A stretch of DNA of 64,000 nt. Source: an uncultured Planctomycetaceae bacterium (GTDB lineage Bacteria; Planctomycetota; Planctomycetia; Isosphaerales; Isosphaeraceae). Each line of letters starts with the position of its first letter. Position 1 is the stretch's first letter. The notes under the pieces were generated by a model. That model had not been told where the DNA came from and made no database searches. It was given only the letters and a program-made list of their open reading frames with translations. Below are positions 1-64,000 of this stretch, piece after piece. The stretch spans positions 352,001 to 416,000 of the forward strand of contig CAWIAD010000002.1 of the NCBI GenBank assembly GCA_963833985.1, in the 5' to 3' direction. The translations under genes and the position numbers were made by a program.

Positions 1-1
1 A

Positions 2-307
2 GCTGCCCGCCTTCTCCATGGCCAGCAGATCGCGCGACTGCTCCACCACACATATCAGCCCCTGGTCACGCCGCGGATCGCGGCAAATGGCACACACGGG
101 CTGTTCGGCTTCCGTGAGATGGAAGCAGACCTCGCAATGGCGGATCTGCTGCCGGGCCGCGCTCACTGCTTCGGCGAGTTCGAGTGCTTCCTCGGGCGGA
201 CACCTCAGGAGGTGATGCGCGAGGCGTTCGGCCGACTTGGCCCCGATACCGGGCAGCCGGCCGAGCGCCGTGGTGAGCCTGTCCACTGCCGCGGCCACGC
301 CCTGCAT
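2..307 (-). CDS. recR: Recombination mediator RecR (N-terminal part; runs off the window edge)
   Basis: Hand translation from ATG at 307: MQGVAAAVDRLTTALGRLPGIGAKSAERLAHHLL...CEVCFHLTEAEQPVCAICRDPRRDQGLICVVEQSRDL. Shows the HhH motif LPGIGxKSA, a C4 zinc finger and the start of the Toprim domain. Typical dnaX-ybaB-recR order. Confidence 0.95.
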   Translation of the reverse strand, partial: MQGVAAAVDRLTTALGRLPGIGAKSAERLAHHLLRCPPEEALELAEAVSAARQQIRHCEVCFHLTEAEQPVCAICRDPRRDQGLICVVEQSRDLLAMEKAGS

Positions 308-309
308 GG

Positions 310-668
310 TCAGGCTCCTCCGGCGGGCGCCCGGAATCGGCGCCCCCCAGCGGAAAGCCCAGGGGCAAGCCGCCTGCCAGCGATGCCAGCGACTGTGCCG
401 CGGTGTCGTGCGCCTTCGTGAGGCCGGCATTGACAGCCGCGGTGACCAGGTCCTCCAGCAGCTCCGTGTCGCCATCAGCCACCAGCTTGGGGTCGATGCG
501 GATCGACACGACTTCCAGCCGTCCGTTGATCTTGGCCGTGACGGAACCACCGCCCGCCGAGCCTTCCACCTGGAGCTGCCCGAGCGCCTCGGTCGCCTTG
601 GCGACGGACTCGCGCAGCTTGCCCGCGTTCTTCATCAGTTCGGCGATGTTTCCCAGTTGATTGAACAC
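310..668 (-). CDS. ybaB: YbaB/EbfC nucleoid-associated protein (apparent 1-nt frameshift near the 3' end)
   Basis: GTG start, then VFNQLGNIAELMK...VEGSAGGGSVTAKINGRLEVVSIRIDPKL...ELLEDLVTAAVNAGL. The expected TGA at 310-312, just before recR, is out of frame by one base. Confidence 0.9.
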
Positions 669-783
669 CTGAAGCCTTCTTCCGTTGCAGTGGGGCAAGG
701 GGACGCCGATCGTTCACGGTCGGCGCATCCGGTCAATCGCAGGGGCGCTCGACCGGCGGTTGCCGCGGGAGGGCATGGCCCGT

Positions 784-2847
784 TCATGCCTGGTCCACAT
801 CCTCCTCGTATTCGAGGTGGACGGGCCGCGCCTCGAACAGTTCCACGACTTTCTGGACCATTGAGTCGCTTGCCAGGATGTCCGGCCCCTGGGGTTGAGA
901 TACGGCCAGTCCCGGCGCTGCTTGCACCGGCTCCAGGCGATGGTAACGCACGGAAACCGGCCGGCGGAGCAGCCATTGAAGACTCTTCGCGATGCGTTCC
1001 CGAGCCGCTTCAGTACCACAAGAATCCGCCAGGGAATTGTATCCCGGCTTGGCGGCAATGACCAGCACGTCCGGATCCTCGACGCCGATCGCCTCGGCTT
1101 GCGCCAGCCGCACGCTGAGCGGTGATCCCACCTTCTTGACGAGGTCGGGCCATAACTGGCGAACAGCCGCAAGCTCTAGCGGAGGGACCTGCGCCGCCGT
1201 GACAGGCCCGTCTGGCACTCTGGCGGCCACCCGCTCCGCGGTCCCGACCGGGGCCTCCAGGGCGACGTTGAGCGAGCGGGCCGAAGCATCCGCACGGGAC
1301 TCAGGAGGGTCGGACTCCGGCCTGTGTGGCACGCCAGGGGCCGGTTCTCTGGACTCGGATTCCGTCGACTGCACCGCTGTGGCTGGTAGCGAGGCGTGTG
1401 AGGGCGTAGCGGAATGAGCGGGCGGGATCAAAGGTGCGAGACGACCGGGCTCGAGCGACGTCACCTCGTCCGGGAGGCGAGGTTCAGGGGCTATTAGCTT
1501 TTTTTTTATGCCCTCTGCCTCAATCTTGTGCGAAACCGGTGGGCTAGATTCCAGTGCGGCAAGTCGCTTGATCATTTCGCTCAGGTCCGAGAAGTTCTCC
1601 AGCCGCGCAACTCGCACGAGTGCCACTTCCGCAAGCAACCTGGCGTGGGCAACGCCGCGCATCCGGGACCGGGCCTCGGCCAGGATCTGAAGTGAGGCCA
1701 GGATGGCGTCAATGGACCAGCCATCGACGATCTTCTGGAGCCGGGGCTTCTGACGCGGAGTGACTGCCAGCAGAACGGGCTCGGCTCCCACTTTGAGCAC
1801 CATGGCGTCGCGGAGGAAGTCGAGCGTGCCGGCGAGCAGATCCGCCGGCTGCACGCCCGCGCCGGCGGCCTGGTCAAGCAGCGTCAGGACGGCCGCGGGG
1901 TCGCGGTCGGCCATGCGTTCCAGAAGCGCGAGCAGGCGCTCGTCGCTGGGTGTGCCCAGAAGCGCGTGCACCACCTCGACGGTCAGTTCCGGACTGCCCG
2001 AGGCCAGAAGCTGCTCCAGCAGCGACTGGGCGTCGCGCATCGAGCCCCCGGCGCGGCGTGCCACCACCTGCAACGCGTCCGGCTCCGCGGCGACCATCTC
2101 CCTGGCACAGATCTCCTTCAGGCTGGCTACGATCGCCTCGGGGGTGATCCCCGCGAAATCATACCGCTGGCACCGCGACAGCACGGTGATCGGAATGCGG
2201 TTCGCCTCGGTCGTCGCGAAGAAGAACTTGACGTGCGCGGGCGGCTCCTCCAGCGTCTTCAGTAGCGCATTGAAGGCCCCCGTGGAGAGCATATGCACTT
2301 CGTCGATGTAATAGATCTTGAACCGGCCGCGGCTGGGCCGCAGTGCCGCGTTCTGGCGCAGCTCACGCACCTGCTCCACGCCGTTGTTGCTGGCCCCGTC
2401 AATCTCGATCACATCCACATCCTGGCCCGCGGCGATCGCCTGGCAGATATCGCACACCTGGCAAGGAGTCTCGGTCGGACCCTGAATGCAATTGAGACAC
2501 TTGGCGAAGATCCGGGCCATCGACGTCTTGCCGACGCCCCGGGTGCCGCAAAACAGATAGGCCTGAGCGAGCCGGCTCAGTCGGATCGCGTTGCGCAGGG
2601 CCTGCACGACGTGATCCTGCCCCACCACGTCTTCGAATCGCTGAGGGCGATAGCGCCGCGCCACGACCGTGTAGGCAAGTGAGGACGTGGACGTGGATGG
2701 ATCCGGGGCCGCGGTGGGCGCCGCAGCCGCAACCGGCGCGGGAGTCGCCGCGGTCTGGGATGGCAAGGCGACGGCCGGATCAGAAACCGGCGGCGGATTG
2801 GCGGATGCAGCGCTCGACCGCTTTTTCGACCCGGATCCTGGAGCCAA
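784..2847 (-). CDS. dnaX: DNA polymerase III subunit tau/gamma
   Basis: YTVVARRYRPQRFEDVVGQ, Walker A GTRGVGKTS, zinc module, EIDGASNNGVE, IDEVHMLS, SRCQ. Start is uncertain (TTG ~2847; the ORF is open to 2898). Confidence 0.97.
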   Translation of the reverse strand: MAPGSGSKKRSSAASANPPPVSDPAVALPSQTAATPAPVAAAAPTAAPDPSTSTSSLAYTVVARRYRPQRFEDVVGQDHVVQALRNAIRLSRLAQAYLFCGTRGVGKTSMARIFAKCLNCIQGPTETPCQVCDICQAIAAGQDVDVIEIDGASNNGVEQVRELRQNAALRPSRGRFKIYYIDEVHMLSTGAFNALLKTLEEPPAHVKFFFATTEANRIPITVLSRCQRYDFAGITPEAIVASLKEICAREMVAAEPDALQVVARRAGGSMRDAQSLLEQLLASGSPELTVEVVHALLGTPSDERLLALLERMADRDPAAVLTLLDQAAGAGVQPADLLAGTLDFLRDAMVLKVGAEPVLLAVTPRQKPRLQKIVDGWSIDAILASLQILAEARSRMRGVAHARLLAEVALVRVARLENFSDLSEMIKRLAALESSPPVSHKIEAEGIKKKLIAPEPRLPDEVTSLEPGRLAPLIPPAHSATPSHASLPATAVQSTESESREPAPGVPHRPESDPPESRADASARSLNVALEAPVGTAERVAARVPDGPVTAAQVPPLELAAVRQLWPDLVKKVGSPLSVRLAQAEAIGVEDPDVLVIAAKPGYNSLADSCGTEAARERIAKSLQWLLRRPVSVRYHRLEPVQAAPGLAVSQPQGPDILASDSMVQKVVELFEARPVHLEYEEDVDQA

Positions 2848-2971
2848 GACAAACGCACTCCGCGTATGGTCGGTTCCTGCTGTGGCCCGGAGTTGCAAGC
2901 TACGAAGCTCGAAACGCGAGCCAGACGCCCGGGGAACCCGGTAGCGGGCCGGCTGAGGCGGGGGCCGGGGA

Positions 2972-3076
2972 GAGCCGGGGAGGTTCTCCTGGGCACATGT
3001 GGGTGTTGCTTATGGCTGCTGCGTTCCCGCCCTGACCAGGTTCACAAACCCCCATTGCCCGGGTCCCCCCCGGCTC
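2972..3076 (-). ncRNA. ffs: Signal recognition particle RNA (small bacterial 4.5S type)
   Basis: Minus strand reads ...GTTTGTGAACCTGGTCAGGGCGGGAACGCAGCAGCCATAAGC..., containing the conserved SRP domain IV (UCAGG..GGAA..CAGCA). It is closed by a GAGCCGGGG/CCCCGGCTC stem and lies upstream of dnaX, the usual position. Confidence 0.9.
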
Positions 3077-3448
3077 ACCGCGACCCCCTGAAGCCGAGCG
3101 CCGCGAAACCGTGATTCTCCAGCGCTCCACCCCGCGATGCAAGGGCAACTCAAAAAGCCAGGAGCCCCACACGACACAACACGTCGAACGCCAGCACCGA
3201 GGTTATGCCGCATGCCTGCCCAGCGGCCACCGCCGAACTTTGGCAGGACGACTCATGTGGGCACTGCTCAACGGAGTCGGCCTCGAAGAGGTGTCTTCGC
3301 AACAAGCCCACGGGTCACGAAGGACCATGTTATATGCTGGATTGATGGTCCCGGCCGAACAACCGCGCCGGCCAGCCAGATCTGGCACAACCCGCCTGCC
3401 CCGAGATTCACCCCCAGGCCTGCCCCAGGCAAGAACGTGGAGGAAGGG

Positions 3449-3586
3449 ATGACCTCGATTCTCGACATGATGAGCAGTTTCAACCTGATCGACTACAAGT
3501 TCTGGACCGAGATCGCGGCCCTCGTTTTCGTCGTGACCGTCGGCCGCGACGCGTTCATGCAGCAATGGCTGAGCGGCAGCCGCTAG
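3449..3586 (+). CDS. Small (45 aa) single-TM hypothetical protein
   Basis: GGAGGAAGGG RBS before ATG; MTSILDMMSSFNLIDYKFWTEIAALVFVVTVGRDAFMQQWLSGSR; codon usage matches host GC3. Confidence 0.6.
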   Translation: MTSILDMMSSFNLIDYKFWTEIAALVFVVTVGRDAFMQQWLSGSR

Positions 3587-3729
3587 GCGGCTTCCCGGAA
3601 CCGGGAAGCTGTGCTGGCCGCCACTCCGGGAAATCGAACATCGTCTCCCGCCGCCGGCCCGATCCCTGGGAGAGACCGAGTTCCACCGATGGGCCGGGCA
3701 TGCGGCGACGAGTCGTTGCCGATCGTGTT

Positions 3730-5220
3730 TCATTGCCCTTTCGCAATCTTGCCGCTCAACAGGGTGAGGACGTCGTCCGAACCCCGGCCGGGATGCCGTT
3801 CTCCCTCATGAGCGCCTCGGTCGCGTCGAGCATCGCCTTGCGGCGGAACACCAGGGTCTCCGAATAATCCTCGGCAAACCGGAAGGTGAGGTACTCGTCC
3901 TGGCAAGCACCCACCAGCTCCACCAGGTGCGCCAGGTTTTTCACCTTCGTTCCGTTCACCTCGCTGAGCACCTGTCCGAACGGGTCGGCATAGCCCTTGG
4001 TCATCCGGGTGCGGAGCAGGGGCGCCGTGACGACGACCAGCTCTTCACCCGGAAACCGCGCCCGGTCGGAACGCCGGGTCGAAAGCGGGCTGTTGCGGCC
4101 TGCCAGGAACGGGTTGTATTCAAAGTAGTAAGTGACGGCCTCATAGACGACGGGAGAGAAGACCAGCGGCCCGCACACGAAGTACGAGGGGTACTTGCCC
4201 TGATACCCGTGCAGCAGCCTGTCCGGCTGACGGCTGACCGGCAAGGCCAGTTCCATCGGCTTGCCCGCGCAGCACCGTCACCGGCACCGTCCCGTTGCTG
4301 GCGAGCCTCGGCACCTGCGACATGAACGATAGCCGCAGGTTGTCCTGAGCCTGGACCATGCCCTCGTTGTCGATCTCGACCTTGCCGATCCGCGTGAGGA
4401 TGTCGAATTCCTTGAGCGGATAGGACGCATCGCGGCTGCTGGGCTCGCGAACCAGCAGCCCGCGCACGGTCCTGGCCAGGCCGAGCTTGCTCCGCAGCGC
4501 CTCGTTTTCCAGGGTCTGGAACTGCTCGAAAATATAAGGCTTGCCATCGTAGCGGCCATCGGCGACGTCGGTCAGAAACCCCTCGATCTCCGGGATGGGG
4601 ATGATGTAGCCGATGTTCTCCGCGCGTCCGGAAACCAGGCCGATCATCTTGCCGTCCACGATGGCCGGCCCGCCGCTGTTGCCGGGGTCGATGGCGGCGT
4701 CGACCTGGATGCGCAGCCCTTCGGCCCCGGTGGAGTACGCCTCGTACTCGATGCGTGCCACCGTTCCCTGCGTGGTCCGGAGCTGCGTGCCGCCCTGGGG
4801 ATAGCCCTGGACCTGCACCCGGGTGGTGATCTCCGGCAGCTTGCCCGCACGGGGGATCGGCGGCCGCTGGGCGAAGAACGTCTCGTCTTCCAGGCTGAGG
4901 ATCGCCAGGTCGATCGCCGGCCCGATGGACACCACCTTGGCCTCGACGCGGTCTCCCCCCTGGCCGCCCTGGACAAAGATCTCATCGGCATACATCACAA
5001 GATGGGCGTTGGTGAGGATGCGGTTTGGTGCGATCACCACCGCGCTGCCCATCAGCTCGACGGGGTTCTGCTTGACCCAGGGCCGCATCGGGTTCGGGAA
5101 ACGTACCTGGCTGAAGAGCTTGACCACGGAATCGGCCGTGCCTGCTACGCAGACGTCCTGGTTTCCGACGAGCGCTGCCAGCAGACCGATGGACACGACG
5201 AGCCTGACGCGTAGGTTCAC
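3730..5220 (-). CDS. HtrA/DegP-like serine protease with PDZ domains (Deg2-like), frameshifted near 4270 and probably near 3790
   Basis: Signal peptide; triad motifs LTNAH, DLA, IDPGNSGGP. ORF 3756..4256 carries the C-terminal PDZ-like region (PSYFVCGPLVFSP...EVNGTKVKNLAHL). Confidence 0.85.
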
Positions 5221-5358
5221 GGAGGTTGCTCCTTGTGACCCGAGTTCTGATTTGACGGAGTGCGGAATTGCCCTCTGATCCTTACGCGACTTGCCGTCAT
5301 ACCTTTCATCGGGCCGGATCGATTCTCGCGCGGCATGGCGTGCCGAGGGTGATCGTGC

Positions 5359-5520
5359 TTACCCCTCCGGCTCCAGGTATTGCGGGACCTCATCCTCGCG
5401 GTACGGCTTGCCGCTTTCGTACAGCGCCAGTCGCGTTTCGTAACCCAGGCGGCGCTGAAGGTCGTCCATGAGGTCGATGGCCGTGCGGAACCCAAAGGGG
5501 ACGGAACCCAAACGGAACAT
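5359..5520 (-). pseudogene. Possible remnant of a TPR-protein C-terminus (53 aa)
   Basis: Hand translation: MFRLGSVPFGFRTAIDLMDDLQRRLGYETRLALYESGKPYREDEVPQYLEPEG. RLxLYxxGKPYRE resembles a C-terminal motif of planctomycete TPR proteins (from recall). Confidence 0.35.
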
Positions 5521-6048
5521 TACTTTTCATCGGAGATTAGCTCTCCGGCATCGCGAGCGAATTCAGCGTTTTCTCTCGGAGTGGGAGAGAAAGCTGCTAA
5601 TTCGCAGGGGAGACGGGGCATGAGCGGGGTGTAAAAGCGTGCTCAGCGGGCATCGAGAGGTGCTCCCGCAACCGATGCAGCAGCGAGAAACGCCTGGTGG
5701 CGAGGTGGGGCCGCCCGAGCGACCGGGGTGGTAGGCACCGAGCTGTGATTGTGCGGTTTTTCGTGGAAACTACTGGATAAACGGCGGCGAGAAATAGTGA
5801 CGACTCTTGGCCACTATGCCTCCCTGGCTCTGCTGCCTGGGACGGAAAGCTTATGCATCCGGCTGGAAGCCCGCGACCCGGCGCAAGGCCGTTTCTATGA
5901 CTACCGAGTCATCGGGAACGCTGAGGGCCACGCATACTCTGTCGTCTGCTCGCCCCGCAGGGACGGATCACTGGCGACGCGTCCCGACATCCCGGATCTT
6001 AAGGTAGCCTCAGTCAATCAACTGACAGACTCTGCGAGAAGACCTTGA

Positions 6049-6648
6049 TTAATTACTCCACTTCGTAGGCGTTTCTCCCGCGTACCCCAGTGGGTCGAGA
6101 AACCCCACATACGTCACCTGATCATTCGCATTGATCGTGAATTGCTCCGAGTAATCGGTGTCCACCGATGTTACAGCGCCATACGTGGCGGTGGACAGAT
6201 ACGGAGAAACTAGAACAGTTACGAGATAGCTGCCACCCGCCTCTGCCTGGACGTTGGTCAGGACACCACTCCAGCCATTGATGACTGAACCGGGCGGGCT
6301 GTTAACAGCCGAGTAGTAATCGAGGCGATCTTGCGGAACCGTCGTATAACTACTCAATACCAAAGCCATCTCCTCGTAGAGGTTTTGTTGGTTCTGGTTG
6401 AGATTAAGCGTCCAGAGAATCGTCACAGGCCAGGATGCAGCTTGGGTGGCGGGCTGCAATCCGCCGGCAACGGGCGCCGTGCTGGCGCCGGGCAAACCTT
6501 TCGTCACAGGACCCGAGCCGAGCGTGGACGATTTGGTCCTGGCTCCCTGCTTCGTCTTGTCTCCCTGCTGCGCGTGCACCACGGCGAGCATAGCGCCGAC
6601 GACACACACGGCTCCCAACGGAACGATCATGGCACGCTTGCTCTTCAT
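6049..6648 (-). CDS. Secreted hypothetical protein (199 aa)
   Basis: N-terminal signal peptide ending AVVHA-Q; beta-rich mature region; lower GC than the flanking housekeeping genes. Confidence 0.75.
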   Translation of the reverse strand: MKSKRAMIVPLGAVCVVGAMLAVVHAQQGDKTKQGARTKSSTLGSGPVTKGLPGASTAPVAGGLQPATQAASWPVTILWTLNLNQNQQNLYEEMALVLSSYTTVPQDRLDYYSAVNSPPGSVINGWSGVLTNVQAEAGGSYLVTVLVSPYLSTATYGAVTSVDTDYSEQFTINANDQVTYVGFLDPLGYAGETPTKWSN

Positions 6649-6663
6649 CGCGGTTTCCCCTGT

Positions 6664-7527
6664 TTATTCGCCAATGGTCCAGGTAACTGTGTTCTGATTT
6701 GTCTTCACGGCGTGATACTTGAACGCCGGCGAAAGGGAGTATGTTTGCACAACCCCACAGGCATCCGGGATTTGCAAGTAGAGCTGCTCGGTTGCCGAGA
6801 GCACTGTCGTGCCGTTTGCTATGGAATTCCAGTGCTGCTGAACGTTCGCGCCACCTCCGACGCTAAAGGACTTAACATCAATGATCGAGTTGCCGGAGCA
6901 ATACAGAAAGCTTGGATCGCCGCTGACTGGTGGACCGTCCGGCGTCGGACCGGTGGGGCCGGTCCTGTTGGTGAGAGTCTCTTTGGGAGTGCCGCCTGCC
7001 ACATTGACCCTTTGTCCTGTACACGTCACGACAAATGGAACTTTGCCCTGTGTAACCATCCCTCCCTGGCACTGTGTCGTAAACGTCGCGGGAGTTCCGT
7101 TCGCGTTGGTTGGCAGTATGATCCCGTCCGGGGGCAGAACCTTGACAGTCGTACTCGCGGTCATGACGCTCGTCGTTACCGTGGGTGGATTGGTCTTATA
7201 GTTAAATACGGAAACTGTCGCCTGACCTTGGACAGTGAAGGTGCCAGGGATGTTCTCGTAATAGGAGACCGTGCCGGATGAACCACTGGCGGCAGTCCAT
7301 GCAGACCAAGCGCTGTTGCAACTCCCCGTTTGTTGCCATCGGAACTGGACGTTACTCAGTTGAGCCTGCCCTGTTCCGGTGTATTTCAGCGAATAGGATT
7401 CAATGTTGAAATAGATGATCGGGGAGGTTGGCCCGACCACGGAGAGTTGAGCATGTGCAACGCCTCCGGGTATCACCAGCGCGAGCAAGAACCCGGGAAC
7501 GAGGCGCGAAATCCACCACTTGAGCAT
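6664..7527 (-). CDS. Secreted Thr/Gly-rich beta-sandwich-like hypothetical protein (287 aa)
   Basis: GAGG RBS; signal peptide ending VAHA-Q; Thr/Ser/Gly rich with several Cys; 15-bp gap to the downstream gene suggests an operon. Confidence 0.75.
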   Translation of the reverse strand: MLKWWISRLVPGFLLALVIPGGVAHAQLSVVGPTSPIIYFNIESYSLKYTGTGQAQLSNVQFRWQQTGSCNSAWSAWTAASGSSGTVSYYENIPGTFTVQGQATVSVFNYKTNPPTVTTSVMTASTTVKVLPPDGIILPTNANGTPATFTTQCQGGMVTQGKVPFVVTCTGQRVNVAGGTPKETLTNRTGPTGPTPDGPPVSGDPSFLYCSGNSIIDVKSFSVGGGANVQQHWNSIANGTTVLSATEQLYLQIPDACGVVQTYSLSPAFKYHAVKTNQNTVTWTIGE

Positions 7528-8080
7528 GCGAGCACCTCATAGGAGGAGAGGAATGAAGAAGACTCGCCGGAAAGACTTGCTTGAAGAGCGGTCTGGTGAC
7601 CGGCATAGAAGCCAGAGGTTTCGTGCCGCATCTTGGATAGGTTAACTCGTAGAAGGCCCGTGTCGGTTTGCCACGCAGCTCTGTACGGTCACACCTCTTA
7701 CGCCCCGCGTCTTCTGACCCTTATTCTGGACCAGCGCCACAGACATCTTCTTAATTTGGTATCGAGCCGAACTGCCTCTGTCAAGGGAGTGGTCCTTTTT
7801 TTTCCATATTTACATAGGTTGTTATGCAACTTAGATAATATAAAACGTTGATATGATTGGCGCAAGACAGAGTTCACAAAGACAACGGACTGCACGTCAG
7901 CTTCTGGTTTTGGATTCGCGCATTCAGCGCGGAGGTCGCTGGGGCTCTGGCGTGGCGCGAGCGTCCCCGCACCCGAGGCTCGGCGCGCCTTTCACTTCAT
8001 TTGCCATGCACGGGCAGGAATCTCGGGAGGTGCCGCGCGTTGCCCGTCGCTACCGGACCCGCGATCCGTCAGATTCTGGA

Positions 8081-8210
8081 TGGCCCCAATGCTACAATGC
8101 TCCCCCAAATGCTCCCAATGCTCCATGGCCACCAATGCTGCCAATGCTGGCCGACGGTCAGTATGTGGGTGGCCCCAATGCTACCAATGCTCAATGCCAA
8201 TGCTCAATGC
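8081..8210. repeat. Cluster of 11 AATGC / CAATGCT direct repeats in two blocks
   Basis: Counted directly. Both blocks begin TGGCCCCAATGCTA (8081 and 8170). Confidence 0.85.
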
Positions 8211-8298
8211 GGCACGCGGCTAGAATCGGGGGCTAACTGCGTACTTGTTCGTCTCCTCGTCCAGTTCGTCTCACCAGACCCCTCGACGCGATGTCAAA

Positions 8299-9096
8299 CT
8301 AGCTCTCGTCGGAACCGAAGCCCAGTTCGCGCAGCCTTGCCGCGAGCAAATCCGCCCGTTGCCTCGCCTCTTCGGCACGTTGGTGTGCCTCTGCGGCTTG
8401 CTGGTGTGCCTGCTCTGCCCGTTGCCGTTCCTCGTCCGCCCGGCGATCGGCCGCCTCGGCGCGTTCGGCGCCGGTCGGAATGACGTTGCCTTGCTGATCG
8501 CACCACCGCAGCCATATGTTCTGGGCGTTCTCGAAGGGACCCTGCCAGAGTGTCAGGCCCAGGTTCAGGACCGGCAGCCACTCCGCCGCGCAGGGCACAT
8601 AGCTCTTGTCCCGCAGCACGAAGACACTTAAAGGTTCCTCCTGCACGATCCGGGACGGGTCGTAGATCGCGTAGTAGAGGATGCCAACCTGGGCGTACTT
8701 GAGCATCTTGTCTGTCGTTTCGCCCCCCTCGTTGTTGGAGACGATCTCGATGACGGCCTCGGGCGCCTTGCCAAACTCCCAGAGAAAGTACGAGCGGTTT
8801 TTCTTGAGTCTCAGATCCGCGGCTGCTTCGACGTCAAGGCTGAGCAGTGCATCGGGAACCAGTGGGGGCTGGCGGACGGCGTAAAAGAGGCCGACATTGG
8901 CCAGGGCCAGGAAGTGCCGGCCCGGTTTCCAGGAACTGTAGAGCGGCTCGGTCAGCAGGCGCTGCTGCTTCTCGGAGTAAATATTGTCCACAGGGGTGTC
9001 GTCCTCTGTGACCAGCTCGTCGACACAGGGAATCAGCTCCGGCGGCAACTCCGCCGCGACGGGTTGAGCAGTACCGGGCGCATTCACAGCAGCCAT
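8299..9096 (-). CDS. Uma2 family (DUF820) endonuclease with C-terminal coiled coil
   Basis: TEDDTPVDN, VPD..L, WEFGKAPEAVIEIVS, YY.IYDP, WLRWCD, followed by ERAE-type repeats ending LRELG. Confidence 0.92.
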   Translation of the reverse strand: MAAVNAPGTAQPVAAELPPELIPCVDELVTEDDTPVDNIYSEKQQRLLTEPLYSSWKPGRHFLALANVGLFYAVRQPPLVPDALLSLDVEAAADLRLKKNRSYFLWEFGKAPEAVIEIVSNNEGGETTDKMLKYAQVGILYYAIYDPSRIVQEEPLSVFVLRDKSYVPCAAEWLPVLNLGLTLWQGPFENAQNIWLRWCDQQGNVIPTGAERAEAADRRADEERQRAEQAHQQAAEAHQRAEEARQRADLLAARLRELGFGSDES

Positions 9097-9515
9097 CAGT
9101 GAACTCCGGTTCGATCGACGCGACCAACCTCAGTGCAGCCTTCCAGCGCGACCGGTGCGTCACGGTTCACCGGTGTCAGGCCGGTAGCCTGGTCGGTACC
9201 GCCATTGTAACACGGCCTCGGCCTCACGAGCCCAGCAAACGGTGAGGCTCCGGACCGGCCGGGCGAGCTCATGCAGGTCGCTCGGGAATCCGCGGAAAGC
9301 CGCAGGATCGCCGGTGTTTCCGCCGTAGACTGAATAGGACGGTGCAGTGCGGAGGCTCCTTGACAATGCGGCGGATGGTAGGGACCAGCGCACGGCCCGG
9401 CGACGCGCTGGCTCCACTCTTTTGCAGACCAGATGGCCCGGTCCGCCGGACGGTTTGAATGCAAAACTCAGGGACCGAAGCGTATCGTCCCACAATGGCC
9501 ATGGCGCGCCGACCG

Positions 9516-9544
9516 TAGAGTGGGTCAGCGTAGCGCAACCCACC
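9516..9544 (+). repeat. GTAG-type REP-like palindrome
   Basis: GTAGAGTGGGTCAGCGTAGCGCAACCCACC: GTAG head followed by a GTGGGT/ACCCAC stem. Confidence 0.5.
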
Positions 9545-10020
9545 GGCTGGCAGGGCCTTGCGTGCGCCGAACCGCCGAACCGCACACGCCGTCCTGGGAG
9601 GATGCCGAACAAAGCCATTGAAAAAACGAAAAAACGATATATAACTCGCACGCACGATAGGAGTAGCGTCCGATGGCTTCGGTCGTATGGACCCGAGAAC
9701 GAACCCATTTTTCCCCTGCCTGAGAGGAGACGCGCGACACGGCTAGGTGGGCCAGAGGGAAGGGCGCGAACGCCGGGGCCAGCCGCGCCGGGCGAACCTG
9801 GGGCATGAAGCCGGGAAGGCGTGCTTCTCACTCAGAGAACCTGGAACGAACCCAACCGCAAATGGAACTGCAAGTCCATGACAAGCAAGGATTAATGGCC
9901 AGAAAGTACAATCGGGTGGGACCGAAATCGAAGCCAATTCGCCAGCGGTCCGAGGACGTGCGACTGACGGTCCCGATGGAGATCATCAAAGGGAAGACAG
10001 GGACGAAGACGCCGTGGCAG

Positions 10021-10065
10021 AGAACCCAGGGGACAAGAACCCAGGGGACAAGAACCCAGGGGACA
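10021..10065. repeat. 15-bp tandem repeat x3
   Basis: AGAACCCAGGGGACA repeated three times exactly. Confidence 0.95.
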
Positions 10066-10202
10066 TCGCTGCTCTCCGGCGCCAACTGGGCAGGCTGGGA
10101 TAGCCGCCGTGATCATGCTTACTGTTCCTGCCTGGCTCGGGGCTGTCGTCCCCGCGGTCGGAAGCTGAACTCCAGCCCCAGGCAGCCGGCGGTCCAGGCG
10201 CT

Positions 10203-10457
10203 TCAGGCGTCCGTTCCGTAGGGCCGGTCCCGTCGCACCGAAAGTCGAATGGTCGACGCCGCCGGCCCCTCAAGTGGAGAGGACTGCGGCTCCGCGAGCA
10301 GAGCACGGAACAACGCCAGCTCTTCACGGGCGCGGTCAATCCTGGACCGGCAGTCCGCACAACCCTCGGCGTGCGCGGCGAGCTCGGCCGGGACCGCGTC
10401 TTCCATCGCCAGGCGGAGCAGCTCGGCCTCTTCAGGACAGGTCTGGCTCGAAGGCAT
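10203..10457 (-). CDS. Small zf-HC2-like protein (anti-sigma-like, or truncated Ser/Thr kinase N-terminus)
   Basis: CPEEAELL...ELAAHAEGCADCRSRI (HxxxCxxC). Overlaps the 3' end of the ECF gene. Confidence 0.65.
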   Translation of the reverse strand: MPSSQTCPEEAELLRLAMEDAVPAELAAHAEGCADCRSRIDRAREELALFRALLAEPQSSPLEGPAASTIRLSVRRDRPYGTDA

Positions 10458-11043
10458 GGCTCACGTCCTCTTCGAAATCGTTGCAGACCTTGCGGACGAG
10501 CTTCATCACGCGGCAGGAGTTGACGTAAACGGCGTTCGGCTCCAGTCCCAGATCGGTGGCCACCTGGGCGGCCGGCACGTTGTGGAAGACGCGCTGGACG
10601 AAGCAGGCCCAGACGCGTGAGGAAACCCGAGCGCGCACCGCCTTCAGCGCATGCTTCAAGATCCGCTCCTGGTGCACGATCGTCCATTCCTCCTCCAGCT
10701 TCACGCTGTCGGTATCCGCCTCCCGCAAGACGTTGACCACCCAGCCCTCGAGCGCCCGCTTATGGCTGGCCTCGCGGCGGGCGCGGTCGATGAGCGTGTT
10801 CCGCGCCACGGTGAACAGCCAGCTCCGGAAGCGGCACTTCTGGCGGTCATACCTGTGGATCTTGCCGAGTATCTTCACGTAAATGTCATGGACCATGTCG
10901 TTGGCGTCGAACTCGCGGAGCCCCCTCCTGCGCAGAAACTCCATGAGCATGGGCCGGTAGATCGCGTCGAATTGACGCCAGCGTGCGGAGTCGTGCTGGC
11001 GCACGCCGTCGATCAGTGAGACAAGAGTTTGCGTCTCGTCCAT
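10432..11043 (-). CDS. ECF RNA polymerase sigma factor (planctomycete kinase-associated type)
   Basis: SLIDGVRQHDSARWRQF...YRP...DANDMVHDIY...RFRSWLFTVARN, and region 4 VATDLGLEPNAVYVNSCRV. Confidence 0.9.
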   Translation of the reverse strand: MDETQTLVSLIDGVRQHDSARWRQFDAIYRPMLMEFLRRRGLREFDANDMVHDIYVKILGKIHRYDRQKCRFRSWLFTVARNTLIDRARREASHKRALEGWVVNVLREADTDSVKLEEEWTIVHQERILKHALKAVRARVSSRVWACFVQRVFHNVPAAQVATDLGLEPNAVYVNSCRVMKLVRKVCNDFEEDVSHAFEPDLS

Positions 11044-11593
11044 GACCTTCTGCCCTGGAATGACGTGATGATGAATTGCATTCTGGGACCTGACCGGTAA
11101 TAGGACAGCCACAGCAGACTCCTGTTGACGAGAAAAAATCGGCTCACATTTCGAGGATTGTCCTGCATGCGTCGGCGCTCGGGCTTGCGGGGATCTTCCG
11201 GCGAACGGCTCGTGCCCGAGATTCCTGCTCAGCCGGATCATCCCTGCTCGACTCGCCCGTGAGTTCATACGCACGGGCACCAGGAATCCTTACCAAGAAA
11301 AAACGAACACGATGAAAGGGCGGAGACATGCCGGCCGACGTGCTCTACCGCGGGCATATCGCTCCGGATCTGGTCGCCTGACGACCCGCGGGAACAGGCG
11401 GCGGGCTGCCCCGGAGAGGAATGGGCGGGATGGGCCTGAATTCGCCGCGCTTTGAAGGTAAAATGATCGAGACGATCCGGGGACGTGAAATGCTCCCGGC
11501 TCGCCCGGTCGCTGCTGCCGGCTTCCTGCTGGCCGCTGGCGCGGGGCACCCGTAACTCATCCATCCTGAAGTCGGTCGAGGGGCACCACCGCC

Positions 11594-14362
11594 ATGCCGC
11601 GACGCTTCAAAGCCCGCCCCTCGGCCCCCCGGGTCGGCGACCTGCCCGTCTTCGAGCAGACTCTCAAGAACGGCCTCCGCGCGCTGATCCTGCCCCGCAG
11701 GCGGTTACCGATCGTCGTTTGCGACCTGTTTTACCCGGTCGGCTCCTTTGATGAGCCGCCTGGAAAGACCGGAATTGCACATTTCCTCGAGCACATGATG
11801 TTCAAGGGAACCCCGCGGATTCCCAAGGGGCAGATCGATCAGCTCGCATTCATCGCGGGGGGGCAGGCCAACGCCGAGACCGGCGAGGATTGCACTCACT
11901 TCTGGTTCCAGTTCCCTGCCGACCGCTGGGAGGTGGCGATCCAGATCGAGGCGGATCGGATGACGATGGCACGGCTCGACCCGGACGAGGTGGAGGCCGA
12001 GCGGAAGGTCATCGCCGAGGAGCGCGCCCGGGAAATGGAGTCGCCCCAGGCGCGGCTTGACCAGATGCACCAGCTTGCCAGCTACGTGAAACACCCCTAT
12101 CGCAATCCCGTGCTCGGCTGGCCGGAGGATGTGGCAAGCATCAGCGGCGAGGATCTGGTTGCCTTCTGCCGGGCGCACTACCGGCCCGACGGGGCGGTGC
12201 TCGTGGTGGCTGGCGACGTCGAGCCGGCCGAGGCACTGAAAAAGATCGACAGCCACCTGGGGTCGCTGGCTCCGGGAAAAGCGGCACGGCCGGTTCGGGG
12301 CGGTGACGAGCCCGCTCAGACTGGTCGGCGGTCGTTCACCCTCCGCGAGCGCGACGTGCTTCCGCGCGGGCTATTCGGCTGGCACACGGTGCCGCGCGGG
12401 CATCGCGACGCGCCGGTGCTCGATGTGCTGGCCGACCTGCTTGGAACCGGCCGGCAGTCGCGGCTCTGGAAGGCGATCGTGGAGGAGGAGAAGCTGGCCA
12501 CCTGGATCGAGACGCAACATGTCGGCTCGCAACGCGCGGGGCAGTTCTTTGTCCAGGTCGAGACCCTCCCCGGAGTCGACCCTGCCCTGGTCGAGAAACG
12601 GCTCCTGGGCATTCTCCACGGGGTGGCCCGGCGGGCTCCAGCCGAGGACGAACTGGCACGGGCGCGGCACCGGCTGGAGGCGGGATGGCGCTGGGAGCAG
12701 GAGGATATTGCCGGCCTGGCCGCCGGCATTGGCCACGCCGCACTCTGGGGAGACTGGCGCGACTGGCTGCGTGATCACACCGAGGCGCTGGCCGCCGATG
12801 GCGCCGCAGTGGCCCGCGCGGCTGGCCGTTACCTGGCCGAATGCAATCTCACCGTTGGCTGGTCGCTTCCGCGCACGCGTTCCGAGCCGGCCGTGGAGAT
12901 TCAGTGGCCGACCCCGAAGCCGCTCCCGGCGACGGCTCGAAACGGCCCGTTCGTGCCCGGAGTCACGACGTTAGCGACCGAAACCTCGCGGCTTCCGGCG
13001 CCCGTCTCGAACGCCATCTCACCATCGCAACCGGAGACAACGTCTGCGGCTTCCCAGCCCACACTTGAGATCCCCCGCGGCTATGTGCGCCTTGCCGGAT
13101 TCCGGCCGCACCGGGGGCGGCTTGGCAACGGCATGCAGGTCGTTCACGAGACGCGGCACGGCACGGGTGTGGCGGCGCTCGAGCTGCACGTCGACGCTGG
13201 ATTCATGAGGGAAGCACGTCCTGGCGTCTCGTACCTGACCGGACGGCTGCTCGAGGAAGGTACATCCCGTCGCTCCGCGTCGGAGCTGGCGGCGGCCATC
13301 GAGAACGTGGGCGGGACGATGGAGGTCGGCCCGGCGTGCATCTCGGTACGAATCCGCGCCGAGGACCTCGCCCTGGCCATCGAGATTCTTGCCGAACTGG
13401 TTCGCCAGCCGGCCTTTCCGCCAGATGCGGTTGCCTGGACCAAGCAGCGTATCCTGGCCGAGTTGCAAGCCGACCGGGAAGACCCGGCGTATCGAGCGGA
13501 CCTGATCTTCCGGGGCCTCGTGTACGGCACTCACCCGCTGGGAAGAGACCCGCGCGGCAGCCTGCGCGACGTCCGGTTGCTGACGCACGACGACGTGATC
13601 GCTCACCATCGCCGCTATTTCGTCCCCGACCGCTCGTTCCTCACGGCGGCCGGGGATTTCGACCCGGCGGTGCTCAGGCGCCAGGTCCGATCTCACTTTG
13701 GCTCCTGGCCGCCGGCCGGTGCGCCGCTGCCGGCCCTCCCGCTGGTGGCCGAGCCGCGGAGGCCACGGGTGCGCCGGGTCGACCAGTCGGGCACGCAGGT
13801 CCACGTGGTGCTGGGACACCTTGGCATTCCCCGCCATCATCCCGACTTCGAGGCACTGGTGGTGCTCGACCACATTTTCGGAACCGGCCCGGGCTTCTCC
13901 GACCGCCTGGGGCGGATCGTACGCGACGAGCTGGGTCTGGTCTACAGCATCGGGGGCGGGATGACCGATTCGGCCGATCTGCTCCCCGGACTGTTCCGGG
14001 TGTATGCCGGAACGAGCCCCGAGGAGGCGGACCGGGTCGTCGCGGCCATCACCGGGCAGATCCAGGCAATGCAGGCCGGAGCATTCAGCGACGATGAAGT
14101 GGACCGTGCCCGCCGATACCTCGCCGGCGCTTATATCTTCGACTTCCAGACCGTTGATCAGCGGGCCGAACGGCTGCTCGAGCTGGTACGCCTGGGGCTG
14201 CCGCTCGATGAGCCGAAGCGCTGGCCGGAGCGCATCTCGCGGATCACGCCCTGCCAGGTGCGGCAGGCGGCCCGGCGGCACCTTCGCCCCGGTTCGCTCT
14301 CCCGCGTCGAGTACGGGCCGCTCGTCGGAAGAGGGCACAAGACGCGTGTGGAATGTGCTTGA
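11594..14362 (+). CDS. M16 (pitrilysin/insulinase) family zinc peptidase, two-half fusion
   Basis: GIAHFLEHMMFKG (HxxEH). The second M16 half has GEE/RDELGLVYS features and lacks the zinc motif. Confidence 0.95.
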   Translation: MPRRFKARPSAPRVGDLPVFEQTLKNGLRALILPRRRLPIVVCDLFYPVGSFDEPPGKTGIAHFLEHMMFKGTPRIPKGQIDQLAFIAGGQANAETGEDCTHFWFQFPADRWEVAIQIEADRMTMARLDPDEVEAERKVIAEERAREMESPQARLDQMHQLASYVKHPYRNPVLGWPEDVASISGEDLVAFCRAHYRPDGAVLVVAGDVEPAEALKKIDSHLGSLAPGKAARPVRGGDEPAQTGRRSFTLRERDVLPRGLFGWHTVPRGHRDAPVLDVLADLLGTGRQSRLWKAIVEEEKLATWIETQHVGSQRAGQFFVQVETLPGVDPALVEKRLLGILHGVARRAPAEDELARARHRLEAGWRWEQEDIAGLAAGIGHAALWGDWRDWLRDHTEALAADGAAVARAAGRYLAECNLTVGWSLPRTRSEPAVEIQWPTPKPLPATARNGPFVPGVTTLATETSRLPAPVSNAISPSQPETTSAASQPTLEIPRGYVRLAGFRPHRGRLGNGMQVVHETRHGTGVAALELHVDAGFMREARPGVSYLTGRLLEEGTSRRSASELAAAIENVGGTMEVGPACISVRIRAEDLALAIEILAELVRQPAFPPDAVAWTKQRILAELQADREDPAYRADLIFRGLVYGTHPLGRDPRGSLRDVRLLTHDDVIAHHRRYFVPDRSFLTAAGDFDPAVLRRQVRSHFGSWPPAGAPLPALPLVAEPRRPRVRRVDQSGTQVHVVLGHLGIPRHHPDFEALVVLDHIFGTGPGFSDRLGRIVRDELGLVYSIGGGMTDSADLLPGLFRVYAGTSPEEADRVVAAITGQIQAMQAGAFSDDEVDRARRYLAGAYIFDFQTVDQRAERLLELVRLGLPLDEPKRWPERISRITPCQVRQAARRHLRPGSLSRVEYGPLVGRGHKTRVECA

Positions 14363-14470
14363 GCCCGAGCCTGGCCTGAGCTGCGATAGATGCTTGCCGC
14401 TGTCGCGCGCGCCGGGCGATAAGTAGAATAAGGTGCAGTCTGGAGGCTCGGTCAACAGAAGAGGCTCGCC

Positions 14471-15256
14471 ATGCCCAGCCCGTTTCCGGGAGTCGATCCC
14501 TATCTGGAAAGCCAGGGGTACTGGCCGGATTCTCACTCACGTTTTCTGACTTACTGCTGTGACGCACTCAACGATGGTCTCCCGGACTCCTACGAGGCCC
14601 GCCTTGGCGAACAGCTTCGGCTGGTGGAGCGGCCCGATCCACGGGTCCGGACGACCATTCCCGATGTGACGATCCTGGAAGGTGAATACGGTCGGAGAAC
14701 GGGCGGGCAGCCGACGAGTTCTGGCGGCGTGCTGACGCTCGAGCCGGTCACCATCGATCTGCCCGTCGAGGAGGTGGAAGAAGTACGCGACCTCTGGATC
14801 GAGATCCGCCGGCGGCCTCACCTTGACCTCGTCACGGCGATCGAGATCCTGTCGCCGACCAACAAGACGGGCGAGGGTTACTGGCATTACCTGGCCAAGC
14901 GAAGAAGCTTCCTCCGGCAGAACGTTCATCTGGTCGAGCTCGATCTGCTGATCCGTGGTCAGCGGCTGCCGATGGGGCAGGAGTTACCCGCCGGCGATTA
15001 CTTCGCTTTCATCTCCCGAGCCGATCGCCGTGCGAAATGCGACGTTTACGCCTGGTCGGTGCGCAACGCGCTGCCGAATCTGCCGATCCCCCTGCGATCT
15101 CCCGATCCTGACGTCATTCTGGAACTTCCCGCCGTCTTTGCCTATGGATACGAACGCGGACGCTACGCGGGCTCACTCGATTATGCCGCAGCCCTGGATC
15201 TGCCCTTGCCTGCTGCCGATCGCGCCTGGGCCGAGCAACGTTGCCGCCCTTCCTGA
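14471..15256 (+). CDS. DUF4058 family protein
   Basis: MPSPFPGVDPYLE...W..H; VTAIEILSPTNK; HLVELDLL. Confidence 0.9.
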   Translation: MPSPFPGVDPYLESQGYWPDSHSRFLTYCCDALNDGLPDSYEARLGEQLRLVERPDPRVRTTIPDVTILEGEYGRRTGGQPTSSGGVLTLEPVTIDLPVEEVEEVRDLWIEIRRRPHLDLVTAIEILSPTNKTGEGYWHYLAKRRSFLRQNVHLVELDLLIRGQRLPMGQELPAGDYFAFISRADRRAKCDVYAWSVRNALPNLPIPLRSPDPDVILELPAVFAYGYERGRYAGSLDYAAALDLPLPAADRAWAEQRCRPS

Positions 15257-15401
15257 GCGTGTGAGGCTCGACCGAGCCTGGATTGTCGACCCCTCATCGA
15301 GTTCAACACGCAGATTTGCCAGTTACCTTGTGATGGGACCGCTCGCACCCGCCCGAAGACTTCAAGCCCCACCTGGATGACCCGCCTCAGGAGTGAACCG
15401 G

Positions 15402-17858
15402 ATGACTCGCAAAGGAACCGCTGGGCCCGTATGGATTCTGGAACTGGTAACACTGTGCCGCATCTTTTGCTGTCAGGTCCTGGCGCCTGGCATGCTGTTT
15501 CTGAGCCTCCCCGCGCACCAGCTGATCGGTGCCGGGCCTTCCGAGGGCACGGCAAAGCTGACGGTCCACGCCGACCGCGAAGGCCCCAAGGTCAGCCCGC
15601 TGCTCTACGGCATCTTCTTCGAGGACATCAACTGCTCGGCTGACGGCGGCATCTACGCCGAGCTGGTGCGCAACCGATCGTTCGAGGATGCCGGGAAGCC
15701 CGAGCACTGGACCGTGACCAAGGGTGGACAAAGCAAGGTCGAGATCGCCGTCGACACTTCCCGGCCGGTCAGCGCTCGGAACCAGCGGTCGCTCAGAGTC
15801 ACCATCACCGACCCCGACGGCGCCCGGGCGGGTGTGGTCAATGACGGCTACTGGGGCATGTCCATGAAGGAGGGCGAGGTGTACCGCCTCTCGGTCCGCG
15901 CGCGCTGTGACGGCACCTTCCGGGAACCGCTGTCCGCAGCCCTGGTGGGACGGGATGGACGGTGCTACGCCACGGAGCAACTGCCCCGGCTGAACGAGCA
16001 CTGGACCGAGTATGAGTTCCCACTCAAGTCCAGTGGGACCGACCCGGGGGCACATCTCGAGATCACCGCTGCCGGCAAAGGGACTTTCTGGCTGGACATG
16101 GTGTCACTGTTCCCCATGAGGACCTGGAAGGACCGTCCCAACGGCCTGCGATCCGACCTGGCCGGGCTGCTGGCGGGTCTCAAGCCCGCCTTTGTCAGGT
16201 TTCCCGGTGGATGCTGGGTGGAGGGCGACACCATGAAGTTTGCCTATCGCTGGAAGGAAACCATCGGCACGCTTTCGGAGCGGCGCACCCAGTACAACAT
16301 CTGGGACTACCACGCCACACACGGACTGGGCTTCCACGAGTACCTCCAGATGTGCGAGGACCTCGGCGCAGAGCCTTTGTTCGTGATCAATTGCGGGATG
16401 TCGCACCGTGAGAACGTGCCCATGGACCGGATGCTCGAGTTCGTGCAGGATGCGCTCGACGCCATCGAGTACTGCAACGGACCGGCAGACAGCAAGTGGG
16501 GCTCGGTGCGGGCCCGGGCAGGCCACCCGGCTCCGTTCGGCCTGAAGTACATGGAAATCGGTAACGAGAACGGCGGACATGCCTACCAGGAACGCTACGC
16601 GCTTTTCTATGACGCGATCAAGCAACGGCATCCCGAGATCGTCCTGATCGCGAACGAGCCGATCAGCAGCCGGGCCGCCGACATCATCGACGAGCATTAC
16701 TACTCCACGCCTGAGTTCTTCATCCGCCAGGCCGAGCGGTATGACCGGTACGACCGCAAGGGACCCAAGATCTACGTGGGCGAATACGCGGTCACGCAGG
16801 GCTGCGGCCAGGGCAACCTGCGCGGGGCCGTGGGCGAGGCCGCGTTCCTCGTCGGCATGGAGCGGAACCCCGACGTCGTGGCCATGTCGTCCTACGCCCC
16901 CCTCTTCGTGAACGTGAACCACCGCGGCTGGAACCCGGACCTGATCAACTTTGACAGCTCCCGGGCCTACGTGATTCCCTCGTACCACGTGCAACGGCTC
17001 TTTCGCGAGAACCGAGGCGATGTGGTGCTGCCCGTCGATGTGGCCGCTCCGAGCCTCGAGGAAGGTCCACGCGGCGGGGCGGTGGGAGTGGGAACCTGGG
17101 CCACCCAGGCCGACTTCAAGGATCTCAAGGTGACGCATGGCGGCGAGACGCTCTTCGCGGCGGCCTCCCAGGACGGCACGAGATCCTGGAAGCTGCTGGG
17201 GGGCGACTGGAAGGTGGAGGATGGAGTTCTGCGCCAGTTGAGCCTCCGGGAAAACGTCCGCGCGGTGGCCGGAAACCGGAGCTGGACCGACTACACGCTC
17301 AGCCTCAAGGCCCGCAAGCGAGGCGGCAGAGAAGGGTTCCTGATCCTCTTCCGGGTCGGCGATGAGAACCAGAAGTCGTGGTGGAACATCGGCGGCTGGG
17401 GCAACACACGGCACGCCATCGAGATCGGCGGAGAGGTTGGTAGCGGGGTGCCCGGCCGCATCGAAACCGGGCGCTGGTATGAGATCAAGATCGAGCTGGC
17501 CGGATCGAGCATCAAGTGCTACCTCGATGGCACGCTCGTGCACGATGTGCGGACGCCGCGGATGAAGTCACTGCACGCCGTGGCCACACGTGAGCGTTCC
17601 AGCGGGGAGATCATCCTCAAGGTGGTGAACGCCTCCGCGGAGACGCTGGCGACCGAGATCGGCTTTCCCGGCATTAACCACCTGAGCGGCCCGGCGCGAG
17701 CGGTGGTCCTGGCTGCGGAGCAGCCCACCGATGAGAACTCACTGGCGAATCCGGTGAAGGTCGCGCCGGTCTCGGCCGCGCTGGACTGCGCTGAATCGTC
17801 GATCCGCCATGCCTTCCCCGGCAACTCGGTCTCGGTGATCCGTGTGAAAGCCAGATGA
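15402..17858 (+). CDS. Alpha-L-arabinofuranosidase (GH51) with carbohydrate-binding/beta-jelly-roll inserts
   Basis: YGIFFEDIN..ADGGIYAELVRNRSFE, RFPGGC, EIGNEN, DEHYY, VGEYA, SYAPLF; signal peptide. Start is uncertain. Confidence 0.93.
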   Translation: MTRKGTAGPVWILELVTLCRIFCCQVLAPGMLFLSLPAHQLIGAGPSEGTAKLTVHADREGPKVSPLLYGIFFEDINCSADGGIYAELVRNRSFEDAGKPEHWTVTKGGQSKVEIAVDTSRPVSARNQRSLRVTITDPDGARAGVVNDGYWGMSMKEGEVYRLSVRARCDGTFREPLSAALVGRDGRCYATEQLPRLNEHWTEYEFPLKSSGTDPGAHLEITAAGKGTFWLDMVSLFPMRTWKDRPNGLRSDLAGLLAGLKPAFVRFPGGCWVEGDTMKFAYRWKETIGTLSERRTQYNIWDYHATHGLGFHEYLQMCEDLGAEPLFVINCGMSHRENVPMDRMLEFVQDALDAIEYCNGPADSKWGSVRARAGHPAPFGLKYMEIGNENGGHAYQERYALFYDAIKQRHPEIVLIANEPISSRAADIIDEHYYSTPEFFIRQAERYDRYDRKGPKIYVGEYAVTQGCGQGNLRGAVGEAAFLVGMERNPDVVAMSSYAPLFVNVNHRGWNPDLINFDSSRAYVIPSYHVQRLFRENRGDVVLPVDVAAPSLEEGPRGGAVGVGTWATQADFKDLKVTHGGETLFAAASQDGTRSWKLLGGDWKVEDGVLRQLSLRENVRAVAGNRSWTDYTLSLKARKRGGREGFLILFRVGDENQKSWWNIGGWGNTRHAIEIGGEVGSGVPGRIETGRWYEIKIELAGSSIKCYLDGTLVHDVRTPRMKSLHAVATRERSSGEIILKVVNASAETLATEIGFPGINHLSGPARAVVLAAEQPTDENSLANPVKVAPVSAALDCAESSIRHAFPGNSVSVIRVKAR

Positions 17859-17948
17859 GCCGCCGGCGCTGCGAGGAGCCGTCCGCGACCCTCTGATCAA
17901 AGGGCTCGAGATCGGTTCGCGGCGCCTCTGCGTTCGCCGAGGCGCGGC

Positions 17949-17977
17949 TTGACAGCGCCCCAGGCGGTTTCTACGAT
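17949..17977 (+). promoter_or_regulatory. Sigma70-type promoter for the plsX-fab operon
   Basis: TTGACA-17 bp-TACGAT. Confidence 0.7.
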
Positions 17978-18201
17978 GTGCTCACAATCCAGCTACAACG
18001 ATCGACACGGCATGCGGCATCCGCGGCTCCTGGATGGAGCCTGCCTTTGAGCCTGGTGGCGTGTGGAGTGCGAAGGTTGGGGCGATTCCGGTCCCTTTCG
18101 GGATGCGAGGCCGGGAGACACAAGATCTCGGCCGCGGCATCCCGTCGTCGTTTGGCGGGGGTTATCAACCGTGCCGAAGCCAGATCGGGGGGAGTGAAGC
18201 C

Positions 18202-19260
18202 ATGCGGATAGCCCTGGATGCGATGGGAGGCGATTTTGCTCCCGGACCCATCATCGCGGGCGCCGTCGACGCGGTTCGTGATCAGCCGGAGCTCGTTACC
18301 GTGCTGGTGGGTGATCACGAGCGGATCGAGGCGGAGCTCGCCAAGATTCAGGACGTCCCGCGCGAGAAACTGCCGATCGTGCATGCCAGCCAGGTCATCG
18401 GCATGGAAGAAAAGCCGGTCGACGCCCTGCGGAAGAAGCGCGACAATTCCATCTCGCGGTGCTGGGGGCTGCTGGCCACGGGAGACGTCAAGGCCGTCGT
18501 TTCGGCCGGCAACACCGGCGCCATGGTGGCGTCGGCCCTGTTCAATGCCAAGATGTTCCTGCCGGGCGTCCGCCGGCCGGGGATCGCCGCGATTTTTCCT
18601 TCGCACCAGGGCCCGATCGTGATCATCGACGTCGGGGCCAACATGAACCCCAAGGCGGACGACCTGTACCAGTATGGCATCATGGGGGCGATCTACGCCG
18701 AGGAGATTCTCGGCGTCACCCACCCGCGGATCGGTCTCCTGAACGTCGGGACCGAGGACGAGAAGGGCACCGACCTGACGCGGGCCACACGCGCACTCTA
18801 TCAAGACAGCCCCTGGTCCAGCCGGTTCGTCGGCAATGTGGAAGGACGCGACATTTACGAGGGCCACGTCCGGGTGGTCATCTGTGACGGCTTCGTGGGC
18901 AATGTGCTGCTCAAGGCCGGCGAGGGCGCTGTCGAGTTTCTCTTCTCCACGCTGCGCGAAGAGCTGGCCCGGCTGCTGCCACAGCTTCCTCCCGAGGCCG
19001 GCCACCGCATCGCCGGCAGTTTGCAGGCGCTCAAGAGCCGGTTCGAGTACGAGGAATTCGGCGGTGGTCCTCTGCTCGGCATCCGCGGGGCCTGCATCAT
19101 CTGCCACGGGGCCTCCGGCGCACGCGCCATCAAGAACGCCCTGCGCGTCGCCCATGCCATGGCCGAGGACCGGCTCAATGAACGGATTATCGAGCATCTC
19201 GGGACCAAACTGCCGGCTGCGGCCGTCGAGCCGGGCAAAGCCGACGCCGGCCAGGAATAA
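18202..19260 (+). CDS. plsX: Phosphate acyltransferase PlsX
   Basis: MRIALDAMGGDFAP, VSAGNTGA, RPGI, GLLNVGTEDEKG, FVGNVEG, CDGFVGN. Confidence 0.97.
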   Translation: MRIALDAMGGDFAPGPIIAGAVDAVRDQPELVTVLVGDHERIEAELAKIQDVPREKLPIVHASQVIGMEEKPVDALRKKRDNSISRCWGLLATGDVKAVVSAGNTGAMVASALFNAKMFLPGVRRPGIAAIFPSHQGPIVIIDVGANMNPKADDLYQYGIMGAIYAEEILGVTHPRIGLLNVGTEDEKGTDLTRATRALYQDSPWSSRFVGNVEGRDIYEGHVRVVICDGFVGNVLLKAGEGAVEFLFSTLREELARLLPQLPPEAGHRIAGSLQALKSRFEYEEFGGGPLLGIRGACIICHGASGARAIKNALRVAHAMAEDRLNERIIEHLGTKLPAAAVEPGKADAGQE

Positions 19261-19301
19261 CCGGCGTTGCCAGCGATCTTTCGAGTGAGGATCAGCCGAT
19301 C

Positions 19302-20213
19302 ATGGCCAAGATCGCCTTCCTGTTTCCCGGCCAAGGTGCTCAGACCGTAGGCATGTGCCGTGAGCTCGAGGCAGAGTTAACCTCGGTGCGGGCGCTCTTC
19401 GACGAGGCCGGCGAGGTACTCGGATACGACCTGCGCGCCCTCTGCTTCGAGGGACCCGCCCTGGCGCTCGAGGCCACCGATGTCAGCCAGCCGGCCATCT
19501 TCGTTGCCAGCCTTGCGGCGCTCGAAAGCCTGAAAGTGAGCAACCCGGACGTCGTGCAGGCTTGCCAGGGCGCTGCCGGCCTGAGCCTTGGCGAGTACAC
19601 CGCGCTGGTCTTTGCCGGGGCCATGGATTTCGGGGCCGGCCTGGAAGTGGTCCGGCGGCGTGGCCAGGCGATGCAATCGGCTTCGCGGGCCACTCCCAGC
19701 GGGATGACCAGCGTCCTTGGCCTCGACGAGGCGAAGGCCGACGAACTCTGTGCGCGCGTCGCTCCGGCCGGTCGTCTCTGGAAGGCGAACATGCTCGGGC
19801 CCGGCAATATCGTCTTCTCCGGGGAAGCCGCGGCCCTCGCGGCAGTCGAGCCGGCAGCCATCGACCTCGGTGCCATGAAGGTTGTTCCCCTGGCGGTCGC
19901 AGGCGCCTTTCACTCCGAGCTCATGAAACCCGCGGACCAGCAGCTTGCCGAGGTGCTCGCAAGGACATCGCTCGCGACCCCGCGCATCCCCGTCTATTCG
20001 AATGTCGATGCCCGGGTGCACACCGACCCGGACGACATCCGGCGCACACTCGTCGCGCAAGTTTTGCAGGGAGTGCGCTGGGAAGAGTCGATGCGGCACA
20101 TGATTGCCGATGGCTTCGACACGTTCTACGAGATCGGGCCGGGCCGCGTTCTGACGGCACTGCTCAAGCGCATCGATCGCAAGCTTCCGTGCATGCACGT
20201 CCCGGCGCGGTGA
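19302..20213 (+). CDS. fabD: Malonyl-CoA:ACP transacylase
   Basis: FLFPGQGAQ, GLSLGEY, AGAFHS, EIGPGRVL. Confidence 0.97.
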   Translation: MAKIAFLFPGQGAQTVGMCRELEAELTSVRALFDEAGEVLGYDLRALCFEGPALALEATDVSQPAIFVASLAALESLKVSNPDVVQACQGAAGLSLGEYTALVFAGAMDFGAGLEVVRRRGQAMQSASRATPSGMTSVLGLDEAKADELCARVAPAGRLWKANMLGPGNIVFSGEAAALAAVEPAAIDLGAMKVVPLAVAGAFHSELMKPADQQLAEVLARTSLATPRIPVYSNVDARVHTDPDDIRRTLVAQVLQGVRWEESMRHMIADGFDTFYEIGPGRVLTALLKRIDRKLPCMHVPAR

Positions 20214-20421
20214 ATCTTGCCTGGGGTGCAGGGTTTTGGGGTTGAAGGAGCGGTTTGACCCGGATTATAAACGAAAACAATCTCCGGCGTTTTGGTCGAG
20301 CGGCTGTCCGTCCCCGTACGGGCAGGGATTCATCCGGCACGTCTTCGAGACGTGTGCCGCGGATGGCGCAGCCCGGTCAATTCTCCCACGGGTCGCAAAC
20401 ATCTAGCAGCAGGAAGTGAAC

Positions 20422-21204
20422 ATGGCCGAGGGAGCAAGTGCCAGTCCGCCCGCGCCTTGCCAGGTGGATCTGAAGGGCCAGGTTGCCCTGGTCACGGGAG
20501 CCTCGCGAGGGATCGGCCGGGCGATTGCCGAGCGCCTGGCCGGGTGCGGGGCCACCGTCGTGGGTGTGGCGCGCAGTCTGGATGGACTTCAGAGCACACT
20601 CCAGGCCATCCGCGATGCGGGCGGAACCGCTGAGGGGGTGGCAGCCAGCGTGGCCGATTCCGCCGAGGTGAAGCGGATCGTCGACGAGGTGGAAGCGAAA
20701 TACCAGCGGATTTCTGTCCTGGTGAATAACGCGGGCATCACCCGCGACGGACTCATGCTGCGGATGGAAGATGAGGCCTGGCAGGAGGTCATCGACACCA
20801 ACCTGAAAGGGACCTTTCTCTTCTCGCGGGCCGTCGGTGTGGTGATGATGCGTGCTCGTTACGGCAGGATCATCAATATCGCCAGCGTGGCTGGCCTGGT
20901 GGGCAACCCGGGACAGGCAAACTACGCGGCCAGCAAGGCGGGAGTCATCGGGTTCAGCAAGACCGTGGCGCGCGAGCTGGCCGCCCGCGGCATCACGGTC
21001 AACGTGATCGCCCCCGGTTTCATCACCACGGACATGACCGATGTCCTCCCCGAGAAAATCAAAAGTGAGGTGAAGGAACGCATTCCCTTGCGTCGGTTCG
21101 GTCGGCCCGACGACATCGCCGATCTGGTCTGCTACCTGGCAAGCCCCGGGGCCAGCTACATCACCGGCCAGGTGATTGCGGTCGATGGGGGGCTGACTGT
21201 GTGA
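20422..21204 (+). CDS. fabG: 3-oxoacyl-ACP reductase
   Basis: [32 protein letters not shown]. Confidence 0.97.
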
Positions 21205-21681
21205 CGTTGGAAGATAAACCGGTTGCGGTGTGATCTCCGGGAACCAGCCCCGGTCCCGGCTGCCGTGGCCATCGCAAGAAATACGCGACTCGCGGGGCCA
21301 GTCCACTCGGGTTCATCCTGAGATCGTCAACCGAGCGTGCGGCGGACGCTGGATGGACATTTTATGAGCGCCATGCTAAGGTGGCGCATTCTTACGACCC
21401 AGGAGAACCGAACGGCACCGTGCACCCGGCCGGTTGGCTCGCCGTAAACCTCTTCCATCCAGAGATTTCGACTTGCGAGCCTGGGGTTTCCGCAGAGGCC
21501 GCCGAGGGCCTTTGCCGGTCATCCGCCAAAACCAGCATGCCGCATCGGTTCAAGATGAGAACTGTTTTGCTCCATCCAATTCCCGGGATCAGCCGCCACC
21601 CCAGCGTCTCGCTGGAATTCTCAAGCGAGGCCTGAGCGTGAAGGCGCAATTGACGCCATGTGAAGATGAGGAGGTTCGCCC

Positions 21682-21921
21682 GTGTCCGTGGAAGAGCGTG
21701 TGATCGAAATCGTCAGTGAACAGATGGGTGTCTCCAAGGATCAGGTGACCCGGGAGACCTCCTTCATCAACGACCTGGGCGCCGACTCTCTCGACACCGT
21801 GGAACTGGTGATGGAGTTCGAGGAAGAATTCGACATCACCATTCCTGACGAGGAGGCCGAGAAGATCCAGACCGTAGGGCAGGCCATCGATTACATCGAG
21901 CAGCACGCGCATGCCAAGTGA
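21682..21921 (+). CDS. acpP: Acyl carrier protein
   Basis: [33 protein letters not shown] start. Confidence 0.98.
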
Positions 21922-21979
21922 GCTGGTACTGCCAGGTTCAGAAACCCCGAAGGCAATGAGTGGATAAGTTGAGAGCGAT

Positions 21980-23239
21980 ATGAGAGATTCGCGGCGCGTC
22001 GTCATCACCGGAATGGGGGTGGTCACGTCGCTGGGGGAAAGCCTGCACTCGTTCTGGGAGGCGCTCTGCGCGGGCCGGAGCGGGGTCGGCCCTTTGACCC
22101 TTTTCGACACGACCGAGTACAAGGTCCATTTCGGCGGCCAGGTGCGTGACTGGGACCCCGTGGCCCGCTTCGGCGTCAAGGAAGCGCGGCACCTGGATCG
22201 CTTCGCGCAGTTCGCGCTGGTGGCCGCCGAGGCCGCAGTGCAGGATGCGGGCATTGACTTCTCCAAGCTATCCCCCGAGCAGTGCGGCGTCTACGTGGGC
22301 TCCGGCATCGGCGGCCTGAGCGAGTTCGAGGCCCAGCACTCCACGATGATCCACAAAGGGCCGTCGCGGATCAGCCCGTTCACCATCCCCAAGCTGATGG
22401 TCAACGCCGGTAGCGGCCAGGTGTCGATTCGCTGGGGACTGCAAGGACCGTGTTCCGCGATCGCGACCGCCTGCGCCTCGGCCTCCAACGCCATCGGAGA
22501 TGCGTACAAGCTGATCCAGTCGAACCACGCCGATGTGATGATCACCGGCGGCAGCGAGGCCGCCATCACGCCCATGGGCCTGGGGGGCTTTGCGGCCATG
22601 CGCGCCCTGTCCACCCGCAACGACGACCCGCCCCGCGCCAGCCGGCCGTTCGACCGCCAGCGCGATGGCTTCGTCATGGGCGAGGGAGCTGGCATCCTCA
22701 TCCTCGAGGCCGAGGAAGTAGCCCTGGCCCGCGGTGCGCGGATCTACGCTGAGGTCCTGGGCTACGGTATGTCCGCCGACGGCTGGCACATCACGGCCCC
22801 CGATGAGGAAGGCCGAGGCGCAGCCCGTGCCATGAGGCGCTGCCTGGCTGACGCAGGTCTTCCCGCGGATGCCGTCGACTACATCAACGCGCACGGCACC
22901 AGCACCCCCCTGGGCGACCTCGCCGAAACGATCGCCATGAAGTGCGTCTTCGACGGCCATGCGCCCAAGCTCCAGATCTCCAGCACCAAGAGCCAGCTCG
23001 GCCATATCCTCGGCGCCTCCGGCGGCGTCGAGCTGATCATCTCCGTCCTGGCGATCCAGACCGGAGTGCTGCCGCCGACCATCAACCTTGAGGAGCCCGG
23101 CGCAGGCTGCGACCTGGACTACATTCCCAACGTCGCCCGCGAAGCCCGAGTGAATCACGCAATGTCCAACAGCTTTGGCTTCGGCGGTCACAACGCCAGC
23201 CTGCTCATCAGCCGCTACACCCCGAAGGGGCAGCGTTGA
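21980..23239 (+). CDS. fabF: Beta-ketoacyl-ACP synthase II
   Basis: RRVVITGMG, TACASA (catalytic Cys), NAHGTST, KSQLGH, NSFGFGGHN. Confidence 0.97.
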   Translation: MRDSRRVVITGMGVVTSLGESLHSFWEALCAGRSGVGPLTLFDTTEYKVHFGGQVRDWDPVARFGVKEARHLDRFAQFALVAAEAAVQDAGIDFSKLSPEQCGVYVGSGIGGLSEFEAQHSTMIHKGPSRISPFTIPKLMVNAGSGQVSIRWGLQGPCSAIATACASASNAIGDAYKLIQSNHADVMITGGSEAAITPMGLGGFAAMRALSTRNDDPPRASRPFDRQRDGFVMGEGAGILILEAEEVALARGARIYAEVLGYGMSADGWHITAPDEEGRGAARAMRRCLADAGLPADAVDYINAHGTSTPLGDLAETIAMKCVFDGHAPKLQISSTKSQLGHILGASGGVELIISVLAIQTGVLPPTINLEEPGAGCDLDYIPNVAREARVNHAMSNSFGFGGHNASLLISRYTPKGQR

Positions 23240-23326
23240 ACCGATTGCCCAGACGCCGGCTCCGCGAAGGCCGCCGAGCCGTCGGGTACCAGCCGAACGA
23301 CCTGCGGCGGAATGGGGCTACGAGTT

Positions 23327-23773
23327 TCACTGGGTGAGAATCTCGTCGAGGAGGGTAATTGGCAGACCTTCGATTGTGTGGAAGCCCCTGTCATTGGTGA
23401 TCAGGAGCGAAACACCCTGGACCTGGGCCGTTGCCGCGTGCAAAGCATCGGGCGTTCGAAGGCCAAGGTTGGATCCCCGTAGACGAGCTGCGGCCCTCAA
23501 AACCGCCGGAGTCATTGCAATCATCCGGATGCCAGGAAACTGGAGAAACTCCTCGTAATCGGCCTCCAGTTTCGTATCGCCCCGCCTGATTGGGCCGACC
23601 AGCACTTCCATCAAGGTCAATTCACTCGTGACGACATGAACTGCTCCAGCAGACACCGCGGCCCAGAGTGGCTTGAGCAGAGGAGAATAAACTGGATGTT
23701 GCTCCACAGTATAAATGCAGACCTGGGTATCAACGTAAACCGGCCCGGTCGCTGGTAGGATCAACGATCCCAT
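23327..23773 (-). CDS. PIN-domain toxin (VapC-like)
   Basis: VYVDTQ, SELTLMEVL, LRTPDALHAATA, ITND (acidic tetrad). Confidence 0.9.
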   Translation of the reverse strand: MGSLILPATGPVYVDTQVCIYTVEQHPVYSPLLKPLWAAVSAGAVHVVTSELTLMEVLVGPIRRGDTKLEADYEEFLQFPGIRMIAMTPAVLRAAARLRGSNLGLRTPDALHAATAQVQGVSLLITNDRGFHTIEGLPITLLDEILTQ

Positions 23774-24030
23774 GCGTCGCGTTCCTCCTGGAACCGACGT
23801 TCGACCTCTTCCCAGCTCGGCGCACTGCGCGGCCCATGCGGCAGCCGGTCGAGGAATTCGAGCAGCGACCGACGCGTGGCTGGCTCGGCCCGATGCGGGA
23901 CAACGATGACATCAACTTGCTGCCCTTCCCGGAACTCCGGCACGCTGATCTCGATACGACGCCCCGCCTGGACTTCAGCCGTCACGCGAAGTGCGTCGCG
24001 CAAATCGCCGCTGGTCACATCCACGCTCAT
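23761..24030 (-). CDS. Probable antitoxin (89 aa) for the PIN toxin
   Basis: Small ORF overlapping the toxin start, with a beta-rich N-terminus (GRRIEISVPEFREGQQVDVIV) and ending EERDAWDR. Confidence 0.75.
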   Translation of the reverse strand: MSVDVTSGDLRDALRVTAEVQAGRRIEISVPEFREGQQVDVIVVPHRAEPATRRSLLEFLDRLPHGPRSAPSWEEVERRFQEERDAWDR

Positions 24031-24263
24031 TCCCCTGATACGGACCTGAAAGAAATAGTCTCGCATATTGGCCCCCGGGAATCCATTCGGGATTGCGTCG
24101 AGTGCAGCGGATGACGCACCAGCGAGATTCCACCGCGGATGGACTCGGATTTCCACTTTTTCCCGATGCTCGACCCTCCTCCGGAATTATTCTCGCGCGA
24201 TGGAGACTCTCCACGCTCGGATCACGCTGTGTGGGGAAAACATCTTTACCCGGAGGCCCGCAC

Positions 24264-24743
24264 ATGGCGATCGATCCCGAGCGCGTCAAAGCCCTGTTCC
24301 TCCAGGCCATCGAGCGGAGTGATCCCACCGACCGGCGGACGTTTCTCGACTTCGAGGTTGGCGACGACCCCGCGCTCCGCAGCCGGCTCGACGCGCACGG
24401 CACCAGTACCCCCCTGGGCGACCTCGCCGAAACGATCGCCATGAAGTGCGTCTTCGACGGCCATGCGCCCAAGCTCCAGATCTCCAGTACCAAGAGCCAG
24501 CTCGGCCGTATCCTCGGCGCCTCCGGCGGCGTCGAGCTGATCATCTCCGCCCTGGCGATCCAGACCGGAGTGCTGCCGCCGACCATCAACCTTGAGGAGC
24601 CCGGCGCAGGCTGCGACCTGGACTACATTCCCAACGTCGCCCGCGAAGCCCGGGTGAATCACGCAATGTCCAACAGCTTTGGCTTCGGCGGTCACAACGC
24701 CAGCCTGCTCATCAGTCGCTACACCCCGAACAGCCGGAATTGA
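24264..24743 (+). pseudogene. Chimeric ORF: Ser/Thr-kinase-type N-terminal helical leader fused in frame to a duplicated FabF C-terminus
   Basis: GGAGG RBS; MAIDPERVKALFLQAIERSDPTDRRTFLD..GDDPALRSRLDA followed by HGTSTPLGD...NSFGFGGHN. The catalytic His of KSQLGH is changed to Arg. Confidence 0.8.
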
Positions 24744-25370
24744 GCTGTCCCGCCCCGTCCGTCTTGCAGGCTCATCCCCTGGAGTGCCCCCCCCGTCGCA
24801 TGTTTCCCCACCGGAGAACTGAGGCTGCCGCCAGCTTTCTCCCCCGGTCGAACCTCCGGTTTGTGGAACGGCCATCTCCGCATCGCCGCTCGGTCGGCCA
24901 CCGCGAGACGACCGCTCTCGTCTTGTCGATCACCACAGCAGTCGCATGTGTGTTCCTCCGAGCAGACCGCTGGCCCCACTGGTGAGCCGACTCGTGGGTC
25001 GGGCGGTACATCAGATCGCATCCGGTGAAATAATCCGCCCGGCTTTGCGTAGTGATGTGCAGAGGAATGGCGCGACAGCGAAAGGCCATTTCCTCTCCCG
25101 ATAAGATCGGGAAACGCCATCGGCCTCGCGTCATGGCCATGCGGAATGGCCAGACAAGCCTCATGACCGATTAACGCTATTCACATCTGCACACGTGCAG
25201 AGCAACGGTGAGGGAGCGCCGCGGTTGCCGTGACGGACCGCTCTTGCACAGCGCCGGAGTGTTGCCGCACCCCGGCGCTGCGTCCCAAGGCCGGTGCGCA
25301 ACCATCCGCTTTCCATCGGAGGTCGGCGATGGTGCGCGCCCCATCCGGGCCAACGCCCAGAGGAAGATTC

Positions 25371-25568
25371 ATGATCGCGCGCCCTAACCTGAGAAGGAAG
25401 TACCGTCCCTGCTGCGAGCCGCTCGAGTGCAAGCAACTGCCATCGACGGTCATGCCGGCCGCCGGCGTGTTGCCCAGCCCGCCGATCGTAGCGACGGTGT
25501 CCCGGCCACCCCAGCTCGATGAGTCTCCCTGCGGCACCGGCCAGGGTATCATCATCATCACGTCGTGA
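25371..25568 (+). CDS. Small (65 aa) protein with LEPR-XLL-like planctomycete leader
   Basis: AGAGGAAG RBS; MIARPNLRRKYRPCCEPLECKQLPS...PCGTGQGIIIITS. Confidence 0.6.
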   Translation: MIARPNLRRKYRPCCEPLECKQLPSTVMPAAGVLPSPPIVATVSRPPQLDESPCGTGQGIIIITS

Positions 25569-25571
25569 CGG

Positions 25572-28142
25572 TCAGCGGCCGAGCCGATCCAGTCGGTTCT
25601 TGAGCGTGTCCAGCCTGACCTTGTCGGCGATCCGTGACGGATCGAGCGCGACGGCCCGACCAAGGTTCTCCGCGGCTTGCGCGAGGGTCCTTCGACTCTC
25701 GCGCGCCCGCTCCTGGCGTTCCTCGACCTGACCCCTGAGCGCGAGCACCTGACCAAGCAGACTGAGGTACTGGGGGTTTTCCGGAGACTGCTTCCTGGCG
25801 TGCTCGCGGAGCAACTCCTCGAGACCGTTTCGCGCGGTCTCACAGTTCTGGTAGGCCACCGCAAGCCGGCCCTGGGCGAGACAGACGCTGCCCTGACCCA
25901 GCAGCGTTGCGGCCAGTTGCTCTCGGTAGTGCGGGATCAGTCGATGCCGCTTGACCAGGGTGGAGAGAATCTCCGCCGCCTGGTCAAAGCATTCGGCGGA
26001 CTCGGCCCGCCGCGCCGGGTTGCGGGCGAGCAGGTCGCCACGCTGATTGGAAATCACAGCGAGCTGGAATTGGGCGTCCTCGAATTGATCCTTGCCCTGG
26101 AGGATCCGGTGCGCACACCGAGCGGCGGCTTCCAGATCGGCCGTGGCGTCTTCGAGCCGGCCGATCTCTTTCGAGGCCGCAGCCCGATCGGTCAGTGCCA
26201 TTGACAGCAGCCACAGATCTCGGGCGGGGCGTGTCGAATCCGGGTCCGCGGCGAGCCTGCGCAGCAAGTCCGCAGCCTGATCGGCGGCCGCGCACGCCAC
26301 CGAGAATTCGTTCTTCAGCGTCAGGATCTCGGAGAAATTGATCCATACCGAGGCCTTCGCTCGCTTGTGGTCGCTCGGGGAGCCCGCCAGCACGTACAGT
26401 TTCTTGGCCTCTGCGATGGCTGCCTGGAACTGTTCTTCCGCGCCGCGCACCCTGCCGTTCATGTGGAATAACTCACCGCAGTCCGTGTACGTTTCCACCA
26501 GCCAGCGGCGGTAATTTTGCTCTCCCGGATGCTCCTGAGCTAGCCCGGTCAAGATTTCGATCGCCGTCCTGTAATGCTCCAGTGCGTCGTGGAACTGGCC
26601 AGTGATCCGTCCTATGCCAGCGATCACTCGGTGCACGAGAGCCGTCTCGAGACGCACTCCCGGGTCCGCAGGGAACTTCTCGCCAAGCTGCCGATACCGA
26701 TCAAGCACCTTCTCGGCAAGATACGAGCGGAGTCTTTCGGTATTGGGCAAGAAAGCCAGGTTCTCCCCGGAGAGCGTCAGCAGTTCGCGGAGCGCATCGC
26801 GCGTCATGTCGAGCTGATCCGCGGTCCGGACCTGTTCGCGGCTGATCCGCACATCGGCGATGGCCAGAACCGACACAGAGATCACCAGGAGCGCAGTCGC
26901 GGCCGCCACCCAGGGCTTGTGGCGGCGAACCCAGCGCCCTGCGCGAGCAAGGAGCGGATCGCGATGCACGGTCACCGGTTGATCGGCCAGCCACCGCTCG
27001 ATCTCCTCGCCCAGTTCCTCGGCCGATTCGTAGCGATCCTCTGGAGCGAGGTTCATCGCCTTGCGGCAGACTGCCTCGAGCGCGGCCGGCACGAGCGGAT
27101 TCACCTGCCGGGGCCGGGGTAGGTCCCCCTCGATAAGCTTCGGCAGGATGACCGTTTCGTCGCTGCCCGGAAATGGCGGAGTGCCCGTCAGCAGGGTATA
27201 GAGCGTGGCGCCCAGGCTGTAAATGTCGCTTGCCGGGCCGGCATCCGCGGACCGTCCCGCCGCCTGCTCGGGACTCATGTAGGCGGTCGTTCCCATCGTT
27301 GCGCCGGACCCTGTGAGCCTTGATCCGGTCCGCACGGGACGCTGGATCAGGAGGGAATCGGCGTCCGTATCCGGCGCGCAGCCAGCGACCCTGGCCAGTC
27401 CCCAGTCGATCACCAGGGTTTCGCCGTATTCGTCGAGCACGATGTTCTCGGGTTTGATGTCGCGATGAACCACGCCCCGACTGTGAGCAAAGGCCATCGT
27501 ATTGCACACGTCGACAAACCGCGCCAGCAGCCGGCGCAGTTCCAGAGTGCGTCCGTCGGCGTCTCGCGACCGGCCATGACTCTGATGGAACTTCCTGATG
27601 GCCTCGTGCAAACTCATGCCAGCAATGAAGTGCATCGCGTAATACGGCCGACCTCGTGCGCAATACCCCAGTGCGTAGACAGCGGGGATTCCCCGGTGGA
27701 CCAGGGTTCCGGTCACCCGGGCCTCGTAGAGAAAGCGATCCTGATACGCGGGATCGTCGGCATAGGCTTCTTTGAGTCGCTTGAGAGCGACCATACGCTC
27801 GAGCTCGGTATCCTCGGCAATCCAAACCTCTCCATGGCCCCCGTCTTTGTGGCGGTTTACCAGACGAAAACGCGAGTCGAGAGCTGTGTGCGTCGCCGGG
27901 GCAGGCTGGGGACAGGTCACGGCCCCGGGCGCGTCTTGCGACTCATCTTGACCGGCAAGCTCCTCCCCGCGCATCCCGGGGAACCCGGCTGTTGTGACGT
28001 CCTCGATCGGGCGCCCGGGCACGGGAGACTGCTTCTGGATGAGCTTTTGAACCAGTTGATCAAGTACCTCTTCGTTGTCCATGGGTTCTCGCGGCTGGAC
28101 AACATGCTGGCTCTCGGTTCTGTCCCTCAGGATACTGTCCAT
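25572..28142 (-). CDS. Hanks-type Ser/Thr protein kinase with TM helix and TPR-like C-terminal region
   Basis: GGHGEVW, VALK, HRDIKPEN, DWGLA, GTTAYMSPEQA, SDIYSLG; TM WVAAATALLVISVSVLAIA; helical repeats. Confidence 0.95.
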   Translation of the reverse strand: MDSILRDRTESQHVVQPREPMDNEEVLDQLVQKLIQKQSPVPGRPIEDVTTAGFPGMRGEELAGQDESQDAPGAVTCPQPAPATHTALDSRFRLVNRHKDGGHGEVWIAEDTELERMVALKRLKEAYADDPAYQDRFLYEARVTGTLVHRGIPAVYALGYCARGRPYYAMHFIAGMSLHEAIRKFHQSHGRSRDADGRTLELRRLLARFVDVCNTMAFAHSRGVVHRDIKPENIVLDEYGETLVIDWGLARVAGCAPDTDADSLLIQRPVRTGSRLTGSGATMGTTAYMSPEQAAGRSADAGPASDIYSLGATLYTLLTGTPPFPGSDETVILPKLIEGDLPRPRQVNPLVPAALEAVCRKAMNLAPEDRYESAEELGEEIERWLADQPVTVHRDPLLARAGRWVRRHKPWVAAATALLVISVSVLAIADVRISREQVRTADQLDMTRDALRELLTLSGENLAFLPNTERLRSYLAEKVLDRYRQLGEKFPADPGVRLETALVHRVIAGIGRITGQFHDALEHYRTAIEILTGLAQEHPGEQNYRRWLVETYTDCGELFHMNGRVRGAEEQFQAAIAEAKKLYVLAGSPSDHKRAKASVWINFSEILTLKNEFSVACAAADQAADLLRRLAADPDSTRPARDLWLLSMALTDRAAASKEIGRLEDATADLEAAARCAHRILQGKDQFEDAQFQLAVISNQRGDLLARNPARRAESAECFDQAAEILSTLVKRHRLIPHYREQLAATLLGQGSVCLAQGRLAVAYQNCETARNGLEELLREHARKQSPENPQYLSLLGQVLALRGQVEERQERARESRRTLAQAAENLGRAVALDPSRIADKVRLDTLKNRLDRLGR

Positions 28143-28517
28143 GGGAAGACCCCTTGAAGGCCGTGGCGGCGCTGACCTGGATCAGTCGCGCGGGATCTGA
28201 AGAGAAAAAGCCCACTGAAGTTTTGCCAACTCCTCGGTATCACCGAGGGACCTGGAGCACGAGGATCGAACCCGGAAACCTGCGGCCTCCAGAAGGCGAA
28301 TGGTTGCAATACCGAGCCTGACTGTTCTGGTTCTCGAGAATTCGAACTGACACAAGTGACCGATTGACCCGAGAGGCGCTAATCTGGAACGGAGCTCGCA
28401 CTTTCTTTGCAAGGTTCAGGACGATGGTGCGTAGACGAGAAGGTTGGACAGCCGAGCTTCAGCGTGTGGTTGTCAAGTAAACGCCGGTACATGATCGTCC
28501 CGGACGAGGTGCTTCCC

Positions 28518-29174
28518 ATGAATTTCCATTCCACGCATTATGATACCAGGCGAAGACTCGCGGCAGAAATGAAAACACGTAGCTCGGTCATACTGGGGGT
28601 CCGCCAGCGCGATCCCGAACGCTGGCGGCAGTTTGACCAGATCTACCGCCCCATCCTCTCCGCCTACTTTCACAAGCGTAATCTGAACGATCATGATACC
28701 GATGAGCTGATTCAGATGATCTACTTCAAGCTCTTGTTCAAGATCGATACCTACGATCCGGCAAGGTGCCGCTTCCGGGCCTGGCTGTTCAGCGTCGCGC
28801 ACCACCAGTTCATCGACTGGATCCGGCGTCGCAAGAGTTACGATGACAAGCTCAAGAACTGGGCGGCTCATATGCTCGGGGAGCTGGAAAACAGAGCCAG
28901 CGAGCTCGAGGAAGAGTTCAGCCTGATCCACCAGAGCAGCATCCTCAAGTACGCAATGCGCGTCGTCCGGGCCGAGGTGAAATCTCATGTCTGGGCCTGC
29001 TTTGTCGGCCGGTTGCTACAGGATCGTCCCGCCCGGGAGATCGCCAGCGAGCTGGGGTTCAAGAACCATGATCTCGTTTTCGTTCATGCCTCCCGCGTAT
29101 TCCGCAAGGTACGCGAGCTGTGCGAAGAATTTGACGAGAAGATCACCGCCGATCTCAGGCCGGAGCCGGAATGA
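28518..29174 (+). CDS. ECF sigma factor, paralog of 10432-11043, divergent from the kinase
   Basis: TRSSVILGVRQRDPERWRQFDQIYRP...YDPARCRFRAWLFSVA...IASELG...VFVHASRV. Start at 28518 or 28569. Confidence 0.9.
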   Translation: MNFHSTHYDTRRRLAAEMKTRSSVILGVRQRDPERWRQFDQIYRPILSAYFHKRNLNDHDTDELIQMIYFKLLFKIDTYDPARCRFRAWLFSVAHHQFIDWIRRRKSYDDKLKNWAAHMLGELENRASELEEEFSLIHQSSILKYAMRVVRAEVKSHVWACFVGRLLQDRPAREIASELGFKNHDLVFVHASRVFRKVRELCEEFDEKITADLRPEPE

Positions 29175-29407
29175 ACGCGCAGGGGATCGCGACATCCCCC
29201 CGGTGAACCGCGAGTACCGGTTCTCGCCGTTCAGCCAGCACGGAGAGCCGATCATTGAAGTCGAGCCGCCGTGGATTGGAGATGCCAGGCGACTTACAGA
29301 TCGCTGCGGAGCGAACCCTTTGATATCAAGCGTGCCTGACGCACTTCGATGATGAGCCGCCGATCTCCGCTACGCTCGCTGACCCTCGGCTCGACGCCGC
29401 CGGGATC

Positions 29408-29593
29408 ATGCTGCCGTCCAGAGCGATGAGGGAGATCGAGCGCCGCGAGGTCGCGCTTGCACGGTATCGTCTCTTCGCCGGGCTGTCGATCGACGAGGCC
29501 GCACGAGCGCAGGGGATCTCTCGCGCGACGGCCCTCCGCGATTGGGCCTACGCCCGGTCGTCGCTGGCCACCGCGCTCGATTCAGTGCGATGA
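29408..29593 (+). pseudogene. ECF sigma factor region-4 fragment
   Basis: RYRLFAGLSIDEAARAQGISRATALRDWAYARSSL; region 2 is missing. Confidence 0.65.
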
Positions 29594-29678
29594 GCGGGAC
29601 GTTCCGGGGTTTGAGATCTTACCAGCACTCGAGGGGTAAAATTTCAATCTGGTCGCGCATTCCTTACCATTGAATCTT

Positions 29679-29740
29679 CATGGCACGATTGGAATCGTAC
29701 CCCACGAAATGGCATGGCACGATTGGAATCGTACCCCACG
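29679..29740. repeat. Tandem 28-bp REP-like repeat x2
   Basis: CATGGCACGATTGGAATCGTACCCCACG occurs twice; internal hairpin ACGATT-GG-AATCGT. Confidence 0.85.
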
Positions 29741-29753
29741 CGGGAACGGCTCA

Positions 29754-32691
29754 TCAGACGGAGATGTTCGGGACCGCCATCCGTTCACGCCGGGCGGGCT
29801 GGGAGTGCCTGGGGGCAAGAACCTCGCGTGATCGGCGCAGCAGCCAGTGGCCGCAAGGGACGAGCAGAGGACGGACCAGCAAGGCATCAACGGTGATGCC
29901 AACCACCAGGGCAAACCCGAGTTGCCGCAACGAGGCTCAGAGGGCTCGAGAGAAAGGACGCGAAGCTGCATGCCGTGATCGCCGCGGCCGAACTGATCAG
30001 GCCGCCCGTCCCGCCGATCGCGCGAACGATTCCGCCCCGGAAGCCGTGACGATGCGTCTCTTCCTGGAGCCGGGTCATGAGGAAGACGTTGTAATCGACT
30101 CCGACGGCGACGAGCAACACGAAGAGAAAGTAAGGAACTTTCCAGTCCAGGCCCTCTGCGCCCAGGGCGGTCACGAAGAGGAGGTGCGTCGCCCCCAGGG
30201 CAAACGCGTAGGTCAGCACCATGGTGGCGACGAGGTTGAAGCACGACCAGGGATCACGCAGGGCGACCAGCAGGACGAGGAACACGCCGATGGGCACGAC
30301 GAACCAGCTTTGCACCTGGTCGGAGTAGGTGAGCGCGCGGATGTCGGCCTGCTCCGCGTTGGCACCAGCGATCGAGGCGGTGACATGTAGTCCCTCGTAC
30401 TCGCTCAGATATTCTTTGAGCCGCCTTCGTAATGTCTCTACCTGATCCATCGACGGGTCGGAGAAGACCCGGTTCGACTGGGTCAAATCGATGCGCGCCT
30501 GCCGGCCGTCGGGCGTGATGTAGACATCGAAGCTCTTCAGCAGCTCGGGGTTGTCGCGCACCGTTTCCGGCGTGATCAGCAAACGATCCAGAACGCGCTG
30601 GCCGACCGGATCGTTGAGAATCGCCGTGACCTCGTGGTGAGCGCGCTCTGCACCCCTGGCAATTTGCTCGGCGCCGTCGGCAGCGCGCGTCAGCTCGGCA
30701 AGCAGGGTTTCGGCCGGAACTGCTGGCCGTGTGAGCGCAGGGGCTGTTCCGGCGGCCGCGTGTGTTCGCTCATGCTCCGCGCCGGACCGACGGGTCGGAG
30801 CTGCCGGCGGGAGCCGCGGAGCGGGCACCCGGAATCGAACCGGTGTTTTCGCCGGCACCGGCCACCAGGGTGAATGCCTTGCCCAGCCCGGCGAGATCCC
30901 ATGGAGGAACGCCCTGGGTGAGTGAAAGCGCCGCGGATGCGCCCCTGAGGCCGGAAGCAAGCGCGGAGGCCGGCGCAACGGACGGACTTGCGGGAGTTGC
31001 TTGCGGGGCCTTTTCCGGAGCGTCGTGACCTGCGGTCTTCGCCGGCCTGCCACGTCCGGCTGTGCCCGTCAGGTTCATGCCGGTCTGCTGCTCCAGCCAG
31101 ACGACGGCGCGGAGCTTCGCCGAACCTTCGATCAGTCCCTGGTTGAGTTGCCTGGCTCCATCGGCAAGCTGGCGAAAGCCATGGTTCACCTCGCCCAGCC
31201 GCGATACCAGCCTGGCGCGATTCAGGAGCTCGGGACTGCCCAGCGGCTGGGTTGCCGAACGGACCTCGGCCAGGCGCCGCTGGTGCGAGAGCAGCCGGCT
31301 CACGTCGTCGATGAGCGTCAGACCCTCGGACCGCCGCAGGTCCGTGTCCGATTCCAGCACGATGGTCAGCGGAGCGGCCATTCCGGAGCCGAACTTCGAG
31401 GCCATCAGCAGCAGGTTCTCGCCTGACTTCGTGTGCCGGGGAAGTTCGGCCAGCAGATCCATCGTGAAGTGGCTGCGCAATCCCAGCGCGGCCAGGGGCA
31501 GCAGCGCCACCAACGTGAACGCCCAGCTGCGCAGGGGCGCGCCATGGCCGCTTGCCCCAGCTTGAACCAGAAGCCGCCCGATGGCTGGGAGAACCGGTCG
31601 AACGAACCGGGACGCCAGCGCGCCAGCAGCACCAGCAGTGAAGGCGTGAGGGTGAGCGTCGCCAGCAGGGAGAGGGCCAGGCCCAGGGCCACGCTCGGTC
31701 CGGTGGTCGAGAAGAGCTTGAATCGGGTCGTGCCCATGAGCGCAAGACCGATGATGATCGTCCCGGCGCTTGTCACCAGCGGCATGAACGAGCGGCTCAG
31801 CGTCTGCCTCATCACGCCCGCCGGGTTTTCGGCATTGAAGTGCTCGGCGAACCTCCAGGAAAGGAAGAGGCAGAAGTCGGTCCCGGTACCGAAGAGGAGT
31901 GCGACGAGGAAAAGCTCGACCAGCGGCGAGAGTTCCCAGCCCGCCTTGCTCAACCACGCCAGCAGCCCACGCGCGATGATCAGGCTGATGCCAATCGTCG
32001 CCAGCGGAACCATGGCCAGCAGGAACGACCGGTAGACCAGCAGCAGGACAATCAGGAGCAACGCCACGGTTGCAACGGCTGCGCGGTCGAGGGAGACCTG
32101 GACCTGGGCCATGTAATCGCGGCCGATCACCGCGTCGCCGGTCCAGCGTAGCTCCAGGCCAGAGACCCCCGGAGTCTGACCCAGGAGCCTTTCCGCCTGC
32201 GATTGCAGCCAGGCAATCGCGCAATGCGCAGTGGGCGAGACGTGCGAGGAATCCAGCGGCAGCACCAGCAGGCTGAGCGTGCCGTCCCGGCTGACCAGAC
32301 GCTCGGCAACCTCGGCGGGAGACTGGGGCCCCAGCACCCGAAGCAGGTCCGCTGGTCGATCCTGCGCGCTCAACCGCCGGCTCAGGCGGACCGCGAACTC
32401 CCGGTCGGCATCGGTCAAACCGGCCGGCCGGTACAGCTCAAGAACCGCCGCCGACTCGTACGACTGGTCTGGCCAGGCGCGCCGGATCATTTCCGCCGCG
32501 CGGCGGCTTTCGGACTCCTCGCCCAGCAGCTTGGACTGGCCCTCCGCGGCCAGCCGTGTCAGGTTCGGAGAACCCGCCCCGACGGCGAGCGCAAGAAGGA
32601 TCCAGAAAATGGCGACCCATGCCGGTCGACGGCTCAGGATATCGAGGGCTTTGTCCGGCCACATGGATAGGGCTCCTGCTTCCGTCATCAC
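29754..32691 (-). CDS. MMPL/RND-family transporter (at least three apparent frameshifts)
   Basis: GTGTDFCLFL..RFAE, TSAGTIIIGL, AVGVDYNVFLMTRLQEE, GGLISSAAAI, spread across ORFs 31405-32691, 30770-32224 and 29887-31053. Confidence 0.88.
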
Positions 32692-33078
32692 GCACTTGCC
32701 GTGTCCGATCCTTCGGACATTTCCGGCTGGAGCACGCGGTTATCTCTGAACAATGGAGCAGGCACAGGACGTGCCGATGATCCATCCGGGCGGGTTGAGC
32801 CAAAGGCCTACCTCGTCAAACTCTCCCGACTATAGCCAGATCACCATCTCCAATCAATGCAAGAAAGTCATCAGCCTGTCCGCGCAAGGGATCGAGGCGC
32901 CGTCCTTGCCGGATGCGCAAGTCCAGGCGAAGTTGAGCCTTGATTCATGACTGCTGGCGCGGGGGAAAACCTCCCATGATGGCAATCGAGAGCGCGCGCC
33001 GGCACGCTGGCCGTAGCCGAGCGGCCGGTGCGGCGATTTCGGAGTCGCGCGACGACGCCAGGGTCAACCCGCGCTCGC

Positions 33079-34794
33079 TCACAGAGAACCGAATTGGTCC
33101 TTGCCCGGGTTCGTCCAGGCGGTGAGCTTGCGCCCTTGCTCAGGCTCGTCAGCCAGGCCAGGGCCAATGAGGCCATTCCCAGCGCGATGTAGTCGAGCCC
33201 CGCCACGAGCACTCTCAGGTATCGATACGCCAGCCAGCCCGACCAGAGGGCCCAGCAAGTAAGAATGGCTCCGGCGGCCGCGAGCGATCCACGGTGCTTC
33301 AGCAGCCAGCCGTAGGCCGCCAGCACAAGGCACATGACAGGCGGGTAGATCCACCTTGCCAGCGGCGGGACCTGGTCTTCCATTCCGCCGTCGGGCCTGA
33401 CCAGCAAGGCGATGCATCCCAGCAGAGCCAGCAGCGCACCATAGTTCCGGCACCAGCGCCCGAGGGCATCTTCACAGACCGCGCCCAGCGCCAGGAGAGC
33501 AAACAAGGCCACGTGGTAGCCAAGCGGCAAACGATACGGCAACGGCGCTCCGCCGATACGCCCCGTCAAGGTGGCAGCGACCAGGCAGCCCACTGCAAGG
33601 AGACAGAACCAGCGGTCGCGCCGGATGACTGCGATCGCGAACAGCAGACCGGAAACCACGGCCATCGGTAGAAACCGCGGCGCTGCCAGCCGGCCGAGAT
33701 CCCGAGTACTCGGGTCGACGACCGCAAGGCCCAGCAGTGCAAGGGTCAGAGCGAAGGCGGCCAGCGAGGCGCGCCGCGTCCAGGCGTAGGCATAGTACCC
33801 GGCTGCGGCAACCAGTGTCAGGAAGAGCGGCGTGCCGCCCAGCCGTGCGCTGAACTCTGCCAGGAACGCCTGGTATGTGGGCTCGGGACGGTGACCGACG
33901 GCGGCCAGCACGACCAGAAGAGCCGGCAAAGCCAGCGCCAGACGCACGATGGTGGGCTGTCGCTCCACCAGGCCGATCTCGAGCAGGAGCACGGCCACGG
34001 CCAGCAAGAAGGGCACCAGGAAATAGGGCCCGAAGATGTAGGGCTCCGCCGCTTCAAGCTGGAGGTGGTGCATGGACCAGCACAGCAGCGCCGAGCGTGC
34101 CATGACGGCGAAGCCGAGCACGCCAAAGAGTGTCCAGGGGTACCAGGCCCAGGGCCAGGGACTGCCGTTGCCCTGGACGTGGTTCCGGCCCCGGCGAACG
34201 GCCGGCAGCAGCGACAGCGCGACCAGTCCGGCCACCGGTGAGAACCCGTAGAGCGCCCAGCTCGAGCCCGGCACTTCGCGGCTGGTCCAGCAGCGGAACC
34301 AGCGCCACCGGGTACAGGAAGAAATGTGCAAGTATCAGCAAATAAGGGATACGAAAGGCCAGCGGCAGCGCCAGGCGGCAGCCGCGGAGCATCCCCTCGC
34401 TGACCGCAACGGCAAACGCCAGACCGCCCACGAAACAGGCGCTGCCACGACTCGGGGCCACGGCCAGCACCTGGTCGAAGGTGACGGACGTCGCCAGGAA
34501 CATGAGCACCGAGAGCAGCAGCACGGTCCGCACGTCGTCCCAGACGCCGAGGAGCCGCACCAGCAGGCACGCTGTCACCGCCAGTAGCAGCGTGTAGCTG
34601 CTCAGGCCGGCCGCGAGCGCCCATGTCTGTGCGGGCTCGGCCTGGCCACCGAACGAGACCCAGAGCCCCAGACACACCAGCATGGCGCTGAGGACGTAGA
34701 ACGGGTTGTTGCACGTCAGCCAGCGGATCAGCCCACGTGAGCCGCCGAGCGCCGGTGAGGACGAAGAAATGCACGCGTCGGTAAGAACGGTCAT
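33079..34794 (-). CDS. Polytopic membrane protein of unknown function (frameshifted)
   Basis: NNPFYVLSAMLV N-terminus; many TM segments across ORFs 34054-34884 and 32871-34331. Both ends are approximate. Confidence 0.7.
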
Positions 34795-34955
34795 GATGAT
34801 GGCCCCTTGATGTGATCGGGTCGGGACCGGGGCAAGACAGGAAATGACGGATGGGCTCCAGTCCCGTGCCTGCATCATAGCCAACCTGCGACAACTGTCG
34901 CAAGAGGCTCATGGATCAGCTTGCCGCAAGCAAGCGGTGGGGCCCCACGGCTGGC

Positions 34956-36299
34956 TCAGTCGTGCCGGGCCGGCAGCGGCGCGGACGCGTTCGCGGGATG
35001 GTAGCTGTTGCAGAAGTCGATCCGTTCACCAATGCTGGGGTGGGAACCACGGAAGACCTTGTAGATCAGCCCCGGGCGGGGGTTACTCAGGTTTTCGTGC
35101 TGGAGCTTGACGAAAGCCGTCGCGGCCGAGTGATTGGCGTGCGTCAGGTCGAGTGCGAAGCGGTCGGCCGCATGCTCCTGGAAGCGGCTGTAGGCCATGG
35201 CCACGGGGGACAGGAACAGGCTGGACACCTCGATCAAGAGCAGAATCAGCGGCACCGCCGCAATGTCCGACAGGCTCTGGAACCGCAGCCGGTGGGCGTA
35301 CCGGGCGATCAGCCAGCGGCCCAGGCGATCGACCACGAACAACCCGGTGAGCGTCAGGAGCGACGAGAGCAGGATCGACCACACCACGTGGCCCATCACG
35401 TAATGCCCCATCTCGTGGCCCATGACCGCGAGGACTTCTTTCTCGTCCAGCCGGTCCAGCAGCGTATCCCAGAGGACGATCCGCTTGGTCCCCAGCACAC
35501 CCGTCACGTAAGCGTTGACCATCCTGGTATCGGCGCTCTTGTCCACTTCGAAGACCCGGCTCCCTTCGATGCCGGCCCTCTGGGCCAGTTCCAGTATCGA
35601 CTGCTCGAGTGCCTGGTTCTTCATCGGCCCGAACTTGTTGAACAGCGGATCGATCCAGATCGGCATCACCAGCACGGTCGAGAACAGGAAGGGTACCGAC
35701 AAGAGCGCTGAGTACAGCCACCAACGCCGCGGCGATCGAGAGAGCAGCAGCAACGGGACCCAGGCGAAGGCGAAGCCCGCCAGCATCTCCACGCCCAGGT
35801 GGAGAACCGATTTCGTGAACCACCGGCCCGGGCTCTGGTTCGAGAGACCGTAAGCGTGCTGGCGCACGAACCCCGCGTAATAGTTCAGGGGCAGGTCAAT
35901 CAGGAAGACGAGCCCCAGGTAGAGCACGACGTACAACCCCACCGAGAGGAACCAGTAGCGGCCCAGCCTGTGCGCCAGGTCACGGAGAGTGGCGGAGAAG
36001 CCAGAGAAGGCCATCGCGGCAGGCACCAGCATGCTCCAGCAGACACCCAGCGCCCACAGCCACATACCGCTTCTGTAATATCGCAGGGCCAGGGGAGAAG
36101 GAGTCGGAACCTCGACGGGACGCTGTTCCATGTCCGTTCTCGCGACGAGGGTTCCAGGATCCGGCACACCGCTCTTGCTCCCTGTGTGCTGTTGAGGTTC
36201 CTCGCTCGGCTGGGCCGCCTGCATGGGAACAAGGGAACCGGCGAGCACGATGAGCAGTACCACTACCAGAGCGACTGGCGCAAGCGACTTCCGATTCAT
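34956..36299 (-). CDS. M48 family (Ste24-like) membrane zinc metallopeptidase
   Basis: NAYVTG..GTKRIVLWDTLL, HEMGH, EHAAD, SHP..GERI; signal peptide and TM helices. Confidence 0.95.
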   Translation of the reverse strand: MNRKSLAPVALVVVLLIVLAGSLVPMQAAQPSEEPQQHTGSKSGVPDPGTLVARTDMEQRPVEVPTPSPLALRYYRSGMWLWALGVCWSMLVPAAMAFSGFSATLRDLAHRLGRYWFLSVGLYVVLYLGLVFLIDLPLNYYAGFVRQHAYGLSNQSPGRWFTKSVLHLGVEMLAGFAFAWVPLLLLSRSPRRWWLYSALLSVPFLFSTVLVMPIWIDPLFNKFGPMKNQALEQSILELAQRAGIEGSRVFEVDKSADTRMVNAYVTGVLGTKRIVLWDTLLDRLDEKEVLAVMGHEMGHYVMGHVVWSILLSSLLTLTGLFVVDRLGRWLIARYAHRLRFQSLSDIAAVPLILLLIEVSSLFLSPVAMAYSRFQEHAADRFALDLTHANHSAATAFVKLQHENLSNPRPGLIYKVFRGSHPSIGERIDFCNSYHPANASAPLPARHD

Positions 36300-36357
36300 C
36301 AAGCCCTGGCCCTTTCTGACGTGGTCCTCGAGCCTTCAGGCGGGCGCGGGCCCTTGA

Positions 36358-37776
36358 TCACTCGATGATCTGGTGGGGCTCTGGCTCGCTGATCGGAGCG
36401 TTCGGCTCCGGCTCACCAAAAACGCGGAGCGAGAGATACCCCAGTGCGGCCGCAAGCGCCGCGCTCAGGGCGCCGAGTACATAGGTGGCGTAACGAAACA
36501 GATTGAGCCTGCGCAGGAACTCCGCGCCCTTCTGGCCTTCGGCGGTCTCGGCGATCTCGGTTTTCTCGGCCAGTTCTTGTTTCAGCTGCACCTGCGACTT
36601 CTGAAGGTCGTCCACCTGAAGTCGCAGCTCGTTGGTCTTCCGGGCGTCGGCCTCATTGCGCTCAGCCTGTGTCCTGACCGTGGCCAGCTCATCGGTCAGC
36701 TTGTCGTTCTTGGACACCAGCTCCTTGGTGCGCAGACCCAGAGTTTCGTTGATCGATTGCAGGGCCGATAGCTGCTTGCGGGCCTCGTCGCGGGCCTTCG
36801 CCGCACGCTCGTATCGCTCGGCGAACTGGGCGGGGTTATCGCTGCCGGCCTTCTCCAGCAAAGTATCGACGGTGAGCCGCTGAGTTCCGGCAACCTGGTC
36901 CACCGACCGCGCCAGGACCTTGAGCGACTCGCCCTGATCTTCGAGCCGGTTGTGAAGCTGGTACAGCCCGAGCACCACACCGACCCCCAGCACGCCCAGG
37001 AACGACCCCAGCATGCTGAAGAGCACAGCGGTCTGGATCTTGTCGCCTGATGGGCCGACGTACTGCGGCGTTGATTGTCGATTGAGCATCTTCAGAAGCT
37101 CCGCCTCGAGACGTGGAGAAAGAATCCCCGTTCCCGATCCCGAGCCCTGTGGGCTGGGAATGTTTTCCAGGTCATTGGCCAGCTTGGCCAGGGCCATTCG
37201 CTCGCTTCGCTCGGCAGTCAGGTAGTAACCTTCGACCTGCGCCACGTTCCCGCCCCGCCACTGGAAGAAGCCGCGGGTCTGCTGGATGGGATCGACGACG
37301 TAGGCCACTTGCAGCTTCTGGGCGAAGAAATGTTGATGAATGAAGACATCGTGGTGCGACAGGAAGATCCCGAAGCTGGGATGCGTGTGGTACCAGCCGA
37401 CGATGTCGAGGTCGGGAAACAGCCGATCGCGCTCGCGAGTGATCTCTTCCCAGGAGTCGTGGGTGTAGGTGAAGCTGGCCTGAGTGTTGGCGTAGTGCTT
37501 GGCCTCGAGGCTTTGTGAGATCCACACAAAGGGCGTGCCCGCCGTCTCGTCCAAGCATTCCTTGCCCAGCAAGATGCCGCCGAGCTCGACCGAGGTATCC
37601 GCCAGCGCGTGCCGCTCGATGGCGTCGGCCGCGTGGTAGTCCAGGAAGATGGGCAGGTCGTCGGCGGCGGGCACCTGATAGGACAGGCAGGCGAAGCGGC
37701 GGTCGCGGTCGGGTCGGAGTAGCCGCACCGGCTCGCGGTACCGGATCTCGTCGAAGACCATCTCATCGCCGCTCAC
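36358..37776 (-). CDS. JAB/JAMM (MPN+) isopeptidase with two TM helices flanking a coiled coil
   Basis: ELGGILLG...VGWYHTHPSFGIFLSHHD (E..HxHx7Sx2D). TM1 VLFSMLGSFLGVLGVGVVLGLY, TM2 YVLGALSAALAAALGYLSL. GTG start overlaps the E1 stop (GTGA). Confidence 0.92.
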   Translation of the reverse strand: MSGDEMVFDEIRYREPVRLLRPDRDRRFACLSYQVPAADDLPIFLDYHAADAIERHALADTSVELGGILLGKECLDETAGTPFVWISQSLEAKHYANTQASFTYTHDSWEEITRERDRLFPDLDIVGWYHTHPSFGIFLSHHDVFIHQHFFAQKLQVAYVVDPIQQTRGFFQWRGGNVAQVEGYYLTAERSERMALAKLANDLENIPSPQGSGSGTGILSPRLEAELLKMLNRQSTPQYVGPSGDKIQTAVLFSMLGSFLGVLGVGVVLGLYQLHNRLEDQGESLKVLARSVDQVAGTQRLTVDTLLEKAGSDNPAQFAERYERAAKARDEARKQLSALQSINETLGLRTKELVSKNDKLTDELATVRTQAERNEADARKTNELRLQVDDLQKSQVQLKQELAEKTEIAETAEGQKGAEFLRRLNLFRYATYVLGALSAALAAALGYLSLRVFGEPEPNAPISEPEPHQIIE

Positions 37777-39101
37777 CGGCCCATCCCCCAGCCGCGCGGG
37801 CGGCCGTCCCGGTCGCCAGCCAGAAGGAAGAAACGGCTTGCTCCGGCACCGTCCACGCGGAGGATATCGTACGCGGGCACGCCAAGGTCCGCCAGCGTGC
37901 GGCCGGCCAGCGGGGAAGTCTCCTGCACGGTGCTGATCAGCTCGGGACGGCCCGTTTCGCGGCAGTTCGGGCATGCGGCCTCGGCTTGCCGAACGCTGGT
38001 GCGCGGCCGCATGATCTCCTGCCGCCCGTCGCATCGCGGGCAATGCACGGAGGTCACCAGCTCACGATCGAGAACCAGGGCGAGTGGTCCTTCCAGCTCG
38101 TCCCGCGCCGCGGCCAGCAGTGCGGCGCAGGTGCTCTGGTGGCCGAGCGGCAGCTCGACCGGGCGGGGATAGGTCTCGTGGCTCAGGCAATCCTCGCGAA
38201 ACGGAAGCTGCGTCGTATAAAACTGATTGCCCACGCCATTGAACACCATCGCCGAACCGGCCGCCACCGGCATCCCATGCAGCAGCTTGAGCGCTTCTTG
38301 AACTTGCAGCGCCGCCATCATCGACGCGATCGTCGGCGCCGTGGGGACCTTGCCCGCCAGGATCTCGTCTCGCTTCAGCAGCGGACAGCTATAACGCAGG
38401 TTCAGAAGCTGGTAATCGCGCTGGGTCATGGCGCACTCGTAGCAGGCCGAATCCGGCGGCACGAAGACCTTCACCACGCCCTGGATCTCCTGGATGCCCG
38501 CGTCGATCCAGGGCGTGCCGGTCTTCCAGCACTGACGGTTGACCCAGAGCCGGGCCTCGCGGTTGTCCAGGCAGCCGATCACCAGGTCGACATCAGCGAA
38601 CAGACCCAGGCCCAGATCGGTGATGACGTCCCCGTGCATCGGCACGATGGTGATGTCCGGATTGAGCTCGCAGGCCCGCCGCGCCGCGGCCTTGGCCTTC
38701 GACTGGCCGGCGTCGTCGGCTCGGAAGAGCACCGAGCGCGACAGGTTCGAGGGCTCGATGACGTCCAGATCGATCAGGTAGGTGGTCCCCACGCCCACCA
38801 GTGCCAGGTTCTTCAAAACCTCGTTGCCCAGCGCGCCGGCTCCGACGACCAGCACCCTGGCGGCAGCCAGCCGGTCTTGCCGCCACCAGGAAATGAGACG
38901 GAGGCGGCCGTAGCGATCTTCATCGTCAATTCGCAGCAGCGCCGGATCGCCGTTCTCACCTTCCGGCGGAACGGCAGACGCGGCCGCCGGGCTCGCGCCG
39001 GGCTCCCGCGCATCGCCGGGTCCTGCCTGTGCCTGACCGCGAATCGATAGGGATGGTTGATCCATCGGACTTGGTTCCCGCCCTGACCCGCGGATCGCCA
39101 T
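37773..39101 (-). CDS. E1-like ubiquitin-activating enzyme (ThiF/MoeB family) with C-terminal zinc ribbon and probable ubiquitin-fold domain
   Basis: DRYGR, VVGAGALGNE, D.IEPSNLSR, CLDNREAR, CYEC, YSC (candidate catalytic Cys), CPRC/CPNC, TLADLGV. ATG overlaps the E2 stop (TAATG). Confidence 0.92.
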   Translation of the reverse strand: MAIRGSGREPSPMDQPSLSIRGQAQAGPGDAREPGASPAAASAVPPEGENGDPALLRIDDEDRYGRLRLISWWRQDRLAAARVLVVGAGALGNEVLKNLALVGVGTTYLIDLDVIEPSNLSRSVLFRADDAGQSKAKAAARRACELNPDITIVPMHGDVITDLGLGLFADVDLVIGCLDNREARLWVNRQCWKTGTPWIDAGIQEIQGVVKVFVPPDSACYECAMTQRDYQLLNLRYSCPLLKRDEILAGKVPTAPTIASMMAALQVQEALKLLHGMPVAAGSAMVFNGVGNQFYTTQLPFREDCLSHETYPRPVELPLGHQSTCAALLAAARDELEGPLALVLDRELVTSVHCPRCDGRQEIMRPRTSVRQAEAACPNCRETGRPELISTVQETSPLAGRTLADLGVPAYDILRVDGAGASRFFLLAGDRDGRPRGWGMGR

Positions 39102-40093
39102 TATTCCAGGAACATAATCTCGTCGTTGCTCTCGAGCGGCCGGGACGGGCGAGGCGGGATCTCATCATCCGTATCGAGGACGATCACATCGTCTGTGATC
39201 GTCTCGACGGGCCGGGCGTTGCGTGGACCCGCGCTGTCCGTGAGACATCGGCCTTCACCGTTCGGGGCGGGAATGGGCAAGCTCGCGGACGCGGTCTGGC
39301 ACGGCGACACGGACACCGCGCTGACGGTTGAGCCTGCCGGGTGGATCGCCGTGACAAGACCGGGGGGCCCGGGAGCCAGCACAGTCGTCGTCGTGACCAG
39401 TTCCGGCTGGCCGGTGATCCCGTCGCCGATCGCCCTGGCGTACCGCTCCATGAACTGGCGCACGCGTCCCACCGGAGAGAGGCTCTCCAGGCCTGAGCCG
39501 GAACCGTTTCGGGCGGCGTGGCCGGCACGCGAGGGCTGCCTTGTCGCGCCGGCCGAGGACCCCCTCGTGCTGCCGTTGACGTCGCTCTCCGCGGCTTCAA
39601 TCCGCCCCTGGGCCGCACGCAGGTCGCGCAATGGCCGGGCGTCGGTGGGGAAGAGGATTGCCGTCTGGTTGGCGACCCAGAGCGCGGCTTCCCGGTTGTA
39701 CGGGCTGCGGATGTCGTAGTTGAAATAGCGGGTCATGTCCCAGAGCATCACGCAGAGCTCGTCTAGCTGGACGCTGGGCACCCAGTGCGTGCCGTAACCG
39801 CCCAGACAGACCATGCCGATCTCCGAGATATTGGGATGGTACACCGGAGTCAGCCAGCGCAGCTCTGGAATGGTCCGGGGATAGGATGCACCAAGCTTGA
39901 TCTCCACGCGGTGGTAAAGGACGAGCTTGACCTTGCCGCGATCACGGCATAACCCCTTACCCTTGTAGGTGACAAGATAGTACGTGGGCGGATTGCCCGT
40001 AGCCTGAAAATCAAAGACCGAACTTTCCGACCGCAGCCTTTCAAGGGCCGTCAGGTCGTTTCTCAGGCGCCGCATGCGTGGGGAGTCGTGCAT
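39101..40093 (-). CDS. E2 ubiquitin-conjugating (UBC-fold) enzyme with long low-complexity tail
   Basis: RRLRNDL...YPRTIPELRWLTPVYHPNISEIGMVCLG...WVPS...SPYNREAA; HPN motif with the catalytic Cys codon at 39806-39808. Start could be 40144. Confidence 0.9.
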   Translation of the reverse strand: MHDSPRMRRLRNDLTALERLRSESSVFDFQATGNPPTYYLVTYKGKGLCRDRGKVKLVLYHRVEIKLGASYPRTIPELRWLTPVYHPNISEIGMVCLGGYGTHWVPSVQLDELCVMLWDMTRYFNYDIRSPYNREAALWVANQTAILFPTDARPLRDLRAAQGRIEAAESDVNGSTRGSSAGATRQPSRAGHAARNGSGSGLESLSPVGRVRQFMERYARAIGDGITGQPELVTTTTVLAPGPPGLVTAIHPAGSTVSAVSVSPCQTASASLPIPAPNGEGRCLTDSAGPRNARPVETITDDVIVLDTDDEIPPRPSRPLESNDEIMFLE

Positions 40094-40261
40094 CGTCTCG
40101 CGGCCACCCGCGGCAAGCGCGGAGCCGACCTCTTGGAGGTACATCGTCTGGCGAAAAGGGAGCTCTGGGGAGGCTGCGGCCGAGGCAGTGAAAACTGTTC
40201 GGGCGAGGCCACAACACCGGGCACCGGGGAATGTCCCGTGCGCCGGTGAACCCCGCCCCGC

Positions 40262-40555
40262 TCAGCCCGCGACCACCTCGGGATAGACGATCAGGTGATC
40301 GCCATTCTGAATTCCAGCCTCAACGAGTGTCCAGTTTTCGAGCAGCCGCCGTCCCCCTTCTTTATGATCCAGCGCGTAGCTCATGGGCTGACCGTCCGGG
40401 CTGGTCGCCGGCAAGTTCATCTTGGTGATGATGTTGGGGATGATCCGGCTAACGGGAACGGTGAAGGCGATAACCGCCTTGACCGACTTGGACCCGGTCT
40501 GATCCAGAAAGGTGACCTGGATCCCGTTGGGATCGGCATTTCCGCCGTATGACAT
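40262..40555 (-). CDS. Ubiquitin-like (beta-grasp, YukD/EsaB-like) protein ending in Gly
   Basis: GGAGGAGG RBS; 97 aa; IQVTFLDQTG...RRLLENWTLVEAGIQNGDHLIVYPEVVAG*. First gene of the E2-E1-JAB run. Confidence 0.85.
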   Translation of the reverse strand: MSYGGNADPNGIQVTFLDQTGSKSVKAVIAFTVPVSRIIPNIITKMNLPATSPDGQPMSYALDHKEGGRRLLENWTLVEAGIQNGDHLIVYPEVVAG

Positions 40556-40825
40556 GATCAGGATACCTCCTCCACATCCCTATTCGGACGCTCCTCGCCG
40601 ATATTGGGTCGCACCCGACGGTTTCTTCCCGATCTTCCCCGCGGCCGGGCAGCCCGTCTTGGCATTGCCCTTCCACCAGGATAACCGCTGACGCGCGCGG
40701 CGAGAACAGCCCGCAGCGCAAATTCCAGGTGAAGTCCCGGTAATCGACTCTTGCGCGTCCCTCTCTCAGCTTATACGCGAGATGAGTTCCATCCTTTCAC
40801 GGGAATCTCATCGGGTCTCGCATTC

Positions 40826-42013
40826 TCAGCGGCCGGAGGCGTCCACTTCGATGCTGTTTCCTGCGACCCGGACGACCCTGGCCCAGGTGATCTGGTCCGC
40901 GAAGCGCTGCACATCGACCGAGCCCTCGAAGCCTATCCGATACATGGACAACGGACCGCCAGAGCCGGAGTTCGAGAGCTGATACCCGCTGGAAACGCGC
41001 CTGATCAGCTCCGTCAGCCTGTCCGCGAACTGCCTGGCGGCCTCCCGGTTGCTCAGACCGGAGACCATCACAACAATCGAGTACGCCATGACCGGCTGCT
41101 GGACGCCCGGCGGCGGTGCGGGCGATTGCGCCGGCGGGGGTTCGAAGCCCGAGGGCGGACCAGGGGCTGGTCGCAGAAAACCCGGCGGCACTTCGGCAGG
41201 ATCGCCGGCACCCGAGAACCCAGCCGGGAGGGCCCCGTCCTGCCGATCGATGTTGTGCCTCATCGCATTGAGTCCTGGCAGCGCGATGGCCATGACGATC
41301 ACCACACCGAAGGACGCGATGTAGCTCAGGAAGGGGCCCTTCATGGCATCCCATTCCCTGATCGTGTACCCAAGGATGTAGAAGGGGCAAAACCAGCAGA
41401 GCAGCCCGGTCAAGAGACCGTCGCTGAAGGGCACGATGATGACCCCGGCTGCCCCGTAGAGAAAGAGCACCAGGAACGACAGCACCCCACCGCCAAAGAA
41501 GAGGTACGCCCCGGCAGCCGGGCTGATGAGGGTGAGCAGAAAACCCAGGGCGAGCACGGCGAGTACACCGAAGTAGACAAACCCCGGCAGACCATCGAAT
41601 AAGGAGCCCCGGTCGCGACTTGCCCAGGAGCTTCCCTTGCTCTTTTGCCCCGGTGAGCTTGCCGGGGCCCGGCGGGGGAGCACCGGCGCATCGTATTCAT
41701 TGTCGACTGACGGAAGCGCGGGGGCGGCAACCGGGCCGACCGGCACGTCGTTCAGGCCGTACGGGTCGTCCACGGCTGAATCTGGGATGGATGGCGAGGG
41801 CAAGGAAGGACGCCGTTCCGCGGCCCCACGAGTCTTCCCCGACGAACTCGCTGAGGCGGCCACCGGCGCCGCCCCCCGCGGCGGACGGACGGTCGATGGC
41901 GTCGGGATGACGAAAACGTGACCGCACCCGCTGCACCGGGCCTTCTTGCCCGAAAGAATGCTGTCTTTCTGAAACTTCTTTCCGCAACTGGAGCACGAAA
42001 ACACGATCTGCAT
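40826..42013 (-). CDS. Zinc-ribbon plus multi-TM membrane protein of unknown function
   Basis: CSSCGKKF...CSGCGHVF, Pro-rich linker, about four TM segments, Pro-rich linker, small C-terminal domain. Confidence 0.8.
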   Translation of the reverse strand: MQIVFSCSSCGKKFQKDSILSGKKARCSGCGHVFVIPTPSTVRPPRGAAPVAASASSSGKTRGAAERRPSLPSPSIPDSAVDDPYGLNDVPVGPVAAPALPSVDNEYDAPVLPRRAPASSPGQKSKGSSWASRDRGSLFDGLPGFVYFGVLAVLALGFLLTLISPAAGAYLFFGGGVLSFLVLFLYGAAGVIIVPFSDGLLTGLLCWFCPFYILGYTIREWDAMKGPFLSYIASFGVVIVMAIALPGLNAMRHNIDRQDGALPAGFSGAGDPAEVPPGFLRPAPGPPSGFEPPPAQSPAPPPGVQQPVMAYSIVVMVSGLSNREAARQFADRLTELIRRVSSGYQLSNSGSGGPLSMYRIGFEGSVDVQRFADQITWARVVRVAGNSIEVDASGR

Positions 42014-42561
42014 GGCTCACCTGAAGCAGCGTGTGGTCCGCAAGGCCTGGCCGCCCTCGTGACCGTAATGGTTGGATCGAGCGAGCGATTGCGGGGCGAA
42101 TTGTAGCAGCCGGGACATTCCAGGAACAAGCACGCAGGCCATCAGTGATTCGACAAAGCGACAGGCCCGCGCTCTGACCGCGCGGCATGCCCCTTGCGCG
42201 AGCGATAAGGACCGGACCGCTCCACCTGGCCGACGGCTCACGTGGGCCAGAAACAGCGCTCGACTGGTCCAGCCATGCAAGGAGATTCTCCTCGGCTTCA
42301 GGAACCACCGGGCGGGCCGTTGGGGCCGGGGACAACATCGGTATAAGATCACGTCATTAAATCTTCACTTTTTACAAGTTTGGTATCTCGTCCCACAAAA
42401 GGGAGAATCGGGGGTTGCTGATCTGAACCTGGCACGCCGCGCCGTGCTTGAGAACGCGCAGCTTGAACCAGCCTGGCACCAACAAAATGCGCGGGAACAG
42501 GTCGGGCATTGCGGCGCGCCAGTGAGCCTGAGCGGCCCTTCCTGGCACAAATCGCAGCCGA

Positions 42562-43071
42562 TCACCGCGACTTCAATCGTTTCCTGATCTGCTCTGGCCG
42601 GGCTCGCTTCGCGCGTGCTTCGGTATGCGGCCGTTGCCAGGACTGCTTGCGTTCCGGCTTTGCCTTGACCATGTCGTAATGCCGTTTCAGCCGCTCCACG
42701 TAGGCAGCGTCCGGCAAGATCACCGACTGGAAGAGGTCGAGGAAGTCTTCCGCATACTCCGACTGCTCCCAGATCGGGTCGAGGAACAGCTCCAGGCTCG
42801 TTCCGGCAACCGCAAGCGGACGGGATCCTTGCTCCAGCTTGAGACCCGGATCCCAGGAATAGCTGATGGACGCCCAGATCTTTCCCGGAGTTGATTCCTC
42901 GACCACCCTGATCAGCACACGGCGGCAGTGGCAACCCACTTCATCACAGTACATCTCCAGGAACGCGTACCGGCCGGGAGGCGGCGCTTCGCCATCCCCC
43001 GGTCCCTCAAGGATCACCACACGCGTCTCTCGCGGTCCGATGTCCGGGAACCGTTTCGAGAAATAAGCCAT
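42562..43071 (-). CDS. Conserved hypothetical protein (Cys-containing)
   Basis: GGAGG RBS; YAFLEMYCDEVGCHCRRV, ISYSW, LDP...QS, YVERLKRHY. Confidence 0.75.
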   Translation of the reverse strand: MAYFSKRFPDIGPRETRVVILEGPGDGEAPPPGRYAFLEMYCDEVGCHCRRVLIRVVEESTPGKIWASISYSWDPGLKLEQGSRPLAVAGTSLELFLDPIWEQSEYAEDFLDLFQSVILPDAAYVERLKRHYDMVKAKPERKQSWQRPHTEARAKRARPEQIRKRLKSR

Positions 43072-43231
43072 CATGGCTGGGTCCTCCAGTTCTTACCCGA
43101 TGAATCTTCAAGCAATGATGTGTGAGTTCCGGTCCATTGCGGACGCACGGCACCTTCGGATATACCATAATCGAAGCGACCAGTTCGACTGGAAATCGGC
43201 CCAGCACGGCCGTCGGCGGAGGCTCCGGCTG

Positions 43232-44323
43232 ATGAGATTGCTGTTCGACGGCCACCTGGACCTGGCCTGGAACGCCCTGTCCTGGAACCGGGACATCACG
43301 CAGGATCTCGACTGGCTGAACCGCGGTGAGATCGGAATGACCGACCATCCGTCGCGGGGGCGGGCGACGACGACGCTGCCCGAGCTGCGCAGGGCGGGCG
43401 TCGCGGTCTGCCAGGCGACGCTGCTGGCACGGGCCAAGCCGGAAGTGCGCCGGCCGGAGGGCCATGCTCGCAACAGCCTGGACTTCGCCTGCCAGGAGAT
43501 TGCCTCGGCCACGGCCCGTGGGCAACTGGCCTACTACGAGCTGCTGGAACGCAGGGGGCTCGTGCGCATGATCCGCTCCCGCTCCGAACTGGACCAGCAC
43601 TGGGAGCGCTGGCGGGCCGGCGACGGTGACGGCGACGAGCCCATCGGCTACATCCTGGCGATGGAGGGTGCCGATCCCATCGTCGAGCCGGGCCAGGCCG
43701 TCGAGTGGTGGAACCTGGGCCTGCGCTCGGTGAACCTGGCACATTACGGCAAGAGCCGCTACGCGGTCGGCACGGGCGACGACGGTCCGCTCTCTCCGGA
43801 GGGCGTGCAACTGCTCAAGGAGTTCGAGCAACTGGGGATGATCCTCGATGCGACTCACCTTTCCGACACCAGCTTCCACCAGGCGCTCGCCATCTTCCAT
43901 GGACCCGTGCTGGCCAGCCACAATAACTGCCGGGCCCTGGTTCCCGGTGACCGGCAGTTCAGCGACGCACAGTTACGCTTGCTCATCGAGCGCGACGCCG
44001 TCATCGGTGCGGCGCTCGACGCCTGGATGCTCTTTCCTGGCTGGGTGCGCGGAGAAACCTCGCGCGATGCGGTGAACCTCGAGGCGGTCGCGGACCAGGT
44101 CGACCACGTCTGCCAGCTTGCCGGCAATCACCGGCATGCCGCGATCGGCAGCGATCTCGACGGCGGATTCGGCACCGAGCAAAGCCCGCTGGGCATGGAC
44201 CGAATTTCCGATCTTCAGCGGCTGGATGAGATCCTCGCGCGGCGCGGCTATGCCGCGGAGGCGATCGATGCGATCTTTCACGGCAACTGGATTCGCTTTT
44301 TCCGCAAGAATTTGCCCTTCTGA
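43232..44323 (+). CDS. Membrane dipeptidase (M19 family)
   Basis: DGHLDLAWNA, MEGADP, DATHLSD, SHNNCR, HVCQLAG, IGSDLDGG. Confidence 0.93.
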   Translation: MRLLFDGHLDLAWNALSWNRDITQDLDWLNRGEIGMTDHPSRGRATTTLPELRRAGVAVCQATLLARAKPEVRRPEGHARNSLDFACQEIASATARGQLAYYELLERRGLVRMIRSRSELDQHWERWRAGDGDGDEPIGYILAMEGADPIVEPGQAVEWWNLGLRSVNLAHYGKSRYAVGTGDDGPLSPEGVQLLKEFEQLGMILDATHLSDTSFHQALAIFHGPVLASHNNCRALVPGDRQFSDAQLRLLIERDAVIGAALDAWMLFPGWVRGETSRDAVNLEAVADQVDHVCQLAGNHRHAAIGSDLDGGFGTEQSPLGMDRISDLQRLDEILARRGYAAEAIDAIFHGNWIRFFRKNLPF

Positions 44324-44418
44324 GCGATGGTCCCGTGAGACGGGCTCGGAATTCCGGGTCCTTCCTGGCGTTTCATTGCCAGGCTTGCGGCGCGGTGGAG
44401 AGCGCACCGGAGGTCTTC

Positions 44419-47400
44419 GTGGGCGAGATGGATGCAATCCCGGCCGACTGGTGTGAGCAGGCGCAGGAGCTTCTGGCGGCCGCCGAACGAGGCCAGGGCA
44501 AGCCGCTGACCGATCTACTAGACCAGCTCGCAGAGGGCATCCGCCTGCGGCGTGCTCTCGATCAGCGAGCGCCCGAAGCCCCCACAGAGACCGCGCCGAG
44601 CCATCCAGAGGCGGCTCTTCGAGCTGCGACGGGCCATCGCCGCTGAGATTTCCAGTCGCGAGGTCGAGCCGGACGAGCGTTCGGAGCTCTCTGGTCGAGT
44701 GAAGGCGTGGTTGGCCGAGGCGCGGATCACGCTCCGGAACCTGGTGAGCGACCATGCGCTGGACGCGCTGGCTCGAGCGCTTGCGATCGACGGTTTGCGG
44801 ACCGACCTGGAATGGCTCGGTATGCTGGTAACCTGGCTTGACCGGGAAACGCCTCCGGGCCGGATGGCGGCGCTGGATGTTGAGCTGGAACGGATTCGCA
44901 ACGGCCTGGCCGTCTGGCCTGAGCCGCAACGGAAGCCCGACGACCGCCGCGAGGCCCTGCTGCGGCGTTGCGATCGTTTGCGGGGTGTGCTGCTGGAGCG
45001 GCGGATCCGTTCCGAACTGGAGAGACCGGCTGCCGGCGAAACCCCCGAGCAACTGCTCGGCCAGCGTCTCGAGTTTTCCCGGCTGCAAGCGCGGGTGCTG
45101 GCTCTTGAGGAGCCAGACGATGAAGCACGCCCGAAATGGCTGGGCGGCGACCCCGAGCAATGGGCCGACGCGCTCTCGGTGCGGCGGATCGAGCTGTCCG
45201 TCCGGGCCGCGAGCCAGCTCGAGGCGATGAGCCTGGCCGAAGCCCGTCGCCACTGCGAGCGAGCCGCCCAGCGCGCACGCGACGAGGTCAGTGAGATGAT
45301 CGCGTTCGTGCAGGACATGCCCCTGCGCCGGGCCGTGAGCCGGCTGGAGCTGGCGCGGCAGGATCTCCAGCAACTCGCGGTCATCCTTCGCCGCCGTGCG
45401 GGTTCACCGCGCTCCGAGAGCGGCCAGGACGACGAGGACCCGAACGTCCCCGGCGGGGCGCGGCGTGCCGCTTCGCCGCACGATTCAGGCGAAGCTGAGA
45501 TTGCTCGCCAGCGGATTCGCCACCAGGCCCTCGAGCTCAAGAAGGCGGACCGCAGGGTGCGCGGCGAATGGCAAGAGCGGCTACTGGCATTCCGGCTGGC
45601 AAGCGTGCTGGGGACGCGCGTCGCGAGGTTGATCGAGACGGCCGTGCTCTGGCTCATTCTCTTGCTGGTCGGCCTGATCACCGCGGAATGGCTGCTCGAT
45701 CGCGCCGGATTGCTTCTGGACAGCCATCGCCGCTGGCTGGCCTGGGCGGATCTTGCCGTCTGCTCGGCCCTCCTCCTGGAATTTGCCCTCCGGCTGGCTC
45801 TTGCCCCGCGCAAGGGGGTCTACCTGCTGCGCCATTTCGTCCTCGATGTCCTCGCCTCACTTCCGTTCGGCTTCCTTGCCTACCAGTCCGCCGTGGCCGA
45901 GCTGGGGACGGCACCCGGAACGGACGCAACGTTTCTCTGGTTCCTCAAGGCCCTGCAAGTCGGCCGGCTCGTGCAACTGGTACGGTTTCTCCGCCTCACG
46001 CTTCCGGTCCTCAGGCTCGCGCGGCTGGTCCTTTTTTTCCTCAGGCTCGGCGACCGTCTCGTGAGCAAGTACGCGGGGCTATTGAACCGCAACATCATCC
46101 TCTTCGAGCCCTATCACGCACAGCGGCCGGAATCGAGCGATCGGCACCGCCTGGCGGCCCTGCGCGGCGAGCAGGAGCATGCGGCCTGGGCCCTGGCGGC
46201 ACGACTGGACGCCGGCCAGCGCGCGCAGCTTGCCGCCCGAGCCCTGGCCGATCTGGACATCCGCATCGAGACCCAGCCGTTCGAGGTCCCTGGCAGCGAG
46301 GGTGCGGAGCACGAGCCGGGTGAGGGCGTGGGCCGCGACGTTCCCGTGGAGGCGCTCGTCGATCGGCTGATCCAGCTCAGCCCGGAGGGACTCGTCGAGC
46401 AGATGGGACCGGCGTTCGTCACCTCGGCCGATCGTTACCTGCGGCTGCTGGACGTGCCGCTTGTGCGGCGCATGCGGGTGATCCGCAACCTTGTGGCATA
46501 TCGCCAGAAGAGCCCGGCGGAAGCCGTCGCCCTGGCCGCTAACTACGTCGGCCATCTGCTCCAGCGCATCCTTGACGTCGTCTACTTTCTGGCCGACCTG
46601 GAGGGAACGCTGTCGCCGCCGGTCTTCCTTGACCGCCTGGGAGCGACGATCGAGAGCGCGACCCGCACGCCAGCCAGGCGTTTACTCTGGATGGGGTCAG
46701 CCTTCCTGTCACTCTTCGTCGTGGTCAATAGCGTGGGTTTCCTGAAGCCCTTTCGGGGCTTTGTCGACCGGCTTCAAGACTTGCTCGGCTGGCCGGTGAT
46801 CGTCCTGGGTGGTTTCTGCCTGATCTTCTGGCTGCTCGGCTCATGGTTCCGGAAGATCGCCAACCAGTCGGCCGACCATTGTGAGCGGGTGGTCGAGGCG
46901 CAGTTCGCCGCCCAGACCAAGAACCTGAAGTCCCGCCGTCGCGATCAGGACGCGCGGTTCCTGGCCGAACGCGTCATCGATCCGGAACTGTTGCTGAGAT
47001 CGTCCGATAACTCGTTACCGGACCTCTATCGTGGTCATAGCGAGGCCGGGCCCGAATCCACGGGCCGTCTGCTCTTCGAGAACCGCGAGCTGATCTTTCT
47101 GAGGAACATTCGCCTGCTCTATCAGGATTACCTCGACGGCTCGCCCTTTCACCGCAGCGACACCAGGGCCTCGGTGCAACTGCTGGGCAACCTGGCGCTG
47201 GCCAACTTGCGGCGCAGCCACCTGGGCCACCTGCTGCGCGAGGGACGCGCCCTGGACCGCCTTGATCTCAGCCGCGCCGGGCGACTCTTCGGCGGGCCCT
47301 ACCTCTGGTTCAACTACATCACCCGCATGATTGTCCAGGAGACGGCGATCCTGCTCCTGGATTACAACCAGCACGCGATCCCCCTGGACCGCCTGGCCTG

Positions 47401-48882
47401 CTCGCCGCCGGAGACCCGGCACAGCTTCGCCTGCTGGCTGGCGCGGCGCTTGCGGATCGATCCGGGCGAGGTTGTCCTCCCCGAACTGGCCGTCCCCGGG
47501 GCTGAAGACGCGGCTTCATCGGCCGAATGCCATGCGCGTTCCCGGCGCGCCGAGGCGGACGACTTCCTCGAAACCGTGGAGTTCACCGCGATGGACTTCC
47601 TGGCCGACGACCCCCAGCGCGACGCGGGGATTGCGGCCCGCTTTGGCCTCCAGCTCGCCGAGCTCGTACGCAGGGACCGGCAGCAAAATGTCCGTCGCGC
47701 ATTCCGCAGCTTCCCGCTCCATGAGCTCCCCCTGGCGCAGCGAACGATCAACCTCTACGCCTTCTATGAGGCATACCTGTCGCACGGCAGGATCGTCTTC
47801 TTCCCGTTTCTTGTCGCGGGCGCCGCGGGACAGGCCGTCCTGACCGCCTACCGCGCGGTGCGGCGCGGCGTGCGCGAGATCCTTCATCCCAGCGTCGACC
47901 AGGATGACGACGTGCCCGCGGATACGTACTGGGCGGCGCTGCGCAAGATCCACCGCATGCGCAAGCCCGTGTTCATGGGCACGCTCTGGCTCCGCGCCGA
48001 TTCGACCCCGAATATCTCGGCCTGCCTCTGCCCACCGCGCCGCCCGGAATCGCCGCGCATTCACTGATGGAGAGCGACCTCGATTTCATCGGCGCCTCAC
48101 GGCAGGACCGCATCATCGCCGAGCAGATCCGCACCGGCCACCAGCGCCGGCTACGCTGGATCGGTCGCTGGCTCCAGCAGTTCGGCTGGACCTTCGACAC
48201 CCTGCCCGGATACCTCGCCCGCGAGATCCCCTACCTTGCCAACCGGGGCGGAGAAGGCCTTCGCGCCCTGGTGACGGCCTGCGTGCTCGACCACGACGAC
48301 ATCACCAGCCTGGCCTTCTCCATCGAGGGCCTGAAGCGCGTGCTGGCCCACGGTGCCGACGCCGCGCTGGACGGGCAGGCGCTGCCGCCCGGCTTGCCCG
48401 ACCCGGTGGTGAACCTGCGCAAGCTCTGGCATCCTGTGCCGGCGCGGCGCCGCCCGCTGAGCGACCTCTTCCGGCTGGCTTGCTTTCCCGCTTACGGTCC
48501 GCAGCAGCAGGCTCGCATTCTTGCCTATCTGCACCGTCACCGCCGTGCGGTGCGCGGCTGGATTCACGTCATCCTGGGCCAGGCCGGCGACGATCCCTGG
48601 ACCACCGTGCAGAGCCGCATGCGCGAGGTGCTCTTGCGAACGGACCTCTGGAGCGACCAGGTGCTCGTCTTGAGAGCGGTGCAGACGCTGACCATGCTCG
48701 ATGTCCAGCACAATTGCGACCTGGTCTGGAGCCTGGGCGGGTATACGCTGCCGGCCTCCGATGCGGCCGCGGCCAGCGGATCTTTCACCAGGGAGCCGGC
48801 CGAGGAGAGGCAGGTCCCGGAGCGCGATTTCCCGAGAACGGTTGCCGCCGGGAACACGCCGGCAGCAGCCGGAGTGCAGTGA
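44419..48882 (+). CDS. Very large membrane protein with an Ion_trans S1-S4-like segment (apparent frameshifts near 44550 and 48000)
   Basis: ORFs 44335-44646, 44552-48067 and 48067-48882 join up. TM block LIETAVLWLI...DLAVCSALLLEFALR...DVLASLP...GRLVQLVRFLRL..VLRLARL. Confidence 0.7.
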
Positions 48883-48917
48883 TTGGATGGTCGTCGGGTG
48901 GATCAGTCTGGGTCGGA

Positions 48918-49862
48918 TCAGCGCGACTCGCCGGCAAGAACGGGGGTTTCCTCCACGGCACGGCCGGGCGGTACGGCCTGGGCGACCTTCTGGACGCAGA
49001 CCCGCTGCATGTCCCTGAAGTTCAGATAGAACTTCCAGTTTCGCAGGCCGAGCCGGTCCGAGATTCGATCCAGCCGCCACTTGAGCTTGGGGCTGCGGCT
49101 GATGACTCCTACATTGTAGAGCAACCGTTCCGCCGTGAGCGATCGGCCCACGTAATCAAGCCGCACCGTCTTGAAGCCTGCGGCTTCATAGAGGTTCTTG
49201 AGCGACTGCGTGGTGAAGAAATAGATATGACCGATGCAGCCGAGGCTCCGCTCCCGGCGGCCGAGGAGCTTGAACATCAGGGTGTCATAGCGCGGAGTCT
49301 CGATGACGAAGTGCCCTCCCGGCCTGAGGATCCGGTGGACCTCCCGGAGCGTCCGCAGGGGATCGTCGATGTGCTCGATGACGTGATTCAGCAGGACCAC
49401 GTCGAACGATTCATCGGCGAATCCGGCCGTTTCCAGGATTGCGTTCTTGACGTCAAGCCCGAGCTCCTCGCGGGCATGGCGGCAGGCCTGATAGAAAGGC
49501 TCCACGCCCGTGACGTCCCAGCCGTCCTTCCGAAAGACATCCATCAGGTAACCCAGGCTGCTGCCGACTTCCAGCAGATGTCCGCGCTGCGGGTAGAGGC
49601 CGTTCAGAAGGGCACGCGTCCTGTCGTAATCCTTGACCTGGAGCCGCTCCTTGAGAACCCGGCTGTCCCCGGGATGGAAGGGGTCGTACTCCGGGTCGTA
49701 GTGGGCGATCTCGACGTGATCGGGTTCCTTCGCGCGTGGACTGGCGTACATGAGTCCGCATCGGTTGCAGCGCACGATACGGTTCGGCTGGGCAACTCCC
49801 GCCTCGAAGAGCACGGTGGCGTCATCCACTCCACAGTAATTGCAGGGCACGGCATCCGACAT
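48918..49862 (-). CDS. Class I SAM-dependent methyltransferase with N-terminal CxxC pairs
   Basis: CNYC/CNRCGL, LLEVGSSLG, FDVVLLNHVIEH, LRPGG. Confidence 0.9.
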   Translation of the reverse strand: MSDAVPCNYCGVDDATVLFEAGVAQPNRIVRCNRCGLMYASPRAKEPDHVEIAHYDPEYDPFHPGDSRVLKERLQVKDYDRTRALLNGLYPQRGHLLEVGSSLGYLMDVFRKDGWDVTGVEPFYQACRHAREELGLDVKNAILETAGFADESFDVVLLNHVIEHIDDPLRTLREVHRILRPGGHFVIETPRYDTLMFKLLGRRERSLGCIGHIYFFTTQSLKNLYEAAGFKTVRLDYVGRSLTAERLLYNVGVISRSPKLKWRLDRISDRLGLRNWKFYLNFRDMQRVCVQKVAQAVPPGRAVEETPVLAGESR

Positions 49863-50130
49863 GGCAGGGTTCCTCGAGGCCGGGAATGGTGGCAGCAGTC
49901 ACGATGCTGACATCAAGCCTAGAAAATCGTACTGCGCGCGGCCGCCTGAACGGTAGACAACTTGCTGGCCATGCGCCGGCAGGGTGCTCATGACCGACGA
50001 CAGGGGCCAGGCCGTCGGCAAGATCGGCCGTGATCGGCCGCGCCATCTCGAAGAATCGAAGGTAATACCATGATGCAAGATACGCAAACCGGTCCGGAAC
50101 ACCGCGGGACGCTGCTGTTTACGAAGGACC

Positions 50131-52914
50131 CTACCGGTCTGCCGTCCCTGGCCTGCGAGGCGATCCCCGCGTTTTCAGGACGTACCAGTGCGTGCCCCGA
50201 CCAGAAGGCAGGCGAATGAAGAGAGACCCGTTTTGCAAAGCCGGCGTGCTCCGGCTTACGATCTTGCCGTCCGGGCCGAGCGCCAGGAGCTCCAGGGCCT
50301 CCGTACTCGTGTGCAGCTCGATGGTGCCGGTCACGGGCTCGGTGAGGAACGGCAGATGCTCAGGCGGTCGACCGGGCAAGAGCCGGCCCCTGTCGGTGGC
50401 CGGGCTTGGCCGAGCCTGGCCGATTGCGGTGATGAGGATGAACTGCGATGAGGCAAGCGGCAGGTCGTCGATGCTCGTGAGCGCCACGGCCGCCTTGCTG
50501 GTCGCGAAGGTGAAGGTGGCATCTTTCAAACGGATTGACTTGCCGCCAATCCAACCGCACGCCGCCTGGGTCCGTGGAGTGTCGATTGTCTGGAGCCCCG
50601 CAGTCCAGGAGCGGGTCAGCTCGCCCGTATCGGACTGCACGGACGACTGTCCAGCGGGAATGAAGTCATGGTTCGGGTCGGTCACAGCCACGACGTCTCC
50701 CGGGATCTCGGCGGGCCTCAGCCAGGGAAGCTCCTTGACCGCGGGCATGCCGATCGTCACATGGCTTTGCTCCAGCAGGGTGCGCAGGGTGGCCGTCCCT
50801 TCCTCGGGAGAGAGCATCGTCTCGAAGAGCTGCTGGGGCGAGAGCTTCAAGCAGTAAGCCTTGCGGGCCGGGCTGATGTGGCCCCGGCGAAAGGCGATCG
50901 CGGCCGCTGGCATCAGACCCGAGATTGCAGGATCATTAAAAGTCGACCACTTGTTGATCTGGTGGCGGCCGTCCTCGGGCCCGGGGCGTTGCAGCTCGAC
51001 CTGCGAGTAATTGTAGATCATGGGGGCGTCCCAGCCCTGAAGCGCGGCGATGCTGGCCACGTAAAGGGGGGCGATGAAGCGGTCGGGCTCGGGGTATGGG
51101 ACGTTCCACTCGGTGATGACCAGCGGTTTGCCCTGCACGTGGGCCGACGCTGCCCAGGTGAGGAAGTTGGCCACATATCGAGGATTGGCACTGAGGGCCT
51201 CGGACGTGCCGTAGGCGTGCACGTCGACCACGTCGCCGTCGGTGAGCGAGGGAACCGAGTAGAGCGCGTTCGACCCCCAGAGGTTGGTCGTGGCGATCAT
51301 GGATCTGAGCCCGTCGGCCCGCAGCGCGTCGATCATGGTGCTGTTGAACCGATGCTCCATCTCGGCCAGCAGGTACTTGCTCGGGCCAGGTTCCCAGGAG
51401 CGCCAGATCTTGCTGACGGGCAGTCCGGTGCTCCTGGCGAACGCCTCCATGGACCGGTCGTAGATCGCCTTGTGCACGGGGTTGTTATGATTCTCCAGGA
51501 ACGACAGGCCATAGTGAAAGCTCAGGTCGTTTTCGTTGGTGATCAGTACGCCGACAACCGCGGGATCGCGGTTGTACGCAAGCCCCGTGTACCTGTTAAC
51601 GTGCGTGAGGTACTGATGCTGAAATTCCTTCATGAGGGCGATGAGCTGTGAGTTGACGTAGTTGAAGCCCCAGAAGATACCCTTGGCCCGCGCGATCTCA
51701 CTGGCGCCCTGGGTCACGCCGTCGCCGGGCTTGAGCTCGCGGAGATAGTGCATGTCCAGCCAGACGTAGACGCCTTCGTCCTTCAGACACCGGATCCAGT
51801 AATCCATGGCGTCGAGCGATTTCCTGTCGAGATGCCGGGTGTCGCGCGTGTCACGGCCGAAGATGTTGGGGTTCACCCAGTTCGAATCGTGCTGGACGAT
51901 CCGCACCAGGTTGTAACCCAGCTGCGCGATCCGCCGCGCCTGCCGCGCGACGTTCTCGCGAGGAGTATTGAAGAGCACCGGACCGGACAGATTCGTGCCC
52001 CAGAACCGCACCGGCGTGCCGTCGTCGAAGACGAGGCTCTCTCCCTGGGGCTTTACGAACCCATGCTTGCCCGCGGGCCGGTCGCCGGCATTCAGGAACG
52101 ACAGGTCCACCGGCGACACATCCCAGGCCAGCGCGTCCTTGAACCAGGTCGGACCGGGCAAGGCGTAGCGCTCGCCGAACGTCGCGCGAATACGTGCGCC
52201 CTCGGGCAAGGTCACTCTCAGCCCGATGTGATCTCGACCGGGCCGGATGCGATCGCCGACATAACCGGTGCGGACTTCCTCTTTCTTGTCCTGATCGAAC
52301 AGGAGCTGTGCCAGGGGCCTGTCAAAGTGGACCATGAGCTGCTGGTCGGGAGCCACCTTCCAGCGCCAGCCGGTCCGGTCCAGGAGCAGCTTCGGTTCCT
52401 CGGCCTGGCCGCCGAATGAGGGGGAATCGGGCAGCAGCGTCCAGCTCATGCCTCCGCCGCCGATGCCGGAGTGCTCCTGGCTAGCCGTCACATCGAGATC
52501 GATGCGCAGCTCATGCGGCGAGATCGGCCGGGCCGAACCCCGCAGCTCGAGACCCAGGCTGGGGACTGCGCCGGTGAGCTCGACCCGGTCGCTGCGCCGC
52601 GGGCCAGCCCTGAACCGGACGTCAGCGGGTCTTCCTGCCTGGCCCCAGAAGCGGGTGAAACCCTTCGCCACCTGAACGCCCCGGTGACTGATGAGGATCA
52701 CCCCGACGTCAGGAATCGAGAGCGTCCACTCGGCATCGCCCGGATCCACGGCGAAGCTACTGCCGGCGGCCGCGTCAGAGCTTTGACCCTGCTTCACCTC
52801 CTGAGCCGGAGCAAGGGCCGACAGCCAGACATGACACAGGGCGAGCGTGCTGAGCAGGGCCAAGATTGAGCGGATTGGCGGTCTCATTCGGGAGGGTCCT
52901 GGTGTCGGACTCAT
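50131..52914 (-). CDS. Secreted clan GH-A (GH5-like) glycoside hydrolase
   Basis: Signal peptide; PAGKHGFV, RFWGTNL, GYNLVR, ITNEND (acid/base), VITEWN (nucleophile). Confidence 0.75.
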   Translation of the reverse strand: MSPTPGPSRMRPPIRSILALLSTLALCHVWLSALAPAQEVKQGQSSDAAAGSSFAVDPGDAEWTLSIPDVGVILISHRGVQVAKGFTRFWGQAGRPADVRFRAGPRRSDRVELTGAVPSLGLELRGSARPISPHELRIDLDVTASQEHSGIGGGGMSWTLLPDSPSFGGQAEEPKLLLDRTGWRWKVAPDQQLMVHFDRPLAQLLFDQDKKEEVRTGYVGDRIRPGRDHIGLRVTLPEGARIRATFGERYALPGPTWFKDALAWDVSPVDLSFLNAGDRPAGKHGFVKPQGESLVFDDGTPVRFWGTNLSGPVLFNTPRENVARQARRIAQLGYNLVRIVQHDSNWVNPNIFGRDTRDTRHLDRKSLDAMDYWIRCLKDEGVYVWLDMHYLRELKPGDGVTQGASEIARAKGIFWGFNYVNSQLIALMKEFQHQYLTHVNRYTGLAYNRDPAVVGVLITNENDLSFHYGLSFLENHNNPVHKAIYDRSMEAFARSTGLPVSKIWRSWEPGPSKYLLAEMEHRFNSTMIDALRADGLRSMIATTNLWGSNALYSVPSLTDGDVVDVHAYGTSEALSANPRYVANFLTWAASAHVQGKPLVITEWNVPYPEPDRFIAPLYVASIAALQGWDAPMIYNYSQVELQRPGPEDGRHQINKWSTFNDPAISGLMPAAAIAFRRGHISPARKAYCLKLSPQQLFETMLSPEEGTATLRTLLEQSHVTIGMPAVKELPWLRPAEIPGDVVAVTDPNHDFIPAGQSSVQSDTGELTRSWTAGLQTIDTPRTQAACGWIGGKSIRLKDATFTFATSKAAVALTSIDDLPLASSQFILITAIGQARPSPATDRGRLLPGRPPEHLPFLTEPVTGTIELHTSTEALELLALGPDGKIVSRSTPALQNGSLFIRLPSGRGTHWYVLKTRGSPRRPGTADR

Positions 52915-53129
52915 GTCGAGTTGCGGAGATCAAGGCGTGCAGGAGTCATGGTCGCATATGGCCCGCGACCGGCACAAGCCGGGGAGGGCCGCGACACGGC
53001 TGTCTGGCACTCTGAACGGGGCTGGCTGGGGTCCGGGCAGCGCGTGGGATCGCAAGCGGCGGGCGTGAAGCTCTGGGAATGGACAAGGTTTTGCCGCGCA
53101 CAGGCGCTCGAGGCGCAGCCGCCTGGCCA

Positions 53130-54473
53130 TCAAGCCCTGGCCAGTGCTTCAACCAGCCTGTCATTGGCGGTCTGCCAGCGGTACTGAGCCGCGATGCCGC
53201 GACCGAAATCAACGCGGCGACTGCATTCCTCGGGGTGGTCCAGCAGATCGCGCAGGGTGGCCGTGATGGCGTCCTGGCTTTCGGGATTGAAGTACCAGCC
53301 GGCAGCGCCGCCGATCTCCGGCAGCGCTGTGGAATCGGCCAGTGCAGCCGGTATCCCCTGTGCCATGGCCTCGACGACCGGGATGCCAAAGCTCTCGCAG
53401 AGCGAGGGGAAAACCAGGGCGGTGGCCTCGGCGTAGGCCGCGCGCAGGACCTTGCCCTGGCGATAGCCGGGCATGCGGACGATCGCCTTCCGGCCCAGCC
53501 GGGCGATCGCCTCGCGAAGCTGCCGAGCCTCGTCCTCGGCGCCGGTTCCCAGCAACACGAGTGCCAGGTCCCCAGCGCCGACTTCCGGCAGCGCGGCCGC
53601 GGCGTGAATCAGCCGCAGCAGGTTCTTGCGAGGTTGAAAATTGGCGACCGAGAGCAGATACGGCACCTGGGGTGGCAACGCCAGATCATCACGGACACGC
53701 GCGCGCTCACGGGCGCTGGCGGGCTCGAAGAAGAGGTCCTCGGCGCCGTTGGGAACGTGGGCCACGCGTCCATGGCAGCGGGGAAACGCCTCCACGAGCT
53801 GCCGGGTGTTGAATTGCGAGACGGAAAGGATCAGGTCCGCCTGACCAAACGCGGAAGCCAGCAAGTCGCGATTCTTGGGAGGCTGGAAACGCAGGTGCTG
53901 CAACACGTCATGGCTGGTGACGGCCCGGCGCATGCCGCGCGCGGGGACGGAGTACTCTGCCGGACAGTAAAGCCAGTCGGCCTGCCCGGCCAGCCATTCC
54001 ACAGGCGGCCAGGGCTTGAGGCGCCACCACCTCAGCAGGTCGCGCGTGCGTACCGGCAGCTCGCGGCGCGACAGCTGGTCCAGCGACTCCCAGTAGGCCA
54101 GCCCGTCGGGATGCGTGATCCGGCCGGAGATCAGGCGGAGCGCGATATCGCTGCGGCGGGACAGCCGCTCGAGCTGGGCCAGGGCATGCCGGGTGACACC
54201 GGTCGGCCCGTGGCAGGCGTCCATGTCGTACAGCATGATGATCCGCAGAGGCGCCGGCGGTGCCTTCCCTTCAGAGTCACGGGTGGCAGCCGGTTCGCTC
54301 TGGGGACTCGTCATACCTGGTCCGGTGGCGGCATCGTCGCGGTTGGACGGGGCGGAGATGTGGTGTTCCGCGCCATTGCGGGAAGGCGCTGGCCTGGGAA
54401 CATTCAGACTCTCGACGCGGGCGGCCGGTACGACCAGGGTCCCAGGCGATGGATCGGGCTCGCGTTGCGGCAT
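53130..54473 (-). CDS. Glycosyltransferase family 4
   Basis: PRKNLLRL, VFPSLCESFGIPVVEAMAQG. Start is uncertain; low-complexity N-terminus. Confidence 0.9.
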   Translation of the reverse strand: MPQREPDPSPGTLVVPAARVESLNVPRPAPSRNGAEHHISAPSNRDDAATGPGMTSPQSEPAATRDSEGKAPPAPLRIIMLYDMDACHGPTGVTRHALAQLERLSRRSDIALRLISGRITHPDGLAYWESLDQLSRRELPVRTRDLLRWWRLKPWPPVEWLAGQADWLYCPAEYSVPARGMRRAVTSHDVLQHLRFQPPKNRDLLASAFGQADLILSVSQFNTRQLVEAFPRCHGRVAHVPNGAEDLFFEPASARERARVRDDLALPPQVPYLLSVANFQPRKNLLRLIHAAAALPEVGAGDLALVLLGTGAEDEARQLREAIARLGRKAIVRMPGYRQGKVLRAAYAEATALVFPSLCESFGIPVVEAMAQGIPAALADSTALPEIGGAAGWYFNPESQDAITATLRDLLDHPEECSRRVDFGRGIAAQYRWQTANDRLVEALARA

Positions 54474-54859
54474 CCTACCCCCAGGGCTCTTCTCTCCTCG
54501 GGCTGCGACAGTGCCGCCTTTGCTTCCTGCCCGGATGGAAGGGCTGCGTCGTCTGCCACCGTGTTCCGGTCGCTTTCGATCCAGTGACAAATCCCGATCC
54601 TAGGTCCAGTTCGCCAGACTGTCAATTGCAGCACAGGGTGGAGCGCTCTTGCGGCCCGATCCGTGCATGGCTTCTCTCTCGTGGGTGCATTGCGCAGGTG
54701 CGTCATTCTGCCTCTGGAAAACGTGGCTGCGTCCGACCGATCAAGCCATTCGTGCCGTCAAAGGAAATATTGCGGTCGCAGCATTTTTGCTTGACTCATC
54801 GTCGGGGTCGCTAGCAGCATGGAAATGTGACATCTGCGACCACGTCCGGGAGGTGAGCA

Positions 54860-55360
54860 ATGCTGGACACCATGCTGGATCAGTACAGCAAGGCCGTCGA
54901 ATCGACTTTGAAGCTTCAGCAGGAGATGCTCCGCAAGTGGACCGATGAGCTGGCGCCAACGACATCCGCGCCGGTAACTCCCGCTTCGCCGCCGGCGGGG
55001 CCAGCCGCCAGCGCAAGTGCGACCCTCCAGCCGATGGCGGCCTTGCACGAGCAACTCCAGGCCGCGCGGCAGAAGTGGGAAGAGGCCATTACCGAGATGC
55101 TCAACCGGCACCGTGAGACTCTGGACGAGCAGTACCGGGCCGGCATCCGCATCCTGGAAGACGCGTTCCGACTCGCCAAAGCGACAGACCACGAGGAGTT
55201 TCGCCGACTCAGCGAAGAACTCTGGCGGCGCAGCGTTGCAACCCTGGAGACGGCGGTCTCGTCGCAGGTGCACGACGCTCAGGCGACGTTCCAGAAATGG
55301 ATGGAAGTTACGGCAACGGGAATGAAGGAGTCGATGGAACAATTCCACGATAAGAGCTAA
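54860..55360 (+). CDS. Helical hypothetical protein (phasin-like composition)
   Basis: GGAGG RBS; amphipathic Q/E/A-rich helices with a Pro/Ala linker. Confidence 0.65.
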   Translation: MLDTMLDQYSKAVESTLKLQQEMLRKWTDELAPTTSAPVTPASPPAGPAASASATLQPMAALHEQLQAARQKWEEAITEMLNRHRETLDEQYRAGIRILEDAFRLAKATDHEEFRRLSEELWRRSVATLETAVSSQVHDAQATFQKWMEVTATGMKESMEQFHDKS

Positions 55361-55526
55361 TCGCGGAGCACTCCGGCAACCGAACCGGATAAGGGGGAAT
55401 CGCCTCACGTCTCGAGGCGGGCCGTCCCGCGCGGGCTCCCGGTCAGGGTCTCCGGTGCTGCCTGAAGACTGTACCGGAGCACGGCGTCCTGGTTACAAAC
55501 ATGCAGGCCTTTGCATGATGAGAACC

Positions 55527-57139
55527 ATGATGATGAAGTCCGACCAGATGGACAGGGAACACCCGGAGCCCCGCTTGCGACTGCGCTGGCTTCCATGGTT
55601 GCTGATCTCCGGCGTCATGCTGGTACCCGGAGGTGAATTCGCCAGGGCGGCCGGCGCCGGGTCACCGGGGCAGCGCGGCAGCCTTTTCTCCGCCGAAGAA
55701 CGCGCCACGCTGATGCAGTACGCCCGGGATACCTGGCGCGGCTTTGACCGGCTGCTGTTACCCAGCAGCCTGCCGGCCGACGGCCTGCGACGCAATGGCG
55801 ACGGCTGGTCCGCCCCCTGGATGCAGACCTCGCCAACGAATATTGCCGCCTACCTGTGGAGTGTCCTCGCCGCCGAGCGTCTTCATCTGATCAGCGCAGC
55901 GGAGGCCCGCCTGCGGCTTGACCGGACGCTCTTGACCCTGGCCCGGATGGAGCGCCTGCACGGGTTCTTCGTGAACGAGCTCGACCCGCGTACCGGTGCC
56001 ATCTTGAAACTCTCCGCATTCGACTCCAGGCCGCCCCGGCTACGCATCTCGGCCATCGATAACGCCTGGCTTGCGGTCGCGCTGACGATGGTTGCCAACA
56101 CCCAGCCATCGCTTCGAGACCGCGCCGGAAGCTTCTGGAACCAATGGATTTCCGCTTCTTTTACGATGCCTATGACGTGGCGGATCCGGTCGGGCATCCC
56201 GGCCAGTTGCACGTGGGCTTCCGGCCCCGCGAGAAGGTCTACTACGGCCATTACGGGTTGCTCAACACCGAGGCGCGGATTGCCAGTTACCTTTCGATTG
56301 CGCACGGCCAGCTTCCGCCCGAGCATTACTACCGGCTCTACCGGACCCTTCCCGAGGGGCTGGCTGCGCAGACTCAGAAACCGCGGGGCGAGATCCGCAA
56401 GTACCGGGGAATCTCGGTCTTCGAGGGCCATTACGACCATCTCGGCGCGCACCTGGTCCCAAGCTGGGGGGGAAGCATGTTCGAGGCCCTGATGGTCACG
56501 CTCTTCGTACCCGAAGATCTGTGGGCGCCCCGGAGCTGGGGAATGAACCACCCACTGTACGTGCAGGCTCAAATCAAGCACGGGGTGCAGGAAACGGGCT
56601 ACCGATATTGGGGGTTCTCACCGGCCGCCAGCCCCAGAGGCGGTTACCAGGTCTACGGCGTGAAGGCCCTGGGCACGTACAGCCAGGGCTACTTCTCGCA
56701 CGAGGTCGGCCCGCCCATCCTCACGCCGGTGGGGTCGCGTCCCAGCAATTCGTTGCACGTGGTCGTCACTCCGCACGCCTCTTTCCTGGCCCTGCGGTAT
56801 GCCCCGCACGAGGCGGTCGCCAACCTCCGCGCTCTCGCCGTCGCCTTCCCGATCTACAGCACGCTGGGCTTCCAGGATTCTGTCGACGTCTCGGTGGGCG
56901 TTGTGGCCGGCTGCATCCTGACTCTCGACCAGGGAATGACCATGGCGGCAATCGCCAATGCGCTGGCCGACGATGCCTTGCAGCACGCCTTTTGCGATGG
57001 CGCCGTCGAGCAGAGTATCCGCCCGCTCATTGCTGCCGAGGAGTTTTCCGCCGGGCCCCCCAGAGAACTTGCGAACGTGCAGCAACAGCCGTTGCACGAA
57101 GACCATCAGCCCGAGGTGAAGAGCAGCTCCGCACGCTGA
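55527..57139 (+). CDS. Glucoamylase/DUF3131-like (beta-1,2-glucan-active) glycoside hydrolase, frameshift near 56130
   Basis: YARDTW..F, TSPTNI, SAIDNAWL, EARIASY, SWGGSMFEALM, WGFS, VVTPHASFLAL, LDQGM. Start is approximate. Confidence 0.8.
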
Positions 57140-57277
57140 CGGGCGAGGCTCCCAGGGCTGGCCTGAAAACGCGCACATCCCGGCGATCACGCCGGCAGCC
57201 CGGCCCTCTCCGTGAGCTCGTGAAAGGATCGAGCGGTCCCGGCTGCTCATCCGGGTCGTCTGTGCGAGGCAAGACCG

Positions 57278-58651
57278 ATGACGTCGAAATCGCTACCCAG
57301 AGTGTTCATCGTTGGCGGAGGCTTTGCCGGGCTGGCGGCGGCGCGGTCGCTGGCGGCGGCCCCGGTCGAGCTCACCGTCGTCGACCGCCGCAATCATCAC
57401 GTCTTCCAGCCGCTCCTCTACCAGGTTGCCACGGCCTCGCTCTCGCCGGCGGAGATCTCCGCGCCGATCCGGAAGATACTCCGCGGTCAGAAGAACTGCC
57501 AGGTCGCGATGGCCGAGATCCTGGGAGTGGATACGGCGCATCAGCACCTGATGGTCCCCGGCGGCCGCTTTCGCTACGACTACCTCATTCTTGCCGCAGG
57601 CGCCACGCACGCCTATTTCGGCCATGAGGAATGGGCTGCGCTCGCGCCAGGGCTGAAGAGCATCGAAGACGCGACCACGCTCCGCCGGCGCATTCTGCTG
57701 GCGTTCGAGTCGGCCGAATACGAGGGCAACGACGAGGCACGGCAGGCGGCCTTGACTTTTGGGATCGTCGGCGGCGGCCCGACCGGCGTCGAGCTCGCCG
57801 GGGCAATCAAGGAGATCGCCGGACAGACCATCCCCAAGGACTACAAGTACATCGACACGCGGACGACGCGGGTGATCATCTTCGAGGGCGGCGACCGCCT
57901 GCTGGGCCAGTTCCCGCCCGAGCTCAGCGCGCGGGCCCAGCGCGACCTCGAGCGCATGGGCGTGGAGGTGCATCTGGACACCCGCGTGACCGACGTCACG
58001 CCTCACGGAGTCATGGTCGGCGGCCAGTTCATCCCGGTGCGCAACGTGTTCTGGGCTGCCGGCGTGAAGGCCAGTCCGCTGGCGCAGACGCTCGGCGTTC
58101 CACTCGATCGCGCCGGGCGGGTCATCGTGGGCCCCGACCTGACGATTCCCGGCCACCCCGAGGTCTTCATCACAGGCGACCTGGCAGCCGCGAACTCGGC
58201 CGATACCGGCAAGCCCGTCCCCGGCGTGGCCCAGGGGGCCATCCAGATGGGACGTTACGCGGGCAAGATCATCGCGCGTGCGGTCGAAGGCAGGTCGACG
58301 GCTGCGGACCGTCCACCGTTCGTGTACCGCGACAAGGGCTCGATGGCCGTCATCGGCAAGGCCAAGGCCGTCGCACAGCTCGGCAGGCTGAAGCTCGGCG
58401 GCTTTCCCGCCTGGCTGCTCTGGGGCGGTGTTCACATCGCGTTCCTGATCGGGTTCCGCAACCGCATCCAGGTCCTTCTGAGCTGGTTCTGGAACTGGCT
58501 GCTGAACGCCCGCGACGCGCGCCTGATCACCGGAGAGGCTCACATCGACGTGAGGGTCCCGCGCCCGCCGGAGTTCATTCCGGACCCGGTGGCGCGCCCG
58601 GCTCCCGCAGCAGCCACTGACGCGGACGGTGCGAACACGGAATCTCGATGA
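57278..58651 (+). CDS. ndh: Type II NADH dehydrogenase
   Basis: GGGFAG, FQPLLYQVAT, GGGPTGVELAG, WAAGV, GD, AQGAIQMG. Confidence 0.92.
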   Translation: MTSKSLPRVFIVGGGFAGLAAARSLAAAPVELTVVDRRNHHVFQPLLYQVATASLSPAEISAPIRKILRGQKNCQVAMAEILGVDTAHQHLMVPGGRFRYDYLILAAGATHAYFGHEEWAALAPGLKSIEDATTLRRRILLAFESAEYEGNDEARQAALTFGIVGGGPTGVELAGAIKEIAGQTIPKDYKYIDTRTTRVIIFEGGDRLLGQFPPELSARAQRDLERMGVEVHLDTRVTDVTPHGVMVGGQFIPVRNVFWAAGVKASPLAQTLGVPLDRAGRVIVGPDLTIPGHPEVFITGDLAAANSADTGKPVPGVAQGAIQMGRYAGKIIARAVEGRSTAADRPPFVYRDKGSMAVIGKAKAVAQLGRLKLGGFPAWLLWGGVHIAFLIGFRNRIQVLLSWFWNWLLNARDARLITGEAHIDVRVPRPPEFIPDPVARPAPAAATDADGANTESR

Positions 58652-58752
58652 CGGTTACACCGAGACTCGATTTTTTCTTGAGGACTGGTGGCCGAAGCCC
58701 ACCGAAACGCATTTCTCCACGCATGCATTGTGATCGGGTCGAATCCCCAGGG

Positions 58753-58780
58753 TTGACAGGAATGCCGGGTACGTTAGACT
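58753..58780 (+). promoter_or_regulatory. Probable sigma70 promoter for rpsL-rpsG
   Basis: TTGACA-16 bp-TAGACT, about 255 bp upstream of rpsL. Confidence 0.55.
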
Positions 58781-59037
58781 GGTAGCTTCGCCACCGCAGC
58801 GACTGCGTGCGAATCATGACCGGTCGTGGCGGTCGGGAGCGATCCAGACGATCCTCCACGCCGGGTGGACGGCGGTGGATCGGATCGCTGCATACGCCCT
58901 GCGGCATCGCCGTGAGGGCCGTCTTCACATTGCCGGGAGTTTCCCTGTCGACAAGGGATGCCCGGGCGCGGAACCGGTCAGGGCCTGGAGCCCCGTATTT
59001 GATTCAGCGGCTCCGGGGTAAGGGAAACGACGGACTC

Positions 59038-59433
59038 ATGCCCACGATCAATCAGCTCGTTCGGAAGCCGCGCAGGCCTGTCCAGTACAAGACCAAGGCC
59101 CCGGTGCTGGAGTCTTGCCCGTTCAAGCGGGGGGTTTGCCTCCAGGTCAAGACGATGACCCCGAAGAAGCCCAATTCCGCACTGCGCAAGGTCGCCAGGG
59201 TACGGCTCTCCAATAGCAAGGAGATCACGGCCTACATCGGCGGTGAAGGGCATAACCTTCAGGAACACTCGATCGTCCTGGTACGGGGCGGTCGCGTGCG
59301 CGATTTGCCTGGCGTCCGCTATCATATCGTCCGCGGCGTGCTTGACTGCCAGGGCGTGGCCGACCGCAAGCAGGCGCGCTCGAAGTACGGCGCTCAGAAA
59401 AAGAAGGCAGCGGCCCCGGCAAAGAAGAAGTGA
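59038..59433 (+). CDS. rpsL: 30S ribosomal protein S12
   Basis: [32 protein letters not shown]. Confidence 0.99.
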
Positions 59434-59494
59434 GCGGCACACCCGGATTACCGGAAGGAAACCTTTTCGATCACCTGCCCAGGGATAGATTTTT

Positions 59495-59968
59495 ATGGCC
59501 CGCAAGTTCACCGCCAGCAAGACCCACCTTCGTCCCGACCCGAGGTACGGCTCGAAGCTGGCCGGCAAGTTCATCAACTGCGTGATGCACAACGGCAAGA
59601 AGAGCGTGGCCCAGCGCATCTTCTACGATGCGATGGAGCTGATCCACAAGCGGCTGCCCAATGAAGAGCCGGTCGATGTGTTCACTCGCGCCGTCGAGAA
59701 CGTCAAGCCGATCATCGAGGTCCGCTCCAAGCGCGTCGGCGGGGCCACCTACCAGGTTCCCATGCAGGTGAACAAGACACGGCAGCAGACCCTGTCGATC
59801 CGCTGGTTGCTCATGGCGGCCCGCGAGAAAAAGGGCCGGCCCATGGCCGTGAAACTGGCGGACGAGCTGATCGCCGCGTACAACCGCGAAGGTGCCGCGA
59901 TCACTCGCCGTGAAAACGTGCACCGCATGGCCGACGCCAACAAGGCGTTCGCCCATTTCGCGTGGTGA
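59495..59968 (+). CDS. rpsG: 30S ribosomal protein S7
   Basis: [39 protein letters not shown]. Confidence 0.99.
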
Positions 59969-60016
59969 GATCCGGTCGCTCCGTCTGGTGGACTGCGCGC
60001 GACATCCAGGGCTTCC

Positions 60017-61318
60017 ATGCCCCAAGATCCGCTTCACGTACTCTGGGTTGAGCCCGAGTTCCCCGGCAGGCTCGGGGCCGTCGCCGACTGGCTCGTGCGG
60101 CATCGCGGGTATCGCTGCTGGTTCTATTGCCATGGCGCCGCTCCACGCGAACACTGGCCCCCCTCGGCGGGACACGGGCTCGAAGTGCAACTCTTCGGGG
60201 TCGGCGGCGTGGCTCGCGAGCCGGCAGTGGCCTGGACGCGTGCCCTCGAGCGTGGACTCTGCTACGCGTACGGCTGCTGGGAAGTCCTGGAAGCGCGCCG
60301 GCCGCGACCCATCGATCTGATCGTCGGACGCTCTGCCGGTCTCGGCTCTGCGCTCTTCACGCCCGTCCACGCGCCCGCTCCGCCATGCATCAACTTCTTT
60401 GATTACTACTATCACCCTCGCCAGAACGACCTGGCCCCCGAGATCGCCCCTGCCGCGCCACCCGGCTACGTGCACTGGAGAAGGTCGGCCAACGCCGTCG
60501 AACTTCTGGACCTGGAGCATTGCGACCAGGCGTGGACGCCCACGAACTGGCAGCGCCACCTGTTTCCGGCCGAGTATCGCGATGACCTCTGGGTTCAGCA
60601 TGACGGCATCGCCACGGAGACGGCGGGCGACCGCCAGATGCATGCGCGTCGATCGGTCCCTCGGACGCTCGCCGGCCGGAGCGTGCCCGAAGGCGTGACC
60701 CTCGTCAGTTTCGTGGCGCGGTCGCTCGACCGGCTCCGGGGCTTTGACCGGTTCTGGCACGCGTCCAACGCCTTACTCCGTGAGCGCTCCGACGTGGTGT
60801 TCGTGATCGTGGGCAATGCGATCGTGCAGCGCGGGCTTGATATCGAGTTTCACAACCGTGACTATCCGGCTCTGCTGCGCCTGAACGCCCCGCCGGTGGA
60901 CCCGGATCGATTCTGGTTCCTTGGCCAGACCACTCCTGATGTCGTCGCGGACGTCCTGGCCGCCAGCGATCTGCACCTGGCTCCTGGCCGGCCGTACCCG
61001 CTCTCGCGGTCGCTCCTGGAAGCGATGGGCGCAGGATGCATCGTTCTGGCCTCGGACACGGTGCCCCATCGCGAGGTCATCCGTCACGGACAGAACGGGC
61101 TGCTCGCCGATGAGGGCGATCCGGACGACCTTTTCCTCCAGCTTCGCAGCGTGCTGAACGACCTGCCGGCGCACCGAAGCCTGGCCAGCGCGGCTGCTGA
61201 ACTTGTCCGCAACCGTTATGCACGCGACGTCTGCCTGCCTGCCGTCGCGGACAGGTTCTGCACGCTGGCGGGCGCACGGCGCGGAGGTGATGGCCATGCA
61301 TGTGCTCTTCCTGCATGA
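60017..61318 (+). CDS. Glycosyltransferase family 4 (ExpC-like)
   Basis: PTNWQR..FP, HDGI, FVARSLDRLRGF, SRSLLEAMGAGC..LASDT. The 3' end may be frameshifted. Confidence 0.85.
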   Translation: MPQDPLHVLWVEPEFPGRLGAVADWLVRHRGYRCWFYCHGAAPREHWPPSAGHGLEVQLFGVGGVAREPAVAWTRALERGLCYAYGCWEVLEARRPRPIDLIVGRSAGLGSALFTPVHAPAPPCINFFDYYYHPRQNDLAPEIAPAAPPGYVHWRRSANAVELLDLEHCDQAWTPTNWQRHLFPAEYRDDLWVQHDGIATETAGDRQMHARRSVPRTLAGRSVPEGVTLVSFVARSLDRLRGFDRFWHASNALLRERSDVVFVIVGNAIVQRGLDIEFHNRDYPALLRLNAPPVDPDRFWFLGQTTPDVVADVLAASDLHLAPGRPYPLSRSLLEAMGAGCIVLASDTVPHREVIRHGQNGLLADEGDPDDLFLQLRSVLNDLPAHRSLASAAAELVRNRYARDVCLPAVADRFCTLAGARRGGDGHACALPA

Positions 61319-62535
61319 TGCCTTCCCTGCCCAGTTCGGCCGGCTTGGGCTCGAGGCTCAAGCGACGCCATGGCTGGAGGTGCAGCTTCCTGGTGCAGAG
61401 CCTTTCAAGCTGCCCCACCCCGAGCACGGAGATGCTCCAGGAGCTGGAGATTCACCAGCTACCGCTGGCGTCCGAACACAGGTCGAAGGAAGGCATTCCC
61501 TGGCCGCAGATTTTCGGGATGTATCTCGAGCAATGCGAGACGCTGTTCAACGCTGTACGTGCCCGCCCCGAGCTCAGGCCGGACCTCGTCGTTGCCCATG
61601 GCGGCCGCGGTGCTCCGACGCTCTTCTTGAAGGAGCTGCTCGAGTGCCCGATTGTCAACTACTGCGAGTACTACTTCGCGACCAGCCACCGCGACATCTC
61701 GTACCGCATCGACCTGCCCCCTGCCGAGCCGGCGCCGTTCTTTCCGCGGTGCATCAACGCCCCCACGCTGACCTCGCTGGTCGATTGCGATGCGGGCTAC
61801 TCGGCGACGCACTGGCAGAAGGCGTCCTTTCCCGCGCGGTTCCATTCCAGGATCGAGGTCCACTTCGACGGCATTGACACGGCGCTGTACCGTCCCGGTC
61901 CCGCACCGCGGCGGATTGGAACCGCGTCCATTCCCGAGGACGCCAGGGTCGTGACGTTCGTATCCCGCGGGCTGGAATCGATCCGCGGCTTCGACATCTT
62001 CATGAAGGTGGCCGGCCGGATCTGCCGGGAGCGGCAGGACGTGGTCTGCGTCGTGGTCGGCGGAGACGAGATTCATTACGGCTGGGACACGTTGCACACC
62101 GGGTCGCCAAGCTTCAAGCAGTGGGTCTTGAGCCAGGAAACCTACGACCTGTCGCGCTTTCTCTTCACCGGCCGGGTCCTTCCAGAGTGCCTGGCCGAGA
62201 TTCTGCGCATCAGTCATCTGCACATCTACCTGTCGGCCCCGTTCGTGGTTTCCTGGTCGCTGTTCAATGCCATGGCGACCGGAGTACCTGTGCTGGCTTC
62301 GGACGTCGAGCCGGTACGCGAGATCATCGAGTCAGGCGTCAACGGCCTGCTCGAGCCGCTCTTCGACATCGACCGGCTGACGGCCGCGGCCCTGGCGATG
62401 CTGGACGATCCCGCGGCTTTCGCGCCACTGGGACAGGCGGCGCGCCGGACCATCGAAGAGCGTTATTCCATTGACTGCTGCATCCCGCCCCTGCATGACT
62501 TCTTCCAGCGCGTGGCGGCCAGCACCGGCTCCTGA
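61296..62535 (+). CDS. Glycosyltransferase family 4 (ExpC-like), paralog of the upstream gene; frameshift near 61355
   Basis: MHVLFLHDAFPAQF, then continuation in ORF 61300-62535: FVSRGLESIRGF, PFVVSWSLFNAMATG. Confidence 0.85.
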
Positions 62536-62823
62536 GCAGGGGCGCGGGACAAGTGACAGAGGACAGCCCGCGATTCGCGTGCAAGCCGCGATGAAAGCTG
62601 GGGGCAGCCCCGGTACGATACGAAAAATCGCCGGCGTGCTGTCCTCGATCGAGCCGGCCGCGCAAGTCAATGGCTATGGACCGGAGCATGACCGAGCGAC
62701 CAGACGCCCTTCTTGCCGAGGCCGAAGCCGTGGTCCTGTACGACCCCAGCTTCCCCCCGGACCCATTCGCACCTTGAGCACCGTATGGTCGCGAACGGAT
62801 TTGCTCCGGCAGAACGGCCCTTG

Positions 62824-64000
62824 TCAATTCTCCTGAGCTTTGAGCAAGACGGCCAGCTCGCGGAAGAAGCGGTCCCACTCGATGGGCTTGCTGATGTGTT
62901 CATTGCAACCGAGGCGCAGGCACTCCTCGCGGTCCTGGCTCATCGCGTAGGCGGTGACGGCCACGATGGGGGCCGTGAAGCCGCCGGCGCGAAGCTGGCG
63001 GACGGCCTCGTAGCCGTCGAGCACCGGCATCTCCATGTCCATGATCACGGCATCGAACGGGCGGCCTTGCGCGGCCGCGGCATGAACCAGTTCAACGGCT
63101 TCCTTGCCGTTTCGCGCCGGCACCACTTCAGCACCGGTGCTGTTCAGGCGCAGCGTGATCAACTGCCGGTTGGCCTCGTGATCCTCGGCCAGCAAGATGC
63201 GGGCGTCAAGCCTTGGCACGGAAGGCGTGCGCACGCTGGCAGTTGCCCCGAGCGTTTCTTGCCGTTTGCCGGGAAGACCGGGACGTGCCGGTACTTCGGA
63301 CAGGTGGAGGCTCACGGGAATCTGCAACGTGAATCGGGTGCCCACAGCTGGGGTGCTCTGCACAGTCACATCGCCCCCAAGCTGCTGCGCCAGGCGACGA
63401 GAAATGGTCAGGCCCAGGCCAGTGCCTCGAGGCGCATCGCCGCATGTGGTGCGTACGCGGTAGAACGGCTGGAAAAGACAGAGCATCTCCTCGGCCGTCA
63501 TGCCCACGCCGGTATCGCTCACAGAGATCACCAGTAAGGCCCGGTCTCCGGAGCAATCGACCACCCGACCGGCCAGACGGACGCCGCCCTGCTCGGTGAA
63601 CTTGATGGCGTTGTTGACCAGGTTGACCAGAATCTGCTGGAGCCGCAACCGGTCGATGCTGATCAGCGGAGGAGACTCGCCGCCGAGATCCATTTCCAGG
63701 GTCAATCGCTTGGACTCCGCCCAGGAACGAATCGACCCGACCACATCGTTGAGAAGCTGCGGCAGCGAGCAGGGCTCGCACTGCAATCGAAGCTGACCGG
63801 ATTCAATGCGTGCCACGTCCAGCAGATCGTCGATCAGGGCCAGCAGCATGCGCCCGTGCTCGTGGATGTTGCGAAGGTAGTCGCCGATCTCGGGAGGCCC
63901 GTGATGCAAGTAGGGATGCTCCGCCAGCAACTCGTTGAACCCGAGCAATGCGCTCAGAGGCGTTCGGATCTCATGGCTGACGTTCGGAAAGAAACTCACT
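62824..64000 (-). CDS. Hybrid sensor histidine kinase with receiver domain (5' end outside the window)
   Basis: SHEIRTPL, NLVNNAIKFT, DTGVGM, GTGLGL, receiver LLAEDH...MDMEMPVLDG...KP. Confidence 0.95.
   Translation of the reverse strand, partial: VSFFPNVSHEIRTPLSALLGFNELLAEHPYLHHGPPEIGDYLRNIHEHGRMLLALIDDLLDVARIESGQLRLQCEPCSLPQLLNDVVGSIRSWAESKRLTLEMDLGGESPPLISIDRLRLQQILVNLVNNAIKFTEQGGVRLAGRVVDCSGDRALLVISVSDTGVGMTAEEMLCLFQPFYRVRTTCGDAPRGTGLGLTISRRLAQQLGGDVTVQSTPAVGTRFTLQIPVSLHLSEVPARPGLPGKRQETLGATASVRTPSVPRLDARILLAEDHEANRQLITLRLNSTGAEVVPARNGKEAVELVHAAAAQGRPFDAVIMDMEMPVLDGYEAVRQLRAGGFTAPIVAVTAYAMSQDREECLRLGCNEHISKPIEWDRFFRELAVLLKAQEN

Follow-up and report, generated by a model that had tools for sequence, protein, structure and literature searches.

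A five-gene ubiquitin-type conjugation unit of the Isosphaeraceae with a predicted role at the cytoplasmic membrane

The 64,000-nucleotide stretch of planctomycete DNA analysed here (the window) carries genes for a ubiquitin-like protein (Ubl), an E2, an E1 and a JAMM peptidase, which form a unit with a fifth gene, found elsewhere in the genome, for a membrane-anchored RING protein. We read this five-gene kit as a resident ubiquitin-type conjugation cycle on the cytoplasmic side of the membrane, with a probability of roughly 0.55, and its most likely role is to regulate membrane proteins of the cell itself reversibly or to control their quality. In the literature searched, the bacterial systems of ubiquitin type with demonstrated function, namely CBASS, Bil and Bub, have no RING E3, and RING-bearing operons remain predictions. 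The kit is the smallest complete version of such a system, delimited by a clean empty site, and through it two questions become testable: whether ubiquitination in bacteria can be directed by an E3, and whether it can serve housekeeping rather than defence. Both can be addressed directly because the family in which the kit is near-core includes cultured strains, such as Singulisphaera acidiphila DSM 18658, in which the genes for the RING protein (AGA26105), Ubl (AGA26104), E2 (AGA26103) and JAB peptidase (AGA26101) lie in a row.

The four-gene locus and its conjugation enzymes

As the original prediction had it, the locus consists of four co-oriented minus-strand ORFs in the order Ubl, E2, E1 and JAMM (positions 36358-40555; Table 1), with Pfam matches above the curated cut-off. 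The overlaps that had suggested translational coupling, TAATG between E2 and E1 (39099-39103) and GTGA between E1 and JAMM (37773-37776), are both present, E1 and E2 are indeed stand-alone proteins, and codon usage is host-like, with GC3 of 0.75-0.81 in the four genes against a window median of 0.80. The grouping is not due to chance, because E2, E1 and JAB all trail the Ubl in 57 of the 62 related loci with enough downstream DNA (neighbour counts across related loci are tblastn-based). Most of the surrounding genes in the window have housekeeping functions. Promoter and terminator scans of the locus returned nothing usable.

Table 1. Features of the locus and its downstream neighbour, with positions in the window
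Feature	Position	Strand	Basis
Shine-Dalgarno-like GGAGGAGGT	40565..40573	-	9 nt ahead of Ubl start; sequence reading
Ubl, 97 aa, ends ...PEVVAG-stop; YukD-type beta-grasp	40262..40555	-	Pfam YukD 2.9e-14
E2, UBC fold about residues 18-182, long variable tail	39101..40144	-	UQ_con 3.6e-11
E2 catalytic Cys113, after HPN	39806..39808	-	Invariant in 64/64
E2 tail, internal SIM-like motif DVIVLD (acidic-hydrophobic)	39173..39190	-	Sequence motif
E2 C-terminal SIM-like motif EIMFLE	39104..39121	-	Strict motif in 64/75 close E2 tails
E1, 442 aa, ThiF adenylation domain and C-terminal Zn-ribbon domain	37773..39101	-	Pfam ThiF 3.7e-57
E1 N-terminal LRIDDED, SIM-like, acidic	38916..38936	-	LxIDDxDRY in 45/60 close E1s
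E1 Cys239, candidate thioester residue, crossover loop	38385..38387	-	Invariant in 63/63
C-terminal domain of E1, residues about 312-430, putatively UFD-like, Zn ribbon inserted	37812..38168	-	Model alignment
JAMM/JAB peptidase, 472 aa from GTG	36358..37776	-	Pfam JAB 1.7e-9
JAMM N-terminal DEMVFDE, SIM-like, acidic	37747..37767	-	Pattern in 48/58 close JAMMs
JAMM hydrophobic helix 1, residues 251-269	36970..37026	-	Kyte-Doolittle scan
JAMM hydrophobic helix 2, residues 432-450	36427..36483	-	Hydropathy; over threshold in 40/58
Ste24-like M48 membrane peptidase, downstream neighbour	34956..36302	-	Pfam M48 and M48_N

The small protein that opens the locus has the beta-grasp fold proposed for it, assigned by profile only: in addition to the YukD match, the best single-domain PDB matches of its family profile are 6fj7, 2mqj and 6fnn (E about 0.002). 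It is under purifying selection (median pN/pS 0.09 over 77 loci) and is less conserved than ribosomal protein S10 (68-100% vs. 91-100%). Among close orthologues 78 of 79 retain G97, as do 19 of 20 among distant ones, and the conserved Ala-Gly terminus is likely the end that is conjugated. The absence of a tail beyond this residue had been regarded as a trait of a pre-matured variant. That view had to be given up: the chain stops at the Gly in only 12 of the 79 close orthologues, and the bare end is incidental because 66 carry a tail, which is 1-3 residues long. From its Pfam family and its database name, 'EsaB/YukD family protein', the protein could be taken for an unconjugated YukD/EsaB subunit of type VII secretion, and B. 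subtilis YukD is not conjugated. This is extremely unlikely given its fixed place beside E2, E1 and JAB and its conserved Gly with a variable tail; ESAT-6 and FtsK genes are absent among the annotated neighbours.

The E2 is the only UQ_con match in the genome, and its best PDB matches come from eukaryotic E2s, Ubc13 among them (E 3e-9 to 7e-8). Comparison with orthologues places its likely start at the second Met (40093). Residues P104, N105 and C113 are invariant in all 64 aligned sequences, and in all 62 evaluable loci the gene comes after that of the Ubl. The E1 has a single adenylation domain (residues about 59-312) and a Zn site made up of C220, C223, C305 and H308. These four are invariant, as are G87-G92, R122, K135, D179 and C239 (63/63), in keeping with the nucleotide-binding, zinc and thioester residues first picked out from the sequence; by analogy with known E1/MoeB anatomy, C239 is the candidate for the thioester. 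The C-terminal domain appears to be UFD-like, a reading which comes from whole-model alignments that reach residue 430. Residues 58-430 of the model align with UBA3 (2nvu_B; Z 29.9, rmsd 7.9, 309 aligned) and UBA1 (9mc4_A; Z 27.4, rmsd 6.1, 310 aligned), and a sequence search with the domain alone found only Zn-ribbon likenesses. We hold conjugation through E1 and E2 thioesters to be very probable.

The alternative of a sulfur carrier of the ThiS/MoaD/CysO type, activated by a ThiF protein and trimmed by JAB, draws on the adenylation domain, whose highest-ranking fold matches are ThiF and MoeB, and JAB trimming is also found in sulfur-carrier systems. It is nevertheless very unlikely: an E2 with an invariant Cys stands behind the Ubl in every evaluable locus, the Ubl matches YukD and ubiquitin instead of ThiS/MoaD and ends in Ala-Gly, all NCBIfam ThiF/MoeB equivalog scores are below cut-off, and separate ThiF-like paralogues are encoded elsewhere in the genome. 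The Gly-Gly end, linked sulfur-insertion enzymes and lack of an E2 that characterize such carriers are not what the kit presents, and the window proteins scanned include no sulfur-transfer gene. The original call of protein conjugation, as opposed to sulfur transfer, is supported.

The JAMM peptidase has the active-site residues E64, H130, H132, S140 and D143, and the motif HxHx7Sx2D was read by eye in all 78 orthologues inspected. Its best PDB matches are to Rpn11, as the motif had suggested. The catalytic part is followed by a membrane helix, a long helical region, a second hydrophobic helix and a short tail. The expected membrane tether was recovered throughout, all 58 close orthologues having one hydrophobic helix or more; mean K+R counts around the two helices are 1.1, 1.6, 2.1 and 1.3 (positive-inside rule).

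A SUMO-interacting motif (SIM) consists of a hydrophobic core with acidic flanks and binds strand beta-2 of a beta-grasp. Motifs that resemble it recur in E1, E2 and JAMM (Table 1). The one that ends the E2 is found in 0.4% of shuffled tails, and 2 of 5540 ORFs in the genome end so. Their charge co-varies with that of Ubl residues 21-37, a basic stretch here, the motifs being acidic where the Ubl is basic and basic where it is acidic.

The RING partner and the extent of the unit

The original prediction saw no E3. This is true of the window, in which there is no E3 gene, and fails for the genome as a whole, because a membrane-anchored Prok-RING_1 gene (G000 C1:4884-5726) belongs to the unit. 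Its orthologues are co-oriented with the Ubl and at most 2.5 kb upstream of it in 47 of 74 evaluable loci, and apart from it in 27. Contig breaks are an unlikely source of this split because Ubl and RING are distant on a single contig in G301 (1.07 Mb and 4.38 Mb of C1) and G389.

Co-occurrence, counted by hand, ties the two genes together. Of 121 family genomes, 103 have both, 11 lack both, 3 have the Ubl alone and 4 the RING alone; across the phylum, 27 of the 35 genomes with the Ubl have RING matches, compared with 7 of the 266 without it, although kin among these genomes are not independent. One genus, g277, lacks Ubl and RING in 8 of 8 genomes and E2 and JAMM in 5 of 5, and its E1 orthologue is absent, with only adenylation-domain matches of 34-37%. 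M48 is retained in all five genomes tested, and the EamA and M48 matches start about 0.5 kb apart in three of four regions fetched, compared with 4.8-12.4 kb (eight at 4.8-5.6 kb) in 10 relatives with five genes between them. This empty site between retained neighbours marks out the five-gene unit, whose joint absence, through loss or because it was never gained, is essentially one event in one genus. The M48 gene (downstream of the kit in 48 of 62 loci) and MMPL were considered as members and rejected, because both are retained in g277 without the five genes. An upstream Zn-ribbon membrane gene (40826-42013), present in only 2 of 80 loci, was likewise set aside.

RING orthologues carry Prok-RING_1 in 36 of 38 cases and DUF3137 in 29 of 38, and 37 of 39 have a hydrophobic helix. 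Behind the N-terminal membrane helix, residues about 29-211 fold like TtfA, an MmpL3 partner (6t84; Z 14.8, rmsd 3.9, 160 aligned), and like a multipass-translocon chain (7tut_4; Z 13.3, rmsd 3.8, 174 aligned; also 7tm3, 6w6l and 9i78), which we take to be CCDC47, with identities to both of only 6-16%. Neither TtfA nor CCDC47 is known to carry a RING. The fold also resembles T3SS-chaperone/YbjN proteins (Z 5.5-8). In the ESM Atlas, which gives leads only, the middle domain scored best (0.90) in unnamed clusters and 0.80-0.82 in TtfA and DUF3137 clusters. The C-terminus matches U-box/RING E3s with Z about 5, and its C4HC3 finger, a type described for prokaryotic RINGs (PMC11354881), also resembles PHD fingers. 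By themselves, RING and TtfA-like folds show no function.

Co-folding of E2 and RING scored 0.40, against 0.00 for the best control, with runs agreeing in at least 83% of contacts and a partner pLDDT of at least 77. Of 157 solved complexes, 116 attain the mark used, as do 2 of 215 mismatches; at scores of 0.60 or below, only 18 of those complexes and both mismatches do, and RING with E2 is in any case a textbook pair, so that the model lends the pairing weak support. We judge the RING protein to be probably the cognate E3. Alternatively, the E2 could conjugate directly or onto a lipid amine, as in Atg8-like systems, the RING protein being a co-inherited membrane adaptor or chaperone with no ligase activity. 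The weak co-folding support would fit, as would the membrane-bound components on both flanks, the E3-free conjugation by Bil E1 and E2, and the RING genes that stand apart from the operon or occur without an E2: in G173 (99% complete) a RING homologue of full length is present with no Ubl or E2 match, and likewise in G303 (92%) and G416 (81%). We consider this quite unlikely, however, in view of the five-gene co-absence with its empty site, the canonical UBC-type E2 and apparently UFD-like E1, and the Prok-RING_1 genes within distant operons of the same Ubl family. Those distant operons are fuller, adding multiple RINGs as well as FHA, vWA, trypsin and DUF4190.

A proposed cycle and its role

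In the conjugation cycle that we propose, the JAMM peptidase would trim the 1-3 residue tail beyond the Ubl Gly, a step for which the Ubl of this genome has no need. The E1 would adenylate the Gly, form a thioester on C239 and recruit the E2 via its UFD-like domain, whereupon the Ubl would pass to C113 of the E2. The membrane-anchored RING protein would bind the E2 through its C4HC3 finger and present membrane-proximal targets via its DUF3137/TtfA/CCDC47-like domain, and the membrane-tethered JAMM would take the tag off. Non-covalent docking of the Ubl is the probable task of the SIM-like motifs on E1, E2 and JAMM. Tagging for degradation would have no obvious reader, because the genome (96% complete) gave no 20S proteasome match and its single PF00227 match reads from sequence as HslV.

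The same chemistry might instead do an antiphage job, with a domesticated Bil-like system tagging virion proteins at the membrane as they enter or assemble. Both Bil and CBASS use conjugation against phages, and such RING-bearing operons are expected to be antiviral (Chambers et al.). Spread through the phylum is patchy (Ubl in 35 of 301 genomes), and 26 of 121 family genomes have a second, divergent Ubl, with its own E1 and JAB in both regions fetched. Within the family, however, the Ubl is present in 106 of 121 genomes and 51 of 53 genera with conserved neighbours, unlike typical defence islands. Neither Ubl nor E2 has a PADLOC hit, no plasmid match was found, and the window proteins scanned include no integrase or transposase. 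Distances of JAMM, E1 and Ubl track those of the M48 neighbour (Spearman 0.69, 0.52 and 0.53), although those of the E2 do not (0.08). An antiphage role is possible, if unlikely, and the kit looks resident in the family, as had been anticipated, and not mobile. None of 33 matches in viral_contigs (exact short patterns) was confirmed as a viral copy of the Ubl. The kit is not essential, since one genus lives without it and its phylum spread is patchy.

We favour membrane-protein regulation over defence and give a housekeeping role at the membrane even odds; the 'envelope' function first suggested is an inference. More specifically, though doubtful as a whole, the Isosphaeraceae may run a constitutive ERAD-like cycle on their own membrane proteins, in which a translocon-chaperone-like RING ligase would act on nascent or mis-assembled targets, the DUB would edit, and charge-coded SIM-like docking would give Ubl specificity. 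If true, bacteria would possess an E1-E2-E3 pathway that serves housekeeping and not immunity. Specific mutations for testing are offered by the fold of the E3 and by the docking motif common to E1, E2 and DUB.

Relation to known systems

Operons of the Ubl-E1-E2-RING-JAB kind were predicted by Burroughs, Iyer & Aravind in 2011 (Pfam Prok-RING_1, PF14446) as 'tri-ligase' operons, which, as defined in citing passages, have the same five components as the kit. Those passages place them, uncharacterised, in Planctomycetes, Actinobacteria and Acidobacteria (PMC4197634; PMC7159879). Novelty of the degree first claimed for the kit is not supported, as planctomycete operons of this kind are already predicted in print. 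The kit is a member of this predicted kind, not of Bil, Bub or CBASS. Measured against the definition in those passages, it has a beta-grasp Ubl with a terminal Gly, separate E1 and E2 with their Cys and an intact JAMM motif; the linked RING is evident from adjacency in the 47 of 74 relatives and co-absence in g277, and is non-adjacent in this genome. Tri-ligase operons are described there as occurring sporadically, with close relatives that often lack them (PMC4197634), whereas the kit is near-core in one family. It also stands out from that description as a minimal five-gene set, with one TM-DUF3137-RING E3, split off here, and SIM-like motifs. New here are the minimal near-core form, the TtfA/CCDC47-like fold in the E3 and the charge-flipping SIM-like motifs. 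The literature searched yielded no bench test of the predicted kind.

The Caldiarchaeum subterraneum operon (Ub, E1, E2, srfp RING and Rpn11) was reconstituted in vitro and works in the way proposed for the kit, with a pro-Ubl trimmed by an Rpn11-like JAMM, a stand-alone E1 with a C-terminal UBL domain, which the kit's E1 may also have, a UBC E2 and a small RING E3 (PMC5654768); the kit's JAMM best matches the Rpn11-like type. The kit differs in that the mature Ubl ends in Ala-Gly, not Gly-Gly, the finger is C4HC3, not RING-H2, E3 and DUB are membrane-anchored, and the genome has no 20S proteasome match. The Gly-Gly end and 20S proteasome also set the archaeal and eukaryotic ubiquitin-proteasome system apart from it.

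Bub (6E/DUF6527) and type II CBASS (Cap2/Cap3) have E1, E2 and JAB folds in common with the kit. Bub is characterized by fused Ubl-E2 and JAB-E1 or E2-E1 proteins, no catalytic Cys and a DUF6527 gene, in contrast to the four separate ORFs and invariant catalytic Cys here, with no DUF6527 among the window proteins scanned. Cap2 is a fused E2-E1, while the kit has the two separate and no CD-NTase among its neighbours. BilABCD is more alike in its separate Ubl, E2, JAB and E1 and in a conserved Gly that has a short tail of variable sequence behind it. However, BilD combines an inactive with an active adenylation domain and has no UFD, BilB is CEHH-type, the order is Ubl-E2-DUB-E1, and there is no E3; the kit has one adenylation domain and an apparently UFD-like tail, an HPN E2, the order Ubl-E2-E1-JAB and a RING partner. 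PADLOC, suggested earlier as a means of classification, did not assign the kit: at E 0.01 neither Ubl nor E2 is hit and the JAB hits are only generic, and the BilD HMM scores only 39 bits on the E1, over residues 80-203.

Identity of the four genes and their place among known systems

Re-reading of the sequence bore out the four minus-strand open reading frames (ORFs), two start/stop overlaps and motifs of the original prediction. Above cut-off, the products matched the Pfam families YukD (ubiquitin-like protein, Ubl), UQ_con (E2), ThiF (E1) and JAB (JAMM peptidase). By sequence, the closest solved relatives of the E2 are eukaryotic E2s, those of the E1 are UBA7/UBA1 with ThiF behind, and that of the JAMM is Rpn11. 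C113 of the E2 and its PN are invariant in 64/64 aligned sequences, as are the nucleotide-binding residues, Zn ligands (C220/C223/C305/H308) and C239 of the E1 in 63/63; the JAMM motif was recognized by eye in each of the 78 orthologues listed. In the E1 model (pLDDT 88), the adenylation domain is best matched by MoeB (Z 32.4, rmsd 1.9, 230 aligned). Because the whole-model alignment extends to residue 430 with UBA3 and UBA1 only, among the matches listed, a UFD-like C-terminal domain is suggested, which sequence searches with the domain alone did not confirm.

The observation is real and coherent, and the kit belongs among the predicted tri-ligase systems, the prokaryotic Ubl-E1-E2-RING-JAB operons, recognized here through passages of PMC4197634. 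It stands out for its minimal form and its near-core presence across the Isosphaeraceae, with a predicted TtfA/CCDC47-like membrane E3 and charge-matched putative docking motifs. Bil, Bub, CBASS and a sulfur carrier were each rejected as its identity, and YukD, in the relevant passages of PMC1779556, is tied to ESAT-6 export and not to E1/E2. The kit is predicted to work like the Caldiarchaeum cascade. The literature consulted also included PMC3239186, PMC5654768, PMC7159879, PMC3791482, PMC11354881, PMC11601603, PMC11601596 and bioRxiv 2023.09.26.559546. In the literature searched, which covered few subscription papers, we found neither experiments on any RING-bearing operon from planctomycetes nor mention of SIM (SUMO-interacting motif)-like motifs such as those described below. 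The text or supplements of Burroughs 2011 and 2012, outside that literature, may list Isosphaeraceae.

A probable RING partner and the limits of the unit

The kit was originally described as having no visible E3. This holds for the window but not for the genome, which encodes a candidate E3, a membrane Prok-RING_1 protein, on another contig. Three observations identified it: Prok-RING_1 occurs, with FHA, vWA, trypsin and DUF4190, at distant loci of the Ubl family (a domain scan of 128 proteins, most of them taken from a set of 232 called ORFs); a single conserved gene lies upstream of Ubl in the close loci, with this gene as its orthologue; and it is the sole Prok-RING_1 match above cut-off in the genome. 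It adjoins a phosphopantetheinyl transferase gene, which also precedes RING in 15/80 loci. RING is co-oriented with Ubl and at most 2.5 kb away in 47 of the 74 evaluable loci.

Across 121 family genomes, 103 have both Ubl and RING and 11 have neither of the two; Ubl occurs without RING in 3, and RING without Ubl in 4. Eight of the 11 belong to one genus, g277. In five g277 genomes (93-98% complete), the E2, JAMM and E1 orthologues are also absent while the M48 gene is kept. EamA abuts M48-MMPL in 3/4 g277 regions; the order in relatives is EamA, RING, Ubl, E2, E1, JAB, M48. The empty site therefore defines a unit of five genes, and M48 and MMPL, present where the five are absent, are ruled out as members. 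This absence is one evolutionary event, either a loss of the genes or a failure to gain them. Evidence against the unit comes from G173, G303 and G416, genomes with RING in which Ubl and E2 had no match. Uma2-type endonuclease genes lie between E1 and JAB in six loci (L048, L057, L067, L070, L076, L079), so the operon tolerates insertions. In another family, f72, genomes G292 and G114 have a single Ubl match each versus 8 and 6 scattered Prok-RING_1 matches, a possible eukaryote-like E3 expansion around one E1/E2.

The candidate E3 has a hydrophobic helix at its N-terminus with basic residues behind it, then a DUF3137 domain and a C4HC3 finger. Its model (pLDDT 90) matches TtfA and a multipass-translocon subunit, which we take to be CCDC47, well above the other matches listed. 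TtfA is a partner of MmpL3; no paper naming both TtfA and CCDC47 was found in the literature searched. That the kit serves as housekeeping membrane quality control seems unlikely. Co-folding of E2 with RING scored 0.40 versus 0.00 for the control, with at least 83% contact agreement between runs and partner pLDDT of at least 77, a level at which passes are wrong more often than right unless the pair is plausible beforehand, and RING-E2 pairs are many among solved structures. The predicted E2-RING pairing is thus weakly supported.

The Ubl end, the JAMM and charge-matched motifs

A pre-matured Ubl had been proposed as a trait of this variant, a claim that fails among relatives. Just 12 of 79 close Ubl orthologues stop at Gly and 66 are tailed, 45 of them by two residues, while in the remaining one the motif is absent; 5 of 20 distant orthologues stop at Gly. 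Two orthologues identical to the window Ubl over 97 residues carry a two-residue tail, and so does the Ubl of S. acidiphila DSM 18658. Since most orthologues are tailed, the JAMM is the predicted maturase in most of the family, and its retention in a genome where trimming is not needed would fit a deconjugating role as well. Its proposed membrane tether is upheld by at least one predicted membrane helix in 58/58 close JAMMs; this is true of 10/20 distant ones.

The E2 tail is variable, yet an acidic-hydrophobic hexamer, usually located at the extreme C-terminus, is found in 64 of 75 close tails (0.4% of shuffled tails; just 2 of the 5540 ORFs in the genome end likewise). A similar motif is found at the JAMM start (48/58) and ahead of the E1 core (45/60). 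Ubl residues 21-37 have a charge of +3 in 78/79 close orthologues and of +5 in three f72 loci, where the motifs are likewise acidic. At five distant loci (L125, L126, L128-L130), which represent three families, this charge is -3 to -6 and the motifs of E2 and JAMM are basic, as is the E1 motif core in the three that are readable, the sample being small and the loci related. No such E2 motif is seen in L127 or at another nine distant loci (L116-L124). SIMs dock on a beta-grasp strand, and the putative docking motifs on E1, E2 and JAMM resemble this arrangement.

Spread, residency and surroundings

A scan of species genomes yielded 329 Ubl relatives, of which the best 80 are 84-100% identical and titled Isosphaeraceae or Planctomycetota. 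E2, E1 and JAB all follow Ubl in 57/62 loci, these being the loci among the 80 with at least 5.5 kb of downstream DNA. Ubl is found in 106/121 family genomes (one counted by a divergent paralogue alone) and 51/53 genera, and in 35/301 genomes across the phylum. Median identity to the window over the 80 loci is 90% for Ubl, inflated by selection on Ubl score, 73% for E1 and for the E2 core, 61% for M48, 59% for RING and 55% for JAB. Ribosomal S10 is more conserved than Ubl (91-100% in 117/118 matches), and the crude pN/pS of Ubl is 0.09 (77 loci). A search for plasmid matches returned none, the GC3 of the four genes is host-like, as had been claimed of their codon usage, and the window genes are mostly housekeeping. 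From this evidence, the proposed residency of the kit in the family is well supported, while essentiality is not.

A second Ubl, 37-46% identical, occurs in 26/121 family genomes and is absent from that of the window. Frameshifts like that of the window MMPL gene are also seen in many related MAG loci.

Coordinates of the kit genes and of other features observed in the window and in related genomes
Feature	Position	Strand	Observation
Ubl	40262-40555	-	
E2	39101-40144	-	
E1	37773-39101	-	
JAMM	36358-37776	-	
JAMM C-terminus	36361-36380	-	H-x-I end motif past second helix, 31/44 intact orthologues; region otherwise 20% conserved
RING (candidate E3)	C1:4884-5726		
Zn-ribbon + membrane protein	40826-42013	-	Just upstream of Ubl, in RING's usual place; common to only 2/80 loci
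RING homologue, L163	G173:C2:2140219-2141001		Full-length; genome 99% complete, no Ubl/E2 match; orphan or counter-example
Second-Ubl region, L154	G301:C1:3654000-3673000		Own E1 and JAB
Second-Ubl region, L155	G346:C36:257000-276000		Own E1 and JAB
Long E1 ORF	L130:10107-13247		1047 aa, E1 C-terminal; Ser/Thr kinases adjacent; fusion or wrong start call
Long E1 ORF	L129:4206-9140		1645 aa; as L130
MMPL gene	29887-32691	-	Broken over three reading frames versus intact 934-aa relative; pseudogene or assembly indels
PIN-domain gene	23330-24156	-	Small ORF upstream, after fab gene cluster; probably a toxin-antitoxin pair
Helical protein	44552-48067	+	1171 aa; just a weak mid-protein Ion_trans match (E 0.007)
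Ribosomal S7 gene	59495-59965	+	Apparently without ribosomal neighbours among ORFs called
Low-GC region	5000-8300		GC 0.55-0.59; short unannotated ORFs
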